Assembly (NCBI GenBank): GCA_018433245.1
Contig: JAHDRN010000019.1
Span: 3,622-67,621 of the forward strand
DNA from: Candidatus Proruminimicrobium quisquiliarum
GTDB taxonomy: Bacteria > Elusimicrobiota > Endomicrobiia > Endomicrobiales > Endomicrobiaceae
Length of the DNA stretch: 64,000 nucleotides
Reading direction: 5' to 3'
Shown here in pieces: positions 1 through 64,000 of this stretch; within the stretch, counting starts at the first letter, position 1; the number at the start of each line of letters is the position of its first letter. The notes under the pieces were generated by a model. The model ran no database searches. It saw nothing but the letters and a program-made list of their open reading frames with translations, and was not told the origin of the DNA. Both the position numbers and the translations under genes were made by a program.

Positions 1-26
1 TGGCTTACAACAAGAACTTTTTTCAT
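1..26 (-). CDS. 5' end of a CDS running off the left edge (MKKVLVVS...)
   Basis: ATG at 24-26 on the minus strand, preceded by GGAG; only 8 codons visible. Confidence 0.3.
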
Positions 27-59
27 AAATAATTCTCCGTAATTTAGTTAATTGTTCAA

Positions 60-1217
60 TCAGATATTTTTTTCATAAAACGCGTTTAATTTTTTTGCAA
101 TGACCTTCCAATCATATTGATTTACAGCATTCATTCTAGCATTTTCAGAGATTTTGTTGTATAGTTTGTCATTCAAACATAATTCTATAACCATATCCGC
201 AAATTTACTCGCTGTATCGGCAACCAGTATATCGTAATAATGTTCACATTGTATGCCTTCGGCGGCTTCTTGCGTGGCGACAACCGGAACGCCTGAAGCC
301 ATTGCCTCTAAAACTTTGCCTTTAATCCCCCCGCCGAGTCTGACCGGAGCTATAAAAATATTCGGACATTTCAAATATTGTCTTATATCTTCAACTTCTC
401 CCGTAATAATAATATTCTCTTTCTCCAACCGCCTTACATCTTCCGTAAGGCCTGATCCGACAACGTAAAGTTTAATATCGGGAATTCTTTTAATTATTTT
501 ATCAAAAATAAATCTAACGAAATATACAATTGCATCGGCATTGGGATAATGCTTATAGTGGCCTACAAAAACCAGATTTTTTTCATTCCCCGACTTTTTA
601 CCGATATTAAAAAAATCAATATCAACTCCCGTTTGTATAACCACGGTTTTAGCATCAGGATTAAATTTATTCATTATATTTTTATCCCTGTCCGTTAAAA
701 CTATTACGGATTTGAATTTATTTATAATATTTCTTTCGTATTCTACCAACTTTCTCCACTCAACATATCTTACATTGTCGGGCAAATCCCTGTCATGATA
801 GGACTGATTAAAATCCAAAGTTCCGAGATCATGTTCCGTATAAAAAACAGGAATATTTTTTATGTGTTTCACATATTCCGTCATTATCAAAAAATCAAGC
901 TGCACCAGATCAGGCTTAACAAGATTTAAAACTCTATTCAGCTCGTCTATCATCGCCTGAGTATAAAAAAAACTTACGCATCTGGGAATATCTTCTCTTT
1001 CTATGCGTTTATCTTCATGTCTTACAACGGGAAATACGTCTTTACAGACTTCTTTTGCCGTTCTGATTGAATCAGACGAAGCTTCAGGTTCAATATATGC
1101 AAGAAGATAAACTTCATTATCTTTTGACAGATGCTTTATCAGATTGTACAGTCTGACTTTGCCTCCGTCTCGCGGAGGATAAGGAAAATACGGGGAAATG
1201 ATAAGAATTTTTTTCAT
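60..1217 (-). CDS. glycosyltransferase, GT4 / group 1 family
   Basis: N-terminus MKKILIISPYFPYPPRDGGKVR and C-terminal GGIKGKVLEAMASGVPVV motif are typical of GT-B group 1 enzymes. Confidence 0.85.
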   Translation of the reverse strand: MKKILIISPYFPYPPRDGGKVRLYNLIKHLSKDNEVYLLAYIEPEASSDSIRTAKEVCKDVFPVVRHEDKRIEREDIPRCVSFFYTQAMIDELNRVLNLVKPDLVQLDFLIMTEYVKHIKNIPVFYTEHDLGTLDFNQSYHDRDLPDNVRYVEWRKLVEYERNIINKFKSVIVLTDRDKNIMNKFNPDAKTVVIQTGVDIDFFNIGKKSGNEKNLVFVGHYKHYPNADAIVYFVRFIFDKIIKRIPDIKLYVVGSGLTEDVRRLEKENIIITGEVEDIRQYLKCPNIFIAPVRLGGGIKGKVLEAMASGVPVVATQEAAEGIQCEHYYDILVADTASKFADMVIELCLNDKLYNKISENARMNAVNQYDWKVIAKKLNAFYEKNI

Positions 1218-1219
1218 GA

Positions 1220-2296
1220 TTAAATTATATCCTTCATAAACAATCCGTATTTTTGTCTGTTTTCAATTATATATTTCAACATTTTTTTATGTGTTTCGGG
1301 CCTGAATGTTATATGTGAAGAAATTTTATCTATATTGCCTGAAAAATATTCAATACATTTTCTGCATATATCGTTAGGTTTGTTTTGCGAAAGTTCTTTT
1401 CTCAGTTTTATATACCGCGTTGAATTCCATAAGTCCTGAAAAGACATTTCACTTAAATTCCCCATATGTTTACCGGCAAAAACGCATGCGTTGACCGTTC
1501 CCTGATTTTCCACATAAACGTAATTCCACGGGCATTTGCATGTTTTAGGATTTTTTTCTTTGTTAAAAAACTTTTGCGGAAGACTGACCGATATACCGAG
1601 TTTTTTTGCAAATTTCGCAGTTCTGTCTATCATTTCATTTGTTTTATTTTTTGACGTAAAAACAGTAAGGTCAAAATCTTTATATTCAAAAATCGTCAGA
1701 TATCTGAATATTACGGAATCCACTTTCAATTTATAAGCCAATTTTAGAAAATTCTCCATATCTTCAAGATTTATATTGTTAATTACGCTGTACAGACTGA
1801 TTTTTAAATTTTTTTGTTTTCTTAAAACACTGATATTGCGAGTAATATCTTCAAAAGAATCCGTGCCGGTCAGTATTTTATGCATATGTTTTTCGGATGC
1901 ATGCAGAGAAACTATAATATTAAACCTGCCTTCATCAAAATTTTTATCTTTTAAATTAATTCCGTTTGTAAAGAAAGTTTTTGTCTGATTCGGCAGCGTT
2001 TTATTTATTCTTTTTATAAAAGAATTTATCTCAGGCATTAGAAGCAATTCACCGTATCCGTGAAAATCTACATTTTCGGCTTTTATTAATACGTCTTTTA
2101 GTTTTTCTTCAAAAAATATTTGATATCTTTTCAGAGAAAATTCCGGATATTTCCCGCCTAAACAAAAAATACATTTGGCATTACAAAAAAAATGAGCTCC
2201 TATGCCTATATTTTTAGGAGCCGAATTCAGTACAACCGAGGATTTTTTGATTTCAAAATTATTTAATATACTGTTGAATTTTATTAAATTATCCAC
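1220..2296 (-). CDS. radical SAM protein with Cys-rich SPASM/twitch-like C-terminus
   Basis: CNAKCIFC (CX3CX2C) cluster motif. C-terminal Cys clusters CKCPW...NAC...ICRKC. GTG start. Confidence 0.8.
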   Translation of the reverse strand: MDNLIKFNSILNNFEIKKSSVVLNSAPKNIGIGAHFFCNAKCIFCLGGKYPEFSLKRYQIFFEEKLKDVLIKAENVDFHGYGELLLMPEINSFIKRINKTLPNQTKTFFTNGINLKDKNFDEGRFNIIVSLHASEKHMHKILTGTDSFEDITRNISVLRKQKNLKISLYSVINNINLEDMENFLKLAYKLKVDSVIFRYLTIFEYKDFDLTVFTSKNKTNEMIDRTAKFAKKLGISVSLPQKFFNKEKNPKTCKCPWNYVYVENQGTVNACVFAGKHMGNLSEMSFQDLWNSTRYIKLRKELSQNKPNDICRKCIEYFSGNIDKISSHITFRPETHKKMLKYIIENRQKYGLFMKDII

Positions 2297-2306
2297 TATG
2301 ATTACT

Positions 2307-3365
2307 TTATAAAAAATTTACATGGTCAACTTTTTTCTGCATGTTAAAAAGCACAGTATTAAAACTGTCGCATCTGCAAAGCAACGGACAATCTTTAAAA
2401 TCAATATTTGAAAAAACCTTTTTTCTGTGTTCTGACGACCAAATTTCTCTCAGAGTATTCTTTTTTAAGTCTCCTATACAATACTTTTTCATTCCTCTCA
2501 TATGGCAGCACAAATACATTTTTTGATCTGCCGCCACGACAGTTGCAAAATGATGTCCGTAACAGACATCATACTGTCTTTGAGTATTTTTAGATTCCAT
2601 TAAAACATATTTATGAATTGAACTCACAACCGAAAAATCTTTTGTGCCGTATTTTTCGGCAATTTTCATATTTTTCAAAATTACAGACTGATTTTTATTG
2701 TTTATTTCTTTTTCTTTAAATTTTTTCAACAGCGGTCTGTACTGAGCGTAATCAACTCCCAGCGACAAACCCAATTTTGCAAACGGAATTATATCATCAA
2801 TTGTTTTGTCATAAGTTAAAAGCCCTATTCCTATGGTAATCCCGCTTTTAAATTTCTTTTTTGCTTTGACAAGAATTTTTATATTTTCCAAAACATTGTC
2901 AAAAGTCGTAGAATTCATACCGTGCGTAATTTTATACTTTTCTCTTGATGCCGCATCCAGACTGATTCTTATCCATGTGCAATTTTTTACAATATCATCA
3001 GCTGTTTCTTGGTTTAACAAAATCCCGTTTGTTATAAACCCGACGTCCAATCCTATTTTTTTGGCATAAACTGAGGCTTTGACGGTGTCTTTGTTGCAAA
3101 GAGGATCTCCTCCTCCTGTAAAAGTAACGGCTTTGCCGCCGAATGATTTGATTTGTTTTAAAATATTCTTTGCTTCATTCAATTTGATGCTTACAAGATT
3201 TTTTGACTGTTCAAAAAATCCGAAACAAAAATGACATTTTGCATTGCAGATATTTGTCATATCCAATTCATAAGTTACAGGCCTTGAAATTTTATTTTTC
3301 TGCCACTCGCTTATTCTGTCAATATGCTGCAGTATCTTTGAAGAAGAGAACTGACTGACTTTCAT
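2307..3365 (-). CDS. radical SAM protein, paralogue of the neighbouring gene, SPASM/twitch-like C-terminus
   Basis: CNAKCHFC (CX3CX2C). GGGDPL glycine-rich SAM motif. C-terminal CYGHH...LCCHM...CPLLCRC. Confidence 0.8.
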   Translation of the reverse strand: MKVSQFSSSKILQHIDRISEWQKNKISRPVTYELDMTNICNAKCHFCFGFFEQSKNLVSIKLNEAKNILKQIKSFGGKAVTFTGGGDPLCNKDTVKASVYAKKIGLDVGFITNGILLNQETADDIVKNCTWIRISLDAASREKYKITHGMNSTTFDNVLENIKILVKAKKKFKSGITIGIGLLTYDKTIDDIIPFAKLGLSLGVDYAQYRPLLKKFKEKEINNKNQSVILKNMKIAEKYGTKDFSVVSSIHKYVLMESKNTQRQYDVCYGHHFATVVAADQKMYLCCHMRGMKKYCIGDLKKNTLREIWSSEHRKKVFSNIDFKDCPLLCRCDSFNTVLFNMQKKVDHVNFL

Positions 3366-3370
3366 AATTA

Positions 3371-4645
3371 TTACATTCCGTCCGGAAGTTTTTCCATAAT
3401 TTCAAGAACATTTTTTGTCCATTTGTCAATTAAAAGCTCTATATTCTTTGTTCTTAAAACATTGTAGTTCATATTATTAGCGGAATATCCTTTGCCGCCG
3501 ACATGATAGATAAAAGTGTCGCCCGCTATAACAATTTTATAACCGGCCTGTTTAACTCTCATACAATAATCAAAATCCTCATAGCCGCCGGGGCCGAACA
3601 TTTCGTCCAAAACTCCGACATTAAATAAAACTTCTCGTTTTATTAAAACACAAAAACCTATTATTCTGTTTACCGAAAACCAAAAACCGGCGTTTTTCTG
3701 CAAAATCTCTTTTGAAAACTTTTGTATCGCTTCATCATCGTCAGCCGAACCGTCAAAAACCACAACCTGCCTTCCTGACGCATGATTTGTGCAAGGCCCG
3801 ACGATTCCGATTTTTTTATCGCTTTCGGCGATTAACAGCATTCTGCTAAGCCAGCCGTCTGTTAAAATAACATCGTTATTTAAAAGCAATACATATTCGC
3901 CTTCTGAAATTTCTATTCCCTGGTTATTTGCGCATGCAAATCCTAAATTTGTCTCGTTAAGTATTACTTTTACGTTTGAATATTTTGATTTCAAATCTTC
4001 CAGATAAGTTTTTGTATCGTCTTTTGTTGATCCGTTGTCAACGAATATAAGTTCATAATTGACGTCTGCCGTATGTTTCATTAAAGATTCAACGCATATT
4101 TTTGTATCATCAAGCTGGTTGTAAGTCAGCATAACTATGCTTACAAGATATTTAGGTTTATCTTTAAATATTATTCCTTTTGCGGCAACATCTTCCGCAG
4201 TTTGTATTGGGATATCTGAAACTTCCTTTTCTATTACACCGGCATCTTCCGCATTTTCAAACACAATCGCGTCTGCCAACCGGCAATTGCTTATTTCCAT
4301 ACCGCCGGCCTTTTCCAACAATTTACTGACTTCATCGTATATGCTGCCGTTTTGTTTAATATATTCTTTAATATTGGATATTTCAGGCATAAACGACACC
4401 AACTTGGAATTGGGAGTCAGACTTTTTATAATCCTCAGCAATCTGTAGTCTTCGGTCAAACCCGCATAAGCGCAGACTATTATTTCATAAGAATTTGCAG
4501 TCAGTTGAGCTTTTAGAGCATCAAACGAGACATTATCAAAATAAAAAACATCGTGTTTATCTAAAATTTTGTCAAAGCATTTGGAATGTTTTTTGTCAAT
4601 ATTTGATTTAAAGCTTTCCGGTATTATCAATAAATTATTAGACAT
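3371..4645 (-). CDS. glycosyltransferase family 2 with an about 190 aa N-terminal domain of unknown function
   Basis: VSIVMLTYNQLDDTKICVESL...FVDNGSTDDT...LLLNNDV are GT2 motifs. Start moved to the ATG at 4643-4645 because the longer ORF (to 4726) runs through tRNA-Pro. Confidence 0.85.
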   Translation of the reverse strand: MSNNLLIIPESFKSNIDKKHSKCFDKILDKHDVFYFDNVSFDALKAQLTANSYEIIVCAYAGLTEDYRLLRIIKSLTPNSKLVSFMPEISNIKEYIKQNGSIYDEVSKLLEKAGGMEISNCRLADAIVFENAEDAGVIEKEVSDIPIQTAEDVAAKGIIFKDKPKYLVSIVMLTYNQLDDTKICVESLMKHTADVNYELIFVDNGSTKDDTKTYLEDLKSKYSNVKVILNETNLGFACANNQGIEISEGEYVLLLNNDVILTDGWLSRMLLIAESDKKIGIVGPCTNHASGRQVVVFDGSADDDEAIQKFSKEILQKNAGFWFSVNRIIGFCVLIKREVLFNVGVLDEMFGPGGYEDFDYCMRVKQAGYKIVIAGDTFIYHVGGKGYSANNMNYNVLRTKNIELLIDKWTKNVLEIMEKLPDGM

Positions 4646-4667
4646 AAAATACCTCTCCCGTAGAAAA

Positions 4668-4741
4668 TCGGGAAGGCGGGACTTGAACCCGCAGCCTCCT
4701 GCTCCCAAAGCAGGCGCGATAGCCAATTACGCTACTTCCCG
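4668..4741 (-). tRNA. tRNA-Pro, anticodon UGG
   Basis: Reverse complement folds as a cloverleaf: acceptor CGGGAAG/CTTCCCG, anticodon stem CCTGC/GCAGG, loop TTTGGGA, T arm GCGGG-TTCAAGT-CCCGC. CCA not encoded. Confidence 0.93.
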
Positions 4742-4776
4742 GACACCACATCATTTTTTAACGATTAGTGCCGTTG

Positions 4777-4806
4777 ATTATACAACAATATGCAATTCTT
4801 TGTCAA
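4777..4806 (-). promoter_or_regulatory. sigma-70-type promoter for tRNA-Pro
   Basis: Minus strand reads TTGACA (4806-4801), an 18 nt spacer, then TATAAT (4782-4777), about 30 nt upstream of the tRNA 5' end. Confidence 0.6.
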
Positions 4807-4952
4807 TTTGAGAAATTTCAGTTAAAATTATAAACACTATTGAAGACTATTGAAGGTTTTTTTGGCAATCAACATCTTTTTTTCCGTTCCAATCTTATTG
4901 AATAACGAGAATATATAAAACTATAGAAAACTGACCGCAATTATTTTTCAGA

Positions 4953-6398
4953 CTAAAATAAAGGACTAAACAATCTCATCAGCATCTGCATCAATCTTTC
5001 TGTTTTGCTTTGTATTCTCAAATATCCTTCATCCATTATTGCGCTTTTGTTTACGTCATTCATAAAGATATCGGCCATTTTTGAAACAATTTCTTTGCCG
5101 TACATAAGCATCGTAAGCTCAAAATGCAGTTTAAAACTGCGGATGTCTATATTAAAAGTGCCCAGAGACGCTATTTCATTATCAACTACAAGAGTTTTAC
5201 TGTGAATAAAAGCAGGATAAAGATATACTTTTGCTCCGATTTTTACCATATCGCTGACATAACTTTTTGTGGCGTAATAAACAGCTTTTTTATCAGGAAT
5301 TTCCGGTATCATAATTCTTACGTCAACGCCGCCTCTTACAGCGGTGGCAACTGCATCCGCAAAACTGTCGTCAGGAATATAATAAGGCGTTTGAATCCAT
5401 ATCCTTTCTTTCGCGCCGTAAATGAGTTTTATGTACGTTTGTTTTATTTCCTCGGTTACAACATCGGGCCCTGAACTTATAAGCTGCATTGGAAGTATTT
5501 TTGTAACATCATGTCTGCCGAAATCAGATATCAGATTTGACACATCTTTGTTTGCAACATAAGCGTAATCCTGCAAAAACCTCAAATTTATAAGAGCGAC
5601 TGCATCTCCGATCACTCTCATATGTGTATCACGCCACGGAATTTCTCCCTGGTTCATATATTCGTCGCCTATGTTTGCTCCGCCCGTATATGCGATTTCA
5701 TTGTCTATGATAATCATTTTTCTGTGATTTCTGAAATTAAGATTTCTGTTAAGATATTTCCAAGGACCGGCTAAAAATCTTAAAACCTCGCCGCCGCTTT
5801 CTGTAAGCGGTTTAAAAAAATCTCTGTTAGCCCAAAGGGACCCTATATCGTCAACTATAAGTTTTATTTTTACTCCCTCTTTTGCTTTTTGAGCCAAAAC
5901 CTCCAAAAGTTTTGATCCTATTACGTCTTTTCTGTAAACGAAATACAAAAGATTCACAGTTTTTTTTGCATTAGAAATATCATTTATCATATCCTCGTAC
6001 TGCTCAGATATGTCAGTATAAATTTTAACGTCATTATTAATCGCAAGAGGAGCAAGATTATATTTTGAATTAAATTCTATTATATCCTTAACATTATTTT
6101 GCTCAAAAAAATCAGTTTTATTGAATTCTTTTATATTTCTCTGAAGAAATTTTGCAAGTTTTGTATCGCTCTGCATTTTTATATAAAATCTTTTCCGGTT
6201 TTTTAAAGACGGGCCTTTACCTATAAGAAGATATAGAAAAAAACCAAATATTGGCAGCAGAAGTATGACAAGAGTCCATACCATTATTGAATAGGGTTTT
6301 CTGTGTTCTTTAAAAATCATAAAGATTATCAACAGAAAATTAAATAGAACAAAACCGAGCAGTATAATCCAATAAATGCCTATTTCCAATTTAAACAT
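4953..6398 (-). CDS. cls: cardiolipin synthase (PLD superfamily)
   Basis: Two N-terminal TM helices and two HKD motifs (HRKMIIID, HSKTLVVD). Start set at ATG 6396-6398, which has AAGGAG upstream, rather than the TTG at 6446. Confidence 0.9.
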   Translation of the reverse strand: MFKLEIGIYWIILLGFVLFNFLLIIFMIFKEHRKPYSIMVWTLVILLLPIFGFFLYLLIGKGPSLKNRKRFYIKMQSDTKLAKFLQRNIKEFNKTDFFEQNNVKDIIEFNSKYNLAPLAINNDVKIYTDISEQYEDMINDISNAKKTVNLLYFVYRKDVIGSKLLEVLAQKAKEGVKIKLIVDDIGSLWANRDFFKPLTESGGEVLRFLAGPWKYLNRNLNFRNHRKMIIIDNEIAYTGGANIGDEYMNQGEIPWRDTHMRVIGDAVALINLRFLQDYAYVANKDVSNLISDFGRHDVTKILPMQLISSGPDVVTEEIKQTYIKLIYGAKERIWIQTPYYIPDDSFADAVATAVRGGVDVRIMIPEIPDKKAVYYATKSYVSDMVKIGAKVYLYPAFIHSKTLVVDNEIASLGTFNIDIRSFKLHFELTMLMYGKEIVSKMADIFMNDVNKSAIMDEGYLRIQSKTERLMQMLMRLFSPLF

Positions 6399-6468
6399 TT
6401 TTGTCGCTCCTTTTATGATTGTATTAAAAACCGTACTCTTCGTCAACTTAATTTATTCTCTCAAAAAC

Positions 6469-6497
6469 TTGACAAATAGCGTAATTTTATATATAAA
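6469..6497 (+). promoter_or_regulatory. candidate sigma-70 promoter of the trpB2-pyk operon
   Basis: TTGACA (6469-6474), 17 nt spacer, TATAAA (6492-6497). Leaves an about 150 nt leader before the ATG at 6656. Confidence 0.45.
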
Positions 6498-6655
6498 TGT
6501 AAAGAATAATGTTAATTTGTTTCCGCCGTATCTGCTTTAAATATATTTTTCAAAAATTATCAGAGTTCCGATGGCGGGCTCTTACTGCCTAAGGCATTTC
6601 ACAGCAGTATTTTTAATTTTTAAAATTCAAAACAATTTAATAAGGAGCCATAATT

Positions 6656-8020
6656 ATGTTAGAAGATAAAAAAATAATTTTAAGCGAAAAAGATATTCCC
6701 AGACACTGGTATAATATAGTCGCCGATTTAAAACCCATGGATCCGCCTTTTAATACAAGAACAGGCAAAATAGCTACAAAAGAAGATTTTCTTCCTATTT
6801 TTTGCGAAGACATTATAGATCAGGAAATGAGCCGCGAAAGATTCATTGAAATTCCGGAAGAAGTTGTTCATACATACAAAATATGGAGACCTTCGCCTCT
6901 TATAAGGGCAAAGCATCTTGAAAAATTTCTTGATACGCCGGCAAAAATTTATTTTAAAAACGAAGGAGTAAGTCCTTCCGGAAGCCATAAATCTAATTCG
7001 GCAATACCTCAGGCTTATTACAATAAAAAATGCGGAGTAAAAAGAATAGCGACAGAAACAGGCGCCGGACAGTGGGGCTCTGCGCTTGCCATGGCCTGCG
7101 GTTTTTATGGGATGGAATGCGTTGTATATATGGTAAAAGTTTCTTTTGAACAAAAACCTTACAGAAAAATTCTTATGCAGGTATACGGAGCAAGCGTGTT
7201 TTCAAGTCCGTCTAAATTTACGGAAGTCGGCAGAAAAGTTCTGGATACCGATCCTTCAAGCCCGGGCTCTCTGGGAATTGCGATATCGGAAGCGATTGAA
7301 GACGTCGTCACTCATAAAGATACAAAATACGCTCTCGGAAGCGTTTTAAATCATGTTGCGTTGCACCAAACAGTTATAGGCATTGAAGCAAAAAAACAGA
7401 TGGAAATAATCGGCAGATATCCTGATATAGTAATAGCATGTCTCGGCGGAGGTTCTAATTTTTCAGGCATAAGTTTTCCTTTTATTATGGATAAGATTAA
7501 CGGAACACATAAAAATCTAAGAGCCATAGCGGTTGAACCGTCGGCTTGTCCTAAACTTACACACGGAGTATTTGCATACGATTACGGAGACAGTTCCGGA
7601 TTTACTCCGGCTATGAAAATGTACACTCTCGGACATTCTTTCATTCCGGAAGGCACTCACGCCGGTGGTTTAAGATACCACGGAGCATCGCCGATAGTTT
7701 CTGCAATCGTAAAAGAAGGATTGGCTGAAACCGCGGTAGTAAAACAGCGCGAAGTTTTTGACGCAGCCATAAAATTTACAAAATGCGAAGGCATTTTACC
7801 CGCTCCTGAATCGGCGCATGCTATAAAAGTCGCCATTGATGAAGCGTTAAAAGCAAAAGAAGAAGGAATTTCAAAAACAATCTTGTTTAATCTTTCGGGG
7901 CACGGTCATTTTGATTTGTCAGCTTACGAACACGCCCTTGCCGGAGATTTGGGAGACTGCGATTATTCAAAAGAAGAAGTTGAAAAGAATTTAAAATTTT
8001 TACCAGAGGTTAAATTGTAA
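6656..8020 (+). CDS. trpB: TrpB2-type tryptophan synthase beta-like PLP enzyme
   Basis: The long N-terminal extension (IPRHWYNIVADL) and 454 aa length are characteristic of the TrpB2 clade. PLP lysine motif GSHKSNSA. GGGSN motif. Confidence 0.85.
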   Translation: MLEDKKIILSEKDIPRHWYNIVADLKPMDPPFNTRTGKIATKEDFLPIFCEDIIDQEMSRERFIEIPEEVVHTYKIWRPSPLIRAKHLEKFLDTPAKIYFKNEGVSPSGSHKSNSAIPQAYYNKKCGVKRIATETGAGQWGSALAMACGFYGMECVVYMVKVSFEQKPYRKILMQVYGASVFSSPSKFTEVGRKVLDTDPSSPGSLGIAISEAIEDVVTHKDTKYALGSVLNHVALHQTVIGIEAKKQMEIIGRYPDIVIACLGGGSNFSGISFPFIMDKINGTHKNLRAIAVEPSACPKLTHGVFAYDYGDSSGFTPAMKMYTLGHSFIPEGTHAGGLRYHGASPIVSAIVKEGLAETAVVKQREVFDAAIKFTKCEGILPAPESAHAIKVAIDEALKAKEEGISKTILFNLSGHGHFDLSAYEHALAGDLGDCDYSKEEVEKNLKFLPEVKL

Positions 8021-9048
8021 TGGCTAAAACAGGAATTATTTGCACCATGGGACCGGCGACAAGGTCTCTTAACGTTTTAAAAAAGATGGCTGATGCCGGA
8101 ATGACTGTTGCCAGGCTTAATTTTTCGCACGGAAATTTTGAACAGTATGAAAAAGATATCGCTTTGATAAGAACCGTCAATAAAAAATATAACAAAAAAA
8201 TTAAAATTCTCGGCGACTTGGAAGGGCACAGAATAAGAATAGGTGAATTAAAAGACGCAAAACCGGTAGCTTTAAAAAAAGGCCAGAAGCTGATTCTTTC
8301 CACAAAAGAAATGACAGGCAACAACCACACTGTTTTTATAGACTATTCAGGCCCTATTTCGGATTTTAAAAAAGGGCTTGATATTTACATAGACGACGGG
8401 AACTTAAAACTTACCGTTATTTCGGTATCAAAAGAAAACAAAAGCATAGTAACCGAAGTAAAAATGGATTATCTTTTAAAACAAAATAAAGGCGTAAATA
8501 TACCTGACGCTAAACTCCACTTTCCTGAAATAGAAGAGCACGATATGCTGCATATAGAATTTGCAATAAAAAATAAACTTGATTTTATCGCAAATTCGTT
8601 TGTAAGAAATAAACATGATATGATTGCTCTTAAAAAAGCCGTATCAAAAAGACATCCAAAATGCAAGCTTATCGCAAAAATAGAAGACAGAGAAGGACTT
8701 GACAACATAACTTCAATCATAGATACATGCGACGGGATAATGGTAGCAAGAGGCGATTTGGGAATATCAATCCCGCTGTGGACCGTTCCGGTGGTGCAGA
8801 AATATATAATAAAAAAATGCCGTTCAAGAAACAAATTCGTCATTACGGCGACTCAGATGCTTGAAAGCATGGTTGAATCTCCGACTCCCACAAGAGCCGA
8901 AGTCAGCGATGTCGCAAACGCAATAATAGACGGCAGCAATTTCGTCATGCTTTCTGCGGAAACGGCGATAGGAAAGTTTCCGGACAAAGCCGTACAAATG
9001 ATGGGCAATATAATAAACTTCACTGAAAAAAACATATACAGACTGTAA
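8020..9048 (+). CDS. pyk: pyruvate kinase-like protein lacking the C-terminal regulatory domain
   Basis: TMGPA, RLNFSHG, AKIEDREG, MVARGDLG, TQMLESM and MLSAETA motifs. Ends right after the A-domain at 342 aa. Start overlaps the trpB2 stop (TAATG). Confidence 0.8.
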   Translation: MAKTGIICTMGPATRSLNVLKKMADAGMTVARLNFSHGNFEQYEKDIALIRTVNKKYNKKIKILGDLEGHRIRIGELKDAKPVALKKGQKLILSTKEMTGNNHTVFIDYSGPISDFKKGLDIYIDDGNLKLTVISVSKENKSIVTEVKMDYLLKQNKGVNIPDAKLHFPEIEEHDMLHIEFAIKNKLDFIANSFVRNKHDMIALKKAVSKRHPKCKLIAKIEDREGLDNITSIIDTCDGIMVARGDLGISIPLWTVPVVQKYIIKKCRSRNKFVITATQMLESMVESPTPTRAEVSDVANAIIDGSNFVMLSAETAIGKFPDKAVQMMGNIINFTEKNIYRL

Positions 9049-9288
9049 TTTTCGGCAAATAAAATTATTTATCGGCATTCCGGCGGCGATATAATAAAAT
9101 CCGCAGGTTGTTTATCCTTATATAAATTATTTTATTTTTAAGTTTATATTCTCCCGCATTAACCGGTATTCCCTAAGATTTGCCAAATTCATATTCAAAA
9201 ACATTCGGTTTAACTTAAAATTTGTTAAATCAATATTTTTCAAGTATAATATTTTCGTTGTTTAATTTATATTTATAAAATTAAAATC

Positions 9289-11397
9289 ATGAAATTCAAA
9301 ACGCTGTTCATCCTTACGGTTATATTTTCGCTGGCCGCGCTGTCAGCCGTCATATTCATATCAAAACTGATTGACGAATTGCCGCCCATATCAAACCTTG
9401 AAAGTTTTAAACCGAGCGTAGTTACAAAAATTTACGATAAAGACGGAAATATAATTTCAGAGATGTTCATTGAACGCAGAGTATTGGTTCCTCTGAAAGA
9501 TACTCCGGCCGACTTGCAAAATGCTTTTATCGCAATTGAAGACAACGATTTTTATGAACACTGGGGCATATCTACAAAAGGCATTCTCAGAGCGTTTGTT
9601 ATCAATTTTTTAAAAGGAAAAGTATCTCAGGGCGGTTCTACAATAACCCAGCAGCTTGCAAAAACCATATTTTTGACATCCGAAAGGACAATAACAAGAA
9701 AAATTAAAGAAATGCTTTTAACCGTACAGTTGGAACACGAATATACGAAAGAAGAAATTCTGCAATTATATATAAACCAGATTTATTTCGGAGCAGGCGG
9801 ATACGGAGCCGAATCTGCCTGTAAAATATACTTCGGTAAATCCGTTAAAGACATAAACCTGGCCGAAGCGGCTTTAATCGCAGGCCTTCCTAAAGCGCCG
9901 AATTATTATTCTCCTTTAAAAAATCCGGAAATCGCAAAAAACAGAAGAGCCGTAGTTTTATCTCGTATGCGCGATTTGGGATTTATTACTAAAGAGCAGG
10001 AAGAAGAAGCAAACAATCAGCCTTTGCCGGATAAACGGCAATTGCCGGAACGCAGTTCCGGACATTATTTTATAGAATATCTGAGAATATTGCTTGAGCC
10101 GAAATACGGCACAAATGTTCTTCACAAAGAAGGCTTATCAATATATACCACTCTTGATTCCAAAATGCAGGCAGCAGCCGAAAAAGCGCTTTCGGAAAGC
10201 CTTGATAATTTTGATACTCAGCAGTCTGAATTTTTTAAAAAAGCTCAAATTGAACCTAAAAAAGTTCAGGGAGCCTTAATAGCAATAGATCCTAAAACCG
10301 GAGCAATCAGAGCAATGGTAGGCGGCCGCGATTTTAAAGAAACAAAATTCAACAGAGCCATACAGGCAAAAAGACAAGCCGGCTCTTCCTTTAAGCCGTT
10401 CCTTTATACGGCGGCTATAGACTCAAAAATCATGACTCCGGCCACAATTCTTGAAGATAAACCTATTGTCTACGCGTTTGACGGTAAAATGTGGAATATC
10501 GCTTCAAGAAATGTAAATTATGTTGAAGTGCTTGCCGAAAAAATGACTTCCGATGAATTGATTGATCCGATGAAAATATGGACTCCCGCCAATTACGGAG
10601 GAAAATTCAGAGGAGAAATGACGTTAAGAAGAGCTATAGCAAAATCGGTAAACATATGCGCAATTGAAACTATTGAAAAAGTAACTCCGTCAAAAGTTAT
10701 AGACTACGCCAGAATGATGGGCATAAAAAGCCCTCTTGTAAATTCTTTATCTCTTGCTTTGGGCTCAAGCGACGTAACGCTGCAGGAAATGGTCTCGGCG
10801 ATAGGAACTCTTGCATCGGGCGGCATTCAGACGGAACCTTATTTTATAACAAAAATAATTGATAAAGACGGGAAAATACTTGAAAATAACATCCCGAACG
10901 AAAAAGAAGTTTTAACTCCGCAAACGTCATACATTATGACAAATCTGTTGAAAGGCGTAGTTGAAAGAGGAAGCGGAATCAGGGCTAGAGAACTTGGAAG
11001 ACCGTGCGCAGGAAAAACCGGAACTTCAAACGACAGTATTGACGCGTGGTTTATAGGATATACTCCTCAATTAGCGGCAGGCGTTTGGGTAGGTTATGAC
11101 GACAGGACTTCTCTGGGAAAAAATGCGACAGGCGGAAACACGGCATGTCCGATATGGACGAGTTTTATGAAAAACGCTCTTGCCGGTTATCCGATTAGAG
11201 ATTTTGCGCAGCCTAAAGGAATTGAATGGGCATTGATAGATCCGGCCACAGGACTTCTTGCATTAAGCAAAACTCCCGGCGCTTATCTTGAATCTTTCCT
11301 TGAAGGAACAGCGCCGAAAAGTTATTCAATTATGAAAGATTCGTCAAAAAAAGCCGCCGAAGAAGAAGACGACTTAATAAACGAAGACGGATTCTAA
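9289..11397 (+). CDS. mrcA: class A penicillin-binding protein 1A (transglycosylase/transpeptidase)
   Basis: GT51 motifs EDNDFYEHWG and GGSTITQQ. Transpeptidase motifs SSFKP and KTGTS. N-terminal TM anchor. Confidence 0.92.
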   Translation: MKFKTLFILTVIFSLAALSAVIFISKLIDELPPISNLESFKPSVVTKIYDKDGNIISEMFIERRVLVPLKDTPADLQNAFIAIEDNDFYEHWGISTKGILRAFVINFLKGKVSQGGSTITQQLAKTIFLTSERTITRKIKEMLLTVQLEHEYTKEEILQLYINQIYFGAGGYGAESACKIYFGKSVKDINLAEAALIAGLPKAPNYYSPLKNPEIAKNRRAVVLSRMRDLGFITKEQEEEANNQPLPDKRQLPERSSGHYFIEYLRILLEPKYGTNVLHKEGLSIYTTLDSKMQAAAEKALSESLDNFDTQQSEFFKKAQIEPKKVQGALIAIDPKTGAIRAMVGGRDFKETKFNRAIQAKRQAGSSFKPFLYTAAIDSKIMTPATILEDKPIVYAFDGKMWNIASRNVNYVEVLAEKMTSDELIDPMKIWTPANYGGKFRGEMTLRRAIAKSVNICAIETIEKVTPSKVIDYARMMGIKSPLVNSLSLALGSSDVTLQEMVSAIGTLASGGIQTEPYFITKIIDKDGKILENNIPNEKEVLTPQTSYIMTNLLKGVVERGSGIRARELGRPCAGKTGTSNDSIDAWFIGYTPQLAAGVWVGYDDRTSLGKNATGGNTACPIWTSFMKNALAGYPIRDFAQPKGIEWALIDPATGLLALSKTPGAYLESFLEGTAPKSYSIMKDSSKKAAEEEDDLINEDGF

Positions 11398-11400
11398 CAA

Positions 11401-11715
11401 CAACAAAAGCTCGGAAGTTTAGAAGCTGGGAAGTTTGGCAAAAACAAATACAATCAAAAAATCAATTCACAGAATCATTAATGTTTTGTCGGTAGTGCCA
11501 CGTTAAGCACTTTTATGAATGAAGTATTTTTTACCGTAAAAACTTCATATTTCTTAAATTTGAGGATTTTTTTGAGTTGTTGCTGTTATAGACTTCACAG
11601 TTGTTAGCGAATTGAAGAATTTTCAAATCGCAGTGTACGTAAGTAAAGCGGAGCGAACGGTACATCAGATTTGAAAATTCAAAAATGCAGCAACAAATGT
11701 GAAGGTGATATAAAA
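11401..11715. repeat. composite intergenic repeat element (longest copy of a dispersed family)
   Basis: Sub-blocks recur elsewhere: 11413-11443 resembles 20181-20203; 11497-11524 resembles 57091-57118; 11563-11586 resembles 57199-57222; 11629-11699 resembles 24051-24128. Also holds a perfect 13 bp inverted repeat, GAATTTTCAAATC (11617-11629) with GATTTGAAAATTC (11668-11680). Confidence 0.6.
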
Positions 11716-13452
11716 TTAGGTTCTTTTGAAAAATTTTTCCAGTTCTTCTCTCGTAATCTTATACATCGTAGGTCTTCCGTGCGGGCAGGTGTAAGGCATC
11801 TTACATTTAAATATATCTCTGACCAATTGCAAAGCTTGTTTATCAAGCATAATATCTCCTGCTTTTATGCTGCTTTTACAGGCGATTTTTATTATAGTTT
11901 CCTGCATTTCAGGAACCGCCGCGTTTTTTTCTTCTTTTAAAAATTCAATCACGCCGTTTATTATTTCAATCAAATTAACGTTTCCGCCCAATAATGCCGG
12001 ATAGGACGTCAGCCTGAAAGTATTGGAACCGAATTCTTCCAAAGCAAATCCCAATTTGTTAAATACCGCCAGAGAACTTTTTAAAACTACGCTTTGCCAT
12101 GCCTGCAGTTCAAAAACATCAGCAATCAAAAGCTGCTGCACCGATAATTTATTATTTTGAATTTCATCCGTAAACATTTCGTATTTTACTCTTTCCTGAG
12201 CCGCGTGCTGGTCTATTATATAACACACGTTTTGTTTTTCGGCGATTATGTACATATTGAACATCTGCCCTGCAAACTTATATTCATCAGACTGCAAAAG
12301 CTCTTCCTGTACGCCGGAATGAAAATTGCTTGAAGAATATAAATTTTTATAATCTGAAACGGATACATCTCTTTTATAATCATAACTTCTGTTGTATTGA
12401 TATCCGGCGTTTTCCGTAAGTTGTTTTCCGGGTTCCGCAGATTTAACTTCAATTATGCCGCCCGGACCGTCATTTTCAACGGCCCCTTTAATAAACGTAT
12501 AAAACAATTCATACATTTCATTTTCTCCGGAAAATTTAATTTCTCTTTTCGCCGGATGTACGTTTATGTCAATATCGGACGGGTCTGATTTTAAAAACAT
12601 AATTATTCCGGGATGTCTTCCTATCGGAGTTGACTGTTTATAAGCCTGATATATTGAATGAATAAGCCATTTCGGATAATTAACGCATCTTGAATTTACA
12701 AAAAGATACTGGGCGTTTTTATGAGACAGCGAATTGTCTCTTGTCGTAATAAACGCTTCAATTCCTATTTTAGGATGGTTAAAACTGATATATTTCATTT
12801 TTTTTGACAGATCTTTTCCCAAAATATCTTCTATGCGTTTTATTTTAGAATCGGTTTTGCGGTATTGGGCGAATATTTTTCCGTCCGTTATGACCGTAAA
12901 ATCAACGTCGTTTCTGACAAGAGCGATTTCATCTATGCAATTTATGATTTTTGCTTTTTCGGTTGTGTCGCTTTTTAAAAATTTTTGTCTTGCCGGAGTA
13001 TTAAAAAATAAATTTTTAACTTCAACAGCCGTTCCGCCAGAACCGGCCCAAGGCTGCAAATCGGACTGTTTAGAACCTTCCATAGACAAATGCCAGCCCG
13101 AATCCGAATTTTTCTTCTGCGTTTTTATATCAAATATTGATATCGCCGCTATGGAAGGAAGAGCTTCCCCCCTGAATCCTAAAGTCAGCGTTTTTGATAA
13201 ATCTTCAAAAACCGAAATTTTACTGGTGGCATGCCTCTGCACGGAAAGAAGCAAATCATCTTTATCCATGCCGCATCCGTTGTCGCTTACTCTTATTAAT
13301 TTTTTTCCTGATTTTTCTATTTCAACCGATATGTTTGAGGCGCCGGCGTCCAAAGCGTTTTCAACCAGTTCTTTTACGACGTTCAAAGGTCTTTCTACGA
13401 CCTCTCCGGCTGAAATTTTATTAATTGTTTTATCGTCTAAAACTTTTATCAT
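11716..13452 (-). CDS. mutL: DNA mismatch repair protein MutL
   Basis: GHKL ATPase motifs INKISAGEVVERP, ELVENALDAG and DNGCGM, plus a C-terminal dimerisation region. Start placed at ATG 13450-13452 (MIKVLDDKT), which overlaps the pilZ stop as ATGA. Confidence 0.93.
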   Translation of the reverse strand: MIKVLDDKTINKISAGEVVERPLNVVKELVENALDAGASNISVEIEKSGKKLIRVSDNGCGMDKDDLLLSVQRHATSKISVFEDLSKTLTLGFRGEALPSIAAISIFDIKTQKKNSDSGWHLSMEGSKQSDLQPWAGSGGTAVEVKNLFFNTPARQKFLKSDTTEKAKIINCIDEIALVRNDVDFTVITDGKIFAQYRKTDSKIKRIEDILGKDLSKKMKYISFNHPKIGIEAFITTRDNSLSHKNAQYLFVNSRCVNYPKWLIHSIYQAYKQSTPIGRHPGIIMFLKSDPSDIDINVHPAKREIKFSGENEMYELFYTFIKGAVENDGPGGIIEVKSAEPGKQLTENAGYQYNRSYDYKRDVSVSDYKNLYSSSNFHSGVQEELLQSDEYKFAGQMFNMYIIAEKQNVCYIIDQHAAQERVKYEMFTDEIQNNKLSVQQLLIADVFELQAWQSVVLKSSLAVFNKLGFALEEFGSNTFRLTSYPALLGGNVNLIEIINGVIEFLKEEKNAAVPEMQETIIKIACKSSIKAGDIMLDKQALQLVRDIFKCKMPYTCPHGRPTMYKITREELEKFFKRT

Positions 13453-13865
13453 ATTTTTTGTTTTTTGTCGCACAGAACGTAATAGCTGCATTCTTTTTTA
13501 CAGATATCGGTCGCTCCCAGGGCTATTTTTGTTTCGCAGTCGTTAAAATCTATCGCCATTCTGTTTATTTTTTTTGAATCAAGGGTGTCTATTTCTAAAA
13601 ATTCAAGACCTACTTCCCACATTGAATTTTTTAGTTTTGATCTTACAACCTTGCCGAGAATCTGTTTTGTTTCCATTTTGGGGATGTTAATCATAAGCGA
13701 AACTTCAGCGCTTATCGGTATGTCCGCATACATCAATAAAAGCATTCCGCCCGCCGATAAATTAATGATTATGCCGGGGAAAGTCTCTTTTTCCGTACCT
13801 ATTGAAACAGCGTGGCCGAAATCTTTTATTACAGGAAATCTCGGATGTCTTCTTTTATTTAACAT
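13449..13865 (-). CDS. PilZ domain protein with a Cys-rich C-terminal tail
   Basis: RRHPR (RxxxR) and NLSAGG (D/NxSxxG) c-di-GMP-binding motifs at canonical spacing. Tail is C-x14-C-x3-C-x5-C. Confidence 0.85.
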   Translation of the reverse strand: MLNKRRHPRFPVIKDFGHAVSIGTEKETFPGIIINLSAGGMLLLMYADIPISAEVSLMINIPKMETKQILGKVVRSKLKNSMWEVGLEFLEIDTLDSKKINRMAIDFNDCETKIALGATDICKKECSYYVLCDKKQKI

Positions 13866-13881
13866 ACTCTTTCTCCCAAAA

Positions 13882-16467
13882 TTATTTTTTATATTTTTCT
13901 TTCCAGTCCGATAATAATTTTAACGCTTCAACGGGTTTGAGATTATCAACATCCAGCTTTCTTAATTCTATCAAAATTTCAGGTTCTATTGAAGTAAAAA
14001 GATTAGGCTGTATATCCTGTTCAAGTTTTGAAAATTTTTTATTGATATTTTTTTCAAGTCCGTCAAGAATCTGATAAGCCCTTTGTATGACTTTATGCGG
14101 AACCCCCGCAAGACGGGCGACGTGTATTCCGTAAGATTTATCGGCGGATCCTTCAACGATTTTATGCAGAAAAATCACATTGCCGTCCCATTCCTTAACC
14201 GACACGCTGGCATTAATTATTCCGCTGCCTTCGGAAGCAAGAGACGTCAGTTCAAAATAATGAGTCGCAAACAGAACTTTTGCGCCTTTGTTGTATCTGC
14301 TGCCGGTATCGGAAAAAAACTCCAATATCGCCCACGCTATGGACATTCCGTCATAAGTGGACGTTCCTCTTCCCACTTCGTCAAGTATAATTAAGCTTTT
14401 ATCCGTATATCTGTTTAAAATATTGGCCGTTTCCGTCATTTCAACCATAAACGTTGATTCGCCTGCGGCAAGATTATCTCCGGCGCCTATTCTTGTAAAT
14501 ATTTTATCAACTATTCCTATTACCGCTTCGGAACACGGAACAAAAGAACCTATCTGCGCCATAATTACAATCAATGCCGTCTGTCTGAGATAAGTTGATT
14601 TACCGGACATATTGGGGCCGGTCAGTATCATTATTCTTTTATCGCTGTCGTTTAAATCAATGTCGTTTGCCACAAAATCGCCGAATTTTAAAATTTGTTC
14701 TATAACCGGATGTCTTGCATTTTTTAAAACAAGTTCTTTGCCGTACGTCATTTTAGGACAAACATAATTATTTTTAACGGCATTGAAAGCAAAAGACATA
14801 TAAATATCAAGTTCGGCGATCATTGACGAAATATTAAGTATTACAGCCGAATATTCCGCAAGTTCCTGTCTTAAACATACGTAAAGTTCGGTTTCAAGTT
14901 TTATCGTTTTATCCTGGGCTGAAATAATTTTTTCTTCCAGTATTTTTAATTCCTGCGTTATGTATCTTTCGGAATTCGTCAAAGTCTGCTTTCTTATGTA
15001 ATGAGCCGGCACCGACGATATGTTTGATTTTGTAACGTCAATATAATAACCGAATACGGACGTATATCCTATTTTCAAATTATTTATTCCGGTTGCCTGT
15101 CTTTCTTTTGTTTCAATTTCGGATATATATTTCTTAGCGTCTTTGCCGAGCAGTCTTAATTCGTCAAGTTCGGGCGAAACTCCCGTTTTTATAACGTTGC
15201 CGTCTTTAAGCATAACAGGGGCTTCCTGCTCTATATGAGATTCTATTTTTTCTATAACTTCTTTTACGGGTTCAACGACCGGATTTTCGCAATAGCCTAT
15301 TTCTTTTAATTTTTCAAAAATCGCGGTTGCGCCGATAAGAGAATCTTTTAACGCCAGAAGTTCTTTCGGATTTGCGGAACCGCTTATTATTCTTGCGGCT
15401 ATTCTGTCCAAATCGGCTATTGATTTTAAAATTTCGGACAATTCGTTACGCGCCGTTTCATTTTCAATGAATATTTTTATTTTATTCTGTCTGTCTTCTA
15501 TCTTTTTTATTTCAAGAAGCGGCTTTATTATCCAGTTTTTTACAAGTCTTGCCCCCATAGGAGTTATCGTAGCGTCAAGCACCGATACAAGAGAACCGTC
15601 CTGTTTGAGAGAAGTTGACGATCTTAAAATTTCAAGATTTTTAATCGCGACGCCGTCCAAAAGCATATAATCGCCTGTTTCCAAAAACCTGATATTGTTT
15701 AAAATCGGCAGAGTCTGCGGCTGGTTGTCCTGCACGTACATAAATATCGCGCCGACAGCCGATATAACGCCGGGCTTATCGGATATGTTAAAATGATTAA
15801 GAGAAGATATCTTTAATATTTTCTTTATTAAATTGCCGCAATATACGGCGTCCGAGCATATATCGTTTACGGTTGAGGACGTAATATTGGATTTTGAAAG
15901 AATCTTTTTTAAATTTTCGTCTTTTGCCAGCGACTGGGCTATAATAATTTCTCCGGGTTTGTATTTTATAATTTCATTTTCCAAATTCTGAATATCCGTC
16001 TCGTAAGCGAAAAAATCGCCCGTTGAAATATCTGCCGCCGCTACCGCGGCTACGGAAGAATCTCCGCCGGCAAAAAATACCGACATAAGATAATTGTTCA
16101 TTTTTGAATCAAGAAGATTATCTTCCAAAAGAGTTCCGGGAGTAATGACTTTAACAACTCCTCTTTTCACGATGCCTTTTGTCGCGCCCGGTTCTTCCAA
16201 TTGTTCGCAAATTGCTATTTTCAAACCGGCTTTTATCAATTTTCTTATATAATTTCCAGCGGAATGATACGGCACTCCGCACATCGGAACGGTTTGTCTT
16301 TTTGTCAGAACAACCTCTAAAATCGGAGACGCTTTTACGGCGTCTTCGCCGAACATTTCATAAAAATCGCCGAGTCTGAAAAACAGAATAATATCGGGAT
16401 ATTTGGCTTTTATAGCCGTATACTGCTGCATCAGCGGCGTTAATTGTCCGTCATCTTTATTTGTCAT
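13882..16467 (-). CDS. mutS: DNA mismatch repair protein MutS
   Basis: N-terminus TPLMQQY..KAKYPD..FFRLGDFYEMF, Walker A GPNMSGKST, 861 aa. Confidence 0.95.
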   Translation of the reverse strand: MTNKDDGQLTPLMQQYTAIKAKYPDIILFFRLGDFYEMFGEDAVKASPILEVVLTKRQTVPMCGVPYHSAGNYIRKLIKAGLKIAICEQLEEPGATKGIVKRGVVKVITPGTLLEDNLLDSKMNNYLMSVFFAGGDSSVAAVAAADISTGDFFAYETDIQNLENEIIKYKPGEIIIAQSLAKDENLKKILSKSNITSSTVNDICSDAVYCGNLIKKILKISSLNHFNISDKPGVISAVGAIFMYVQDNQPQTLPILNNIRFLETGDYMLLDGVAIKNLEILRSSTSLKQDGSLVSVLDATITPMGARLVKNWIIKPLLEIKKIEDRQNKIKIFIENETARNELSEILKSIADLDRIAARIISGSANPKELLALKDSLIGATAIFEKLKEIGYCENPVVEPVKEVIEKIESHIEQEAPVMLKDGNVIKTGVSPELDELRLLGKDAKKYISEIETKERQATGINNLKIGYTSVFGYYIDVTKSNISSVPAHYIRKQTLTNSERYITQELKILEEKIISAQDKTIKLETELYVCLRQELAEYSAVILNISSMIAELDIYMSFAFNAVKNNYVCPKMTYGKELVLKNARHPVIEQILKFGDFVANDIDLNDSDKRIMILTGPNMSGKSTYLRQTALIVIMAQIGSFVPCSEAVIGIVDKIFTRIGAGDNLAAGESTFMVEMTETANILNRYTDKSLIILDEVGRGTSTYDGMSIAWAILEFFSDTGSRYNKGAKVLFATHYFELTSLASEGSGIINASVSVKEWDGNVIFLHKIVEGSADKSYGIHVARLAGVPHKVIQRAYQILDGLEKNINKKFSKLEQDIQPNLFTSIEPEILIELRKLDVDNLKPVEALKLLSDWKEKYKK

Positions 16468-16473
16468 AAAATC

Positions 16474-17067
16474 TTATTCCCAAAAAAATATAGCTCTTTC
16501 TATTTTATCAATATATTTCAATATTGAGTATATTTTATCTATTTTTTTTACGTATTGTTTTGTTTCATTAAACGGCATTTGTTCAAAATCATACTCAACG
16601 ATAGGATTCATCTGTCTCCACTGCGTAACATTGCCGAGCCCCGCGTTATAAGAGGCAAGTATTAAATTCATATTTCCTTTAAACATCGTATTTAATATTT
16701 TATAATAAAAAACGCCGAACATTATGTTTATTTCAGGATTTAAAAGCATCTCTTTTTTAAAATTTTCCATCTGTAAATATCCCGCAATCTGTCTGCCTGT
16801 GGCCGGCATAATCTGCATAAGCCCGACTGCTCCCTTATTTGACACGGCATCCGGCGCAAAATCCGATTCAACCTTTATAATGGCTTTTACCAAAAGAGGA
16901 TCCACGTTATATTCAGCCGCGTATTTATTTATAAATTCCGAATATTTCCATGTTTTGTTGATTTTAACAAAAACATACAAAATTATAAAAAATAAAACGG
17001 CCGTTATCGCAAGCAATAATTTATTTTTATTAATTTTCACGCATATCTCCGGACATGCTGTTTGCAA
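16474..17067 (-). CDS. lytic transglycosylase (SLT domain), membrane anchored
   Basis: The SLT catalytic region ES...GLMQIMP..., here VESDFAPDAVSNKGAVGLMQIMPATG...YNAG, plus an N-terminal TM helix. The annotated start overlaps the miaB 3' end by 38 nt. Confidence 0.85.
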   Translation of the reverse strand: MQTACPEICVKINKNKLLLAITAVLFFIILYVFVKINKTWKYSEFINKYAAEYNVDPLLVKAIIKVESDFAPDAVSNKGAVGLMQIMPATGRQIAGYLQMENFKKEMLLNPEINIMFGVFYYKILNTMFKGNMNLILASYNAGLGNVTQWRQMNPIVEYDFEQMPFNETKQYVKKIDKIYSILKYIDKIERAIFFWE

Positions 17068-18283
17068 AAACTTTCGTTATTTTTACCGTAACGGTTTTTC
17101 CCGTCAGATCTTTAGCGGAATTAAAAAAAATTTTTATATTCTGGCTGTTTCTTGATTCGCATATTCCGTTTGCATAAGCGTCCACCAAAACTTTTTCCTC
17201 GGAATTTATATAATATCCGTTTAATTCTTTTGATATTTCATTTGAGCGTTCAAGCAAAACGGAATGCCTTTCTTTTTTTACCGCCGTTGAAACGTCGTCT
17301 TTAAGTTTATACGCCGATGTGTTAGGCCTTGGCGAATATTTAAAAATAAACAAACCTCCGAATTTTAAATCTTCAGCCGCGCGCAGAGTTTCTTTAAAAT
17401 CGTCGTCTGTCTCGCCCGGAAAACCTATTATAATGTCGCTTGTAATATTTATCCGCGGTATTTTATTTCTTATTTTTTCAACGAGCAGTTTATATTTGCC
17501 GTATGTGTATTTTCTGTTCATTCTGTTTAAAACGTAATCCGACGCCGACTGCATGGGCAGATGAATATATTTGCATATTTTATCGTTTGCGGCTATTTCG
17601 TCTATTAATTCGTCCGGAAAATCTTTCGGATGGTTGGTCATAAACCTGATTCTTTCAAGTCCGTTTATTAGCGAAACTTCTTTTAAAAGACCGGTAAAAT
17701 CAATATTTTTATAATTATAAGAATTTACATTCTGTCCTAAAAGTATTATTTCTTTTGCGCCGCGTTTAACGCACTTTTCGGTTTCCGCCAATATTTCGTC
17801 AACGCTCACGCTTTGTTCCGGACCTCTTACGTAAGGAACTATGCAGTAAGAGCAAAAATTTTCGCATCCCCTCATTATCGTAACGTATTCAAAGACTCCT
17901 GATTTCCTTGTTGCCTTACGAACTCCGCCTGTTTCTATGAATTTTGAAACGACGCCTGCAAATTTATCAAGTTCCTTTGCGCCCAAAACGAAATCAAGAA
18001 ATTTAAATCTGTTTTTTATGCTTTTGCCGGCATATTGCGCCATACATCCGACAACGCCGGCAATAAGTCTCGGATTTTTATCTTTTTGTTCCGAAAGCCG
18101 TCCCAGAAAAGAATACGCCTTATGTTCGGCGGAAAATCTTACCGAACATGTGTTAAGTATCACCAGATCGGCCTGTAAAACATCGTCCGCGTATTCCAAA
18201 CCCTCCGATAACAAATAATCAGTTATTTTATCGGAATCGTTAACGTTCATCTGGCAACCGATCGTTTCAACAAAAAATTTCAT
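17030..18283 (-). CDS. miaB: tRNA methylthiotransferase, MiaB family
   Basis: N-terminal GCQMNVNDSD, radical SAM CENFCSYC, C-terminal TRAM-like region. Confidence 0.85.
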   Translation of the reverse strand: MKFFVETIGCQMNVNDSDKITDYLLSEGLEYADDVLQADLVILNTCSVRFSAEHKAYSFLGRLSEQKDKNPRLIAGVVGCMAQYAGKSIKNRFKFLDFVLGAKELDKFAGVVSKFIETGGVRKATRKSGVFEYVTIMRGCENFCSYCIVPYVRGPEQSVSVDEILAETEKCVKRGAKEIILLGQNVNSYNYKNIDFTGLLKEVSLINGLERIRFMTNHPKDFPDELIDEIAANDKICKYIHLPMQSASDYVLNRMNRKYTYGKYKLLVEKIRNKIPRINITSDIIIGFPGETDDDFKETLRAAEDLKFGGLFIFKYSPRPNTSAYKLKDDVSTAVKKERHSVLLERSNEISKELNGYYINSEEKVLVDAYANGICESRNSQNIKIFFNSAKDLTGKTVTVKITKVFANSMSGDMREN

Positions 18284-19162
18284 TTATTCCGGCTCATTTG
18301 CTATTTTTTCAAGATACTGTCCGTAATCTGAATTCAAAAGTTTGGTGTTTTCAAGAAGCTGTTGTTTATTTATAAAACCTTTTCTGTAAGCTATCTCTTC
18401 AATGCAGCCTATCATTATTCCCTGTCTTTCTTCTATCGTTTTTATAAACATTGACGAATCTATAAGCGAATTATACGTTCCGGCGTCAAGCCATGAAAAA
18501 CCCCTGCCGAATAATTCAACGTGGAGTTTTCCCCGTTTTAAATATTCGTTGTTGATATCGGTTATTTCAAGTTCGCCTCTTGCGGAAGGTTTTACGTTTT
18601 TTGCGATTTTTATAACTTCGTTATCGTAAAAATAAAGACCGGGAACCGCCCAGTTTGATTTTGGTTCTTTAGGTTTTTCAACTATTCTTACGGCTTTTTT
18701 ATTTGAATCAAGTTCAACTATTCCGTGTCTGTGCGGATCGGGAACGTAATAAGCGAAAATCGTGGCTCCGTCGTTTTTTTCGGCGGCTCTTGTGACTATG
18801 TGCGAAAGTCCGTGTCCGTAAAATATGTTATCGCCCAAAACAAGAGAAGCGTTATCGTCTCCTATAAATTCTTCGCCGAGTATAAACGCCTCGGCAAGCC
18901 CGTTAGGATGTTCCTGTATTTTATAAGATATGTTTAAGCCGAGTCTTTTTCCGTCAGAAAACAATTCTTCAAATTTCGGCAAAGCGTCAGGCGTTGAAAT
19001 TATAAGCACGTCTTTTATTCCCGCAAGCATAAGAACCGACAAAGGATAATATATCATCGGTTTGTTGTAAACCGGAAGCAGCTGTTTTGAAACGACATAC
19101 GTTAAAGGATAAAGGCGCGTAGCTTTTCCGCCGGCAAGAATAATACCTTTTGTTTTTTTCAT
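18284..19162 (-). CDS. rfbA: glucose-1-phosphate thymidylyltransferase
   Basis: [16 protein letters not shown] signature and full-length similarity to RmlA (292 aa). Confidence 0.92.
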
Positions 19163-19172
19163 TTTATTCCCC

Positions 19173-20099
19173 TTATAAACTTTTGAAATATTTTATCGTT
19201 TCACGCAATCCGTCTTCCAACTGAACATCCGGAAGCCATTTTAATATTTTTTTTGCCTTTGTTATATCGGGACGCCTCATTTTCGGATCGTCCTGAGGAA
19301 GTTCTTTATAAATTATTTTTGATTTGCTTGCCGTTAATTTTATGATTATTTCCGCAAGTTCTTTTAACGTTATTTCGTTCGGATTTCCGATATTGACGGG
19401 ATATTTGTAATCGGACATCAGCAATTTATAAACGCCTTTTACCAAATCCGATACAAAACAAAAACTTCTCGTCTGCCTTCCGCTGCCGAATACGGTAACC
19501 GGCCGGCCGGCAAGAGCCTGCGATATAAATTCAGGTATGGCCCTTCCGTCTTTTTCATTCATTCCGGGCCCGTAAGTATTAAAAATTCTCACTATTCGCG
19601 TCTTAACTCCGTAATCTCTCAAATAACACATAACGGCCGCTTCCGAAAATCTTTTTGCCTCGTCATAAACGCTTCTGATCCCTATTGAATTTACGTTTCC
19701 CCAGTATTCTTCAGGCTGCGGATTTACAAGAGGGTCTCCGTATACTTCGCTTGTAGAAGCGAATAAAAATTTTGCTTTTTTAAGTCTTGCCAGTTCCAAA
19801 AGATTTAAAGTTCCCAAAGAGCCTGTTTTTAAAGTTTCAAGCGGATATTTTATGTAGTCTTTGGGGCTTGCGGGAGACGCAAAATTCAATACGGCGTCTA
19901 TTTTTCCGGGTATTTTTATATTTTTTGATATGTCGGCTTTGATAAATTTGAATTTTTTATTTTTAAGAAGATGTTTTATGTTTTCTTTTTTGCCGGTAAT
20001 AAAATTGTCAACGGCAATAACTTTATGATTTTTTGAGATAAAAAAATCACACAAATGCGAACCTAAAAAACCAGCTCCTCCGGCTATCAAAACGTTCAT
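19173..20099 (-). CDS. UDP-glucuronate decarboxylase (UDP-xylose synthase)-type SDR
   Basis: [23 protein letters not shown] and RIFNTYGP; collinear with UXS-type enzymes. Confidence 0.85.
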
Positions 20100-20180
20100 T
20101 AAAAATCCTCTTTTTATATTCGGTGATTATATAATTTTGGGAGGTTCTTATCAATACATTATATAGAAGCCCGGCAGCTT

Positions 20181-20203
20181 GGAAGTTTAGAAGTTTGGCA
20201 AAT
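20181..20203. repeat. short copy of the dispersed repeat block GGAAGTTTAGAAG...TTTGGCAAA
   Basis: Matches 11413-11443 apart from an 8 nt deletion. Followed by the palindrome TTTGGCA-AA-TGCCAAA (20193-20208). Confidence 0.55.
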
Positions 20204-20213
20204 GCCAAAACGG

Positions 20214-21425
20214 CTAATTCAGCGGAACAAGATGCGAATCCCAGCCGCCGTATTTTGCCCTGTTGTATTCGGCAATCAATGTGTCGTCATCGGTCAAAGC
20301 GTTTTTTACTCTTAACGCCGTTTCAGTATTGTATAATCCGCCGACTAAAATACCGAACCCTATCGCGGCCGGCGGTCCTACGATCGGAATTTTCGCTATA
20401 TCCGACGCCACCGATAAAATGACTATGATCTGGTCGGCAAACATTTTTGACATAAGTCCGACAGTCAAAAGTTCTGCTCCGGTTTTTGTATTTTCTTCAG
20501 CAGGAAACATCGCATCGTCAACATTATAAACTCCGGCCGAGCCGTAAGCCATAATCGGCGGATATTTTATCCCTATAATTTTTCCAAGAACGGGATAACC
20601 CCTGTTTGAATCGGCATTCGGCAGTTTTGTTCCTATTCCGACTATTTTTTTATCGTAAAAATTTTCGTTCTGAACGTACCAAGAATATTTATCGTCTTTG
20701 AACCCTCTGCTTTTTTGGGCGCGTACAAAATGTCTGTGCCCCGCGATATTGACGCAAAAATTATAGGTTCCGTAATATTTTATGCCTTTTGAATTCTTTT
20801 TTATCCCAAGCAATTGTTCCGCAAGAGCAACCGGATTTGAACTTTTCAATGAAAACGACTTCCAATTTTTTGCATATCGCGACGGAACAACGATAATTTT
20901 GCAGTCATCAGCAGGGACATTTGCAATTATATCGGCATAACCGGCTATATAAGCTGAAAGTATGCTTTTTTGAATATTCTGAATACCGTTTACCGTCCTT
21001 TTAATATTTCTGACGCCCTGTTCGCTGTAAAAACCGGGCAGACATTTATAATCTGAAAACGGGCCGGCAATCATTGAACCGGCAATCCTTTCGGTTGAAA
21101 ACGACGGATACATTAGCCCGCCGAAATCTATATTAACGTCAATTTTCAATTTCTTTAAAATTGCGCTTATATCGGGTGTGTGCGGATCGGACGCGAAAGA
21201 TAAAACCGTCGCCATCAGATAATTTGTCGCGCCTATGGCGTTTAAAGTTCTTGCCTGCAGCGTCGCGATTGAAAGAGTCGTATTATCAACCGAGTTTTGA
21301 AGAATCATTCTGTCTCTGATAAGCTTTGCTATGTTAATCATCATAGCCCAGCTTATCAATAATATCATTGACAAGACCAGAAAATAAGCAAGCACCTGTC
21401 CTTTTCTGTTATTGTTTATTATCAT
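20214..21425 (-). CDS. TadG-like pilus assembly protein (Tad N-terminal domain)
   Basis: N-terminal RKGQVLAYFLVLSMILL hydrophobic segment followed by LQNSVDNTTLSIA, as in TadG/Tad_N proteins. Rest of the protein unrecognised. Confidence 0.6.
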   Translation of the reverse strand: MIINNNRKGQVLAYFLVLSMILLISWAMMINIAKLIRDRMILQNSVDNTTLSIATLQARTLNAIGATNYLMATVLSFASDPHTPDISAILKKLKIDVNIDFGGLMYPSFSTERIAGSMIAGPFSDYKCLPGFYSEQGVRNIKRTVNGIQNIQKSILSAYIAGYADIIANVPADDCKIIVVPSRYAKNWKSFSLKSSNPVALAEQLLGIKKNSKGIKYYGTYNFCVNIAGHRHFVRAQKSRGFKDDKYSWYVQNENFYDKKIVGIGTKLPNADSNRGYPVLGKIIGIKYPPIMAYGSAGVYNVDDAMFPAEENTKTGAELLTVGLMSKMFADQIIVILSVASDIAKIPIVGPPAAIGFGILVGGLYNTETALRVKNALTDDDTLIAEYNRAKYGGWDSHLVPLN

Positions 21426-21936
21426 TTCCTATTTTTACAAACCTTCTTGCTCCCGGATATGCTTTATCATAAAATTCTTCATCCGGAGATTTTATCATTC
21501 TGGCTCTTGCCCACTGCGTCCGTGCTCCGTCCAAACCGAACAGACTTGAAAACATAAGTCTCATGTTATATTTAATTTTTACGTTGTATTTTTTCAGATT
21601 TATTCCGGAATGATCTTTTATATCCTTTCCCAAAACAGTCCCGTTCCAATTTGTCGTTTTTGAACCTTCTTCATCCGCCGAATCGCTTATATTGCTTGAA
21701 CTCAATCCGTTTAAACGAATCATTTTATCGGCCGCTTTTTGCGCGGTCTCTTTTATTTTACCGGATTGCGCCACGGAAACGGCTCTTACAGCCATAAAAG
21801 CGGCTTCGTTGTAAAGAGTATCGTTAACCGCGATAATACATACCTGTATCAGGGCAAACATAAAAACCGTTATAATCATTACGGCGATTAAGCCTTCAAT
21901 AAAAGCCTGCCCGTTATTTTTTTTAAATAAACGCAT
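21409..21936 (-). CDS. TadE-like pseudopilin
   Basis: N-terminal NGQAFIEGLIAVMIITVF resembles the TadE/TadF prepilin-like G/xxxxE motif plus hydrophobic helix. Confidence 0.6.
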   Translation of the reverse strand: MRLFKKNNGQAFIEGLIAVMIITVFMFALIQVCIIAVNDTLYNEAAFMAVRAVSVAQSGKIKETAQKAADKMIRLNGLSSSNISDSADEEGSKTTNWNGTVLGKDIKDHSGINLKKYNVKIKYNMRLMFSSLFGLDGARTQWARARMIKSPDEEFYDKAYPGARRFVKIGNDNKQ

Positions 21937-22135
21937 TGATAACTTCCCTACCGTATCCCAATAAAAAAAATTTGTACTGCCAAAGCCAAATAAACAGTTT
22001 TATCATACCGTATGAAGCGGCGAATAAAACTATGACGAATAAAATATATTCCGTTGAAGCCTGCCCTTTTTTATTTTGTGAGATAAACCTTAACGCGGAT
22101 TGCGTTTTAAGAGAATGTTGTTTTAATCTGTCCAT
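21923..22135 (-). CDS. flp: Flp-family type IVb pilin
   Basis: KKG/QASTEYILFVIVLF fits the Flp processing motif G/XXXXEY followed by a hydrophobic stretch; 70 aa. Confidence 0.7.
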   Translation of the reverse strand: MDRLKQHSLKTQSALRFISQNKKGQASTEYILFVIVLFAASYGMIKLFIWLWQYKFFLLGYGREVINAFI

Positions 22136-22168
22136 ATTACGAGTCCGCCGGCATTAAATTTTAAGCGG

Positions 22169-22900
22169 TTATTGCTCTATTATTTTGGGTGTCACAAAAA
22201 TCAAAACGTTCGTTTTATTATCTACCGTTTTTGTATTTTTAAATAAAGTTCCCAGAATAGGAATATCAGATAATATCGGGACTCCGGAAGTGGTCTTGTC
22301 TTTGTAGTTTTCAATAAGTCCGGCTATAACTATCGTCTGCTGGTCTTTAAGGACAACGTTTGATTTGGCCTGTCTTTTGGCTATATTAGGAAAGCCCTGA
22401 ACGCTGTTTGACCAGTCCAGCCTTGAAAGCTCGGCTTCTATAGTAACGTCTATCGTGCCGTCAGGTAGAATTTTCGGAAGAACTTCGGTTATAATTCCGT
22501 ATTCTTTCCATTCCACGTTCCCGCCGGATACGCCCGAAACGGCGATCGGAAATTCTCCGCCTACCAGAAATCTGGCTTTATTGCCCGATTTTGTCACAAG
22601 TTTCGGATTTGACAAAACCTGCGCCGCCCCGTTTTCCTGCAGTAATTTTAACGTCGCACTCAGAGGAGTATATCTTACCCAATCGTTATATTCTACAAGC
22701 GAGGGATATATAGTAGTATGGTGTGCTCCCTGAATAAACAATTCTCCCGTTGATATTTCATCAACCCATTTGATGCCGTATTCTTTTGCTTTATTGTTGT
22801 TAATCTCGGTAATTTCTATCGATATTTCAACCAGTTTTTCGGCAAACAAATTATGTATGCACAAAAACAGCAACATCATAACAAAAAAATTTTTTTTCAT
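22169..22900 (-). CDS. short secretin (CpaC/RcpA-like C-domain only)
   Basis: Signal peptide. Secretin C-domain motifs NPKLVTKSGNKARFLVGGEFP and GVPILSDIPILGTLFK...VLIFVTPKII. Only 243 aa. Confidence 0.8.
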   Translation of the reverse strand: MKKNFFVMMLLFLCIHNLFAEKLVEISIEITEINNNKAKEYGIKWVDEISTGELFIQGAHHTTIYPSLVEYNDWVRYTPLSATLKLLQENGAAQVLSNPKLVTKSGNKARFLVGGEFPIAVSGVSGGNVEWKEYGIITEVLPKILPDGTIDVTIEAELSRLDWSNSVQGFPNIAKRQAKSNVVLKDQQTIVIAGLIENYKDKTTSGVPILSDIPILGTLFKNTKTVDNKTNVLIFVTPKIIEQ

Positions 22901-22903
22901 TTT

Positions 22904-23962
22904 TTACCTTCTGTAAAATGGTTTTTGAACTATTTTTATGTTTCGCATGTTATTGTGAATGCTTATCTGAAGCTGTTTTGTTTCATCCGTATTAAAATCA
23001 ATAAGTGCAAGCCCTATGGCTTTTTTAAAAGTGGGAGAAAACGTGCCGCTTGTTACGTATCCTATTTCTTTGCCGTCAGAAAATACTTTATTGCCGTTTC
23101 TCGCTATTGAGCCTTCGCATATAAACGCTATTGATTTTTTTGATATTTTATTTTTATCAAGGGAGTTTTTGCCTATAAAATCTTTATTCCAGCATATTGT
23201 TTTTTCAAATCCGGCGTCAAGCGGCGTAATGTTTTCGTCTATTTCATGCCCGTGTAAAGGCATGCACGCTTCAAGACGCAGCGTATCTCTGCATCCCAGA
23301 CCGCACGGTTTAGCTCCGAGTTCAGTCAGTTTATTCCATATAAACGAAGCCTTATCTTTTGAGATAAAAATTTCAAATCCGTCTTCGCCCGTATAGCCTG
23401 TTCTTGCTATTTTTGAAAATCGGGCTGACACATTTTTTAATTTTATGTCTCTGCCGGTAAAATATTTCATATCTGAAACATTTTCTTCAATTATGTTTGA
23501 AATAATTTCAACGGATTTAGGACCCTGAAGCGCCAGAAGACAAATTTCGGAACTGATATTTTCAATATCAGTATCTCCTGTTTTATGGTCATTAAGCCAT
23601 TTAAAATCTTTATCAAGATTGCCTGCATTAACAACCATCATATAGTAATTTTCGAATTTATAAACTATGATATCGTCTTTAATTCCGCCTTCATTATTTA
23701 AAAGCATTGAATATCTTGCTTTGTATAAAGGCAGATCAGACATTTTTGAAATCGTTACATAATCAAGAAATTTACCGGCATCATTTCCTGAAATGATAAA
23801 CGTTCCCATATGTGACGTGTCAAAAATTCCTGCATTTGTTCTTACGGCGTTATGCTCTTCAATAATTGAAGTATACATAACCGGCATATCCCATCCGCCG
23901 AATTCGGTAAATTTTGCGTTTAATTTTTTGTGTTCTTCATAAAGAGGAGTCTGTTTTAACAT
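22904..23962 (-). CDS. gcvT: glycine cleavage system aminomethyltransferase
   Basis: [21 protein letters not shown] and DTSHMG motifs; 352 aa. Confidence 0.92.
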
Positions 23963-24050
23963 GGTGTTTTTCCTTTAGTTATATATTTAATTTTTTACTG
24001 TTTTTAAATTTCAAAACTGCCGTTAATATTTCGGCTTTTTAACAAGACAA

Positions 24051-24128
24051 AGAATTCTGCGGCTGCGTACGAAAGCAAAAAGAAGCGAACTGTAAGAAAA
24101 ATTCAAAATCGCAATCAAAAGAACAATG
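24051..24128. repeat. partial copy of the dispersed intergenic repeat
   Basis: GCGTACGAAAGCAAAAAGAAGCGAACTGTAAG...AAAATTCAAAA aligns with 11629-11699 at an eye-estimated 70 percent. Confidence 0.45.
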
Positions 24129-24131
24129 GCG

Positions 24132-25451
24132 TTATAAAATACTTGGAAGCTCAGTGCACTTACCCAAAGCCTGATGACAGGCGTTTAAAATCATCTCGGA
24201 AAGTCCCGGATGAAAAAACATATTTTTTGATAAATCGTTTACGGTATTTTTATTCTGCACGACCACGGATGCTACGTCTATAAGTTCGTCGGCGTTTGCG
24301 CCTATAATCCATACGGCAAGTATTCTTCCGGTTTTTTTATCAACAGCCGCTTTTACAAAACCCGTTCTTTGTCCTTCCATCTGCGCTCTTGCCGAAGCGG
24401 CAAAAGGAAATTTACCGTAAAGTATTTCGCCGTATTCGTTAAAATCATTTGATTTTACTGAAGCTGCCGGCGGATATGAGAAGACTGCTTTGGGAATAAC
24501 AAATTCTTGCGGATTTAAAATATTTTCAGCAATATTTAATCCGTCCTGCTGGGCCGTATATGCAAGAAAATTTTTACCGGTTATGTCGCCTGCGGCGAAA
24601 ACATTGTCATTGTTTGTCGTTCCGTTTTGTTTCACAGGTATATAATTTTTAGCGTCCGTTCGAATCCCCGCGTTTTTTACTTTAAGCGCGTCAGCCGTTG
24701 ACTGTCTTCCGGTTACTACAAGAACCTTGTCAAACGAATCAGCGTCTTTCAAAGCGTCTTTACAGCCGGTTTCAACAGTAACGCCCTGCCTTTGAAGATT
24801 TTTTGTAATTTCTGCGGCGATTTCAGCGTCTTCGCCGGGCATAAGCTGAGGAAAAATTTCTCTTAAAGTTATTTCAGAACCAAACGCCGAATATATCGTT
24901 GAAAGTTCTATTCCTATGGCTCCGCCGCCTATCACGAGCATTTTTTTTGGAACTTCATTTAATAAAAGAGCGTCCGTTGAATCTATAAATTTATCATGGT
25001 CTATTAAAACGCCGGGTATTGATTTTGACTCTGAGCCCGACGCGATCACTATTTTGCCGGCAGAATATTCGGTTCCGTTTACCGTTACCGTAGAATCCGA
25101 CGAAAAAGAAGCCTCGCCTTTTATTATTTCTATTTTATAGCTTTCAACCATTCTTTGAAGGGATTTTCTTAAATTTTCAATGAATTTGTTTTTCTTTGCC
25201 ATTATATCCTGAAAATTTAGCTGCACGGGAGAAGTTTTTATGCCGTATTCGCAGGCTTTTGATACCGTATTTTTTAATTTCAGAGACTGCCACAAAAATT
25301 TTGTCGGTATGCATCCGCAGTTAAGGCATGTTCCGCCTATTTCGTTTTTTTCAATAAGAGCGGTTTTACTGCCCAGCTGGGCAAATCTTACGGCGCAGGT
25401 ATATCCGGCGGGGCCTGCTCCGATAACGATGACGTCGTATTTCTTATCCAT
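24132..25451 (-). CDS. lpd: dihydrolipoyl dehydrogenase
   Basis: FAD motif VIGAGPAGY, redox disulfide GGTCLNCGCIPTK, C-terminal HPGLSE interface motif. Confidence 0.88.
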   Translation of the reverse strand: MDKKYDVIVIGAGPAGYTCAVRFAQLGSKTALIEKNEIGGTCLNCGCIPTKFLWQSLKLKNTVSKACEYGIKTSPVQLNFQDIMAKKNKFIENLRKSLQRMVESYKIEIIKGEASFSSDSTVTVNGTEYSAGKIVIASGSESKSIPGVLIDHDKFIDSTDALLLNEVPKKMLVIGGGAIGIELSTIYSAFGSEITLREIFPQLMPGEDAEIAAEITKNLQRQGVTVETGCKDALKDADSFDKVLVVTGRQSTADALKVKNAGIRTDAKNYIPVKQNGTTNNDNVFAAGDITGKNFLAYTAQQDGLNIAENILNPQEFVIPKAVFSYPPAASVKSNDFNEYGEILYGKFPFAASARAQMEGQRTGFVKAAVDKKTGRILAVWIIGANADELIDVASVVVQNKNTVNDLSKNMFFHPGLSEMILNACHQALGKCTELPSIL

Positions 25452-27174
25452 TTTTCAAACTTTCTTGAATTTTTGATTTTATATATTCAACGATTTTATC
25501 CGTTTTTATTATTTCGGCTTTCGTTTTATCGTCTTTTCTCGCCTTAAATTCAACGTTGCCGTCTTTAAGATTTTTTTCGCCGATCGTAATTCTAAAAGGG
25601 ATTCCCATTAAATCGGCGTCTTTAAATTTGATTCCCGCCCTTTCGTCGCGGTCGTCAAGCAAAACTTCAATTTTATCTTTTTTAAGCTGTTTGTATATTT
25701 CTTCGGCTGTTTTTTTAATCGCCTCATTGTTAAAATCAACAGGCACTATTGAAACTTTATACGGCGCAAGCGAAACCGGCCATATTATTCCGTTTTCGTC
25801 ATACGACTGTTCTATTGTGGCGGCAAGGATTCTTGTTACTCCTATTCCGTAACAGCCCATTATCATAAAATTTTCTTTGCCCTGCGCGTCAAGATAAGTC
25901 GCTTTCATTGATTTTGAATATTTTGTCCCGAGTTTAAAAACATGCCCTATTTCAATTCCTCTTGAAAACTGCAGTTTTTCTTTTTTGCATCTCGGGCAGA
26001 GATCGCCTTTTACGACCGTTCTTATATCTGCCGTAATATCTGCTTTGAAATCTCTGTTTATGTTGACGTTTTTGATATGTTTATCGTCTTTATTTGCTCC
26101 GACAACGGCGTTTACAATATTTTCAACCGCATAATCGGCTAATATTTTTACCTGTTTTTTTAAGTTAACCGGTCCTGCAAAACCGACTTTTGCGCCGGTT
26201 ACTTCCTGTATTATTTCAGGCGAGGCAAGTTCCAGCTCATTGCAGCCCAAAAGCGACTGAAGTTTTGATTCATTAACGTCATGGTCGCCTCTTACAAGAA
26301 CGGCTACGGGCGCACCATCTGCGACGTATATCATCGTTTTTATAAATTTCCGTTCTGTGGACGATAAAAATTTAGCGACGTCTGCAACCGAACCTATATT
26401 AGGGGTAAAAACCTCTTCCATCTCGGGCATCGGCTCCGAATTTTCTTTTTTTTCATATTTTATGCATTCGGCTTTTTCGGAATTTGCGCCGTATCCGCAG
26501 CTGCACCATGCGATTTCTTCTTCGCCCGTATCGGCAAGCACCATAAATTCATGCGAAAAATTTCCGCCTATGGCGCCGGATGACGCTTCAACGACTCTGT
26601 ATTTAAAACCGCATCTTTTGCATATATTTTCGTAAGCTTCGTAAACTCTTTTATAGTATTTTTCCAAATCGGCTTCATCGGCATGGAACGAATAAGCGTC
26701 TTTCATCATAAATTCTCTGGCTCTCATAACTCCGAATCTGGGTCTTATTTCGTCTCTGAATTTCATACCGAACTGGTACAGCATCAAAGGCAGCTGCCTG
26801 TATGAGCTTACGTCGTTTCTCACTACGTTTGTTATGCCTTCTTCATGCGTCGGCGCAAGGCAGAATTCTGCATCTTTTCTGTCTTTAAGTCTGAATAATT
26901 CTTTGCCGTAAACGTTCCATCTTCCCGTTTCAATCCACAAATCTTTAGGTAAAAGCAACGGAAGGCGTACTTCCTGTCCGTCTATATTATCCATTTCTTC
27001 TCTTATTATGGTTATTACGTTTTCAAGAGTTTTCAGCCCTGTAGGAAGCAGTTCAAAAAATCCGCTGGCAAGTTTTCTTATCATTCCGGAACGAACCATT
27101 AATTTTGCAGAAATATTGTCCATATCCGAAGGAGCTTCTTTCAATGTCGGTATAAATGCTTTTGAAAAATACAT
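25444..27174 (-). CDS. proS: proline--tRNA ligase (bacterial type with editing insertion)
   Basis: Class II motifs (FRDEIRPRFGVMRAREFMMKDAYSF, GCYGIGVTR); 576 aa. Confidence 0.95.
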   Translation of the reverse strand: MYFSKAFIPTLKEAPSDMDNISAKLMVRSGMIRKLASGFFELLPTGLKTLENVITIIREEMDNIDGQEVRLPLLLPKDLWIETGRWNVYGKELFRLKDRKDAEFCLAPTHEEGITNVVRNDVSSYRQLPLMLYQFGMKFRDEIRPRFGVMRAREFMMKDAYSFHADEADLEKYYKRVYEAYENICKRCGFKYRVVEASSGAIGGNFSHEFMVLADTGEEEIAWCSCGYGANSEKAECIKYEKKENSEPMPEMEEVFTPNIGSVADVAKFLSSTERKFIKTMIYVADGAPVAVLVRGDHDVNESKLQSLLGCNELELASPEIIQEVTGAKVGFAGPVNLKKQVKILADYAVENIVNAVVGANKDDKHIKNVNINRDFKADITADIRTVVKGDLCPRCKKEKLQFSRGIEIGHVFKLGTKYSKSMKATYLDAQGKENFMIMGCYGIGVTRILAATIEQSYDENGIIWPVSLAPYKVSIVPVDFNNEAIKKTAEEIYKQLKKDKIEVLLDDRDERAGIKFKDADLMGIPFRITIGEKNLKDGNVEFKARKDDKTKAEIIKTDKIVEYIKSKIQESLKNG

Positions 27175-27312
27175 AAATATCCTCTTTTCGTTGTTTTTAG
27201 ATTGTTAATTTTATCATTTTTTATTGATTTTCACTAGTCCGAAAACCGCGCAGGCTTTCAAAAACAGAATAAATTTTATATCATAGACCGAAATAGATAT
27301 CAGGAGGGGCAT

Positions 27313-27891
27313 ATGAAAGTCGTCGCTTTTAACTGCAGTCCCAGAAAAGACGGCAATACTTCAATTCTTATAAATACCGTGTTTAAAGAACTTGAAAAAC
27401 ACAATATTGAAACAAAACAAATACAGTTCGGCCCGCAAAAAGTATCAGGATGCATAGCATGTTACCAATGCGTAAAAAATAAAGATAAAAAATGCGTATT
27501 AAAAGACGATATAGTAAACGACTGCATATCGGAAATGGATAAAGCCGACGGAATTATAATAGGCTCTCCCGTTTATTTCGCCAACATAACGCCTATTGCG
27601 GCTTCTTTAATATGCAGAGCCGGCATGGTTTCAAGGGCAAACGGTTCAATGCTGGCAAGAAAAGTCGGAGCAGGAATAGTTTCATTAAGAAGAGCGGGAG
27701 CTCTGCACGCCTTTAATTCAATTAACAACTTTTTTACAATATTGGAAATGACAGTAGTAAGTTCAAATTACTGGAATATGGGTTTCGGCAAACAGCCCGG
27801 CGACGTTTTAAAAGATGAGGAAGGCTTACAAATAATGACAAAACTCGGCGAAAATATGGCATGGCTTTTAAATAAAACGGGGAATAAATAA
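27313..27891 (+). CDS. NADPH-dependent FMN reductase / iron-sulfur flavoprotein family
   Basis: MKVVAFNCSPRKDGNTS, GSPVYF and the CIACYQC cluster. AGGAGG RBS. Confidence 0.8.
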   Translation: MKVVAFNCSPRKDGNTSILINTVFKELEKHNIETKQIQFGPQKVSGCIACYQCVKNKDKKCVLKDDIVNDCISEMDKADGIIIGSPVYFANITPIAASLICRAGMVSRANGSMLARKVGAGIVSLRRAGALHAFNSINNFFTILEMTVVSSNYWNMGFGKQPGDVLKDEEGLQIMTKLGENMAWLLNKTGNK

Positions 27892-27892
27892 A

Positions 27893-28405
27893 ATGAAATA
27901 TCTTTTAACGCTTTTTACTGTTTTGACGTTTGTCTCAGTTTCTTTTGCGCAGCAGCAAGCCGAAAATAACAGGCTTTTTATCATAGAAAGAAGCAAAAAC
28001 GCAAATGTCGTATGTTATGACGCAAATATGACAAAAGACGGGAAAATTGATAAAGAAAAACCGGTTGACGCATATTGGATTATGTATGCAGAAAACGCCG
28101 GCAGGCAAGAAATAAGCGCTTTTGAAAAAAGAGCTTACGGTTTTAAAATAAACTATAACGAAAGCGCGAAAAATTTTGATTTTTCGTTAAAAGCCGTTGA
28201 AAATAAGAATATGAATATAATTATGGTTGACGGAAACCCTAAAGTCAAAATAATGATAAATAATACGGAATCTTATTTAAATAAAGTATACATTCAGTCA
28301 AAAGACGGCCCTTTGGGAATACCTAAAGTGTATTACTATGTATTGTACGGAACAACAATCGCTTCAAATGAAAATATTGAAGAAAAAATCATATTGAAAA
28401 AATAG
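27893..28405 (+). CDS. secreted protein of unknown function (possibly DUF4833-like)
   Basis: Signal peptide. IIERSKNANVVCYDAN resembles my recollection of DUF4833; unverified. Confidence 0.5.
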   Translation: MKYLLTLFTVLTFVSVSFAQQQAENNRLFIIERSKNANVVCYDANMTKDGKIDKEKPVDAYWIMYAENAGRQEISAFEKRAYGFKINYNESAKNFDFSLKAVENKNMNIIMVDGNPKVKIMINNTESYLNKVYIQSKDGPLGIPKVYYYVLYGTTIASNENIEEKIILKK

Positions 28406-28461
28406 TTAATTTATGTTAGACTTATTATGCGAAGATGGGATATATACCTAAGAGGTTGTAT

Positions 28462-28845
28462 ATGAAGAAAAAGAAAAGAGGTTTTTCTCTATCGGAACTT
28501 GTTGTAACACTTGTTATGGTTGCTATTCTTGCAATCATAGGGTTACCTATATACAGAGGATACGTAAAAAAAGGCATCGCCACTGAAGGAAAGGCGCTTT
28601 TGGGCGAAATTAACGCCGCCCAGCAGATATATTATACAAGACACGGACAGTATTACGCGGGATCCGTAGGTCAGACTTTCGGCGGAGCATTTGGCGTTGA
28701 CGCGAGAAGAAATAAATATTTTACATCTTATAATCTTTCTACCAATGCGCAGACGTTTACAGCCTCAACGAGTTCTAAAGACGGAACTCAGAGTTTAACT
28801 TTGGTCGGAAGTTTCACTACCGATCCGAAATTGATTGAAAGGTAA
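28462..28845 (+). CDS. type IV pilin / pseudopilin-like protein (prepilin N-terminal methylation motif)
   Basis: KKRGFSLSELVVTLVMVAILAIIG is a class III signal peptide (G/FSLSE). Start set at ATG 28462, which has an upstream AGAGG. Confidence 0.85.
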   Translation: MKKKKRGFSLSELVVTLVMVAILAIIGLPIYRGYVKKGIATEGKALLGEINAAQQIYYTRHGQYYAGSVGQTFGGAFGVDARRNKYFTSYNLSTNAQTFTASTSSKDGTQSLTLVGSFTTDPKLIER

Positions 28846-28869
28846 GTTAATTAAAAGATATAATAAAAA

Positions 28870-28897
28870 ACAAGAAGTCTCTTATTCTTGTTTTTTA
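28870..28897 (+). terminator. rho-independent terminator after the pilin gene
   Basis: ACAAGAA-8 nt loop-TTCTTGT followed by a T-run. Confidence 0.6.
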
Positions 28898-28912
28898 TTT
28901 TGTCGTTCAAAT

Positions 28913-29003
28913 GGAGAGGTGGCCGAGTTGGTTTAAGGCGGCAGTCTCGAAAACTGCTACTCGGGAAACCGGGTCGGGGGTTCGAATCCCCCCTTCTCCG
29001 CCA
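28913..29003 (+). tRNA. tRNA-Ser, anticodon CGA, CCA encoded
   Basis: Acceptor GGAGAGG/CTTCTCC; anticodon stem GCAGT/ACTGC with loop CTCGAAA; long variable arm; T arm GGGGG-TTCGAAT-CCCCC; GCCA end. Confidence 0.93.
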
Positions 29004-29008
29004 TGTTT

Positions 29009-29030
29009 GAGCCCTTTTGGGCTCTTTTTT
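29009..29030 (+). terminator. rho-independent terminator after tRNA-Ser
   Basis: GAGCCC-TTTT-GGGCTC followed by TTTTTT. Confidence 0.8.
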
Positions 29031-29224
29031 ATTTATTTTGAACTTCGGATATCGGCTCGCTACCGCTCGGCTGTGCTGGATATACCTTGTCCAAAATGAA
29101 ATAAAAAATATCCTCAAAATCATCTCAAACAGTGATACTGCTTACACCACACTTTTAAATACTTAATTTCACCTAAAATCTTAATGTTTCAAACGACAAA
29201 AAAATATCAAAATTTGAAAAAATA

Positions 29225-30517
29225 CTATTTTAATGCTCTGAATATTGGACCTATTAAGAAGTCTTTGCCTAGATTTTCCGGATTTTTTACTTGATTTAAA
29301 CAATATGTCTTATCGTTTATTTGAGAGTAGTCTATTTTTATGCCCATGATATTTTCTAATTGTTTGCTTGTTACTAGGTTATATAAGAGAGTACCTCCCG
29401 CTTCTTGTGTCCGCTCATCGTAAGATTTTTGGTTAAAAAATTTTAACTTATCCACAGAATAATAAAGTACTTCACCTACATATAAAACTGTTCGTATTTT
29501 TTCATTTTTAACACGTTCAGCCACTTCATTTATTGTTCGATAATACGTTGTTTTAACCGTTCCAGCAAACATACCAATAAGTTCGGCAGTATTATCTTCA
29601 TAAACCAATAAAAAAGTTGCAAGTATTTCTGGTTCTTTTTCTTTTGTTTGTTCAAGTTGCATTTGAGCCACAAAAATATGATTCAAAGCCCACCTCTGTA
29701 GTAGGATAATATCATTGTCACAATAATCCTTTCCGAACATTGGACTTTTTGCTAAATCAAACCGCATATCTTCTTTGTTGAAAACTTTTTCTCTCAGTCC
29801 ATAAGAATTTATTCGGCTACCTATTTGTATTTTTCCAGCATTATAACAGCAGTCTTGAATAAATATTGTCTGCCTATACTGGATATGATTTAAAGCTTCC
29901 TCTATTTGTTTTTTCAAGTTTTTGCATTTAGTACAACTGCATGGATAAGTATTGTACACATCCGATACAAATTTCCACATAGTCATCGTACCTTCGATTA
30001 TTTTTTCATATATATCAATCTCTTTGCCATTTTCTATAAACAATACCAATATGCTAAAAAATACTTCAAAGCAATTTTTATAGTGCTTTTCTAAGATATT
30101 AGTTATTTCAGCAAGTAAATCTTTAAAATCCTTATCACTATCTATAGTCAACAAAATTTTAAATTCATCAAAATTATTGGCTGCCGTATAGATTTTTAAT
30201 GATATAGCTTTTTCTAGCTTAAATGGACTTTCCTTAGTTATTTTATTACGAATATCAACAAACCACGCCATATTATCGTTAGATAGATAGGTTACCCGCT
30301 TAGCTTCATAGAATGCTTTAAGTTCTGGCGTGGAGAAGTTTTTTTGCATAACAAATGTTATGTTTCTGAATTCTTGAAAGAATGCATCTATTTTGGGAAT
30401 ATTTTCAAAGATATAATCATCAGGATTAACAGCTTTCAAACTGGATAGTGCACTATAAAACTTTTGCAAAACTGGATATATCAAGCAATCTTTTTCATAT
30501 AACATTTTATTCCCCAT
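29225..30517 (-). CDS. hypothetical protein, 430 aa, no recognisable domain
   Basis: Long uninterrupted ORF in an AT-rich block, last gene of a 3-gene minus-strand cassette. Has a CSCTKC motif. Confidence 0.6.
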   Translation of the reverse strand: MGNKMLYEKDCLIYPVLQKFYSALSSLKAVNPDDYIFENIPKIDAFFQEFRNITFVMQKNFSTPELKAFYEAKRVTYLSNDNMAWFVDIRNKITKESPFKLEKAISLKIYTAANNFDEFKILLTIDSDKDFKDLLAEITNILEKHYKNCFEVFFSILVLFIENGKEIDIYEKIIEGTMTMWKFVSDVYNTYPCSCTKCKNLKKQIEEALNHIQYRQTIFIQDCCYNAGKIQIGSRINSYGLREKVFNKEDMRFDLAKSPMFGKDYCDNDIILLQRWALNHIFVAQMQLEQTKEKEPEILATFLLVYEDNTAELIGMFAGTVKTTYYRTINEVAERVKNEKIRTVLYVGEVLYYSVDKLKFFNQKSYDERTQEAGGTLLYNLVTSKQLENIMGIKIDYSQINDKTYCLNQVKNPENLGKDFLIGPIFRALK

Positions 30518-30611
30518 AAGCCCATTTATTGTAGCAAACCAATAAAGTTTCAGAACATCAATATGCTACTTACGATTTATTTAAGCATCATGTAGTAAAA
30601 TAATTATCTTG

Positions 30612-30911
30612 TTACTTGTATCGTTTATTTTTGCCAGTCAAGCTGTATTGCATACCGTATTTCTTGGCATCCTGTTTATGGGCTGCCCAATGTTCTTTTT
30701 GACTAGAAAATACTGCTAAATTATTAAGAGAATTATTCTGTTTATTTCTATCTTTATGATGTACAACTTCTCCTGAATTTAAATTGCGACCAATCTTATT
30801 TTCTGCTACCAACCGATGTACTGCTATGCCACTATCTTTGAATATACGATAGCCATTATTATTGACATATGTTTTAGTCGTTCTATATAGAAATTTAGTT
30901 CTATTTTTCAT
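30612..30911 (-). CDS. small HNH endonuclease (phage/homing HNH_3-like)
   Basis: HRLVAE...VVHHKDRNKQNNSLNNLAVFSSQKEHWAAH matches the H-N-H core; 99 aa. Start overlaps the upstream gene by 11 nt. Confidence 0.8.
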   Translation of the reverse strand: MKNRTKFLYRTTKTYVNNNGYRIFKDSGIAVHRLVAENKIGRNLNSGEVVHHKDRNKQNNSLNNLAVFSSQKEHWAAHKQDAKKYGMQYSLTGKNKRYK

Positions 30912-31518
30912 TATTGTCTCCTTTGTAATTGTTATGTCCAGCTGGGATTAAATCATAAGAACGCCCATCACATTCTGGCCAATGTTTGCAAACTTCTTCA
31001 GCCATATTATCGGGTTGCCCTTTTATTTTTACCAACTTTGTTTCGTTTGATAAAAATTGCTCTCCACAATGTAAACATTCAAGCATAACATGTAACTCGT
31101 TGTTATTCGTAGATATGGCTATAACTTCTTCGTAGGATTTTTTATTGAATTCTATCTCTATTTTCTTTTGCGCAAAGTATTCTTCCTCAGTTGGAAATTC
31201 TTCCAAGCGATATATGGCTAAGGTATCGTCAAGTGTGCGTTTTGCATAAGCCAATTTATCCTCAGGCAACTTTATCAATTCAACCCAATTTTTACATCCC
31301 GCCATCTGTGCAATAATATGTTGGAGTTTCATTAATGTGAAGTTTTCTTCTCCTTCGTATCCATTATTAAAATCATAGATAATTTCATCTATGTTGAAAT
31401 ATTTTGGATCGTACGAATAGAGTGGAGTGCCGTCTTCGTGATTATCGGATGTGTGTTGTGTTTTGTAGTCTCTGAACAGATTTTTGGCTTGCAACTTAAA
31501 ATACTCAATGTTTTTCAT
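30901..31518 (-). CDS. hypothetical protein, 205 aa, C-terminal Cys/His pairs (possible zinc ribbon)
   Basis: ORF with CLHCGEQF...CKHWPECDG; no family recognised. Confidence 0.55.
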   Translation of the reverse strand: MKNIEYFKLQAKNLFRDYKTQHTSDNHEDGTPLYSYDPKYFNIDEIIYDFNNGYEGEENFTLMKLQHIIAQMAGCKNWVELIKLPEDKLAYAKRTLDDTLAIYRLEEFPTEEEYFAQKKIEIEFNKKSYEEVIAISTNNNELHVMLECLHCGEQFLSNETKLVKIKGQPDNMAEEVCKHWPECDGRSYDLIPAGHNNYKGDNNEK

Positions 31519-31809
31519 AATATAATCCCCTTTTTATTATCTAAGATTATTATCTATATTTTTTTGCGTTCGTAGTCTTTGGCTAGATAATAAACTTAGT
31601 AAGGTTTATATTACTATCAACGTTGGTTGATGAAATCTTTGCACGAACGAGCTGGCCCACCAACAGGGCACAAAAGTATTTTAATAAAAGTTTTTTATAA
31701 AGTCAATTGATTAAAAAGCAGCTAAATATTTATTATCTTTCCTGATTTTTCCAATCAAAATCATCATTGTTTTTGGCTGGTTGTATCTGATGTAAAGTAT
31801 TATTAGATA

Positions 31810-32283
31810 TTAGGACAAGGCGCGGATGATGAAGGGGACGGTAAAGGCTAACAGCAAAGCTGTCATTATTGGTCTTAGAAGATTTTTTAGCACGTAGTTT
31901 TTATCTTTTATCGCCGAATAGGCATGGTTGCAGGCTGATAGCGTAAGAAATATCAGCAATATCATCAGTACTGCTGCTTCGGCGTGTGTTCCCCACTCAA
32001 ATAATGATACGATTATTGCAGTTATTGCCACTGCTATATTGTTCAAACCGGATTGGCGTTGATATGCGGGATTATATCCGTAACCGCTAAGTTCAGACGC
32101 CGCCTTACCAAACCAGACCGACTCAATTCCTGTAAGACCCGCAAGAGGTATTACAAGCCACGGCATTATTATATGAAGCTGGCTGATAGGATTTTGTCCT
32201 AAAAAATAAGCCAGATTAAAACCGGCTATTATGCATGTCCACCTTACAATTTCAAGAATGTTACAGATCTGTTTCTGCGTCAT
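31810..32283 (-). CDS. small integral membrane protein (about 4-5 TM)
   Basis: Hydrophobic helices throughout; no family recognised. Confidence 0.6.
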   Translation of the reverse strand: MTQKQICNILEIVRWTCIIAGFNLAYFLGQNPISQLHIIMPWLVIPLAGLTGIESVWFGKAASELSGYGYNPAYQRQSGLNNIAVAITAIIVSLFEWGTHAEAAVLMILLIFLTLSACNHAYSAIKDKNYVLKNLLRPIMTALLLAFTVPFIIRALS

Positions 32284-32425
32284 TTTTTCCTCTTCACAGA
32301 ATTAAACTATGAAACTAACTGCATTATACTAAATTTACATATCTTTTAACCTTTTGAAGTTTTTCAATCTGCCGATTTTATACAGATATTATAATTTGAC
32401 TTAAAAAAATTTTAATGGTATAAAT

Positions 32426-32438
32426 AGAAATAATTTCT
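32426..32438. promoter_or_regulatory. candidate Zur/Fur-type operator upstream of znuA
   Basis: Perfect AT-rich palindrome AGAAAT-A-ATTTCT about 40 nt upstream of the znuA start; a zur gene sits in the same operon. Confidence 0.45.
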
Positions 32439-32477
32439 GTTTAACAATTTTTAAAAAACAAGATGCCGGAGTATACA

Positions 32478-33410
32478 ATGTTAAAAAAAATATGTTTTGT
32501 TTTTGGCGTGTTATTTGTTGCGTTTGTTTCTCTTTACGCAAAAGATGCCGGAGCAAAAATTGAAATAGTTACGACGCTTTTTCCGACCTATGATTTTGCA
32601 AAACAAATAGGAGGCGAGAAAGTAAATGTTTCGCTTCTTTTACCGCCCGGAGTTGAGCCTCATACTTTTGAACCTAAACCGAAAGATATCGTAAAAATAA
32701 ATAAATCCGATATTTTTATTTATACGGACAACTATATGGAGCCGTGGGTTGAAGATCTTTTAAAAGGAATACCAAATAAAAATCTTAAAATCGTAAATTC
32801 AAGCGCAGGCATTGAATTTATGTCGGAAAATGACGAACATGACGAAGACACAGAACACGGCGGTCATCATCACACAGGAAAAGACCCTCATATCTGGCTT
32901 GATTTGGCAAACGCGCAGATTATGACCGACACAATAGCAAAAGCGCTTTATGAAAAAAATCCGGCAAACAAAAATTTTTATATGCAAAACGCGGAAAAAT
33001 ACAAAGCGCGGTTAGCTGCTTTGGACAGCCGTTTTAAAGAAACTTTTGCCACGGCAAAGCAAAAAACGATTATTTACGGCGGTCATTTTGCTTTCGGATA
33101 TTTTGCGAAACGTTACGGACTTAATTACGAATCTCCGTATAAAGGATTTTCCCCTAACGCCGAGCCAAACCCGAAAGCCATAGGCGAATTAATAAATAAA
33201 CTTAAAACATCCGGAATAAAATACATATATTACGAAGAACTTCTTGACCCGAAAGTGGCGCGCACGATTTCTGAAGCGACAGGCGCAAAACTTGAACTTC
33301 TGCACGGAGCGCATAACGTAAGCAAAAACGAACTTAAAAACGGAATAACTTTTATTGATATTATGAATTCAAACTTAAATAAATTAAAGGAAGGCCTGCA
33401 ATGCCTGTAG
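32478..33410 (+). CDS. znuA: zinc ABC transporter substrate-binding protein
   Basis: Cluster A-I SBP fold motifs and a His/Asp-rich loop, DEHDEDTEHGGHHHTGKDPH. Start set at ATG 32478 (GGAG 6 nt upstream). Confidence 0.88.
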   Translation: MLKKICFVFGVLFVAFVSLYAKDAGAKIEIVTTLFPTYDFAKQIGGEKVNVSLLLPPGVEPHTFEPKPKDIVKINKSDIFIYTDNYMEPWVEDLLKGIPNKNLKIVNSSAGIEFMSENDEHDEDTEHGGHHHTGKDPHIWLDLANAQIMTDTIAKALYEKNPANKNFYMQNAEKYKARLAALDSRFKETFATAKQKTIIYGGHFAFGYFAKRYGLNYESPYKGFSPNAEPNPKAIGELINKLKTSGIKYIYYEELLDPKVARTISEATGAKLELLHGAHNVSKNELKNGITFIDIMNSNLNKLKEGLQCL

Positions 33411-34147
33411 AAATAATACAGATTAAAAATCTTAGCGTAAAATACGGCGAAATTGAAGCTCTTTCGGACGTTTCTTTTGATATTATCTCAGGTGATTACG
33501 TAGGAATCGTCGGACCTAACGGGTCCGGCAAATCAACGCTGATAAAGTCAATTCTCGGGCTTATTCCTTTTGAAGGTAAAATTATTTTTCAGGGTGAAAC
33601 TTTATCCGATTTTATATTAAAAAATAACATAGGATATCTGCCGCAAAAAATGTCTTTTATAGACCAGAGATTTCCGGCGACCGCAATGGAAATAGTCGTA
33701 TCCGGATTATACTGCCGCAAAAAATTCCCGAAACGCGTTACTAAAAACGATTATAAAACAGCCGGCGAAATAATGGAAACCCTCGGGATAAGCGGACTTG
33801 CAGACCGTTCAATCGGAAAACTTTCGGGCGGGCAGCAGCAGCGTATTCTGCTTGCAAGAGCTTTAATTCATTCTCCGCGGCTTTTAATTTTAGATGAGCC
33901 GACCGTAGCGCTTGACCCTCAGTCAAGAGACACATTTGCTTCAATTATTAAAAAATTAAACTCAGAGCACGGTGTTACTATTTTACTTGTATCGCATGAT
34001 TCAGGTTCAATGGGCAAATATGCGTCAAAACTTCTTTATCTTGACAGAAAAGTCGTTTTTTACGGCACGTTTGACAATTTCTGCCGGTCTGACGAAATGA
34101 CAAAATATTTCGGCGCAGATCAGCATATTATATGCCACAGGCATTGA
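33401..34147 (+). CDS. znuC: zinc ABC transporter ATP-binding protein
   Basis: Walker A GPNGSGKST, signature LSGGQQQR, Walker B LLILDEP. Confidence 0.88.
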   Translation: MPVEIIQIKNLSVKYGEIEALSDVSFDIISGDYVGIVGPNGSGKSTLIKSILGLIPFEGKIIFQGETLSDFILKNNIGYLPQKMSFIDQRFPATAMEIVVSGLYCRKKFPKRVTKNDYKTAGEIMETLGISGLADRSIGKLSGGQQQRILLARALIHSPRLLILDEPTVALDPQSRDTFASIIKKLNSEHGVTILLVSHDSGSMGKYASKLLYLDRKVVFYGTFDNFCRSDEMTKYFGADQHIICHRH

Positions 34148-34168
34148 TATAAATTAAGGAACTAAACT

Positions 34169-34990
34169 ATGGAAATATTTTCACAAATTTATGAATCTCT
34201 CCAGTACGTATTTGTGCAGCGGGCGATAATAGCCGGATGTTTTATGGCGCTTGGATGCTCTTTTTTGGGAATTTTTCTTGTTTTAAGAAGATTTTCTTTA
34301 ATAGGCGACGGGCTTGCCCACGTAAGTTTTGCGACGGTCGCCATAGCGCTTCTTTTGCAGGCTCAGCCGATGATAGTTTCAATACCGCTTGTGGCGGTTG
34401 CTTCTCTTATTATTTTAAGTTTAAATGAAAAAGCGAAAGTTTACGGCGACGCGGCAATAGGGCTTGTGTCTTCTTTCGGAATTGCGCTCGGCGTAATTAT
34501 AGCTTCAACGGCGGGCGGTTTTAACGTTGACCTGTTCAGTTATCTTTTCGGAAATATCCTTTCGGTAAGCTCGTCCGAAGTGTGGCTAACCGTTTTCATA
34601 TCGCTTTTGGTAGTGCTTGTGACGATACTTTTTTATCACGATCTTTTTGCCATAACATTTGACGAAGATTACGCGCATGTATCCGGCATTAAAGTAAAAA
34701 CCGTAAATAAAATTTTAATACTTCTTACTTCGCTTATTGTTGTTCTGGGAATAAAAATAGTCGGTACAATGCTTGTTTCAAGCCTTATTATTCTGCCGGC
34801 CGTATCGGCATTACAGATTGTGCGCAGTTTTAAATCGGCGATAGCTCTTGCGGGAATATTTGCGGTGGCGTCGGTGATAATAGGAATATTTATTTCTTAT
34901 CTTCTTAATTATCCTTCGGGCGCGACGATTGTAATGGTAAATTTCATATTTTTTATCGGTTCGTTTATATCCGGAAGTCTCAAAAAATAA
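34169..34990 (+). CDS. znuB: zinc ABC transporter permease
   Basis: ABC-3 family polytopic membrane protein in znuA-znuC context. Confidence 0.85.
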   Translation: MEIFSQIYESLQYVFVQRAIIAGCFMALGCSFLGIFLVLRRFSLIGDGLAHVSFATVAIALLLQAQPMIVSIPLVAVASLIILSLNEKAKVYGDAAIGLVSSFGIALGVIIASTAGGFNVDLFSYLFGNILSVSSSEVWLTVFISLLVVLVTILFYHDLFAITFDEDYAHVSGIKVKTVNKILILLTSLIVVLGIKIVGTMLVSSLIILPAVSALQIVRSFKSAIALAGIFAVASVIIGIFISYLLNYPSGATIVMVNFIFFIGSFISGSLKK

Positions 34991-35002
34991 GGAAATAAAA
35001 AA

Positions 35003-35416
35003 TTGGAAAAATATCTTGAAAAATTAAAAAATTACGGTCTCAAACTTACTCCCAGAAGACAGGCTATAATTGAATTATTTTTAAACTGCAAAAGCCATAT
35101 GACGCCTGAAGTAGTTTTGCATAAATTAAAAATAAAAATAAAATGCTGCGGAGTACCCGGCATCTATAGAAATCTTGAAAGCCTTGTTGAATGCGGAATA
35201 TTGACGAGAATTCAACAGTTTGACAGAAAAAGACATTACAGCCTTTGTTCCTGTATTCATGATAAACACCACCATCATATCACATGTATAAAATGCGGAA
35301 AAGTTGACGTAATAAAAGACTGTTCTTTACACAGCGTAAAAAAAATAAACGGTTATAAAGTCGTAAGCCATTTTATGCAGGTAAACGGCATCTGCCCGGA
35401 ATGTTCTAAAAAATAA
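35003..35416 (+). CDS. zur: Fur-family metalloregulator, probably Zur
   Basis: LKLTPRRQAIIELF winged helix, HHHH and the CxxC pairs CIKCG/CPEC. Last gene of the znu operon. TTG start. Confidence 0.8.
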   Translation: MEKYLEKLKNYGLKLTPRRQAIIELFLNCKSHMTPEVVLHKLKIKIKCCGVPGIYRNLESLVECGILTRIQQFDRKRHYSLCSCIHDKHHHHITCIKCGKVDVIKDCSLHSVKKINGYKVVSHFMQVNGICPECSKK

Positions 35417-35428
35417 CACCTGAATCTT

Positions 35429-36589
35429 TTATTTAGCTTTTAAAGCGTAAAAACTTCCGCCTAAAAACGGCAATGCAATCAATAAATAAATTGCATAATT
35501 TAAACTTACATAATCTGCAAACAAACCTATCAAGGCGACCCCTAATCCGCCTATACCTATACCGAATCCCAGCATTAACCCCGAAGCCATAGCCTGATTT
35601 TTAGTTAAAATTTCCTGAGCCGTTACTACCGTTACTGAAAAAGAAGCTAAAAGAGCCATTCCGGCCAGAGAAAGAAACATTATGCTTAATATTCCTTCGG
35701 TCAATATAAATCCGCATAAAAAAGGAGTCGCAAGCATAAGAGAATAAGCAATAATCGGTTTACGTCCGAATTTATCCGACAAATGCCCGCCGATAAGTCC
35801 GCCTATAGCTCCGCTGAACAACATTATAAAAAGCAGATGGCTGCTGACCGTAATTGAAATATTTTTACCCTGCAGATATAACGGCAGAAATGCAATTAAT
35901 CCTAAAAACGCCAAAGAACGCGTTGACACCGTTATTACGATTTTTGTAAGACTCTTCCAATTTTGTTTTAAAGCTCCTAACGTAGAATGATTAATGCCGT
36001 CTTTGTTTAACGGCATTTTTGAAGAAGTGTTTTTCAGTAAAATCGTGACAAGCAATGCGGGAATTATAAATATGGGAGTCGCTTTTAATCCAAATTCTTT
36101 TACAAACGGAACTACGATTAACGGAGAAAATGCAAATCCGATGTTTCCTGCCGTGACAAATATAGACTGGTACAATCCTTTTTTATTTCCGCTTATAGAT
36201 GTAACCATTGCGGATGCCTGAGGATGAAAAGCGGCCGTGCCTAAACCTGCCAGCGTAACCATTATAAACATTAACGTATAATTGCTTACTAATCCTACTA
36301 AGCTTAATAACGTTCCCATCCATATAGTCCCGACATATACCATCCAGCGTTTATTCTTTTTATCAACAAGGTATGCAAAAATCGGCTGTAAAACGGAAGA
36401 GCTGATTGTAAACGCAGAAATTAAAACGGCGCTCTTGCTTATGCTAAAACCTGCTAATACCAAAAACGGCAATAACGTCTGCATATAATTTGAATACCAG
36501 TCATTTAACGCATGCGCAAATGATATTGAAAATAATTTTAAAAATTTTGATTTTTGCCTGTCTTCTAAAGCGCACTTTCCCGCATTCAT
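35429..36589 (-). CDS. MFS transporter
   Basis: About 12 predicted TM helices; DKFGRKP loop motif. Confidence 0.8.
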   Translation of the reverse strand: MNAGKCALEDRQKSKFLKLFSISFAHALNDWYSNYMQTLLPFLVLAGFSISKSAVLISAFTISSSVLQPIFAYLVDKKNKRWMVYVGTIWMGTLLSLVGLVSNYTLMFIMVTLAGLGTAAFHPQASAMVTSISGNKKGLYQSIFVTAGNIGFAFSPLIVVPFVKEFGLKATPIFIIPALLVTILLKNTSSKMPLNKDGINHSTLGALKQNWKSLTKIVITVSTRSLAFLGLIAFLPLYLQGKNISITVSSHLLFIMLFSGAIGGLIGGHLSDKFGRKPIIAYSLMLATPFLCGFILTEGILSIMFLSLAGMALLASFSVTVVTAQEILTKNQAMASGLMLGFGIGIGGLGVALIGLFADYVSLNYAIYLLIALPFLGGSFYALKAK

Positions 36590-36705
36590 AATAAATCCCT
36601 TTTATAAATTATAAATAAACATTATGTATTATAACTCTTTTAAAAATTAATTCTAATCAATTTTAATTTTATATAATATTTTAATAAACTTCGGAGGTTT
36701 GCCAA

Positions 36706-37248
36706 ATGAAAAAATTTCCGTTAAAAAAAGCTTTTACCTTCATAGAACCGGGTCCCGTTACAATGATAACGACGTTTGACGGCAAAAAAAATAACATAAT
36801 GACGATATCCTGGAACATGGTAATGGATTTTACGCCTCAGTTTGCAATTTTAACAGGTCCGTGGAATCATTCATACAAAGCGCTTGTTAAAACAAAAGAA
36901 TGCGTTATCTCAATACCTTCAGTTGCCATATCCCAAAAAGTTATAAAAATAGGGGCATGCTCCGGAAAAGATACTGATAAATTTAAAAAATTCAATTTAA
37001 CCCCCCTGAAAGCAAAATACGTCAAAGCGTCTCTTATAAAAGAATCTCTTGCCAATATAGAATGCCGCGTGGCAGACCATATTAAAAAACACAATATTTT
37101 TGTGCTGGACGGAATCGCAGCATGGTTTAACGATAAAATAAAAGAAAAAAGAATGTTTCATGCAGCAGGCGACGGAACGTTTACAGTTGACGGTCGCAGA
37201 ATAAACCACAAAAAACTTATGATTAACAAACTGCCGGACGGAGTCTGA
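36706..37248 (+). CDS. flavin reductase-like FMN-binding domain protein
   Basis: Split-barrel Flavin_Reduct pattern (PVTMITT...NIMTISW). Confidence 0.7.
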
Positions 37249-37249
37249 T

Positions 37250-37771
37250 TTGAAATATATCGCGCTGCTCAGAGGAATCAACGTCGGAAAAGAAAGACGC
37301 GTTGACATGAAAAAACTTAAACTTATTTTTGAAAGGCTCGGGTTTACGGAAGTTTCCACGTATATAAATTCAGGAAACGTCATTTTTAAATCCGGCAAAA
37401 CAAAAAATGTTATACTCTGCGAAATTAAGCAAATACTCAAAAAAGAATTTGATTTTGAAATACCAGTTCTTGTCAAAACCGAAAAAGAAATAAAAAAAAT
37501 AACGGACGCCATTCCAAAAAACTGGCAAAACGACAAACAGCAGAGAACAGACATAGCTTATTTGTTTAAAGAAATTGATTCTGAAAAAATTGTCCGTGAA
37601 CTTCCTTTTAATACAGAGTTTGTTGATTTGCATTATATAAAAGGAGCTGTTTTTTGGAATATTGTAAGAAAAGATTACGGCAAGAGCCGTTTAAATAAAT
37701 TAATCGGAAGTAAATTTTATAAATATATGACGCTGCGTAACGTAAATACGGCGCGTTTTTTGGCGTCTTAA
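37250..37771 (+). CDS. DUF1697 domain protein
   Basis: [18 protein letters not shown] is the hallmark N-terminus of DUF1697. Confidence 0.75.
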
Positions 37772-37814
37772 AATTGATATAATTTAGCAGATACTATAAA
37801 AAAGAGAACCCGAA

Positions 37815-38624
37815 ATGATTGAATTCCAAAATTTAAATCCCGTTTGGCAGGCGCTTCTTGCAGGCGTCTTTACATGGGGGCTTACCGCTCTGGGCGCGAG
37901 TCTTGTTTTTTTCAACAAACAATTTAACCAGAAACAATTTGACGCGATGCTTGGTTTTGCGGGCGGAGTAATGATAGCGGCAAGTTTCTGGTCGCTGCTT
38001 GCGCCGGCAATTGAAATGTTGGAAAAAACAAATATCGCCAAATGGATTCCGCCGGCTATAGGATTTTTGGCGGGAGCCGTTTTTTTACGCTTAATTGATA
38101 AAATTCTGCCTCATCTTCATCTTGGTTTTCAAAATAATGAAGCTGAAGGTATAAAAACAAGCTGGAAACGAAGCACTCTGCTAGTTTTGGCTGTTACGCT
38201 TCATAATATACCTGAAGGGCTGGCCGTGGGCGTCGCTTTCGGAGCGGCTGCCTCGGGTTTTGAAGGAGCTTCTCTTTCGGGAGCAATTGCGCTTGCTGTC
38301 GGAATAGGAATACAGAATTTCCCTGAAGGTTTTGCTATTTCTGCACCGTTGAGACGTGAAAAATTATCAAAATTTAAAAGTTTTTGGTACGGACAGCTTT
38401 CTGCAGTAGTTGAACCGGTCTTTGCGGTAATAGGAGCCGCTGCAGTAGTAATCGCGCAGCCTGTGCTGCCGTATGCTTTGGCTTTTGCGGCAGGAGCAAT
38501 GATTTTTGTCGTTGTTGAACAGGTTATCCCCGAATCGCAGAGAAACGGCAACGCCGATTTAGCCACCGGCGGAGCAATAACCGGTTTTTTAATAATGATG
38601 ATTTTAGACGTAGCTTTGGGGTAA
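37815..38624 (+). CDS. zupT: ZIP family metal (zinc) transporter
   Basis: HNIPEGLAVG and IQNFPEGFA signature helices; 269 aa. Confidence 0.85.
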   Translation: MIEFQNLNPVWQALLAGVFTWGLTALGASLVFFNKQFNQKQFDAMLGFAGGVMIAASFWSLLAPAIEMLEKTNIAKWIPPAIGFLAGAVFLRLIDKILPHLHLGFQNNEAEGIKTSWKRSTLLVLAVTLHNIPEGLAVGVAFGAAASGFEGASLSGAIALAVGIGIQNFPEGFAISAPLRREKLSKFKSFWYGQLSAVVEPVFAVIGAAAVVIAQPVLPYALAFAAGAMIFVVVEQVIPESQRNGNADLATGGAITGFLIMMILDVALG

Positions 38625-38625
38625 A

Positions 38626-39099
38626 ATGAAAATTTTACAGGCATCCGTAAAAGACGCAAATGAAATATTAAATTTACAGAAATCCGCTTTTCAAATTGAA
38701 GCGGAAATTTATAACAATTACGACATTTCGCCTCTGAAAGAAACAATTGAAGAAATAAGCCGGTGTTTCAAAACACACGTATTTTTGAAAGCGGAAGATT
38801 CAGGAAAAATTGTAGGCGCCGTAAGGGCTTTTGAAAAAGACGAGACGTGTTACATAGGAAGACTTGCCGTGTCAAAAGAAATGCAAAACCGAGGAATCGG
38901 AACGCTTCTTATGAAAGAGATAGAAAAATATTTTAAAACAAAACGTTTTGAACTTTTTACCGGCGCAAAAAGCGAAAAAAATATACAACTTTACAAAAAA
39001 CTCGGGTATTCTCCATTCGGAAAAGAAAAGTCGGGCTGCGGCGGATTAGCAGAGGTAATTTTCATGGGAAAGATCAAATTTTGTAAAAGACGCGGCTGA
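38626..39099 (+). CDS. GNAT family N-acetyltransferase
   Basis: Acetyl-CoA motif A: RLAVSKEMQNRGIGTLLM. Confidence 0.8.
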   Translation: MKILQASVKDANEILNLQKSAFQIEAEIYNNYDISPLKETIEEISRCFKTHVFLKAEDSGKIVGAVRAFEKDETCYIGRLAVSKEMQNRGIGTLLMKEIEKYFKTKRFELFTGAKSEKNIQLYKKLGYSPFGKEKSGCGGLAEVIFMGKIKFCKRRG

Positions 39100-39138
39100 A
39101 ATTCTTGAAGAAATTTTATAATTAAATAAGGAGTGTTT

Positions 39139-40002
39139 ATGAAAAGAAAATTAACGTTTGTCGTACTGTCATTAGTATGTTTAGTCTTTACATTCAGCGC
39201 CGTAAGTTTGGCAAAAACCCAAACGGCAATCTCAAAAGACGGAGTAGCCGTTTCTTATTCGGTTTACGGAAAAGGCGACACTGCTTTAGTATTTATCCCG
39301 GGATGGAGCTGCAACAGTTCCGTTTGGAAAAACCAAGTTCCTTATTTTTCAAAAAAATATCGTGTAGTAACTTTAGATTTAGCAGGTCACGGCAAATCCG
39401 GAAAAGAAAGAACCGTTTACTCAATGGAATCGTTCGGGCAGGATGTCGCCGCCGTAGTTAAAAAAATAAATGCGCAAAAGGTTATTCTTATAGGCCATTC
39501 CATGGGCGGTTATGTTATTATTGAAACAGCAAAAATTATTCCTGATAATGTTATTGCATTGGTAGGTATAGACACTATACAAAATTTAGAAGAGGCATAT
39601 ACTCCCGAACAAGTTGTAGAATTTGTAAAACCTTTTAAAGCCGATTTTAAAAAGACTACGGATTCTTTTGTAAGAGGAATGTTTGTAAAAGGAACTGATC
39701 CAAAACTTGTTAATGAAATTGTTGATATGATGTCTAACGCGTCTCCGGCCGTCGGCGTCAGCGCTATGGAAAATATGTTTTCAACATCTTATGTGACAAA
39801 TCCTCCGAATATAAAAACTCCCGTTTGGTGTTTAAACGCCGATTTATGGCCGACTAACGCTGAAATTAACCGTAAATACGTTACGGAATTTAATCTTCGT
39901 TTAATGCCGGGCCTCGGACATTTTATCATGTTGGAAAAACCGGATGAATTCAATAAACAGCTTGATGAAATAATAAAAGAAATTCTAAACAGAAGCAAAT
40001 AA
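39139..40002 (+). CDS. secreted alpha/beta hydrolase
   Basis: Signal peptide, nucleophile elbow GHSMGG and a C-terminal GH. Start at ATG 39139 with AAGGAG upstream. Confidence 0.8.
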   Translation: MKRKLTFVVLSLVCLVFTFSAVSLAKTQTAISKDGVAVSYSVYGKGDTALVFIPGWSCNSSVWKNQVPYFSKKYRVVTLDLAGHGKSGKERTVYSMESFGQDVAAVVKKINAQKVILIGHSMGGYVIIETAKIIPDNVIALVGIDTIQNLEEAYTPEQVVEFVKPFKADFKKTTDSFVRGMFVKGTDPKLVNEIVDMMSNASPAVGVSAMENMFSTSYVTNPPNIKTPVWCLNADLWPTNAEINRKYVTEFNLRLMPGLGHFIMLEKPDEFNKQLDEIIKEILNRSK

Positions 40003-40443
40003 ATGGAAACTGAAACCGGCAGAATCACCGATTCAGATAGTTTTCCCGATGATAAAAAAATTAAAGATTGGATAGGCGCCGAAGCCTTTGCATACTGGCG
40101 GGAACTTGAAGGCTGGATAAACCAAAAATATCCTGAAATATTCAATCCGCAATGGTTATACGGCGGAAAAAAACACGGCTGGGCGTTACGATATAAAAAA
40201 AACAAATCATTCTGTACTTTTGTTCCGGAAAGAAACCGTTTTAAACTTTTAATTGTTTTCGGAGCCGAAGAAAGAGAAAAAACCGAAAAAATTATTAATA
40301 CTCTGTCAGCCGGCACGCAAAACGAATACAGAAAAGCCGAGACTTACCATGACGGCAAATGGCTGCTTTTAACGGTTGACAGAGTTAAAATTATTGAAGA
40401 TATAAAAATTCTTCTTGTTTTAAAAAGAAAACCTGAATTTTAA
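40003..40443 (+). CDS. DUF3788-like protein
   Basis: WGW.LRYKK..K..C pattern recalled from DUF3788; unverified. Confidence 0.5.
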   Translation: METETGRITDSDSFPDDKKIKDWIGAEAFAYWRELEGWINQKYPEIFNPQWLYGGKKHGWALRYKKNKSFCTFVPERNRFKLLIVFGAEEREKTEKIINTLSAGTQNEYRKAETYHDGKWLLLTVDRVKIIEDIKILLVLKRKPEF

Positions 40444-40489
40444 AACAGTTATTAAAAATTTTTATTTTATATTGCCGTAATCTTATATC

Positions 40490-40555
40490 AATTAGATAAT
40501 CTAATTTATTAAATTAGATAGATGACTTGACAAAGTTATATAATTTTATTACAAT
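40490..40555 (+). promoter_or_regulatory. palindromic operator plus sigma-70 promoter upstream of the MerR-like gene
   Basis: AATTAGAT-A-ATCTAATT perfect 17 bp palindrome (40490-40506), with a half-site repeat AAATTAGATAG downstream. TTGACA (40527-40532), 17 nt spacer, TACAAT (40550-40555). Confidence 0.55.
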
Positions 40556-40585
40556 CACATTGAATATTAATTTGAAACGGGCTTT

Positions 40586-40864
40586 ATGAAGAAAAAAATA
40601 AACGTAAAAAAAATAATAATTGAATATGACGAACCTGTTTACGGAATGAGCGTCGTATGCAGATTGATAAAGATACCGGAATGGACTTTAAGAATGCTTG
40701 ATAAAAATAAAATAGTAATTCCTCATAAAAGCCAAGGAAAAACAAGATTGTATTCTCACAAAGATTTGGATAGATTGCAATATATTCATGATATTATGGA
40801 AGAAAAAAATTTGGATATAAGAGATTTAAAAGTTTTAATGAAATTTTCAAATTTATTTGACTGA
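40586..40864 (+). CDS. MerR-family HTH protein (HspR-like, heat-shock context)
   Basis: MerR-type HTH (YGMSVVCRLIKIPEWTLRMLDK...LYSHKDLDRLQYI) directly upstream of three Hsp20 genes. Confidence 0.65.
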   Translation: MKKKINVKKIIIEYDEPVYGMSVVCRLIKIPEWTLRMLDKNKIVIPHKSQGKTRLYSHKDLDRLQYIHDIMEEKNLDIRDLKVLMKFSNLFD

Positions 40865-40890
40865 CGGCATATATTTTTTTGCCTTTGTAA

Positions 40891-40917
40891 TTGGCACTCT
40901 TTCACGCAAAGTGCTAA
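40891..40917. promoter_or_regulatory. CIRCE-like inverted repeat (HrcA operator type)
   Basis: TTGGCACTC-N9-AAGTGCTAA versus the CIRCE consensus TTAGCACTC-N9-GAGTGCTAA (16 of 18 arm positions), 75 nt upstream of the first hsp20. Confidence 0.7.
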
Positions 40918-40993
40918 TTATAAATAAAATAAAGAAAACAGAAAGAGAGCCCGGTATAATTTTAAGCGGTAAAAGAAACAGGAGGTATTTATT

Positions 40994-41452
40994 ATGACAA
41001 ACTTAATCCCTTGGAGAAAAAAAGAAAAAGCCGGCGATTTGGCGAACATTCAAAACGAAATAAACAGATTGTTCAACACGTATCTATCGCACTGGTTTGA
41101 TACTGATGATTTGCTTGAATCGGCATGGAGTCCCGCAATAGACGTTAAAGAATCAAAAGATGATGTGGTTATAGTCGCGGATATTCCAGGCGTAAACAAA
41201 GAAGACATAGAAGTATCCGTACACGGAGACATTTTGACGATCAAAGGAGAAAAAAAGCAGGAAACGCAGGAAAAAGGAAAAGATTTTATCCACACGGAAA
41301 GATTTTACGGAAGTTTCAGCAAATCAATAAGTCTGCCGTGCGAAACGGATATTTCAAAAGCGGATACGAATTATAAAGACGGCGTACTTAAAATAGTTCT
41401 TCCTAAAAAAGAAGAAGCTAAAACTAAACAAATACAAATAAAAGTCAGATAA
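40994..41452 (+). CDS. Hsp20/alpha-crystallin small heat shock protein
   Basis: ACD pattern P.IDV.E..D..V..ADIPGV.KEDI.V.V....L.I.GE...E......ER.YG.F.R...LP...D......A.Y.DGVL.I.LPK. Confidence 0.9.
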   Translation: MTNLIPWRKKEKAGDLANIQNEINRLFNTYLSHWFDTDDLLESAWSPAIDVKESKDDVVIVADIPGVNKEDIEVSVHGDILTIKGEKKQETQEKGKDFIHTERFYGSFSKSISLPCETDISKADTNYKDGVLKIVLPKKEEAKTKQIQIKVR

Positions 41453-41498
41453 TATACAGCCGGTCTCTTTCTGGGAAAAAATTTTAAAGGAGAAAAAA

Positions 41499-41852
41499 AT
41501 GAATAATTTAAATTTACAAGACATTTACGAAAGTCCCGCAGCCGATATACATGAATCGGAAAAAGACATATGCATGTTTTTGGAAATGCCGGGAATAGCA
41601 AAAGAAAACATAAACGTTGAGTTCGGACAGGACGAACTGACAATATCCGGAAAAAAATCCGCAACCGAAGAATGCTGCGGACAGCATCATATTCTTTTCA
41701 AAGAACGCGGCGCAGGTAATTATTACAGAAAATTTAAACTTAACGTAAACATAGACAAAGATAAAACGGAAGCCGATTATAAGGACGGCATACTTAAAAT
41801 AACAATGCCGAAAAGCGAAGAATTAAAGTCCAAAAAGATAGAAATAAAATAA
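41499..41852 (+). CDS. Hsp20 family small heat shock protein (short)
   Basis: ACD motifs LEMPGIAKENINVEF..DELTISGK and ADYKDGILKITMPK. Confidence 0.85.
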   Translation: MNNLNLQDIYESPAADIHESEKDICMFLEMPGIAKENINVEFGQDELTISGKKSATEECCGQHHILFKERGAGNYYRKFKLNVNIDKDKTEADYKDGILKITMPKSEELKSKKIEIK

Positions 41853-41890
41853 TATTTTTAAAAATTAACTATTTTTAGGAGGAAAATTTT

Positions 41891-42490
41891 ATGTTTAAAA
41901 AAGTTTCGGTTAAAAAAATGTTTTTGGCCGCATTTGCCGCATTTTTTATTTTTCAGGCCGGCGCTTATGCTTCTAAAAACGCCGCAAACGGGATTGAAGA
42001 CTTAAAAAAACAGGTTGAACTTTTACAAAAACAAATAACGGCTCTGGAAAAAGAAAATACAGCGCTTAAAAATAATTCAGGAATATGGAATCCTTTTGCG
42101 GAAGTTGCAAGAATGCAGGCGACTATGGATTCTCTTTTTCAGAATTCATTAAAACAAAACAATGAGTCAAACGGAATTTTGTTCACCAATACGATCAATT
42201 ATGACGATACTTTTAAAATGAAAAACGAAAAAGACAAATATGTAATACAATTTGACGTAAAAGATTTTAACAAAGAAAAAATAAGCGTAAACATAAACGA
42301 TACTTCAATAACTTTAAAAGGCGAAAAATCTTACGAAAAAACCGAAGAAAAATCCAAGGACAGTTACATTAAATCAAAAAGTTTTGAATCGTTTATGAAA
42401 ACTTTGCCCATACCTGCTGACGTCGACAAACAAAAAATCAAGTATGAACTGGCGGAAAACACTCTTACTGTCACTCTGCCCAAAAAATAA
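41891..42490 (+). CDS. exported Hsp20/ACD-domain protein with an N-terminal coiled coil
   Basis: Signal peptide ending AYA/S. Heptad-like KKQVELLQKQITALEKENTALK. ACD-like C-terminal half (ISVNINDTSITLKGEK...YELAENTLTVTLPKK). Confidence 0.7.
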   Translation: MFKKVSVKKMFLAAFAAFFIFQAGAYASKNAANGIEDLKKQVELLQKQITALEKENTALKNNSGIWNPFAEVARMQATMDSLFQNSLKQNNESNGILFTNTINYDDTFKMKNEKDKYVIQFDVKDFNKEKISVNINDTSITLKGEKSYEKTEEKSKDSYIKSKSFESFMKTLPIPADVDKQKIKYELAENTLTVTLPKK

Positions 42491-42510
42491 AAATCTTTAT
42501 CGGCAAAAAC

Positions 42511-42545
42511 ATCCGGTTTTACGACGACAAATCGTAAAGCCGGAT
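42511..42545. terminator. bidirectional terminator between convergent genes
   Basis: 14 bp stem ATCCGGTTTTACGA / TCGTAAAGCCGGAT (one G-U pair) with a 7 nt loop. Confidence 0.65.
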
Positions 42546-42554
42546 ACGGCATAG

Positions 42555-43991
42555 CTATACTGTATCTAAACGGCAAATTTTTATTTTCTTATTTTCCGCC
42601 ATATAAATATCATTTATTCCTATTTTTTTTATAAATTCAGGTTCATGAGAAACAATAAGAAGGCTTCCGGGATATACCGAAAGAATTTGCGCAATATGTT
42701 CTTTTGTAAGCAGATCAAGGTTATTGGTTATTTCGTCAAGAATTAAAAGCTGAGGCACTCTGCACGCAATGGCGGCAAGGGAAATCCTTGCTTTTTCCCC
42801 TCCTGACAGCAGCGGTATTTTTTCATTTACTTCCTCATTTTTTCTGAACAGAAAATCATTAAGATGTTTTCTTATTTGGGCATTCGTCCATTGAGGCGCT
42901 ATATATGAAATAAATTCTATTACAGTTTTATTAAAATCAAGATTTGAATAATGCTGGTCAAGATATCCTATATTTTCTTTTTTTGGAACTATCCATACGC
43001 CGTTTTTTAATACGTTCCTATCGTCTGTTAAAGCCCTTAGAAGCGTAGTTTTTCCCGAAGCGTTTCTTCCGATAAGAGCGGCTTTTTGTCCCGCGGCTAT
43101 TGCAATGTTTATATCGCTAAGAACTTCGTTGTTTTCATATCCCGCAGAGCCTTGTGATACCGAAAGATTAAAAGAGACCGAAGAAGAATTCAAATAAAAA
43201 GAAGGCGTTATCTCTTCGCTGATTTCCAATGATTTAAGCCGTTCGTTGATATCATATCTGCGCTGCGAAATTTCGCTTTTTTGTTTCCCTGCCGATACCT
43301 CTGCGCCGCTTTTTTTAATTCCTGCCGCAATAGGCGCCCATTTTGCTTCTTCTCTTTTTTTCTCGCCGCCTTTGCGGCTTTTTGAAGCGCGTTCCTGCTG
43401 TTTCATAAGTTTTTTATGCGCGGATTTTTTCTCTCTTTCAAGCATTTTCTTTTCTTCCTCAAGAGAGTTTTTTGTCAAGGCCGCGTTTATTTTGTAATCG
43501 CGGTATTTGCCGTTAAAAATTTTTATTTTGCCGCCTTCTATATGCCATAAAATATCGGCGTTTTTGTTTAACAATTCCTCATCGTGCGATACAATCAGCA
43601 AAGCGCCTTTAAACCTCTCAAGCATTCCCATAAGAGATTTTCTGTTGTAAATATCAAGATGGTTTGTAGGTTCGTCAAGAATAAGCAAATCGGGATTTTT
43701 AGACAAAGCCAGGCTTAATTCTTTGTTAAAACGCTGCCCGCCGCTTAACTGCGGATAACTTTCTATCGTCTGCGGAACATAACCGGTTATAATGCCGTCA
43801 GGAATATATATTTCTCCTTCCAGTATGTTTGCGCAGCCTGCAATCGCTTTTACAAGCGCGGTTTTTCCGCTGCCGTTATTTCCTATAACGGCTATTCTGT
43901 CGCCGTAATTAATTACGGCGCTGAAATTTTGAAAACATATTTTATGATTAAATGTTAATGAAATATTTTCTAATTTGATTGGTTTGGGCAT
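42555..43991 (-). CDS. ABC-F family ATPase (two NBDs, no membrane domain)
   Basis: Two Walker A motifs (GNNGSGKT, GRNASGKT), two signatures (LSGGQ, LSGGE) and a K/E-rich inter-domain linker. Confidence 0.85.
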   Translation of the reverse strand: MPKPIKLENISLTFNHKICFQNFSAVINYGDRIAVIGNNGSGKTALVKAIAGCANILEGEIYIPDGIITGYVPQTIESYPQLSGGQRFNKELSLALSKNPDLLILDEPTNHLDIYNRKSLMGMLERFKGALLIVSHDEELLNKNADILWHIEGGKIKIFNGKYRDYKINAALTKNSLEEEKKMLEREKKSAHKKLMKQQERASKSRKGGEKKREEAKWAPIAAGIKKSGAEVSAGKQKSEISQRRYDINERLKSLEISEEITPSFYLNSSSVSFNLSVSQGSAGYENNEVLSDINIAIAAGQKAALIGRNASGKTTLLRALTDDRNVLKNGVWIVPKKENIGYLDQHYSNLDFNKTVIEFISYIAPQWTNAQIRKHLNDFLFRKNEEVNEKIPLLSGGEKARISLAAIACRVPQLLILDEITNNLDLLTKEHIAQILSVYPGSLLIVSHEPEFIKKIGINDIYMAENKKIKICRLDTV

Positions 43992-44107
43992 AAATAACCT
44001 CCTGCTGTTGTTAATTTTTTAAAATTAAGAATAAAAGGTTATTTATTTTCCATAATGCGCAGGTTTTATAATTTAACGCCTGCAGGGATAATATATAAAA
44101 TTATTTA

Positions 44108-45151
44108 CTAAAATGGCAAATTATATTTGTTTTTAAATAAAGGGTTAAACATTCTCTTCATTTTACGGATATAAGAAAAAAAAGGACTGGACAAAAGGAT
44201 CAACGGTTTATATGAAAGTATTATATATAACAGCAGATGTTTTTTATTTAAAAAATATTTATATCCGGCGCTGCTTATATCAATGTTTTGAATATTCAGA
44301 TTTTTAAGATAATCTTCTTTGAATTTAATATCCGCAAACTGATAATAACCGCAGAATATATCCACTGCAAAATTTGCAAAACTTTTTTTAAAAAATTCAA
44401 AAGTATTGTCTTTAATTAAACTGTCTTTCAAAAGAACCAGAACTTCATAAAAAGACAACGGATATTTCATTCTTCTTGAAATTGCCGTTGCCGAAGTATC
44501 TACGTTTATTCTGTAAGTGCATAATGTTTTATTTAATACGGATATTCTTTCCGCTTTTGTCAAAGGATAAGCGGCAAAAAAAGAATCGTCATGGATTTTT
44601 GTAGTCTGAAATAAAAATTTATTTTCTTTTACAAACGACGCTTTATAAAGCTTGTCCCAGCACCAGTTAATATCTATCTGGAATATATAGTCCGCAACGT
44701 CTGTTGGCGAAAACACTTCTTTATCGGGCAGAATTTCAAAATTTATGTTTTCTATTTCTTTAACAACTTTCGTTTTATTATCAAAAGTTCTTCCTTTGCA
44801 AAATATTATGTCGGTATCATGTTTTACGGCATGGTTATACATAATTTCAAACATATCCAAATCAAAAAAATCGTCGCAGTCAAGAATAGACAAGTAATCG
44901 CCTGAAGCATGCGCCAAACCGTTATTTCTTGCTTCGGCTGCGCCTGAATTTTTCTGATTGATAACTTTTATTCTTGAATCTTTTTGCGCGTATTGTTCAA
45001 GAATCGCAAGCGATTTGTCGGTTGAGCCGTCATTGACGCATATTATTTCAAAATCTTTAAAAGTCTGGTTTAGAAGGCTGTCCAGACATTGGCTAATATA
45101 TTTTTCGCCGTTATAAACAGGGATAATTACCGAAATTTTGGGATTATTCAT
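44108..45151 (-). CDS. glycosyltransferase family 2
   Basis: ISVIIPVYNGEKYISQCLDSLLNQT...ICVNDGSTD...DCDD. Confidence 0.88.
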   Translation of the reverse strand: MNNPKISVIIPVYNGEKYISQCLDSLLNQTFKDFEIICVNDGSTDKSLAILEQYAQKDSRIKVINQKNSGAAEARNNGLAHASGDYLSILDCDDFFDLDMFEIMYNHAVKHDTDIIFCKGRTFDNKTKVVKEIENINFEILPDKEVFSPTDVADYIFQIDINWCWDKLYKASFVKENKFLFQTTKIHDDSFFAAYPLTKAERISVLNKTLCTYRINVDTSATAISRRMKYPLSFYEVLVLLKDSLIKDNTFEFFKKSFANFAVDIFCGYYQFADIKFKEDYLKNLNIQNIDISSAGYKYFLNKKHLLLYIILSYKPLILLSSPFFSYIRKMKRMFNPLFKNKYNLPF

Positions 45152-45213
45152 TTACGGGGTATTATATCAAATATCAAAAAACATTTATAAATAAAGCGTT
45201 ATTTAAAAAGATA

Positions 45214-45264
45214 TTGACAAATTTCACAAACAATATTATAATTCTTACACAGATATGTAAGAAT
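45214..45264 (+). promoter_or_regulatory. sigma-70 promoter overlapped by a probable TetR operator
   Basis: TTGACA (45214-45219), 17 nt spacer, TATAAT (45237-45242). Inverted repeat ATTCTTACA-N6-TGTAAGAAT (45241-45264) overlaps the -10/+1 region. Confidence 0.65.
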
Positions 45265-45278
45265 TACGGGGAGGCATC

Positions 45279-45908
45279 ATGGCTAGAAAAGGCTCCGACG
45301 GCGATAAAAGAATAATAAAAGCAGCCATAGATCTGGCTCATAAAAAAGGCCTGTCGGGATTTTCGGTAAGAGAACTTTGCTCAAAAGCAAAAGTAAATTC
45401 CGGAATGTTTAACTATTATTTCAAAAAGAAGGAATATCTTAACGAATGCGTTTTAAAAACAATTTACGCGGATATGATAAAACAGATTGAATTAAACGTT
45501 TCCCCTTCAAAAAATCCGAAAGAAAACATAACGGAAATTTTATACGCTTTAAGCTCTTTTATAAAAAACAACAGGACTATAATTTCGGCATTTGCCGGAG
45601 ACGTTTTAAGTTTAAACATAACGGATAAAAAAATATTCGGCAATTTTACCGCGCATCTTAAAGCTTTGGCTGAAGAATTATCAAAAGCAAAAAAACAAAA
45701 AATGCTTGTGACAAATTCCGTGACAAATGCAATTCTTATTCTTGTCGCGCCTTTTGTAATACCGCAGATGATACTGGGCACTCTTGAAAGAATGAATATA
45801 AACAAACCGATAGAACTATATGCCTTTAATTCCGGAGAATTTGATTCAACAACTGACGAAAGAATAAAAATCGCGGTAAACGCTGTTTTTAAAGAGAGGA
45901 TAAAATGA
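45279..45908 (+). CDS. TetR family transcriptional regulator
   Basis: N-terminal HTH (SGFSVRELCSKAKVNSGMFNYYF); first gene of the efflux operon. Confidence 0.8.
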   Translation: MARKGSDGDKRIIKAAIDLAHKKGLSGFSVRELCSKAKVNSGMFNYYFKKKEYLNECVLKTIYADMIKQIELNVSPSKNPKENITEILYALSSFIKNNRTIISAFAGDVLSLNITDKKIFGNFTAHLKALAEELSKAKKQKMLVTNSVTNAILILVAPFVIPQMILGTLERMNINKPIELYAFNSGEFDSTTDERIKIAVNAVFKERIK

Positions 45909-47239
45909 AAAAACTTTTTTTATTATTGCCGTGTCTGTTTTGTTATTGGCACGTTTATGCCGCGGATATTATAAAACTGACGCTTGAAACAGTTGAAAAA
46001 CAGGCTCTTGAATATTCGCCTAAAATCAAACAGGTTCAAAGCGCGGCGCAGGCTCAGGGCTATATCTCCGAAAGCTTTGGCGCATATCTTTATCCGGCGC
46101 TTACTCTTGACGCAAAAGGCGGATGGGTTTCGCAGATACCCGAACTTTCAATGGGTATGACAAAATTAAAATTCGGCGACAACTGGTCGTATTCGGCAGG
46201 CCCTACTCTTCAATATACCGTTTTTGACAATAACCGCAGAAAAGACAAAATAAAAAGCGAAACGGCGGTTTATAATTCAAAAATACGCGATTTTGAAGCC
46301 GTAAAAAAACAGGTTTTGCTTGACGCAAGGCGTTCTTATTTTAAAATACAGCGCGACCTTGAAAAAATATATTTTCTTTTTGAATATATGAAACTTACGC
46401 AAAAACAGCTCAAAGATATAAACTCGGCTTTTAAAACAGGCGTGAAAAATAAACGCGACGTTATAATGGCCGAAAAACAGTTTATTAAAGCAAAAATTTC
46501 AATAAGCGCCGCAAGAGCCGTTTTATCTCAGGATCTTTCGGAACTTTTTAAAATTACCGGAACGAATTTTTCAATAAATAACGATTATCCTTCCGATTAC
46601 AGAATAGAAACTGCAGAACTTGACGGAACGGCAAGCGCTTTGATTCAGTGCGACTCGCCTGACGATACTCTCGTAAAATTTACGCCCGTTGAAAATTTAA
46701 ACTTTGACTCCGAGCAGGCAAAACTTGTTTCTTATGACGAACTTGTAAAATCATACGAATATTTAAGCGCTTATTATAAATCGGAATTGTATCCTAAAAT
46801 CAATCTTGCGGCAGGCACTTATTTTGAATATACCAACGGTCCGATAACCGAAAGCGTATTTCAAACAAGAGCAAACGCCGCAATAAGCATGCCTCTGTTT
46901 GAAAAATCAAAAAACAAAAAATTGTCTCAGGCGCAAAAATCGGCGGCAGAGTCGGTCTCGGCGCAAAAACAGGATATGTCCGAAACGTTAAAAAGCCTTT
47001 TTGAGTTTTCAAAAAGAAGGCTTTATTCTTTAAACATAGAAAATAATCTTACCGAAAAAATGATAGAAGACTCAAAAACGGCTGTAAAACTTACTTACGA
47101 CGCATATAACGCGGGGTCCGTAACGTTTTTGGAAGTGCAGAACGCAAACATTGATTTGCTTTCGGCGCAGACGGAACTTTCAAATTTAAAAATAGAAAAA
47201 CTCAATTGTCTTGCCGTAATGGACAATTTAGGAAAATGA
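45905..47239 (+). CDS. TolC-family outer membrane efflux protein
   Basis: Signal peptide and two OEP repeats; operon context. Confidence 0.8.
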   Translation: MKKLFLLLPCLFCYWHVYAADIIKLTLETVEKQALEYSPKIKQVQSAAQAQGYISESFGAYLYPALTLDAKGGWVSQIPELSMGMTKLKFGDNWSYSAGPTLQYTVFDNNRRKDKIKSETAVYNSKIRDFEAVKKQVLLDARRSYFKIQRDLEKIYFLFEYMKLTQKQLKDINSAFKTGVKNKRDVIMAEKQFIKAKISISAARAVLSQDLSELFKITGTNFSINNDYPSDYRIETAELDGTASALIQCDSPDDTLVKFTPVENLNFDSEQAKLVSYDELVKSYEYLSAYYKSELYPKINLAAGTYFEYTNGPITESVFQTRANAAISMPLFEKSKNKKLSQAQKSAAESVSAQKQDMSETLKSLFEFSKRRLYSLNIENNLTEKMIEDSKTAVKLTYDAYNAGSVTFLEVQNANIDLLSAQTELSNLKIEKLNCLAVMDNLGK

Positions 47240-47246
47240 GGTTAAT

Positions 47247-47978
47247 ATGAAAAAACAAAAAATTATGCTGGCGGTTATTTTTATCGTAACGCTTGTTATG
47301 CTTGCTCTTATTTTTATAAGACGCGAAAATTTTGCTTACAGCGGAGTGATTGAAGCCGTTGAAGTTGACGTCTCGTCAAGAATGCCCGATATCATTTCAA
47401 AAATAAACGTTGACGAGGGAAGCGTTGTAAAAAAAGACCAGATTTTAGCCGTTCTTGAAAACAAAGAAACTAATCTTGCTTACGAGATAAGTTTAAAAGA
47501 ATTTAAACGAGCCGAGCAGCTTTTAAAAACATCGGCAGGATCTGAGGAAAATTACGATTTGAAAAAAAACAGATACCAGCAGGCTTTGATAAAAAAAGAG
47601 TGGGGCGAGATAAAAAGCCCGATAGACGGCAAAGTATTGTACAAATATTATGAAGCAGGCGAATTTGTTCCTGCCGGAAGAAAAATACTTACTATTGCCG
47701 ACTTAAAAAAAGTAAACGCATGGATATATGTTGAGCATGATAAACTTGCAGAGCTTTCAATAGGACAGGAAGTTATCGGTTATCTTCCCGAATCCGAACA
47801 GACGTTTAAAGGAACTATTACGGTTATAAACGATGAGGCGGAGTTTACTCCCAAAAACGTGCAGACAAAACAGGAAAGAACAAGACTTGTTTACGGAGTA
47901 AAAGTTTCATTTGAAAACGACGATAAATTTACTCTTAAACCGGGAATGACCGTTGAAGCCGATTTCGGCAAAAAATAA
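47247..47978 (+). CDS. HlyD-family membrane fusion protein (short)
   Basis: TM anchor, lipoyl-like hairpin (GSVVKKDQILAVLE ... SPIDGKV) and C-terminal beta-barrel motif LKPGMTVEA. Confidence 0.8.
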   Translation: MKKQKIMLAVIFIVTLVMLALIFIRRENFAYSGVIEAVEVDVSSRMPDIISKINVDEGSVVKKDQILAVLENKETNLAYEISLKEFKRAEQLLKTSAGSEENYDLKKNRYQQALIKKEWGEIKSPIDGKVLYKYYEAGEFVPAGRKILTIADLKKVNAWIYVEHDKLAELSIGQEVIGYLPESEQTFKGTITVINDEAEFTPKNVQTKQERTRLVYGVKVSFENDDKFTLKPGMTVEADFGKK

Positions 47979-47995
47979 ATTTAAACGGAGCAAAA

Positions 47996-48721
47996 ATGCC
48001 CGCTTTGGAAGTTTCATTTAATAATGTCAGTAAAAAAATGGCTGACGCCCAAGCCTTAAAAAACGTATCCGCCGAGCTAAAAAGCGGACAGATTAACGGC
48101 ATAATAGGGCCTAACGGAGCCGGCAAAACTACGTTTATAAGGCTTACTGCAACGCTTCTTACTCCTGATTCGGGAAATATAGTTTATTTTGAAAATAAAA
48201 TAAAAAAAAGCGCTTACCAGATAAAAAACGATACTGGCTATTTTCCTCAGGAACCAAGTTTATATGCCGATTTAAGCTGCATTGAAAACATGGAATTTTT
48301 CAGAGATTTATACGGTATAACAAATAAAGAATTTAAAGCAAGAAGCGAAGAACTTTTTTCGGCAACCGCAATGGCTCCGTTTAAAGACAGGCCTGCCGGA
48401 AAACTGTCAGGCGGAATGTATAAAAAACTCGGGCTGATGTGCGTTCTTTTAAACCGCCCTAAACTGCTTTTATTGGACGAACCGACTGTCGGCGTTGATC
48501 CTTTAAGCAGACAGGAATTATGGACGCTTATAAACAAATTTGCCGGGCAAGATATGACCGTAGTAATTACAACGTCATATATGGAAGAAGCGTTAAGATG
48601 TTCAAACGTCATAGCGCTTGATGAAGGAAACCTTATAATACAGGATAATCCCCAGAATATAATGAAAAAATTTAATTTAAAAAATTTTGCAGATATATTT
48701 TTATTAAAAAACAATGAATAA
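47996..48721 (+). CDS. ABC transporter ATP-binding protein (YbhF-like, first half)
   Basis: Walker A GPNGAGKTT, LSGGMYKK, LLLLDEPT. Confidence 0.85.
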   Translation: MPALEVSFNNVSKKMADAQALKNVSAELKSGQINGIIGPNGAGKTTFIRLTATLLTPDSGNIVYFENKIKKSAYQIKNDTGYFPQEPSLYADLSCIENMEFFRDLYGITNKEFKARSEELFSATAMAPFKDRPAGKLSGGMYKKLGLMCVLLNRPKLLLLDEPTVGVDPLSRQELWTLINKFAGQDMTVVITTSYMEEALRCSNVIALDEGNLIIQDNPQNIMKKFNLKNFADIFLLKNNE

Positions 48722-49637
48722 TATTATAGACGTAAAAAATTTAAGCGTTTTATTCGGCGGTTTTAAAGCTGTCAACGATATCTCTTTTGACGTCAAAAAA
48801 GGAGAAATATTCGGATTTCTGGGTGCTAACGGAGCAGGCAAAACTACAACAATAAGAGTTTTATGCGGAATATTAAAACCGTCTTCGGGAAAAGTTGTTC
48901 TTGAAGGAAAAGATGTCACAAAATCAATACAGATTCTTAAAAATAAAATAGGGTATATGTCGCAGAAATCTACCTTATACAAAGACCTCACGATAGCCGA
49001 AAATATTACATTTTCAGGCAGGCTTTACAATATGGATGACGGTAAAATAGAAAAAAGACAAAAAGAGCTGTTTGATTTTATAGGTTTAAAAGAGAATGTT
49101 TCAAAAATAGCGGGTTCTCTTCCTTTGGGAATAAAACAGATGGTCGCTTTGTGCGCGACTGTTATTCATGATCCCGAAATAATATTTCTTGACGAGCCGA
49201 CAGCAGGCGTTGACCCGAAAACAAGAGAACGGTTTTGGGAACTTATAAAAAATATGGCGTCTTCAGGCAAAACTGTTTTTGTCACTACCCACTATATGGA
49301 CGAAGCCTCTTACTGCAACAGAATAGTTCTTATGGATAAAGGAAGCATTATAGATTTTGACTGCCCCGATAACCTTAAAACCAAATATTTCAAACAAAAA
49401 CCGGTTGAAATAAAATTTAAAGATAATCTAGTCCAAAACAAAATAATGAAAGAATTTGAAAATCAAAATGCGGGATACGGCTATATTTTTGCAGACACTT
49501 TAAGATTTTTTGTAAACAATAAAACAAATTTTGAAAATATTATTTCGGAATATAAAAAAGATTTGACGGTTACACAAACGGAAGCTACTCTTGAAGACGT
49601 TTTTTTAAAAGCGCTTCAAAGGGAGAATAAAAAGTGA
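48714..49637 (+). CDS. ABC transporter ATP-binding protein (YbhF-like, second half)
   Basis: Walker A GANGAGKTT, Walker B IIFLDEPT. Confidence 0.85.
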   Translation: MNNIIDVKNLSVLFGGFKAVNDISFDVKKGEIFGFLGANGAGKTTTIRVLCGILKPSSGKVVLEGKDVTKSIQILKNKIGYMSQKSTLYKDLTIAENITFSGRLYNMDDGKIEKRQKELFDFIGLKENVSKIAGSLPLGIKQMVALCATVIHDPEIIFLDEPTAGVDPKTRERFWELIKNMASSGKTVFVTTHYMDEASYCNRIVLMDKGSIIDFDCPDNLKTKYFKQKPVEIKFKDNLVQNKIMKEFENQNAGYGYIFADTLRFFVNNKTNFENIISEYKKDLTVTQTEATLEDVFLKALQRENKK

Positions 49638-50764
49638 ACCTCTTTTTCAGACGTATTTTTTCAATATCAATGAAAGAATATAAACATATTTTAAGAGACC
49701 CTTTTACTTTTGCCGCAGCCGTCGGCATTCCGATTCTTTTTGTAATATTTTTCGGGTTTATAATAGATCTTGATTATAAAGGCGTAAACGTCAACGTAAG
49801 AGACAACGACCAGACGGAATCGTCAAGGCGTTTTTTACAGCTTATGGGTTCAAGCTCGTATTTTAATCTTATTCCCCTGCACCAACAGTCTGAAGCGGAT
49901 AAAAAAATAAATCAAAATGATATGTCGGCCGTGTTGATAATACCGAAAGGATTCGGGCAGACCGTAAAAAAAGGAGAAGAACCGGCCCAAATGCAGCTTT
50001 TGATAGACGGAACAGATAACGCAAAAGCAGGTATCGTTACAAGCTATATAACGCTTGCTGCCGAAAAAGCGTCTGAGGTTTTATTTGATAACAACGGTAT
50101 TCAAAAATCTGCTTTAAATATCAAAACACGCTTTCTTTTTAATCCGGAACTTAACAGCAGATGGTTTATAGTGCCGGGACTGGGTACCGTTATAATAGGA
50201 CTTATAGCAATAGTTCTTACGGCTCTTACCGTTGCAAAGGAATGGGAAAACGGCTCTATGGAACTTCTTCTTGCAACGCCCGTATCGGCAACTGAAATAA
50301 TAATCGGCAAACTGATACCTTATTTTATACTTGCGCTTGCCGATATATTTATGATTTTTATATTTTCAATATTTGTTTTTGCGATACCTTTTAAAGGAAG
50401 TTTTCTGTTTTATGTTTTATCGTGCGTAATTTATATTACAGGCGCTCTGGCGCTCGGGCTTTTGATTTCTGTTATTACAAGAAAGCAGGAACAGGCTACC
50501 CAGATAGCTTTTGCCGTAGGAATTCTTCCGTCTTTTATTTTATCGGGATTTATTTTCCCGATTGAAAATATGCCTCTTTTTTTCAGGATTTTAACGGCCG
50601 TTTTTCCGCAGAGATGGTTTATGCAGATAAGCAGAAGCGTTTTTTTAAGCCCGTCGGGATTTTTTGAACTTATAATGCCGTTTTTATTTATAACATTTTT
50701 TGCTGTTTTAATGATATTTATATCAATTAAAAAATTTAAAAAAGATTTGGAAGTGACGCAATGA
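49634..50764 (+). CDS. ABC-2 type permease (YbhS/YbhR-like)
   Basis: N-terminal TM, large periplasmic loop and a C-terminal 5-TM ABC-2 domain (EWENGSMELLL). Confidence 0.85.
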   Translation: MNLFFRRIFSISMKEYKHILRDPFTFAAAVGIPILFVIFFGFIIDLDYKGVNVNVRDNDQTESSRRFLQLMGSSSYFNLIPLHQQSEADKKINQNDMSAVLIIPKGFGQTVKKGEEPAQMQLLIDGTDNAKAGIVTSYITLAAEKASEVLFDNNGIQKSALNIKTRFLFNPELNSRWFIVPGLGTVIIGLIAIVLTALTVAKEWENGSMELLLATPVSATEIIIGKLIPYFILALADIFMIFIFSIFVFAIPFKGSFLFYVLSCVIYITGALALGLLISVITRKQEQATQIAFAVGILPSFILSGFIFPIENMPLFFRILTAVFPQRWFMQISRSVFLSPSGFFELIMPFLFITFFAVLMIFISIKKFKKDLEVTQ

Positions 50765-51873
50765 GATTTACTATTTTAAAAGGTTATTTCATTAAGGAAT
50801 TTATACAAATTTTACGCGATAAAAAAATGATCGCTTTGATATTTTTTATTCCTATTATGCAGATGACTATGTTCGGGCTTGCCCTTACAAGCGAAGTAAA
50901 AAACATAGAGCTTGTAATTATCGCAAAGCCCGGCAAAATAGCAAGAGAACTTACCGCAAGAAGTATGGCGGGAGGCTGGTTTAAAAAAATAACAAATATT
51001 GACGTTTACAAAGAGTCCGACCCAGTTTCCCTTATACAAAAACATAAAGCGGAAGCCGTTTTAATTGCTCCGAAAGAAGGTTTTGAATACGCTCTTGAAA
51101 GAGGCGGTAAAGATATTCAGCTTCTTGTTGACGCAACAAATTCGCAGAGAGCCCAGCAGGTTTCAGTTTATGTAAAACAGCTTCTTTTGCAGACGGCAAG
51201 AGACAAATACGGAAAAGAAAACTTTAAAAATATGACAGACATAAAAACAAGAGTTTTGTTTAACCATTATATGAACACGGCGGATTTTATGATACCCGCT
51301 TTAATGGTAATGGCAAGTTTTATCGTTTTGATGCTTGTAAGCTCAATGAGTTTTACAAAAGAAATAGAAACAGGTACTCTTGAAAAACTTGTAGTTTCCC
51401 CCTCTTATACATACGAGATACTGTCAGGCAAAATACTGCCTTATTTTGTAATCGGTCTTCTTCTTATGACTTTTATGCTTGTTACGGGAATAGGATGGTT
51501 CGGGCTTTCTTTCAGAGGAACGATATGGCAGCTTTTGATAACAGCGATACTTTTCATAGGTTCTGCTTTATCATGCGCCGTTTTAATTTCAACTTTCGCA
51601 AAAACACAGCAGCAGGCGATGATGGGAAGCATTTTGTTAATTCTTCCGGCAATACTTCTATCGGGAATCCTTTTTCCCGTTGAAAACATTCCGCAGTCGG
51701 TAAGATGGATATGTTATCTTAACCCGATGATATATTCGGTTACAAATTTCAGAAGCATAATCCTCAAAGGCGGAGATTATCTGCTATGTCTGCAAAACTG
51801 CGCCGCATTACTGTTAATCTGCATAATATTATCGGCAGCAGCCTACAAAAACTTTAAATCTAAATTTAATTAA
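50761..51873 (+). CDS. ABC-2 type permease (YbhS/YbhR-like)
   Basis: Same architecture (EIETGTLEKLV); paralogue of the preceding gene. Confidence 0.85.
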   Translation: MRFTILKGYFIKEFIQILRDKKMIALIFFIPIMQMTMFGLALTSEVKNIELVIIAKPGKIARELTARSMAGGWFKKITNIDVYKESDPVSLIQKHKAEAVLIAPKEGFEYALERGGKDIQLLVDATNSQRAQQVSVYVKQLLLQTARDKYGKENFKNMTDIKTRVLFNHYMNTADFMIPALMVMASFIVLMLVSSMSFTKEIETGTLEKLVVSPSYTYEILSGKILPYFVIGLLLMTFMLVTGIGWFGLSFRGTIWQLLITAILFIGSALSCAVLISTFAKTQQQAMMGSILLILPAILLSGILFPVENIPQSVRWICYLNPMIYSVTNFRSIILKGGDYLLCLQNCAALLLICIILSAAAYKNFKSKFN

Positions 51874-51923
51874 AATAATTTTTAATATTGTATAATCTTA
51901 AAAAATGCGCATAAGGAGCAGGA

Positions 51924-52979
51924 ATGAAAAAATTTATTTCCGTCTTATGTTTTTTGTTTATAAACATTTTTATTTCAAATTATTCTTTAACGCAAGCGGC
52001 AGAAACAGACGCCGACAGTTTGAAGCAAACAACCGTCACTTCTTATTTGCAGAAAAAAATCACAAAGGGCAAAAATCTGATTTTCTGTTCAACAATGCAG
52101 CTTGCATGGAATGCTTTGTGCGATGATATTATAAAAGCTCCTTTGGAACTGTCGGGAACACCTGAAATTCAAACAATGCTCAATGAAAGATTAACTGGCA
52201 AAGAAGATATAGCCCCAGACGCTTACATCGCAATGGCAGGATTTAACAGAGACGGCATTGTTAAAAAAATAGACAACGCGTTATTAAATAAATTTGATAA
52301 AAAAAACGGATGCGGAATAACGCTAATGAGCCCTGAAGATATACTTGCGTATGCCTATCTGTTTAAAAAACTTGAATTTAAAAATAAATTTGAAGATCTA
52401 AACGATAATCCTATTTTTTTCAAAAATGAAACAGAAGTAGAAACTTTCGGAATAAAACAATATTCATACGAAATTGCTAAGCAGGTTAAAATACTTTATT
52501 ATAACAATGACAACGATTTTATATTAAAACTTGAGTCCAAATCTCAAAATGACGAGATAATACTTGCAAAAATAGAGCCTAAAGAAACGCTTTTATCAAC
52601 CGTTGATTATGTTTTTGAACAAATTAAAAATAAAAAAACTATTGCCATAGAAAAAGGAGATATCCTAAAAATACCAAAATTTGACTTTGATATTTTCAAA
52701 AAATATTCGGAACTAATAAACAGAGATTTTCTTAATAAAAATTTTGAAGGATACTTTATATCAGATGCATTTCAGGGAATTAAATTCAAACTTGATGAAA
52801 AAGGAGTAATCCTTGAATCATACGCGGCTATAAGAGGAGAAAAAAGCATGCCATATTTGCCGGGAACAAAACGGTTAATTTTTGACAAGCCTTTTTTATT
52901 TTGCCTTAAAGAAAAAACAGGCAAATATCCGTATTTCGTAATGTGGATTGATAACGCCGAATTAATGTTAAAAAAATAA
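51924..52979 (+). CDS. secreted serpin-like protein, copy A
   Basis: Signal peptide. Collinear serpin motifs NLIFCSTMQLAWNAL (s6B/hB), ILAYAYLFKKLEFKNKFE (s3A), ILKIPKFDFD (s2C), KLDEKGVILESYAAI (s5A/hinge) and FDKPFLFCLKEK (s4B/s5B). Confidence 0.7.
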   Translation: MKKFISVLCFLFINIFISNYSLTQAAETDADSLKQTTVTSYLQKKITKGKNLIFCSTMQLAWNALCDDIIKAPLELSGTPEIQTMLNERLTGKEDIAPDAYIAMAGFNRDGIVKKIDNALLNKFDKKNGCGITLMSPEDILAYAYLFKKLEFKNKFEDLNDNPIFFKNETEVETFGIKQYSYEIAKQVKILYYNNDNDFILKLESKSQNDEIILAKIEPKETLLSTVDYVFEQIKNKKTIAIEKGDILKIPKFDFDIFKKYSELINRDFLNKNFEGYFISDAFQGIKFKLDEKGVILESYAAIRGEKSMPYLPGTKRLIFDKPFLFCLKEKTGKYPYFVMWIDNAELMLKK

Positions 52980-52997
52980 TCTCAGCAAAAATATAAA

Positions 52998-53035
52998 AAT
53001 AATAGATACTGTTAAATTTTACAGTATCTATTATT
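52998..53035 (+). terminator. terminator hairpin after serpin A
   Basis: Perfect 15 bp inverted repeat AATAATAGATACTGT / ACAGTATCTATTATT with an 8 nt loop. Confidence 0.6.
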
Positions 53036-53127
53036 TATTATGCCTGCAAAACTGCGCCGCATTATTGCTAATCTGCATAATATTATCGGCAGCAGCCTAC
53101 AAAAACTTCAAATCCAAATTTAATTAA
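53032..53127 (+). pseudogene. relic copy of the last 31 codons plus stop of the ABC-2 permease gene
   Basis: Aligns without gaps to 51778-51873. By my count there are 8 nucleotide differences, all synonymous in the permease frame (YLLCLQNCAALLLICIILSAAAYKNFKSKFN*). No upstream coding context. Confidence 0.8.
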
Positions 53128-53176
53128 AATAATTTTAATATTGTATAATCTTAAAAAATGCGCATAAGGAGCAGAA

Positions 53177-54223
53177 ATGAAAAAATTTATTTCCGTTTTA
53201 TGTTTTTTATTTTTAAGTATTTTTATTTCAAATTATTCTTTCACTGAAGCGGCAGAATCCATTGACGCTGACAGTTTACAGCAAACAACCGTCACTCCTT
53301 ATTTGCAGAAAAAAATCACAGCAGGCAAAAATCTTGTTTATGGTGCAACATTTCAGCTTGCATGGAATGCCTTATGCGATGATATTATAAAAGTTCCTTT
53401 GCAATTATCAGGAACATCGGAAATACAAAATATGCTTAACGAGAGATTAGTCAATAAAGAAGATATTGCGGAAAATACTTGCATCGCCATGGCAGGTTTT
53501 GAAAGAAATAACATTGTTCAAAAAATAGATGAGGCTTTATTAAAAAAATTTAACAATACAAAAGGCTGCGGCATAAAATTACATAATCCCAGTGATATTC
53601 TGGCTTATGCCTATCTGTTTAAAAATCTTGAATTTGAAAATAAATTTGAAGATTTAAACTCAAATCCGATTTTTTTCAAAAATGAAACAGAAGTAGAAAC
53701 TTTCGGAATAAAACAATATTCATACGAAATTGCCAAGCAGGTTAAAATACTTTATTATAACAATGACAACGATTTTATATTAAAACTGGAATCCAAATCT
53801 CAAAATGATGAGATAATACTTGCAAAAATAGAGCCTAAAGAAATGCTTTTAACAACCGTTGATTATGTTTTTGAACAAATTAAAAATAAAAAAACTATTG
53901 CCTTAAAAAAAGGTGATATCTTAAAAATACCAAAGTTTGATTTTGATATTTTTAAAAAATACCGTGAACTAACAGGCAGAAGTTATGGCGTCTATGCTTT
54001 AGCAGGCGCCATTCAGGGAATTAAATTTAAACTTGATGAAAAAGGAGTAATCCTTGAATCATATGCAGCTATTGTGATGCAGGAAAAAAGCATATCAGTC
54101 CCGGTGGAGCCAAAACAGTTAATTTTTGACAAGCCTTTTTTATTTTGCCTTAAAGAAAAAAACGGCAAATATCCGTATTTTGTAATGTGGATTGATAACG
54201 CGGAATTAATGTTAAAAAAATAA
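53177..54223 (+). CDS. secreted serpin-like protein, copy B
   Basis: Paralogue of 51924-52979 with an identical promoter/RBS region. The central about 90 aa are nearly identical. The N-terminal half and the loop before FDKPFLF are divergent. Confidence 0.7.
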   Translation: MKKFISVLCFLFLSIFISNYSFTEAAESIDADSLQQTTVTPYLQKKITAGKNLVYGATFQLAWNALCDDIIKVPLQLSGTSEIQNMLNERLVNKEDIAENTCIAMAGFERNNIVQKIDEALLKKFNNTKGCGIKLHNPSDILAYAYLFKNLEFENKFEDLNSNPIFFKNETEVETFGIKQYSYEIAKQVKILYYNNDNDFILKLESKSQNDEIILAKIEPKEMLLTTVDYVFEQIKNKKTIALKKGDILKIPKFDFDIFKKYRELTGRSYGVYALAGAIQGIKFKLDEKGVILESYAAIVMQEKSISVPVEPKQLIFDKPFLFCLKEKNGKYPYFVMWIDNAELMLKK

Positions 54224-54246
54224 TAATTTACAAGGAGTACTTATTT

Positions 54247-54666
54247 ATGAAAAAATCAGTTTTGTTTTTATTATCTGTATTTGGATTTGTTTTTGCAGGA
54301 TGCGCTACTGTTCCAACAACTTGGGAACAAACTGTTATCAATTATCAGGCGGCGGCTCCGAAAGTAGAATTAGGAATGTCAAAACAGGAAGTAGTTGATA
54401 TACTGAACCCGACTCAAACACTATTGGCAAATACTGAAATAAAACAACCTGACAGATATATAAAAGACGGCGTTAACGTTGAAATTCTATATTACAGAAG
54501 CGGCTGGATTTCTGACAACTTAAATACCGATGACGAGTACACACCCTATGTTTTCAATAACGGAAAACTTGTCGCAATCGGATGGATGACTATCGGAGGA
54601 CCGAAAAACACATCTTCCTCCGTACCAAAGGTAAACGTCCAAAACAAAACCACTGTTATTTATTAA
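54247..54666 (+). CDS. lipoprotein (BamE/SmpA-OmlA-like or DUF3192-like)
   Basis: Lipobox FAGC. GMSKQEVVDILNP is typical of SmpA/OmlA-fold lipoproteins; family assignment tentative. Confidence 0.6.
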   Translation: MKKSVLFLLSVFGFVFAGCATVPTTWEQTVINYQAAAPKVELGMSKQEVVDILNPTQTLLANTEIKQPDRYIKDGVNVEILYYRSGWISDNLNTDDEYTPYVFNNGKLVAIGWMTIGGPKNTSSSVPKVNVQNKTTVIY

Positions 54667-54715
54667 TTTATATACTGTATGAACTCCAAATCAAAATTTA
54701 GTATAGAGAGAGGTT

Positions 54716-55225
54716 ATGATTATGAGTAATTCAAACATTCATCATTTAAAAGATAGTGAAGAAACTAGAAACAAAATTCATTATGCATATGTTTTGGTAA
54801 AAGATTACTTAACTTATAAAAAAGGTCTCGCTGAATTAAAAATAGGTGTTGGGGCATACATTTATGATTTGGACAAGCCTGCTTGTTTAAATATTAGATA
54901 TTACTCTAAGGCTTTAGAGGATGAATTTAAGAAAAAGTTATCTTTTAAGGAGTGTATGAGAGCAGAATGCAAAAAAAAAGTTTCTGATATAACTGAAGAA
55001 CATATGATATGCAGATGTGTACTAAGAGATGAATTTATAAAAATGATAACTGAAAAAGCTACTGAAAATGAATGTTTTGATTTTTTAGATAAACATCTTA
55101 TGATATGTACAATGAAAAAGGAAGAAGAAAAAAAATTACCGAAAAACAGACAAGGCTTAAAGAATTGGAAAAAATATTATGATGATGCTGGAATAAATCC
55201 ACTTCCAGCAATAAATAACAAATAA
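54716..55225 (+). CDS. hypothetical Cys-rich cytoplasmic protein, 169 aa
   Basis: ORF with a GAGAGG RBS and 8 Cys; no family recognised. AT-rich. Confidence 0.5.
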   Translation: MIMSNSNIHHLKDSEETRNKIHYAYVLVKDYLTYKKGLAELKIGVGAYIYDLDKPACLNIRYYSKALEDEFKKKLSFKECMRAECKKKVSDITEEHMICRCVLRDEFIKMITEKATENECFDFLDKHLMICTMKKEEEKKLPKNRQGLKNWKKYYDDAGINPLPAINNK

Positions 55226-55260
55226 AGAGATGTTGAGTTTTTTACTCGAATTTTATGATT

Positions 55261-55329
55261 CGCCTGTTAATCTGCATAATATTATCGGCGGTTGCCTACA
55301 AACACTTCAAATCCAAATTCAGTCAATAA
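55261..55329 (+). pseudogene. second, more diverged relic of the permease 3' end
   Basis: Encodes RLLICIILSAVAYKHFKSKFSQ* in the homologous frame. Its core TAATCTGCATAATATTATCGGC is identical to 51814-51835 and 53068-53089. Shares the TTC/TCC variants with the relic at 53032. Confidence 0.7.
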
Positions 55330-55502
55330 TGTTATTATCCTTCATTTTTTATTAAACTTCTTATTCTCAACTTTAATACATTTATTTATATTTTATTTCT
55401 TATTACTGATTTGAAAATGGTTTATTTTTTTGATAAAAATTAATAGGATACCAATAATTTTGCAATATTGTTTTAAAATAAATATAAATAAATACTAATA
55501 GT

Positions 55503-55531
55503 TTGACAATTATATATAAAATTTATAGAAT
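55503..55531 (+). promoter_or_regulatory. near-consensus sigma-70 promoter of the orphan cassette
   Basis: TTGACA (55503-55508), 17 nt spacer, TAGAAT (55526-55531). The first ATG follows only 10 nt after the -10 box. Confidence 0.55.
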
Positions 55532-55541
55532 TTGGTTGGTT

Positions 55542-55898
55542 ATGGCTAACACACAAAAAGAAAATTATTATTGGATTCCTGAATCTCTTAAGTGGACTTT
55601 CAAAATAATGAATTCACCTAATTGTTATTTGCTAATAATAATACTGGTTATCGTTTCCTTTTTAATATTAACTCTTCGAATACCTGATACCCAACTTATG
55701 TCTTTTATAAAACTAGTGCTTAATCAAAGTGTTTTCTTAGTTATTTTTATTGCAATTGAAACATTTACTATTTTTTTATGGAGAACTGATAGAGAAAATT
55801 TAAAAGCAGAAATTAAACGATTATCTGAAGAAAAAAGTAGATATATGCATAGCAATAAGAAATTACCAAAACACAATCCTAGTGGAGCAGAATTTTGA
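55542..55898 (+). CDS. small membrane protein (2 TM plus a C-terminal charged/coiled segment)
   Basis: Hydrophobic helices CYLLIIILVIVSFLILTL and VFLVIFIAIETFTIFLW, then ENLKAEIKRLSEEKSR. Start taken at ATG 55542 because the TTG at 55503 coincides with the -35 box. Confidence 0.5.
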   Translation: MANTQKENYYWIPESLKWTFKIMNSPNCYLLIIILVIVSFLILTLRIPDTQLMSFIKLVLNQSVFLVIFIAIETFTIFLWRTDRENLKAEIKRLSEEKSRYMHSNKKLPKHNPSGAEF

Positions 55899-55917
55899 TT
55901 TAATAACGGAGGAAACT

Positions 55918-56472
55918 ATGGACAATTATCAAGATGTAGTTACTATTTTAATAATAATCTTATCAGTTTCGACAAGTGCTTTTTTTATATCAAAGCTTTT
56001 GCTATGGAAAAGACAAATAGCATTTGAAAAATATTTGTTTAGGTTTTTCAAACTTAGAGATGATTTAGCATATTTAGTATTAGAAGATAAGTTGCAACAA
56101 AATAGTGATGTATATGAATTTTTAATCTTTAATATTAATAAATATATTGCAACGATTGAAGATACTGATCTCTGTAGTTTTTTAATTAAATATATTGAGA
56201 CAAATTCTGACAAAAAATATATTGATAATTTGGTTGCCATCGTTCAAAAATGCAAAAATAGCAGCAAAGAAGTTTCTATCATTATGAAGGAATTTGAAAA
56301 AATCACCAACAGTATTATTACTGACAATAGCCTTATATTTATATTCATATTTATTGGTACAAAAATATTATCAAAATTTTTCAAACATAATATCCCTTCA
56401 TTTATTTCAAAATTTAATCAACTTAGACCTATAGTGAAAGAACAAGAAAATAGAATAGCAAATTCATACTAA
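55918..56472 (+). CDS. membrane protein (N- and C-terminal TM helices flanking a soluble helical region)
   Basis: ATG 55918 with a GGAGG RBS. TM helices VVTILIIILSVSTSAFFISKLLLW and LIFIFIFIGTKIL. No family recognised. Confidence 0.55.
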   Translation: MDNYQDVVTILIIILSVSTSAFFISKLLLWKRQIAFEKYLFRFFKLRDDLAYLVLEDKLQQNSDVYEFLIFNINKYIATIEDTDLCSFLIKYIETNSDKKYIDNLVAIVQKCKNSSKEVSIIMKEFEKITNSIITDNSLIFIFIFIGTKILSKFFKHNIPSFISKFNQLRPIVKEQENRIANSY

Positions 56473-56499
56473 TTTATTACACTATAGGGGGGTATTTTA

Positions 56500-56859
56500 A
56501 TGGAAGTTACTCTTTACAATCGTTCAGGGAATCCTATTGCTTATATTGCAGATGATGCTGATAATGCTATATATATGTGGAATGGGCATGCTGTATGTTA
56601 TATTTTTGAAGATAAAATATATGGTTGGAGAGGTAAGCATATTGGCTGGTTTATAAACAATAGAATATATGACTTAAATGGTTTTCTTGTTGGATTTACA
56701 AAAAATACGTGTCCAGTTATTACTACAATACCAACCATAAAAAATATAAAATATATTAAATCTATTAAATCCGTACGCAATATAGCAACTACTAAGCCGA
56801 TTTTATCTACACAATATTCAGAATACAATTTAAAATTTTTTTTGGAACAAAATAGCTAA
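56500..56859 (+). CDS. soluble protein with four tandem beta-hairpin-like repeats (possibly the 4-fold beta flower family)
   Basis: Four repeats of [LI]Y-x3-G-x2-[IVL]-x-[YWF]: LYNRSGNPIAYI, IYMWNGHAVCYI, IYGWRGKHIGWF and IYDLNGFLVGFT. GGGGGG RBS. Family name from memory, unverified. Confidence 0.55.
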   Translation: MEVTLYNRSGNPIAYIADDADNAIYMWNGHAVCYIFEDKIYGWRGKHIGWFINNRIYDLNGFLVGFTKNTCPVITTIPTIKNIKYIKSIKSVRNIATTKPILSTQYSEYNLKFFLEQNS

Positions 56860-57090
56860 TAAAACTATATCTGCAAACTAATAACTACAAACTCTCAACA
56901 CGGTTCCTTAAATTTCGTCTATATTAATTTATCTATAACTATCTCTAATCTTACTTCTAATTAACAGCAATTCAGATTTTGTATTTTCAATACTCAATAT
57001 CTATGATTGATCTATGCGCATATTACGCTTTGAAACAAAGTTTCTTAATCCAATTTTTGAATAATATTTAATATTTTACAATATATTTTT

Positions 57091-57222
57091 GCCACGTTTA
57101 GCACGTCTATGAATGAACTGTTTTTAGTTGTAAAATTTTCAAACAGATAAAATTTTAAGTTCACTTGTCCGAAGAAAAATCCGTTTCATTATGCAGTAAG
57201 GATTTTTCAAGTTGTGAACTGT
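57091..57222. repeat. partial copy of the dispersed intergenic repeat
   Basis: GCCACGTTTAGCACGTCTATGAATGAA (57091-57118) aligns with 11497-11524, and AGGATTTTTCAAGTTGTGAACTGT (57199-57222) with 11563-11586, in the same order. Confidence 0.55.
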
Positions 57223-57271
57223 GCGACAAAAAAAACAGAAATGAATGTGCGACTTGTGGCGGGTCTTTTTG

Positions 57272-57302
57272 GTTACTTTTTAGACTCGTGATAAAAAGTA
57301 AC
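57272..57302. repeat. perfect 11 bp inverted repeat (hairpin) in an ORF-free region
   Basis: GTTACTTTTTA-9 nt-TAAAAAGTAAC. Confidence 0.6.
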
Positions 57303-57447
57303 TTGCCGTGGGTCAAACACCCACAGTTGTTGCCTTTAAAGGCTATAATGCAAAAGTATTGCCCCGTGCGGAACATCCACACAAGCTTTTTGAATTAAAA
57401 ATTAATAAGTTGATTAGTCTTGTTTTGATTAAACTTTGAAAAAGTTA

Positions 57448-59643
57448 CTATTTAAATTCTTCTTTGGCCAACTCCCCAATCGTCACATAATCGGTCTTCC
57501 CGTTGCCCATAAGATACATCTGTTCTATAATTTTTATTTTTTTAGGAATGAACAATTCGCTTAAACCCTGTTTTTTAAATTCGGCGCCTATTTCGCTAAA
57601 AACGGTATTCGGTCTTGTGGTATATAAAACAAGCTGCTCGCCTTTTTTGGGGTCTGGAACCGCCACTACGGCATGCTCAAAATCAGGCCATAATTTTAAA
57701 ATAGCCGTTTCAACAGCCGCAAGCGAAACCATTTCGCCCGCGATTTTTGCAAACCTCTTTGCCCTTCCTTTTATCGCTATATAACCTTCGTTATCTATTG
57801 TTACAATGTCGCCCGTATCATGCCAGCCGTCTTCAAGAGGCTGTATTACGCCGGGCTTGTCTATTTTCATATAACCTACCATTACATTTTTGCCTTTTAT
57901 AAAAAGTCTTTTTCCTTCTTTTACGCCCGGCACTTCTTCAAGCCTTGTTTCTATGCCGACAAGAGGTCTGCCGACGGTGCCGTATTTGTAATACATATTT
58001 GTGTTTACGGCTATAACCGGAGAAGTTTCGGTAACGCCGTATCCTTCCCAGATTCTTACGCCGAACGTATTAAAGAAATTTTTTGCGGTCGCTTCTTTAA
58101 GTTTTTCCGCTCCCACAACCGCTATTCTGATTGAATAAAAATCGTAAGGATGGGCAGACTTTGCGTATCCGTTTAAAAAAGTATCCGTTCCGAACATAAT
58201 CGTTGCGTTTGAATCATAAATAAGTTCGGGGATAACGCGGTAATGAAGAGGAGACGGATACATAAAAGTTTTAATTCCGCTGAGAAGCGGCAAAAGCATT
58301 CCCCCCGTCAGTCCGAATGAATGAAAAACCGGCATTGCGTTAAAAAAACTGTCGGTTATGCCGAAATCAAGAATACTGCGTATCTGAAATATGTTTGCCA
58401 TAAAATTTTCATGGCTTAAAACTACGCCTTTTGGCACGCCCTCTGAACCTGAAGTAAATAATATAACGGCAGGTTTTTTTGGGTCATGTTTTTTACCCGA
58501 TGACTTTTTATAATACCAGCCGGGAAAAAAAGATGCAAAAAGACCGGTAAGTTTATCTTTAAGTTTTATCGTTTTTGCCAAATCTTCAAGATAAATAATA
58601 TTTACGCCCTCGGCTTTCATCGCGTTTACGACGTCGTGAAGGCTTCCTTTTTCTATAAATTCCCTTGAAGTGTAAACATTTTTAATGAGCGCCGTTTTGC
58701 AGCATGAGATCATATTTTTTACGCCAGTTGAAAAATTAAGCATCGCGGGCGTCAGCCCGAACGCCTGCATTCCCAAAAATACCGCCGTGCCGGCTATGGA
58801 ATTGGGAAGCATAAAACCGACGTAATCTTCTTTTTTATTTTGTTTTGCTATAAGTTTTCCGAGTATAAAAGAAACGGTAAAAAGTTTGCCGTAATTTACG
58901 GTTTTGCGGGACATATCCTCAAGAATTATCTTGCCGCGTCCTACAAGATTTTTTGCGTCTATAAAAGAATCAAAAAGAGTCTGGTCCCAGTTTACCGAAT
59001 TATAACGCATATTCGTCATAAGATCGTATAAGTTTCTCATGGCTTCTTTTCTGCGTTCTTCGCCTTTTAAGTTTTCCGCTATTTTAAGCCTTGTGGCCGG
59101 GAAAATATTTACCGTTATTTTACTTTTCGGACGGGTTTTTAAACTTCCGCCGAAATTGGAAAACATCAGATACTGGTTGCCTTCAATGCATACCGGTATT
59201 ATCTGCGCGTCGCATTTGTCGGCTATAATGGCGGAACCCGGATAAATTTTCATAAGTCTGCCGGTCGTAGTGATACGCCCCTCCGGAAAAATTACGACTC
59301 TGTTTCCTTTTTTTACTTCGTCTATTATAGATTTTACGGCCATAGGCTGAGCAGGGTCAATCTGATAAAATTTCGCAAGATGCAAAAACGGCTTAACGTA
59401 CCACTTTTTAGCTATCAAAGGATTTATGGCAAAATGCAGGTCTTCGGAAATGTAAGACCACAGAAAAAAAGCGTCAAGAAAAGAATTATGGTTTGCTATG
59501 ATAAGAGCGTTTCCCGAAGCGTTTTTAAAATTTTCAATGCCTTTTACTTCCACTTTGAAAATATAATTAAAAATTCCTCTCAATATCATTCTGACGATAT
59601 TGACCGGAAGAATTATCTGGAATATGTTTTTTTCGGCAGCCAT
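57448..59643 (-). CDS. aas: bifunctional acyl-ACP synthetase / lysophospholipid acyltransferase (Aas-type)
   Basis: N-terminal PlsC motif (NHNSFLDA...FPEGRIT) followed by an AMP-binding domain (TSGSEGVPKGV, GYGVTET, TGDIV). At 731 aa it is similar in size to E. coli Aas. Confidence 0.85.
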   Translation of the reverse strand: MAAEKNIFQIILPVNIVRMILRGIFNYIFKVEVKGIENFKNASGNALIIANHNSFLDAFFLWSYISEDLHFAINPLIAKKWYVKPFLHLAKFYQIDPAQPMAVKSIIDEVKKGNRVVIFPEGRITTTGRLMKIYPGSAIIADKCDAQIIPVCIEGNQYLMFSNFGGSLKTRPKSKITVNIFPATRLKIAENLKGEERRKEAMRNLYDLMTNMRYNSVNWDQTLFDSFIDAKNLVGRGKIILEDMSRKTVNYGKLFTVSFILGKLIAKQNKKEDYVGFMLPNSIAGTAVFLGMQAFGLTPAMLNFSTGVKNMISCCKTALIKNVYTSREFIEKGSLHDVVNAMKAEGVNIIYLEDLAKTIKLKDKLTGLFASFFPGWYYKKSSGKKHDPKKPAVILFTSGSEGVPKGVVLSHENFMANIFQIRSILDFGITDSFFNAMPVFHSFGLTGGMLLPLLSGIKTFMYPSPLHYRVIPELIYDSNATIMFGTDTFLNGYAKSAHPYDFYSIRIAVVGAEKLKEATAKNFFNTFGVRIWEGYGVTETSPVIAVNTNMYYKYGTVGRPLVGIETRLEEVPGVKEGKRLFIKGKNVMVGYMKIDKPGVIQPLEDGWHDTGDIVTIDNEGYIAIKGRAKRFAKIAGEMVSLAAVETAILKLWPDFEHAVVAVPDPKKGEQLVLYTTRPNTVFSEIGAEFKKQGLSELFIPKKIKIIEQMYLMGNGKTDYVTIGELAKEEFK

Positions 59644-62600
59644 TATTTTAAAATCCCTTTTGCGATTTCTATAAGTTTATTGTAATCCGTTTTTCCCGTT
59701 CCGACTATCGGTATATCGGCAAGAGTTTCAACCCTGCATGGAACGGTCAATTCCGCAAGCATTTTATCCTCAAATACTTTTTTAAGTTCCGAACACGTTA
59801 TGTTTGAAGCAGTGGTAAAAAGAACAATCTGTTTTCTTGCCCTGCTGTCGGCAATAACAACGATTGCATGTTTGCTTTGAGGATATGCTGCAGATATAAG
59901 AGTTTCAAGCTCGGTTAATGAAATATTTATACAGTTCATTCTTATGAATCTTTTTGTCGTGTCTTTTACAAAAACAAAGCCGTCTTCGTCCATATTTACG
60001 ATATCGCCGGTATCATACCAGCCGTCGGCAAGCGTTTTTGGAACCGATAAAACTCCGTCTTTTATATAACCGCTCATTACGTTTTCGCCTTTTACGTAAA
60101 GGCGGTTCCCTTCAAGATGAGGGGCTTCAACAAGCTTATACTCCATTGACGGCAAAAATCTTCCTACGCTGCCCGTTTTGAAATATATCGGCGTATTAAC
60201 TGCGACCGTGGAAGAAGTCTCCGTTGAGCCGTAAGCTTCAAAAACTCTTATGCCGAACCCGTCAGCCCATAAGTTTGCCGTTTCTTCCCTTAATTTTTCA
60301 ACTCCGGCAACCACAAACCTTATAAAATAAAAATCATACGGATGAGCCGATTTGGCGTATCCGTTTAAAAACGTGTCGGTTCCGAATATTACCGTTGAAT
60401 TTGTTTCGTAAACAAGCTCCGGCACTATTTTATAATGAAGAGGAGAATGGTACATAAAAACTTTTATTCCTCTTAAAAGAGGCAAAAACATACCGCCCAC
60501 TATTCCGAACGAGTGAAATATAGGCATTGTATTAAAGAAACTGTCCATAAGCCCGAAATCAAGAACGCTTGAAATCTGGTTTCTGTTTGTCTGTATATTT
60601 TTATGCGTAAGAGCTACCGCTTTCGGAGTGCCTTCCGCGCCTGAAGTATACAGAACGACGGCCGTTTTGGAATGATCTATATTTTTGTTTATTTTTTTAT
60701 AGTAATAAGACGGGCAATACGACATCATATAAGCAAAAAATTTGTCGGAAACCTTTAATTTTTTTTTCAAATCTTCAATATAAATTACATTTATGCCGTT
60801 ATCGGAAAGTTTTACGGCGAGCTCTTCAAGAGCCGACTCTTTTATAAATGCTTTTGACGTAAAAATATTTTTTGCGCCCGTATTATTTATATATTCTATT
60901 ATGCTTCCTACGCTGTTTGCATAATTAATCATACAAGGAATTCTGTTTACGGCCGATAAAGAAAAGAACAATTCAACGGTAGTTTTTGAATTCGGAAGCA
61001 TCAGGCCTATATATTCATTTTCTTTTGTTTTTCTTCGGATAAGTTTTGAAAATGCAAAAATGGCGCCTATCAGAGAACCAAGCGATATGGGCGTTCTGTT
61101 TATATCGTCAAGGATTTCTTTATTTCTGCCGACAAGCTTTACGGCCTTTATAAGAGAATCAAATACGGTATCTGTAGTTAAACTGCTTGCAAACTTCATT
61201 TCGCACATAATATCGTAAAGTTTTGTGACGGCAATCTGTCTTCTCTGTCCGTCCGGTATTTCACCGTCAATCCCGAGCTTTCTGGGCGGTAATACAGTAA
61301 GCGTAATTTTTCTCTGCCTTCTGCTTTTTACTTTGCTTCCGAAATACGAGAAATCCGAATATTGGCTGCCTTCTATACAAACCGGAAGTATATCGGCATT
61401 ACTTTTATCGGCTATAACGGCAGGACCGGGATAAATTTTCATAAGACCGCCGGTTGTAGTGATTCTTCCTTCCGGAAATATCGCCACTATTCCGCCTTTT
61501 TTAAGCTCGTCAACTATGGATTTTACGACCATAGGATTAGTAGGATCAATAGCAAAATACTTTATAAGTTTTAAAAACGGTTTTACCAAAATTTTGTTTA
61601 TACTGTCGGTATTAATTGCAAATGAAACTTTTTCTCCGAAAGTTGTTGATAAAATAATAGCATCCAATAAAGAAGTGTGGTTTGCAATAATTAAAGTTCC
61701 GCCTTTACATTTTTCAAAATTTTCAAATCCCTTTACGTTAACGGAATAAAAAAGAGTCAAAAATCTTTTTGTAATCGTTCTTAAAAGATGCGCCGGAAGA
61801 AGAATTGAAATATAAACGGCAACCGCGATGTTAAACAGCGCGATAAAGGCAAGAGTCGTGGGAATAGGAAGATTACCCAAAAACAAAATACATATAACGG
61901 CGGCGGCAAGCATAAAAAACACGTTTACAAAATTATTTACGGCAAGAACGCGCCCTCTTATCTTTCTGTTTGCCACAACCTGAAGCATTGTCATAAGAGG
62001 AACGATATATAAACCGCCGAAAACGGAAAATGCAAACAAATCAAATATTATTCTTATCCCCGAAAAAGTGGTGAATATTTGTTTTATCTGTATTGAAGTT
62101 TCCAGATTTACGGCATTTGCACATAAAGCCAAATCCACAATAAAAACTGTCATAAAAACAACGCTTATAGGAATGTGCTTTAATGTAAGTTCGCTTTTTA
62201 AAAGGAAATAACTCAGTAATGCTCCTACGGCTATACCTGCGGCAAACAATAAAATTAAAAACATATATATTGATTCGTTTCCGTGAAGAGCAACTTGTGC
62301 AAAAGCAGGCATTTGCGATACCAGTATAACCCCGATGAACCAAAACCATGATATTCCTAAAATACAAAGATAAACATCTCTGCTCTGTTTAAGAAAAGAT
62401 ATGTTTTCTACGGCTGCTTTAAAAATATTTTTTGAAATTTCCAGAGGTTTCTGTTGCGGTGCAGGTTTTAATTCCGGCAGAAAAAAAGCCGCAACAATCC
62501 CCAAAACCGCAATTGCGGCAAGAATTATAAAAAGAAGCGTCCTGTCTGACTGGTAAACGGCGCTTCCGGCTATTACTCCGGATATGATAGACAAGTATGT

Positions 62601-63056
62601 TCCGGCCTGTATCAAACTGTTTGCGCATATAAGTTCTTCATTTTCAAGAATTTCCGGAAGTATGCTGAATTTTACAGGGCTTAAAACGGCCGAAAGAATC
62701 CCGAGCAGGAACAACACAAAAAGAAGAATCCATATATTTTTAAAAACAAAACCCCAGAACGCCAAAAGCAAAACGGCAAACTGGAGAATTTTAACGATTT
62801 TCACTATAACGTCTTTTCTGTATTTATCGGTTATTTCGCCGGCTGTTGCCGAAAATAACAAAAACGGCAGCATAAAAACTGCCACCATAAGAGAAACAAT
62901 CAGGGATCTGCTTTTTTCGCTCAAAGAAATAAGGTCAAAAACTACAAAAGTCGCAAAAGCCGACCTGAAAAAATTATCGTTAAAAATACCGAGGAACTGC
63001 GCGGCATAAAGAGAAAAAAATGAACGGCTGAAAAAGACTTTAAGCAAATTTTTCAT
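59643..63056 (-). CDS. triple fusion: MFS lysophospholipid transporter (LplT-like) plus PlsC acyltransferase plus acyl-ACP synthetase
   Basis: About 400 aa of MFS TM helices, then NHTSLLDA...FPEGRIT, then TSGAEGTPKAV...GYGSTET...TGDIV. Its stop overlaps the start of the downstream aas paralogue (TAATG). Confidence 0.85.
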   Translation of the reverse strand: MKNLLKVFFSRSFFSLYAAQFLGIFNDNFFRSAFATFVVFDLISLSEKSRSLIVSLMVAVFMLPFLLFSATAGEITDKYRKDVIVKIVKILQFAVLLLAFWGFVFKNIWILLFVLFLLGILSAVLSPVKFSILPEILENEELICANSLIQAGTYLSIISGVIAGSAVYQSDRTLLFIILAAIAVLGIVAAFFLPELKPAPQQKPLEISKNIFKAAVENISFLKQSRDVYLCILGISWFWFIGVILVSQMPAFAQVALHGNESIYMFLILLFAAGIAVGALLSYFLLKSELTLKHIPISVVFMTVFIVDLALCANAVNLETSIQIKQIFTTFSGIRIIFDLFAFSVFGGLYIVPLMTMLQVVANRKIRGRVLAVNNFVNVFFMLAAAVICILFLGNLPIPTTLAFIALFNIAVAVYISILLPAHLLRTITKRFLTLFYSVNVKGFENFEKCKGGTLIIANHTSLLDAIILSTTFGEKVSFAINTDSINKILVKPFLKLIKYFAIDPTNPMVVKSIVDELKKGGIVAIFPEGRITTTGGLMKIYPGPAVIADKSNADILPVCIEGSQYSDFSYFGSKVKSRRQRKITLTVLPPRKLGIDGEIPDGQRRQIAVTKLYDIMCEMKFASSLTTDTVFDSLIKAVKLVGRNKEILDDINRTPISLGSLIGAIFAFSKLIRRKTKENEYIGLMLPNSKTTVELFFSLSAVNRIPCMINYANSVGSIIEYINNTGAKNIFTSKAFIKESALEELAVKLSDNGINVIYIEDLKKKLKVSDKFFAYMMSYCPSYYYKKINKNIDHSKTAVVLYTSGAEGTPKAVALTHKNIQTNRNQISSVLDFGLMDSFFNTMPIFHSFGIVGGMFLPLLRGIKVFMYHSPLHYKIVPELVYETNSTVIFGTDTFLNGYAKSAHPYDFYFIRFVVAGVEKLREETANLWADGFGIRVFEAYGSTETSSTVAVNTPIYFKTGSVGRFLPSMEYKLVEAPHLEGNRLYVKGENVMSGYIKDGVLSVPKTLADGWYDTGDIVNMDEDGFVFVKDTTKRFIRMNCINISLTELETLISAAYPQSKHAIVVIADSRARKQIVLFTTASNITCSELKKVFEDKMLAELTVPCRVETLADIPIVGTGKTDYNKLIEIAKGILK

Positions 63057-63107
63057 ATATTTTGTCGTGAGTTTTATTTTATAAAATTAACGTCTCAAAA
63101 ACAACAA

Positions 63108-63476
63108 TTATTTAACAATTTTTAAACTTATTCCGGGTTTGATTACGCTATTGTCGAAAGCGCCTGACGGCAGTTCAAGGATATGTTTTGTTTTTTTAAA
63201 AGACGCCGCCAATCTAAACGGTTTGACTCCGTAAAAAATTTCAACTATTTTATAATCTTCATCAAGGCATACGACGTCTATATTAAATTCCATAAAGAAT
63301 GTGTGTACAGAAGAGCATTTTTCAATCAAAAGACCGTATTTCCGGCTTTTAAACATCAATCCCGAAAATCTCTGCCAAAATGTTTTGGCCTCATAAATAT
63401 CGCAGGCGATTTCGCGTCCGCCGGCATATATTTTCATTCTATCCATTTTTTGCCGCATTATACGCGTTTTCGGCAT
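63108..63476 (-). CDS. DUF192 domain protein
   Basis: F.GLMF......GLL.....SVHTFFM.F..DV..LD pattern is typical of DUF192/COG1430. The true start may be an internal ATG (63437 or 63446), since 63476 overlaps lipA by 38 nt. Confidence 0.65.
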   Translation of the reverse strand: MPKTRIMRQKMDRMKIYAGGREIACDIYEAKTFWQRFSGLMFKSRKYGLLIEKCSSVHTFFMEFNIDVVCLDEDYKIVEIFYGVKPFRLAASFKKTKHILELPSGAFDNSVIKPGISLKIVK

Positions 63477-64000
63477 AATAAGAACTTCTTACATATCTTC
63501 CCGATACGCAGTTTTTTATACCTGATTCAATGACTTTATTTTTTAGATATTCAAATTCGGCGTCTTGGTAATGTTTTGCTATTTCAACGCTGCCTTTAGA
63601 CGGTTTTAAATATTGTCCGAGCGTTAAAATATCGCAGCCTATATTATTCAAATCACTCACCGTTTTTAACAGTTCTGATTCAGTCTCGCCAAGTCCCAGC
63701 ATTAAACCTGTTTTTATAAGAAATCCCTTTTGTTTTGCATATTTTAAAATATCAAGCGATCTTTGATACTGCGCATTTTTACGGTATTTGTATAAAGAGG
63801 CGACAGTTTCAATATTATGCGAAAAAACGTCAGGCCCCGCAGATAAAACAGCGTCAACTGATTCGTGAGAGCCTTGAAAGTCAGGCACAAGAACTTCTAT
63901 TTTGACGTCGGGGATTTTTTTGATTTCTTTTATGACAGATACGAAATGGGATGCTCCTCCGTCGTTTAAATCGTCTCTTGTAACGGAAGTTATTACGACA
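63439..64000 (-). CDS. lipA: lipoyl synthase, C-terminal part (gene continues beyond the right edge)
   Basis: VITSVTRDDL.DGGA..F...I..IK...P...IEVL.PDF.G and NIETV..LY..R..A.Y.RSL..L are LipA-specific. The reading frame stays open to position 64000. Confidence 0.9.
   Translation of the reverse strand, partial: VVITSVTRDDLNDGGASHFVSVIKEIKKIPDVKIEVLVPDFQGSHESVDAVLSAGPDVFSHNIETVASLYKYRKNAQYQRSLDILKYAKQKGFLIKTGLMLGLGETESELLKTVSDLNNIGCDILTLGQYLKPSKGSVEIAKHYQDAEFEYLKNKVIESGIKNCVSGRYVRSSYYAENAYNAAKNG

Follow-up and report, generated by a model that had tools for sequence, protein, structure and literature searches.

Two adjacent genes in the genome of Candidatus Proruminimicrobium quisquiliarum encode proteins that had been predicted, from their sequence, to be secreted, serpin-like paralogues acting as two inhibitors with different protease targets. 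Serpins are the textbook metastable fold, in which stored strain is used to trap proteases, and the locus raises the question of whether these two proteins can be traps of this kind and how they came to lie in tandem. We analysed a window of 64,000 nucleotides from contig JAHDRN010000019.1, to which all coordinates refer. The reading that we prefer, with a probability of about 0.55, is that both proteins would be exported forms of a reduced serpin fold with the hinge built into the sheet, serving as non-inhibitory binding modules, and that the tandem would have arisen by duplication and exchange.

Both genes have intact frames on the forward strand, and their products show 79% amino-acid identity. 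ORF A (51924–52979, 351 aa) is an A-type allele of an exported protein with a reduced serpin fold, 95% identical to its closest orthologue, P0001, and ORF B (53177–54223, 348 aa) is a diverged paralogue, designated P0009, found on one contig and in no other sample. Each starts with MKKFISVLCFLF and, as anticipated, carries a signal peptide, of Sec type, which by eye would be cleaved between TQA or TEA and the following AE, and both contain DEKGVILESYAAI, IPKFDFD and FDKPFLFCLKEK in the same order. Alignment placed the upstream signals of ORF A at 51889–51918 (forward strand), with an extended −10-like motif, TGTATAAT (51889–51896), and an AAGGAG ribosome-binding site (51913–51918); a consensus scan did not call this motif as a full sigma-70 promoter, and the same spacer is found before P0010 in L008. 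The same elements are duplicated before ORF B, at 53142–53149 and 53166–53171, respectively. Immediately upstream of the pair is an operon of TetR, TolC-like, HlyD, two ABC and two ABC-2 genes.

Evidence for a relationship to serpins came from profiles and structural models. Scores of A and B against Pfam Serpin (PF00079) were 19.1 and 20.0 bits, below the gathering threshold of 27 bits, and covered just profile positions 287/300–364 of 370, but 39 of 50 family relatives matched the same profile at E ≤ 0.01 (best 2e-8). A direct search of the PDB with the sequence of A gave nothing significant (PAI-1, E of about 0.9), and a family profile was needed to reach serpins, which were then the exclusive matches (PAI-1, E = 1.7e-4). 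By hhalign, the family of A aligned with ten canonical Elusimicrobiota serpins over 234 columns (A residues 96–340) with 88% probability and E = 3e-6. The AlphaFold2 models of A and B (pLDDT 86.2 and 87.9; pTM 0.83 and 0.84), with about five helices in some 325 mature residues, superposed in Foldseek searches of the PDB on serpins alone among the top matches (probability 1.00, E of about 1e-10 to 1e-11), at TM-scores of just about 0.5 and rmsd of 7–8 Å. Additionally, LIFDKPFLFCL (52875–52907, forward strand), which anchors the Pfam and PAI-1 alignments, matched a regular expression for the PROSITE-type C-terminal serpin signature (s1C/s4B). B matched it too, and so did 98 of the 112 family members and 8 of the 10 canonical serpins. 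These results bear out the suspected serpin relatedness and indicate that A and B are serpin-like proteins, homologous to the superfamily and with a predicted three-sheet fold, and not canonical serpins. No canonical serpin was found in the organism's own genome. NCBIfam, PADLOC and PHROGs gave zero matches for A or B, and therefore no link to a named family, a defence system or a phage.

The hinge of inhibitory serpins has the consensus ExGTEAAAA at P17–P9 (PMC8233489). Using a permissive regular expression (small residues at P12–P9, Thr/Ser at P14), we detected this consensus in none of 112 family members, as compared with 7 of 10 canonical Elusimicrobiota serpins. The family columns read G in all 112, A (72) or V (36) at P14, with one T and one S, V/L/I at P13, L at P12 (108), K/E/R at P11, S at P10 (110), E/Y/R/K at P9, A at P8 (97) and I/M/L/F at P6, which is the pattern of a conserved amphipathic β-strand, A/V-φ-L-±-S-±-A-x-φ. 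In the model of A, DSSP assigned a β-strand to residues 294–303 of the hinge-homologous segment (residues 292–303, EKGVILESYAAI; 52797–52832, forward strand), hairpinned to strand 282–291 in a block with pLDDT of 93–95, and the model of B agrees. Both models place the segment within sheet A, next to strand 5A, and their top 50 Foldseek matches were nearly all titled cleaved, latent or loop-inserted. The doubt that the original prediction had raised over a bulky hinge was, then, well placed. We infer that P15–P6 would be a permanent part of sheet A, forming strand 4A beside its partner 5A, and that A and B would be born in a 'relaxed', loop-inserted topology, lacking the stored strain on which suicide inhibition depends. 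Because the segment looks like a fixed β-strand, the two proteins are probably not classical protease traps; without stored strain, they are predicted to be, most likely, stable extracytoplasmic binding modules.

Some observations run against permanent insertion. The models derive from one alignment, and AlphaFold2 may favour the thermodynamic ground state. The family also retains E-K-G at P17–P15, a serine at P10, an alanine at P8 and the serpin signature near the C terminus, and its distances from the hinge glycine to s1C, with a mode of 26, bracket the canonical value, which is about 22 in α1-antitrypsin. These retained features, together with a canonical-like distance, may therefore reflect a slow or atypical insertion mechanism.

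The variable loop follows directly after this strand. In A it comprises residues 304–317 (RGEKSMPYLPGTKR; 52833–52874, forward strand), where the distal part of the reactive-centre loop lies in serpins, with pLDDT below 50 over residues 305–315, and in B residues 300–314 (VMQEKSISVPVEPKQ; 54074–54118, forward strand), with pLDDT below 50 over residues 302–313. The two loops had been described as completely different; they do vary at the reactive-centre-loop position, but have EKS at the core and P-K at the end in common, with about 27% identity. In the close clade the loop is the block of highest entropy, between flanks that are 90–100% identical, and across the family its length ranges from 19 to 30 residues. 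Its pN/pS was 0.26–0.8, and pairwise dN/dS reached about 0.9–1.35 in some comparisons. Nonsynonymous change was not in significant excess in four phylogenetically independent pairs (nd:sd of 15:7 in the loop versus 243:231 elsewhere, p = 0.13). The loop is under relaxed constraint, and positive selection is not demonstrable. The 10–15 residues past the strand would make up a surface loop that is flexible, under weak constraint and different from one allele type to another.

A second differing patch is present as predicted, but it reflects a change in B and not a two-sided divergence. Patch 2 of A (residues 263–283, ELINRDFLNKNFEGYFISDAF; 52710–52772, forward strand) is homologous to the linker from hI to s5A and the start of s5A in serpins, and was aligned by hhalign to their 'DFSGM...LYIS.V.HKAF' region. 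The A-like sequence is kept in 12 of 12 close orthologues and altered solely in B, where patch 2 (residues 264–279, ELTGRSYGVYALAGAI; 53966–54013, forward strand) has a 5-residue deletion and substitutions to small residues. We rejected a frameshift with later compensation, or insertion of foreign sequence, as the origin of patch 2 in B, as by eye the aromatic and hydrophobic residues keep their pattern (F>Y, Y=Y, I>L, A=A, F>I) around a clean 15-nt deletion. By the register of the hairpin, patch 2 of B, in the lower half of strand 5A, would adjoin the start of the loop, so that both altered patches of B would form a single altered surface.

To examine the relationship between the copies, we compared their identity segment by segment. 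DNA identity was 93% across the permease 3′ end and the promoter/RBS (51776–51882 versus 53030–53136), 79% over 52008–52307 and 95% over 52338–52637, peaking at 96–99% in codons 166–225 before two poorly alignable patches. Likewise, dS was 0.83 for residues 27–140 and 0.27 for residues 141–262, and dN/dS was 0.13–0.23 outside the patches. The diverged N-terminal halves and the near-identical promoter/RBS and centre noted previously are therefore real. Site patterns among A, B and P0001 were significantly clustered (maximum chi-square 54.6, matched in 0 of 500 permutations). The ratio of sites at which A equals P0001 to those at which A equals B was 71:2 in 52076–52375 and 46:0 in 52676–52875, but 12:7 in 52376–52575 and 15:3 in the upstream remnant, and sites at which A equals B but not P0001 concentrate at about 52376–52575. 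In this central tract A and B have in common the derived ILYYNNDNDF and KNETEVETF, which A-type orthologues do not have; the 95% identical segment of A (52338–52637, forward strand; 53594–53893 in B) is a putative gene-conversion tract. The patchwork similarity of the copies is thus best attributed to recombination between them, and the incongruence among segments supports, at the sequence level, the original suggestion that A and B are paralogues whose scaffold was homogenised by recombination or gene conversion.

The repeated unit extends beyond the serpin-like genes. The true 3′ end of the gene for the second ABC-2 permease (51776–51873, forward strand, within ORF 50761–51873) is the first copy of a repeat (family D5); a second, non-coding copy lies at 53030–53126 (forward strand), by alignment, followed by the duplicated TGTATAAT and AAGGAG, and a third, more degraded remnant was read from the sequence and aligned at 55262–55329 (forward strand). 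Between ORF A and the second copy is a unique 50-nt junction with a strong, AT-rich hairpin (52997–53036; MFE −22.4 kcal/mol, z −7.0), flagged as terminator-like on the minus strand. We rejected the idea that this hairpin is a multicopy element, as it has just one relative in the genome, 80% identical. Permease-end-like remnants also precede the DUF3192 gene in L030 and G003, and a second tandem pair with differing loops is found in L008, on an independent 1.9-Mb contig. The site behind the ABC-2 exporter has, by sequence comparison, repeatedly duplicated the permease 3′ end and appears to be an insertion/duplication hot spot. A unit of permease 3′ end, promoter and gene would have been duplicated or inserted there to generate the tandem pair, after which the two copies would have traded segments, both between themselves and with further alleles.

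The serpin-like proteins belong to an uncharacterised family of about 1,900–2,000 clusters at 50% identity, widespread in anaerobic environmental phyla. We found no solved structure for it and no dedicated model in Pfam or NCBIfam, and literature searches (bacterial serpin-like or non-inhibitory proteins, Elusimicrobia serpins, serpins with anti-sigma factors) returned nothing on it. Most members are exported or lipidated proteins, or fusions with surface or signalling domains; a crude tally of 211 sequences gave 90 with a signal-peptide-like start, 33 with a lipobox and 36 with membrane-anchored extensions, and fusions include CarboxypepD_reg, dockerin, WG repeats and an ECF sigma factor. A chagasin-type inhibitor domain, below threshold, occurs in two fused relatives and hints at a protease-inhibitor theme. 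No protease gene was found in the 11 neighbourhoods examined, and six distant contexts had no conserved neighbour (protease, ABC-2 or DUF3192) outside the genus. Three of the distant contexts have PMT_2 and glycosyltransferase genes in common, and in three there are ECF sigma genes nearby, a pattern too weak to use. The position behind an ABC-2/TolC exporter operon that the original prediction had pointed out is true here, but the linkage is confined to the genus and, from the gene orders compared, coincides with the putative hot spot. Within the genus the constant neighbour is the DUF3192 lipoprotein gene (54247–54666, forward strand; PF11399, 35.6 bits against a cut-off of 26.9 bits), which adjoins the serpin-like gene in G003, G004, L008, L030 and L031; its product has a lipobox, FAGC, as read by eye, and DUF3192 belongs to the BLIP/BamE-like superfamily (PMC2954215).

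Could A and B nevertheless be inhibitory serpins in the full sense, despite their unusual hinge, with the loop acting as a functional reactive-centre loop and the copies trapping different proteases? The serpin fold, the E-K-G turn, the small residues at P10 and P8, the conserved C-terminal signature and a loop length within the serpin range would all fit, as would a loop that is the most variable block between near-identical flanks, the higher of the pairwise dN/dS values and the chagasin-like fusions. Set against this are the hinge itself, with Leu at P12 in 108 of 112 members, a hydrophobic P13, charged or bulky P11 and P9 and the consensus in none, and its location within the sheet in both models, with pLDDT of about 95. 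The serpin mechanism is distance-critical and poorly tolerates variation in P-side length, but the loop length spans 11 residues; moreover, the nonsynonymous excess was not significant in independent pairs and none of 11 neighbourhoods had a protease. We consider this alternative rather unlikely. Since the hinge fails the consensus, the models are inserted and resemble cleaved or latent conformers, and loop selection is nonsignificant, the claim of two inhibitors with different protease targets, which also has no conserved protease neighbour in its favour, is unsupported.

Two further alternatives concern the tandem. B might be a drifting, redundant or decaying duplicate, its patches reflecting relaxed constraint and no new specificity, which would agree with its confinement to this genome, with the single copy in sister genomes, with the loss of an otherwise conserved patch 2 and with violations of four near-invariant residues (C55G, P80S, Y101C and deletion of N271), compared with 0–2 in close orthologues. 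However, four violations equal the family median, and in B the reading frame and signal peptide are intact, a promoter-like motif and a ribosome-binding site precede the gene, dN/dS outside the patches is low and the AlphaFold2 confidence equals that of A; L008 also retains a tandem pair with different loops. Decay thus seems improbable. That the tandem is an artefact joining two strain alleles of one locus could be imagined for a draft of 35 contigs with a repeat unit of about 1.25 kb that includes long near-identical stretches, but the junction is 50 nt of unique, hairpin-bearing sequence followed by the permease-end remnant, with no join within shared sequence. The third degraded remnant 2 kb further on, the comparable remnants before DUF3192 in L030 and G003 and the pair on the independent contig make an artefact highly improbable.

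Compared with canonical prokaryotic serpins (PF00079; Elusimicrobiota serpins, and thermopin and miropin as named in PMC8233489), A and B are homologous, of the same fold class and, as is often the case there, exported, and they share the E-x-G turn after strand 5A, a Gln at the shutter His/Gln position and an F-D-K-P-F-L-type s1C/s4B signature. They differ in scoring 19–20 bits versus 290–411 bits, in being about 50–60 residues shorter with about five helices, and in a hinge that reads EKG-V-I-L-E-S-Y-A versus EEG-T-E-A-A-A-A-T. Relaxed conformers (latent PAI-1, latent conserpin, cleaved vaspin and CBG) were the best structural matches, with the modelled hinge likewise at the strand-4A position beside 5A. 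Known relaxed serpins reach this form from a metastable native state by cleavage or slow conversion, whereas here the native, uncleaved chain is predicted to adopt it, its putative loop-inserted strand having bulky conserved residues facing both inward and outward. Non-inhibitory serpins, such as ovalbumin, Hsp47, PEDF, maspin and the hormone-binding globulins, resemble A and B in using the scaffold without trapping and in a hinge off the small-residue consensus, but they are full-length PF00079 members, mostly eukaryotic and mostly with a five-stranded native sheet A; the family of A and B is bacterial, reduced, below threshold and often fused. Clustered animal serpin genes are gene-conversion paralogues with divergent specificity loops. 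Like them, A and B are adjacent copies in which tracts of the scaffold are homogenised while the loop corresponding to the reactive-centre loop diverges; they differ in that positive selection on the loop is not demonstrable and that the 3′ end of a neighbouring permease gene was part of what was duplicated.

As it stands, the locus illustrates the build-up of cassettes at a cargo site that follows an efflux operon, and the swapping of segments between paralogues. A tentative, rather doubtful generalisation of the models is that the whole family might be a branch of the serpin superfamily whose native state is loop-inserted and not metastable, a stable six-strand-type scaffold presenting the flexible post-strand loop for recognition or as a protease bait. 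On this reading the domain would, in some lineages, be coupled directly to signalling, as the extracytoplasmic part of an ECF sigma fusion or of zinc-ribbon/TM proteins. If the hinge is truly fixed, this would be a natural 'ground-state' serpin family, raising the question of whether metastability is ancestral or derived and giving an experimental handle on its origin; it would also be a source for engineering stable serpin scaffolds, and would represent a new kind of domain for extracytoplasmic sensing or binding in bacteria.

ORF A (51924-52979, forward strand, 351 aa) and ORF B (53177-54223, forward strand, 348 aa) are both intact and share 79% amino-acid identity. The N-terminus of each is MKKFISVLCFLF..., with a Sec-type signal peptide whose cleavage, judged by eye, is likely after TQA or TEA, in agreement with the original prediction of tandem secreted paralogues. 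As also predicted, they lie behind an ABC-2/TolC exporter operon, encoding TetR, TolC-like, HlyD-like, two ABC ATPase and two ABC-2 permease proteins (45279-51873) directly 5′ of A. B is followed by a DUF3192 lipoprotein gene (54247-54666; PF11399, 35.6 bits) and an unassigned 169-aa ORF (54716-55225) with no match in Pfam, NCBIfam, PADLOC or PHROG. The slot of this last ORF is variable, since an isochorismatase-family gene occupies it in the related genome G003 and in a relative's locus, L008.

The Pfam Serpin model scored A and B at 19-20 bits, under its cut-off of 27 bits and over their last 70-80 residues only; a single-sequence search of PDB returned no match, and NCBIfam had no model for either. 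A first homologue search with A gave 180 homologues, and a profile of 50 homologues, run against clusters at 50% identity, retrieved ~1,937 of them at E ≤ 1e-30 and 3,061 at the looser E ≤ 1e-10. PF00079 was matched at E ≤ 0.01 by 39 of the 50 aligned members, and the family profile matched only serpins in PDB (PAI-1, E = 1.7e-4), as well as a profile of ten canonical Elusimicrobiota serpins (88% probability, E = 3e-6, 234 columns). AlphaFold models of A (pLDDT 86.2, pTM 0.83) and B (pLDDT 87.9, pTM 0.84) had exclusively serpins as Foldseek matches (E ~1e-10 to 1e-11, TM ~0.5). Both proteins contain LIFDKPFLFCL, which fits the serpin C-terminal signature, a pattern present in 98 of 112 family members and eight of ten canonical controls. 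Together, the PF00079 matches, profile comparison, models and C-terminal signature make the relatedness of the family to serpins well supported. The predicted serpin identity thus stands for the fold, but not as ordinary PF00079 membership: compared with canonical serpins, A and B are 50-60 residues shorter, with about five helices. Canonical serpins occurred in 10 of 151 sampled Elusimicrobiota genomes, a survey in which none was found in the genome carrying A and B (a draft of 1.94 Mb in 35 contigs, Endomicrobiaceae/Elusimicrobiota by the names of its closest homologues), and no solved structure was found among the family relatives. Some members already bear the automatic UniRef name 'Serpin domain-containing protein', so that novelty lies not in the fold assignment itself but in a reduced, probably non-metastable serpin-like family with no member characterised.

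The inhibitory hinge consensus for P17-P9 is ExGTEAAAA, as PMC8233489 quotes it from Hopkins 1993 and Irving 2000, and canonical Elusimicrobiota serpins carry it (e.g. NEKGTEAAAATA). Counted over 112 family members, the hinge columns were instead P17 E (105), P16 K (96), P15 G (all 112), P14 A (72), V (36), T (1) or S (1), P13 V/L/I, P12 L (108), P11 K/E/R, P10 S (110), P9 E/Y/R/K, P8 A (97) and P6 I/M/L/F. These columns describe an amphipathic β-strand that purifying selection strongly maintains, and the hinge amino acids are the same in A and B despite four synonymous differences. A permissive hinge regex matched none of the 112 members, as compared with seven of ten canonical controls; with leucine at P12, this bears out the earlier doubt that so bulky a hinge allows inhibition. 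In the models, the hinge forms a strand (294-303 in A, 290-299 in B; block pLDDT 93-95 and 91-96, respectively) hairpinned to the s5A-equivalent strand. Nearly every top Foldseek match was a cleaved, latent or loop-inserted serpin: vaspin, CBG and PAI-1 in cleaved form, latent conserpin, 1IZ2, and antithrombin dimers through their 'L' chains, the latent molecules. From models and composition we infer that the hinge would be a permanent strand 4A and that A and B would operate without the spring-loaded mechanism. With neither an inhibitory hinge in the family nor a free one in the models, the idea of two classical inhibitors with different targets is unsupported.

DNA alignment defined a repeat unit of ~1,254 nt, which begins within the permease gene 3′ end (51776 versus 53030) and takes in the intergenic TGTATAAT/AAGGAG signals. 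The copies were 93% identical across the permease-end duplication and the signals before the ORFs, 79% where the N-terminal part is encoded, 95% across 52338-52637 and 96-99% in codons 166-225; two patches were hardly alignable and the 3′ end was back at 96%, reproducing the mosaic with near-identical centre and promoter/RBS first described. Synonymous divergence between A and B was 0.83 for residues 27-140 and 0.27 for residues 141-262, whereas between A and its G003 orthologue it was 0.23 and 0.32, indicating that A is nearer the orthologue N-terminally and nearer B centrally. Site patterns were then compared in a trio of A, B and P0001, the closest orthologue, which shares 95% identity with A and whose DNA came from locus L030. 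Sites uniting A with P0001 against B, and A with B against P0001, numbered respectively 71 and 2 in 52076-52375, 7 and 12 in 52376-52575, 46 and 0 in 52676-52875, and 3 and 15 in the permease remnant, while those uniting B with P0001 against A were concentrated in the signal-peptide region. The clustering of patterns (maximum chi-square 54.6) was attained in 0 of 500 permutations, and A and B have in common derived residues absent from all A-type orthologues, ILYYNNDNDF (versus ILHYNNDDDF) and KNETEVETF. Judging from these sequences, the simplest account would be segment exchange between A and B, and among population alleles, in keeping with the gene conversion proposed originally.

The tandem arrangement could be regarded as an assembly artefact; however, the A-to-B junction contains 50 unique nt with a strong hairpin (-22.4 kcal/mol, z -7.0), which counts against this. 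One further sequence in the genome (G000:C21:69391-69445) is 80% identical to this hairpin (52997-53036), which could represent a shared terminator or small repeat. As to a genuine pair, it might derive from an old duplication, with the second slot lost in sister genomes and conversion occurring later, or from a foreign allele inserted through recombination in the permease end. Gene order in relatives is permease-P0001-DUF3192 in L030, permease-DUF3192-P0004 in L031, permease-P0010-second serpin-like gene (P0121)-DUF3192 in L008, and permease-3.8-kb opposite-strand block-serpin-like gene-DUF3192 in G003. Permease-end remnants with the TGTATAAT promoter-like motif occupy the spacer 5′ of DUF3192 in L030 (2886-3005) and G003 (L006:11038-11147), and beyond the 169-aa ORF lies a third permease 3′ end in degraded form (55262-55329). 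These repeated remnants suggest that the site behind the exporter expands through recurrent duplication or insertion of units made up of permease end, promoter and gene. Immediately behind the permease stop in G003, the inserted block (L006 6623-9809; ZnuB-like, ZnuA-like and porin-like ORFs plus a small one) parts the exporter from the serpin-like gene. In L008, from a 1.9-Mb relative, the same exporter-to-aas island bears an HNH protein and a restriction-modification set of DpnII type (11177-14928), a content consistent with a variable cargo or defence island. A distant contig (L012 / L013) has two family members 5 kb apart, P0058 (566 aa) containing two N-terminal CarboxypepD_reg domains, so within-locus paralogy extends beyond the genus.

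Residues 307-316, in the variable loop, were the highest-entropy block in the close clade (1.46 bits; next 1.06), and family-wide were level with two other loops. Loop length also varies (G-to-F distance 19 to 30, mode 26), although the loop is steady within an allele type, with one residue differing between A and P0001 and likewise between P0010 and its counterpart in the related genome G004. Non-synonymous to synonymous changes were 15:7 in the loop versus 243:231 elsewhere (four independent pairs; Fisher p = 0.13). These counts show relaxed constraint on the loop and do not demonstrate diversifying selection; the predicted variability of the loop holds. Patch 2 (residues 263-283), aligning to the serpin hI-to-s5A linker and first half of s5A, is kept in A and every close orthologue and altered in B only, by a 15-nt deletion and substitutions to small residues. 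In the modelled hairpin register, residue i pairs with 585-i, by which residues 277-283 would face 302-308. If the strand is inserted, this would bring the two B-specific patches side by side, whereas a native-type serpin would have them at opposite poles. Of 75 columns with high conservation, B deviates at four (C55G, P80S, Y101C and a deletion at N271), equal to the family median yet above the 0-2 of close relatives.

Gene neighbourhoods offer few pointers to function. Within the genus, the DUF3192 lipoprotein gene always adjoins the serpin-like gene, in either order; outside it, DUF3192, ABC-2 and protease genes were not recurrent in the neighbourhoods examined. DUF3192 is placed in the BLIP/BamE-like superfamily, whose members are proposed to act in binding or inhibition (PMC2954215). 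By a crude sequence tally, family members are mostly exported, lipidated or membrane-anchored, and they occur fused to CarboxypepD_reg, WG repeats, HEAT repeats, a β-propeller, a dockerin plus sub-threshold chagasin-type inhibitor domain, or an ECF sigma factor with a TM segment after it. P0161 (799 aa) and P0185 (811 aa) combine CarboxypepD_reg, dockerin, chagasin-type Inhibitor_I42 (22-26 bits, under the 27.2-bit cut-off) and the serpin-like domain, possibly as a multi-inhibitor surface protein. In P0155 (536 aa) and P0129 (472 aa), an ECF sigma factor-TM fusion and a zinc-ribbon multi-TM protein, the serpin-like domain is the extracytoplasmic C-terminal part, and in locus L014 a member lies behind an ECF sigma gene and an anti-sigma-like zf-HC2/dockerin gene; these architectures and this neighbourhood suggest a sensor-domain role in some lineages. 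A and B are best read as stable binding modules outside the cytoplasm, each with a variable surface loop; the two possibly differ in partner, and may act as a protease decoy or sensor.

Follow-up and report, generated by a model that had tools for sequence, protein, structure and literature searches.

Within the window, i.e. the whole 64,000-nucleotide stretch of Candidatus Proruminimicrobium quisquiliarum DNA that was analysed, a cassette of three genes, here termed g1, g2 and g3, lies in a slot whose content varies between strains. The cassette and its surroundings comprise the following features:

54667..57085, no strand: strain-variable slot, from the DUF3192 gene to the conserved 3′ flank of an aas-like gene, delimited by blastn against a sister-strain contig (L078)
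55264..55329, + strand: relic of the 3′ end of an ABC-2 permease gene, left boundary of the g1–g3 cassette; aligns with 51792-51896 and 53038-53149
55503..55531, + strand: sigma-70-type promoter, TTGACA-17-TAGAAT, best site of the region
55542..55898, + strand: g1, 118 aa, inner-membrane protein with two predicted transmembrane (TM) segments, ‘2TM’ family; ATG start; PADLOC model PDLC02978 ‘2TM-TIR’, E 1.3e-6
55918..56472, + strand: g2, 184 aa, ‘1TM’ family with invariant R47-D48; ATG after GGAGGA; PADLOC model PDLC02977 ‘1TM-TIR’, E 8.6e-8
56500..56859, + strand: g3, 119 aa, soluble 4-fold β-flower protein; ATG after GGGGGG; PF21784, E 3.2e-29
56860..57085, no strand: cassette-specific 3′ non-coding tail, in which no terminator, repeat, RNA family or structure was detected (z-score +1.17)
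57251..57271, + strand: first terminator-like hairpin 3′ of g3, in the conserved flank and outside the cassette

An earlier note on this DNA, made from its letters alone, had described three tightly spaced genes behind a near-consensus promoter, and this layout was recovered: the ORF list, read with sensible starts, gives three + strand ORFs within 55503-56859, separated by 19 nt (g1–g2) and 27 nt (g2–g3), and the promoter matches the consensus at 11 of 12 positions. Each of the three ORFs is intact and has the full length typical of its family, and an identical copy of the cassette is present in L026, which comes from an independent read set. A single consensus promoter, Shine–Dalgarno (SD) sequences in the spacers and the lack of a terminator before 57251 are the operon signals. 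Across the window, five sites have at most one mismatch to TTGACA-N17-TATAAT, compared with 0.94 expected, and each of the five precedes a gene and points towards it. The ‘TTG start’ of a mechanically called ORF at 55503 is in fact the −35 box. Since the ATG of g1 begins 10 nt past the −10 box and has no SD, a near-leaderless g1 mRNA, already suggested in the earlier note, is plausible from the sequence. A hairpin across the g2 stop codon and the g3 SD (56428-56488) was considered as a regulatory element and rejected, being no better than shuffled sequences (z −1.7, 16/200). Non-coding stretch 56860-57447, previously thought to be repeat-rich, yielded no Rfam family, tRNA, meaningful repeat or stable structure, the repeats amounting to weak AT-rich matches; its part 57086-57447 belongs to the conserved flank and not to the cassette.

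The cassette is more AT-rich and CG-poor than its surroundings, as had been claimed (GC content of 0.243 versus 0.357 for the window; CpG observed/expected ratio of 0.62 versus 1.51). In blastn comparison, homology to sister-strain contig L078 (93-94%) stops at 54666 and resumes at 57086. On the left, two partial copies of the ABC-2 permease gene (50761-51873), at 53038-53149 and 55264-55329, repeat its final 20-30 codons; the latter copy translates to LLICIILSAVAYKHFKSKFSQ followed by a stop, and the permease C-terminus reads ...LLICIILSAAAYKNFKSKFN, also followed by a stop. The variable slot and the permease relic copies thus bear out both the relic and the ‘cargo stack’ location proposed earlier. 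In sister strains the slot is occupied by an N6_Mtase/Eco57I restriction–modification (RM) gene with an S subunit (L078) or by SocA_Panacea with a 121-aa partner, a Panacea-type toxin–antitoxin (TA)-like module (L079), although non-defence genes, namely isochorismatase and DUF3192, are found there as well. The ORF list of the present slot has no further ORF besides the cassette genes, and no endolysin or other phage gene was detected in it (ORF list, Pfam).

We conclude that the cassette (55330-57085) is horizontally acquired. That it represents a decaying, unexpressed relic of an old insertion, as could be proposed from the degraded permease relic at its border, its extreme AT content and its lack of a terminator of its own, is highly improbable, because the ORFs are intact, the conserved positions of the respective families are kept (R47/D48 in g2, E90-I91-x-R93 in g1 and 32 invariant columns in g3), the near-consensus promoter and the SD sites are in place, and the identical copy in L026 comes from independent reads.

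The 2TM–1TM membrane protein pair

The g1 product has two hydrophobic segments predicted to span the membrane (residues 29-47 and 54-72) and a 35-residue tail with nine K/R and five D/E residues, consistent with the two-TM protein with a charged tail described before. Its family is characterized by a conserved RIP[DE]xxL loop, and the charged helical tail bears an AEIxRL motif. In the alignment of g1 with its homologues from loci L009, L027, L028 and L030, residues E90, I91, R93, H111 and S114 are invariant. The match of g1 to PDLC02978 in the PADLOC scan is remote (model positions 35-114 of 124); the homologues from L009, L027 and L028, the three that were scanned, match the same model at 1e-10 to 1e-11, and the L029 protein matches the g1-family profile. 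A Pfam hint of Spore_III_AF for g1 was sub-threshold and was discarded.

The AlphaFold2 model of g2 (pLDDT 93.6, all helical) consists of an N-terminal TM anchor that continues as a long helix, followed by an all-α bundle. The N-terminal TM segment (residues 7-25) stands out clearly and is conserved throughout the family, whereas the C-proximal hydrophobic stretch (133-151; Kyte–Doolittle 1.79) is weaker and not conserved; therefore, of the TM helices that the earlier note had placed at both ends of g2, the first stands and the second does not. A word-indexed search returned g2 alone, a HMMER search repeated with the family alignment returned nine proteins, and an exhaustive HMMER search collected 42 representatives among 1.84 billion proteins. 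g2 itself is a remote match to PDLC02977 (model positions 31-162 of 186), and 39 of the 41 aligned family members match this model, the best at 2e-17. In fold searches of PDB and BFVD, no match to g2 fell below E 0.5; Pfam hints of putAbiC, TACC and snurportin were sub-threshold and were discarded. No holin, pore or enzyme family was detected for either g1 or g2 in Pfam and PHROGs, nor for g2 in the PDB and BFVD fold searches, and PHROGs had no match for g1, g2 or g3.

PADLOC, one of the checks named in the earlier note, thus assigned g1 to 2TM-TIR and g2 to 1TM-TIR. Both models come from Rst_2TM_1TM_TIR, a three-gene defence system carried by the P2-like phage AC1 and conferring protection from lambda, LF82_P8 and P2 (Rousset et al. 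2022, PMC9122126). Judged by these profile matches, g1 and g2 are remote members of its ‘2TM’ and ‘1TM’ families. A TIR domain is absent from g1, g2, g3 and the 169-aa upstream ORF in Pfam and PADLOC scans.

A locus search with a seven-member g2 subgroup was used to find related g2-family loci; in the whole family alignment and in a nine-member subset, conservation was too low along every stretch for such a search. The g1 and g2 families are adjacent in six of the eight distinct g2-family loci, and four of these six are on IMG/VR viral contigs. The pair has no third conserved gene in L009, L027, L028, L029 and L030, and is mostly phage-borne (L027-L030); neither a β-flower nor a TIR gene is found beside it in any of the seven other g2-family loci. 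In L030 the pair lies directly upstream of a GH108 endolysin gene, i.e. in the classical holin position, in the other viral loci it occupies moron-like positions and not lysis cassettes, and in L009 it is inserted in a fab operon. By tblastn, six g2-family proteins (P0019, the L028 protein, P0050, P0041, P0024 and P0045) retrieved nothing from GenBank phages, and P0019 retrieved nothing from plasmids. Taken together, these loci show the 2TM–1TM pair to be a module of its own, usually without TIR and often phage-borne. Since the sampled pairs usually lack TIR, the TIR protein may be accessory even in the AC1 system.

The phage-borne loci L027-L030, the L030 arrangement and the holin-like properties of g1 (size, two TM segments, charged tail) bring up an alternative in which the cassette serves prophage-type superinfection exclusion or lysis control: the pair would block DNA entry or act in a holin/antiholin-like manner without killing, and g3 would assist at the membrane. 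The latter would be in line with the β-flower families sharing Pfam clan CL0395 with Tubby/scramblase-like lipid binders. We consider this alternative improbable, because the slot in the window has no endolysin or phage gene, no holin family was matched and the remaining viral loci have the pair at moron-like positions. In addition, the AC1 pair accompanies a TIR protein, and in CBASS and Pycsar the TIR domain induces abortive infection by depleting NAD+ (PMC9122126).

The β-flower protein and its partners

The g3 protein matches PF21784 over nearly the entire model (residues 4-115 on positions 2-116 of 116) with 102.1 bits against a cut-off of 25, which turns the previously tentative link to the 4-fold β-flower family into a confident one. 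The repeat reported for g3, of the [LI]Y-x3-G-x2-[IVL]-x-[YWF] type, is present in exactly four copies (L5-Y15, I24-Y34, I40-W50 and I56-F66), in line with the AlphaFold2 model, which has eight strands (3-6, 12-16, 23-26, 31-36, 39-42, 47-52, 55-58 and 63-67) forming four hairpins within residues 3-67, and a C-terminal helix (111-115); pLDDT is 85-90 for the hairpins and 82-90 for strands and helix together. A flexible linker of [IV]-K-x triplet repeats is found at about residues 79-97. Homologues of g3 are 48-66% identical to it, and their alignment has 32 invariant columns. A fold search of g3 against PDB gave nothing below E 0.5; with no PDB match for either g3 or g2, both folds are without a solved relative. 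All taxonomically labelled g3 relatives come from Bacteroidota, the host itself being a member of Endomicrobiaceae; tblastn of g3 against GenBank phages and plasmids produced no match. The designation of the three genes as orphans is therefore to be abandoned, as each belongs to a described family, and the failure of the earlier reader to recognise them reflects a lack of tools and not true orphan status.

To see g3 in context, 57 other non-redundant β-flower loci were compared. None of them has a g1 or g2 relative beside the β-flower gene, so that the two TM genes do not co-occur with homologues of the 119-aa protein. Homologues scattered without conserved co-occurrence had been named in the earlier note as evidence against its own reading; this applies to g3 (0/57) and not to the g1–g2 pairing, which is kept in six of eight loci. 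The g1–g2–g3 combination was seen in this cassette alone, among the 57 other β-flower and seven other g2-family loci.

Close g3 homologues adjoin Shedu, Septu, Dcm, DUF4238, TIR and Mrr-like genes, often Shedu, Septu or RM, and β-flower genes very often overlap effector-like genes or are less than 25 nt away from them. Examples, all tightly spaced and on the same strand, include a CAP12/Pycsar-type TIR gene with a 1-nt gap (L033), a GIY-YIG protein gene at 6 nt (L022), the gene for an ‘Aga_Unknown’ protein with C-terminal 2-TM at 6-11 nt (L053 and L062) and, in three loci, that for a 194-aa TM and coiled-coil protein. In a further recurrent arrangement, also on one strand, the β-flower gene forms a trio with genes for a 142-aa 2-TM protein and a 122-aa protein: the 142-aa protein is present in 11 loci, and all three in seven, within a group whose β-flower identity spans 51-99%. 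Partners change constantly, even within one β-flower clade. In 13 of the 57 other loci, neither side of the β-flower gene has an ORF on its strand within 300 nt, and in nine of these 13 a contig end lies on one side. TM partners occur in about 20 of 58 loci and make up about five of 25 distinct partner families, the latter share being not clearly above the membrane-protein background of ~25%; enrichment of TM partners holds per locus, is unconvincing per distinct partner family and was set aside as primary evidence.

The PF21784 domain is also that of Cernunnos, an experimentally validated anti-phage cassette of one gene in the chromosomal integron of Vibrio cholerae (Darracq et al. 2024 preprint, 10.1101/2024.07.02.601686). 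Since Cernunnos consists of a single gene and the 2TM–1TM pair stands alone in phages, each half of the cassette may be self-sufficient, and the cassette may consist of two systems in tandem. Accordingly, one alternative is a mini defence island without coupling, in which a 2TM–1TM module and a Cernunnos-like g3 share a promoter by chance. The five loci with the pair but no third conserved gene (L009 and L027-L030), the solitary β-flower genes (13/57), their inconstant partners and the uniqueness of the present combination are all compatible with it. However, g2 and g3 are 27 nt apart with no promoter or terminator between them, and hence g3 is not in a single-gene arrangement; β-flower genes very often lie close to or overlap effector-like genes, the trio is stable across 51-99% identity, and the AC1 pair likewise has a third soluble protein attached. 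We regard two independent systems as a possible but unlikely explanation.

A putative abortive-infection cassette

The defence role proposed in the earlier note has gained four independent lines of evidence: (i) g1 and g2 match the PADLOC 2TM and 1TM models of Rst_2TM_1TM_TIR; (ii) the g3 domain, PF21784, is that of validated Cernunnos; (iii) an RM system or a SocA/Panacea module fills the same slot in sister strains; and (iv) defence-type genes are found beside close g3 homologues. By contrast, the ‘membrane effectors plus soluble sensor’ layout suggested there is one that we infer, because g3 is never found with g1 or g2 elsewhere and the pair is mostly without a third gene. With parts of known systems in the cassette and RM and TA-like cargo in the sister slots, the locus most likely brings known anti-phage parts together in a new way.

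The explanation that we tentatively prefer, putting it at somewhat less than an even chance, is that the ~1.75-kb segment was acquired horizontally and works against phages as a chimera of two defence parts already described, placed under one promoter and having a membrane-acting abortive mechanism; the cassette would probably act at the membrane by abortive infection. In this chimera, g3 would be a Cernunnos-type β-flower in the third position, where AC1 has its TIR protein, g1 a hairpin of two TM segments, resembling a holin, with a charged tail in the cytoplasm, and g2 a TM-anchored helical bundle. The g1 and g2 proteins might form a latent inner-membrane complex. Upon infection, soluble g3 would sense a phage cue or relieve inhibition, and the membrane pair would then oligomerise and depolarise or permeabilise the membrane, so that infection would abort before progeny release. 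Expression, topology, the coupling of g3 to g1–g2, the trigger and the abortive outcome are what we infer in this scheme.

Cargo unrelated to phages, e.g. an inter-bacterial membrane toxin/immunity pair or an envelope-stress module next to an unrelated small β-barrel protein, might be envisaged given that the slot carries isochorismatase and DUF3192 in sister strains and that the L009 pair is inserted in a fab operon. It is an improbable explanation, as both component families come from experimentally validated anti-phage systems, defence genes are markedly over-represented beside g3 homologues and the corresponding slot of sister strains harbours RM and TA modules.

A further interpretation, possible but unlikely, is that the Cernunnos-type β-flower is not a stand-alone defence protein and instead serves as a mobile sensor or switch to which different killing modules can be coupled in exchange for one another. 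Such modules would include the 2TM–1TM pair, CAP12-type TIR, a GIY-YIG nuclease, a number of small TM proteins unrelated to one another and the partners in the 142-aa/122-aa trio. If so, the cassette would be one member of a broad, undescribed modular abortive-infection family and would offer a handle on how a 119-aa β-barrel confers immunity. To our knowledge, neither Rst_2TM_1TM_TIR nor Cernunnos has a known mechanism. In any case, the cassette shows that the 2TM–1TM pair can be combined with a β-flower protein in place of TIR; β-flower genes are habitually located at operon distance from effector-like partners inside defence islands; and the cassette makes the role of the β-flower, be it sensor, regulator or independent effector, decidable by cheap experiments. 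It also documents a hotspot of defence genes in Endomicrobiaceae, a family that is for the most part uncultured and has received little study; here, RM, TA-like and membrane/β-flower cargo alternate between the same conserved flanks.

Comparison with known systems

Similarly to class II holins of phages and to small membrane proteins of superinfection exclusion, g1 is short (118 aa) and combines two TM helices with a C-terminal tail rich in charged residues, and the g1–g2 family pair of L030 occupies the holin position. The g1 protein differs from holins in matching no holin family (Pfam, PHROGs) and in having no endolysin in the window slot, and the conserved cytoplasmic N-terminal segment and AEIxRL tail motif of its family have not been described for holins.

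Rst_2TM_1TM_TIR resembles the cassette in its small 2-TM protein and adjacent ~185-aa N-terminally anchored 1-TM protein, both matched via PADLOC models, in having three genes, the third coding for a soluble protein, and in its mobile or hotspot setting. The likeness is at the level of these models, by remote matches (E 1e-6 to 1e-8). The two differ in the third gene, TIR in AC1 and a PF21784 β-flower in the cassette, and in location, an E. coli P2 prophage as opposed to an Elusimicrobiota chromosomal slot without phage genes.

The 4-fold β-flower is a shallow barrel of eight strands, arranged as four hairpins around a C-terminal helix. In its fold, g3 agrees with the β-flower families PF21784, PF21785 and PF21786 (Durairaj et al.), sharing with them eight short strands in four hairpins, a C-terminal helix and [DNEQ]xxG at two hairpin tips (N7-G10 and D58-G61). 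The g3 subfamily has a length-conserved linker of [IVA]-K-x triplet repeats between barrel and helix, which is not mentioned in the paper on the fold. Like g3, Cernunnos is a small protein made up of the PF21784 domain and encoded in variable or mobile gene slots, the likeness being known at the domain level, and its authors report homologues in Bacteroidota (10.1101/2024.07.02.601686), the phylum of all labelled g3 relatives. Cernunnos, however, is a stand-alone integron cassette, whereas g3 is the last gene of a three-gene operon with membrane proteins.

Strain-variable slot and serial cargo

The window comes from an Endomicrobiaceae MAG (Elusimicrobiota), according to the source names of proteins >90% identical to its PBP1A. 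The three genes considered here, g1, g2 and g3, lie in a slot whose content varies between strains. In comparison with the sister-strain contig L078 (flanks ~93% identical at the nucleotide level), homology stops at 54666, after a DUF3192 gene, and restarts at 57086. The same conserved flanks enclose RM, TA-like or g1-g3 cargo, depending on the strain. The cargo of the two sister-strain contigs is as follows.

L078, 571-5652: isochorismatase, DUF4268 protein, fused HSDR_N_2/N6_Mtase/Eco57I RM enzyme and specificity (S) subunit
L079 (GCA_964487915.1), 12197-15369: SocA_Panacea with a 121-aa partner, an unknown 392-aa protein and isochorismatase

Since the cargo differs among L078, L079 and the window, RM, TA-like and g1-g3 modules alternate at one slot, which marks it as a defence/TA hotspot of this Endomicrobiaceae lineage. 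An identical copy of the cassette is present in an assembly from an independent read set (L026). A 169-aa ORF in the slot (54716-55225), 5′ of the last permease relic, had no match in Pfam, PADLOC or PHROG; it is missing from both sister strains, which have isochorismatase in its place.

The earlier note had spoken of permease relics and of a cargo stack, and relic copies of the 3′ end of an ABC-2 permease gene (53038-53149 and 55264-55329) establish that both are real. The permease 3′ end with its downstream promoter/leader is present in triplicate (one real, one full relic, one partial relic), and each copy is followed by cargo of its own, different from that of the others. This points to accumulation of cargo by serial insertion at one site, with g1-g3 being the final compartment of the stack (55330-57085). 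No integrase was visible within the window. A moderately AT-rich part of the stack (GC 0.30) harbors tandem paralogues (51924-52979 and 53177-54223) of ~350 aa each, which have signal-peptide-like N-termini and a sub-threshold serpin C-terminal match (E-values of 5e-4 to 8e-4).

Elements of the stack and the cassette are:

51792-51896: 3′ end of the real ABC-2 permease gene
53038-53149: complete relic copy of the permease 3′ end
55264-55329: degraded partial copy of the permease 3′ end, inside the slot (source gene 50761-51873)
55503-55531, plus strand: promoter TTGACA-17-TAGAAT (score 11/12, top site of the region)
55542-55898, plus strand: g1, 118 aa
55918-56472, plus strand: g2, 184 aa, Shine-Dalgarno GGAGGA
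56500-56859, plus strand: g3, 119 aa, Shine-Dalgarno GGGGGG

The cassette has a GC content of 0.243 and a CpG observed/expected ratio of 0.62, compared with 0.357 and 1.51 for the window and 0.397 and 1.58 for a neighboring aas-like gene. Two consecutive Aas-like fusion genes with a stop/start overlap are found on the minus strand (57448-59643 and 59643-63056), coding for acyltransferase and AMP-binding domains (731 aa) and for MFS, acyltransferase and AMP-binding domains (1136 aa), respectively.

Sites within one mismatch of TTGACA-N17-TATAAT number five in the window (0.94 expected), all of them immediately 5′ of a correctly oriented gene; this makes it credible that the promoter at 55503-55531 is genuine for this genome. 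A mechanical call of an ORF start at 55503 was rejected, as this position belongs to the −35 box. The g1 ATG lies 10 nt past the −10 box and is not preceded by a Shine-Dalgarno sequence, both of which fit a near-leaderless message. The spacers between g1 and g2 (19 nt) and between g2 and g3 (27 nt) each contain a Shine-Dalgarno sequence. No terminator-like hairpin was found 3′ of g3 before 57251, nor any structure in the 226-nt tail of the cassette. Repeat searches did not bear out the description of the adjoining non-coding stretch as repeat-rich, and its non-coding part at 57086-57447 is conserved flank (~94% between strains) outside the cassette. This flank, with GC of up to 0.39, had no match in Rfam; it contains facing terminator-like hairpins (57251-57265, plus strand, and 57375-57360, minus strand) and a Cys-rich 77-aa ORF (57165-57398).

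The g1-g2 membrane pair

No Pfam family was found for g1 or g2. In PADLOC, g1 remotely matched the '2TM-TIR' model (1.3e-6) and g2 the '1TM-TIR' model (8.6e-8). These models represent the three-gene system (2TM, 1TM, TIR) of the P2-like phage AC1, which is listed as Rst_2TM_1TM_TIR, credited to Rousset et al., and shields E. coli from phages lambda, LF82_P8 and P2 (PMC9122126). In an exhaustive HMMER search of 1.84 billion proteins, the g2 family numbered only 42 representatives. Its members are all ~175-200 aa long and share an N-terminal TM helix (TM predictions are hydropathy-based) and a YRFxxFxLRDxL motif; residues R47 and D48 are invariant, and 39 of 41 members matched the '1TM-TIR' model. 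The AF2 model of g2 (pLDDT 93.6) consists of one very long N-terminal helix and an all-alpha bundle, for which no fold relatives were found in the PDB or a viral fold set. Relatives of g1 have in common two TM helices, a RIP[DE]xxL loop and a YxAEIxRL...HG tail, and those compared with PADLOC gave E-values of 1e-10 to 1e-11 against the 2TM model.

A g1-family gene directly followed by a g2-family gene is present in six of the eight distinct g2-family loci, including the window. In the other two, the place of g1 is taken by a different protein of ~100 aa, which has a single TM helix and a coiled coil. Four of the six pairs are carried by IMG/VR viral contigs. Outside the window the pairs are located as follows.

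L009, 3571-4567: metagenomic contig, inserted into a fatty-acid synthesis operon of otherwise standard make-up, between fabG and acpP (g1 homologue uncalled in the source annotation)
L027: viral contig, beside a cI-like repressor gene
L028: viral contig, beside Rha
L029: viral contig, beside Mu-type morphogenesis genes
L030, 22-1558: viral contig, directly 5′ of a gene for a GH108 endolysin with a PG_binding_3 domain

The position immediately 5′ of an endolysin gene is the classical one for holins. Neither a TIR nor a beta-flower gene adjoins the pair in these five loci, and among 58 non-redundant loci of close g3 homologues (39-66% identity) relatives of g1 or g2 were present only in the window. 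Thus, in samples that are small (8 g2-family and 58 beta-flower loci, many on short contigs), the g1-g2 pairing is conserved and the combination with g3 is so far unique.

The beta-flower protein and its partners

The tentative link of g3 to the 4-fold beta-flower family was substantiated by a full-length match to PF21784 (102 bits; cut-off 25), and the four-repeat motif noted earlier indeed occurs exactly four times. In the AF2 model, eight strands form four hairpins (pLDDT 85-90), followed by a linker modelled as disordered (76-97) and, at the C-terminus, a helix (111-115). The linker is a run of [IVA]-K-x triplets whose length is kept in all homologues. The run (56734-56790; g3 residues ~79-97) lies between the barrel and the C-terminal helix and is visible in DNA as a 9-bp period (TRF); linkers of the subfamily comprise 5-7 [IVA]-K-[YSN] triplets, with K at every third residue, reading YAKYAKYAK... 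in some homologues. No solved structure resembling the g3 model was found, in agreement with the original description of the fold. PF21784 is also the sole recognised domain of Cernunnos, a V. cholerae single-gene integron cassette with demonstrated phage protection, whose homologues were reported by its authors in Bacteroidota and Escherichia prophages (10.1101/2024.07.02.601686). All taxonomically labelled loci of g3 homologues belong to Bacteroidota.

In a recurrent same-strand trio, the beta-flower protein is joined by a 142-aa protein, which carries a coiled coil and, at its C-terminus, two TM helices, and by a soluble 122-aa protein. The trio genes overlap or touch, and the outer flanks differ. 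Eleven loci encode the 142-aa protein, and in seven of them the whole trio was detected. Neither the 142-aa nor the 122-aa protein had a match in Pfam, PADLOC or PHROG, and the trio is a candidate for an undescribed three-gene system of Bacteroidota.

Partners and immediate neighbors of beta-flower genes

Whole trio: L021 (3203-4363), L012, L038, L039, L045, L051, L076
142-aa protein alone detected: L020, L037, L044, L052
252-aa protein, 3′, same strand: 5 loci
194-aa protein (single TM helix, coiled coil), 5′, same strand: 3 loci
184-aa N-terminally anchored protein, 3′, same strand: 3 contigs
PADLOC 'Aga_Unknown' 2-TM protein, same strand: 2 loci
CAP12/Pycsar-type TIR (PF10137 at 8e-38; PADLOC PDC-S35), same strand, its end 1 nt 5′ of the beta-flower gene: L033 (2217-3363)
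GIY-YIG protein, 6 nt 3′, same strand: L022
Immediate neighbors: Shedu SduA (L001), Septu PtuA/PtuB (L019), Dcm methyltransferase (L018), DUF4238 (L063), Mrr-like nuclease (L075), KAP NTPase (L051), PDC-M64C (L002)

Beta-flower sequences cluster by partner only in part: their clades also contain scattered loci with a different partner or without one, and members of the trio diverge down to 51% identity. The gene is therefore an often-reshuffled resident of defence islands. Between them, AC1 (2TM-1TM with TIR), the window (2TM-1TM with beta-flower) and L033 (TIR with beta-flower) cover every possible pairing of the three modules.

Possible function and relation to known systems

Every functional statement on the cassette is inferred from homology and context. 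The g1 product would be a 2-TM hairpin that resembles a holin and bears a charged tail, and that of g2 a helical bundle anchored by its TM helix; together they would form a membrane module, which the soluble g3 protein would trigger or regulate. Such a coupled cassette, acting by membrane-targeted abortive infection, is our favoured reading, on the grounds of the precedent of AC1, the structure of the operon and the tight operons of beta-flower genes with effector-like proteins. Each half, g1-g2 or g3, is clearly able to exist alone, and for this reason we grant the coupled arrangement somewhat less than an even chance and regard two independent systems in tandem as an unlikely but serious alternative. 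The remaining probability is divided among non-abortive exclusion or lysis control, an accessory function unrelated to phages, and a dead relic.

With no TIR gene, which is a defining component of Rst_2TM_1TM_TIR, the cassette does not belong to that system; the likeness of g1 and g2 to it was recognised through remote matches to PADLOC models. Neither is it a canonical Cernunnos, which is a single gene whereas the cassette has three, and the likeness of g3 lies in the common PF21784 domain. The cassette is a new combination of Rst_2TM_1TM_TIR and Cernunnos parts, in a new phylum. Three observations that reach beyond the window also look new: that the 2TM-1TM pair is a module of its own, carried mostly by phages; that the effector-like partners of the beta-flower protein are interchangeable; and that the 142-aa/122-aa/beta-flower trio recurs in Bacteroidota.
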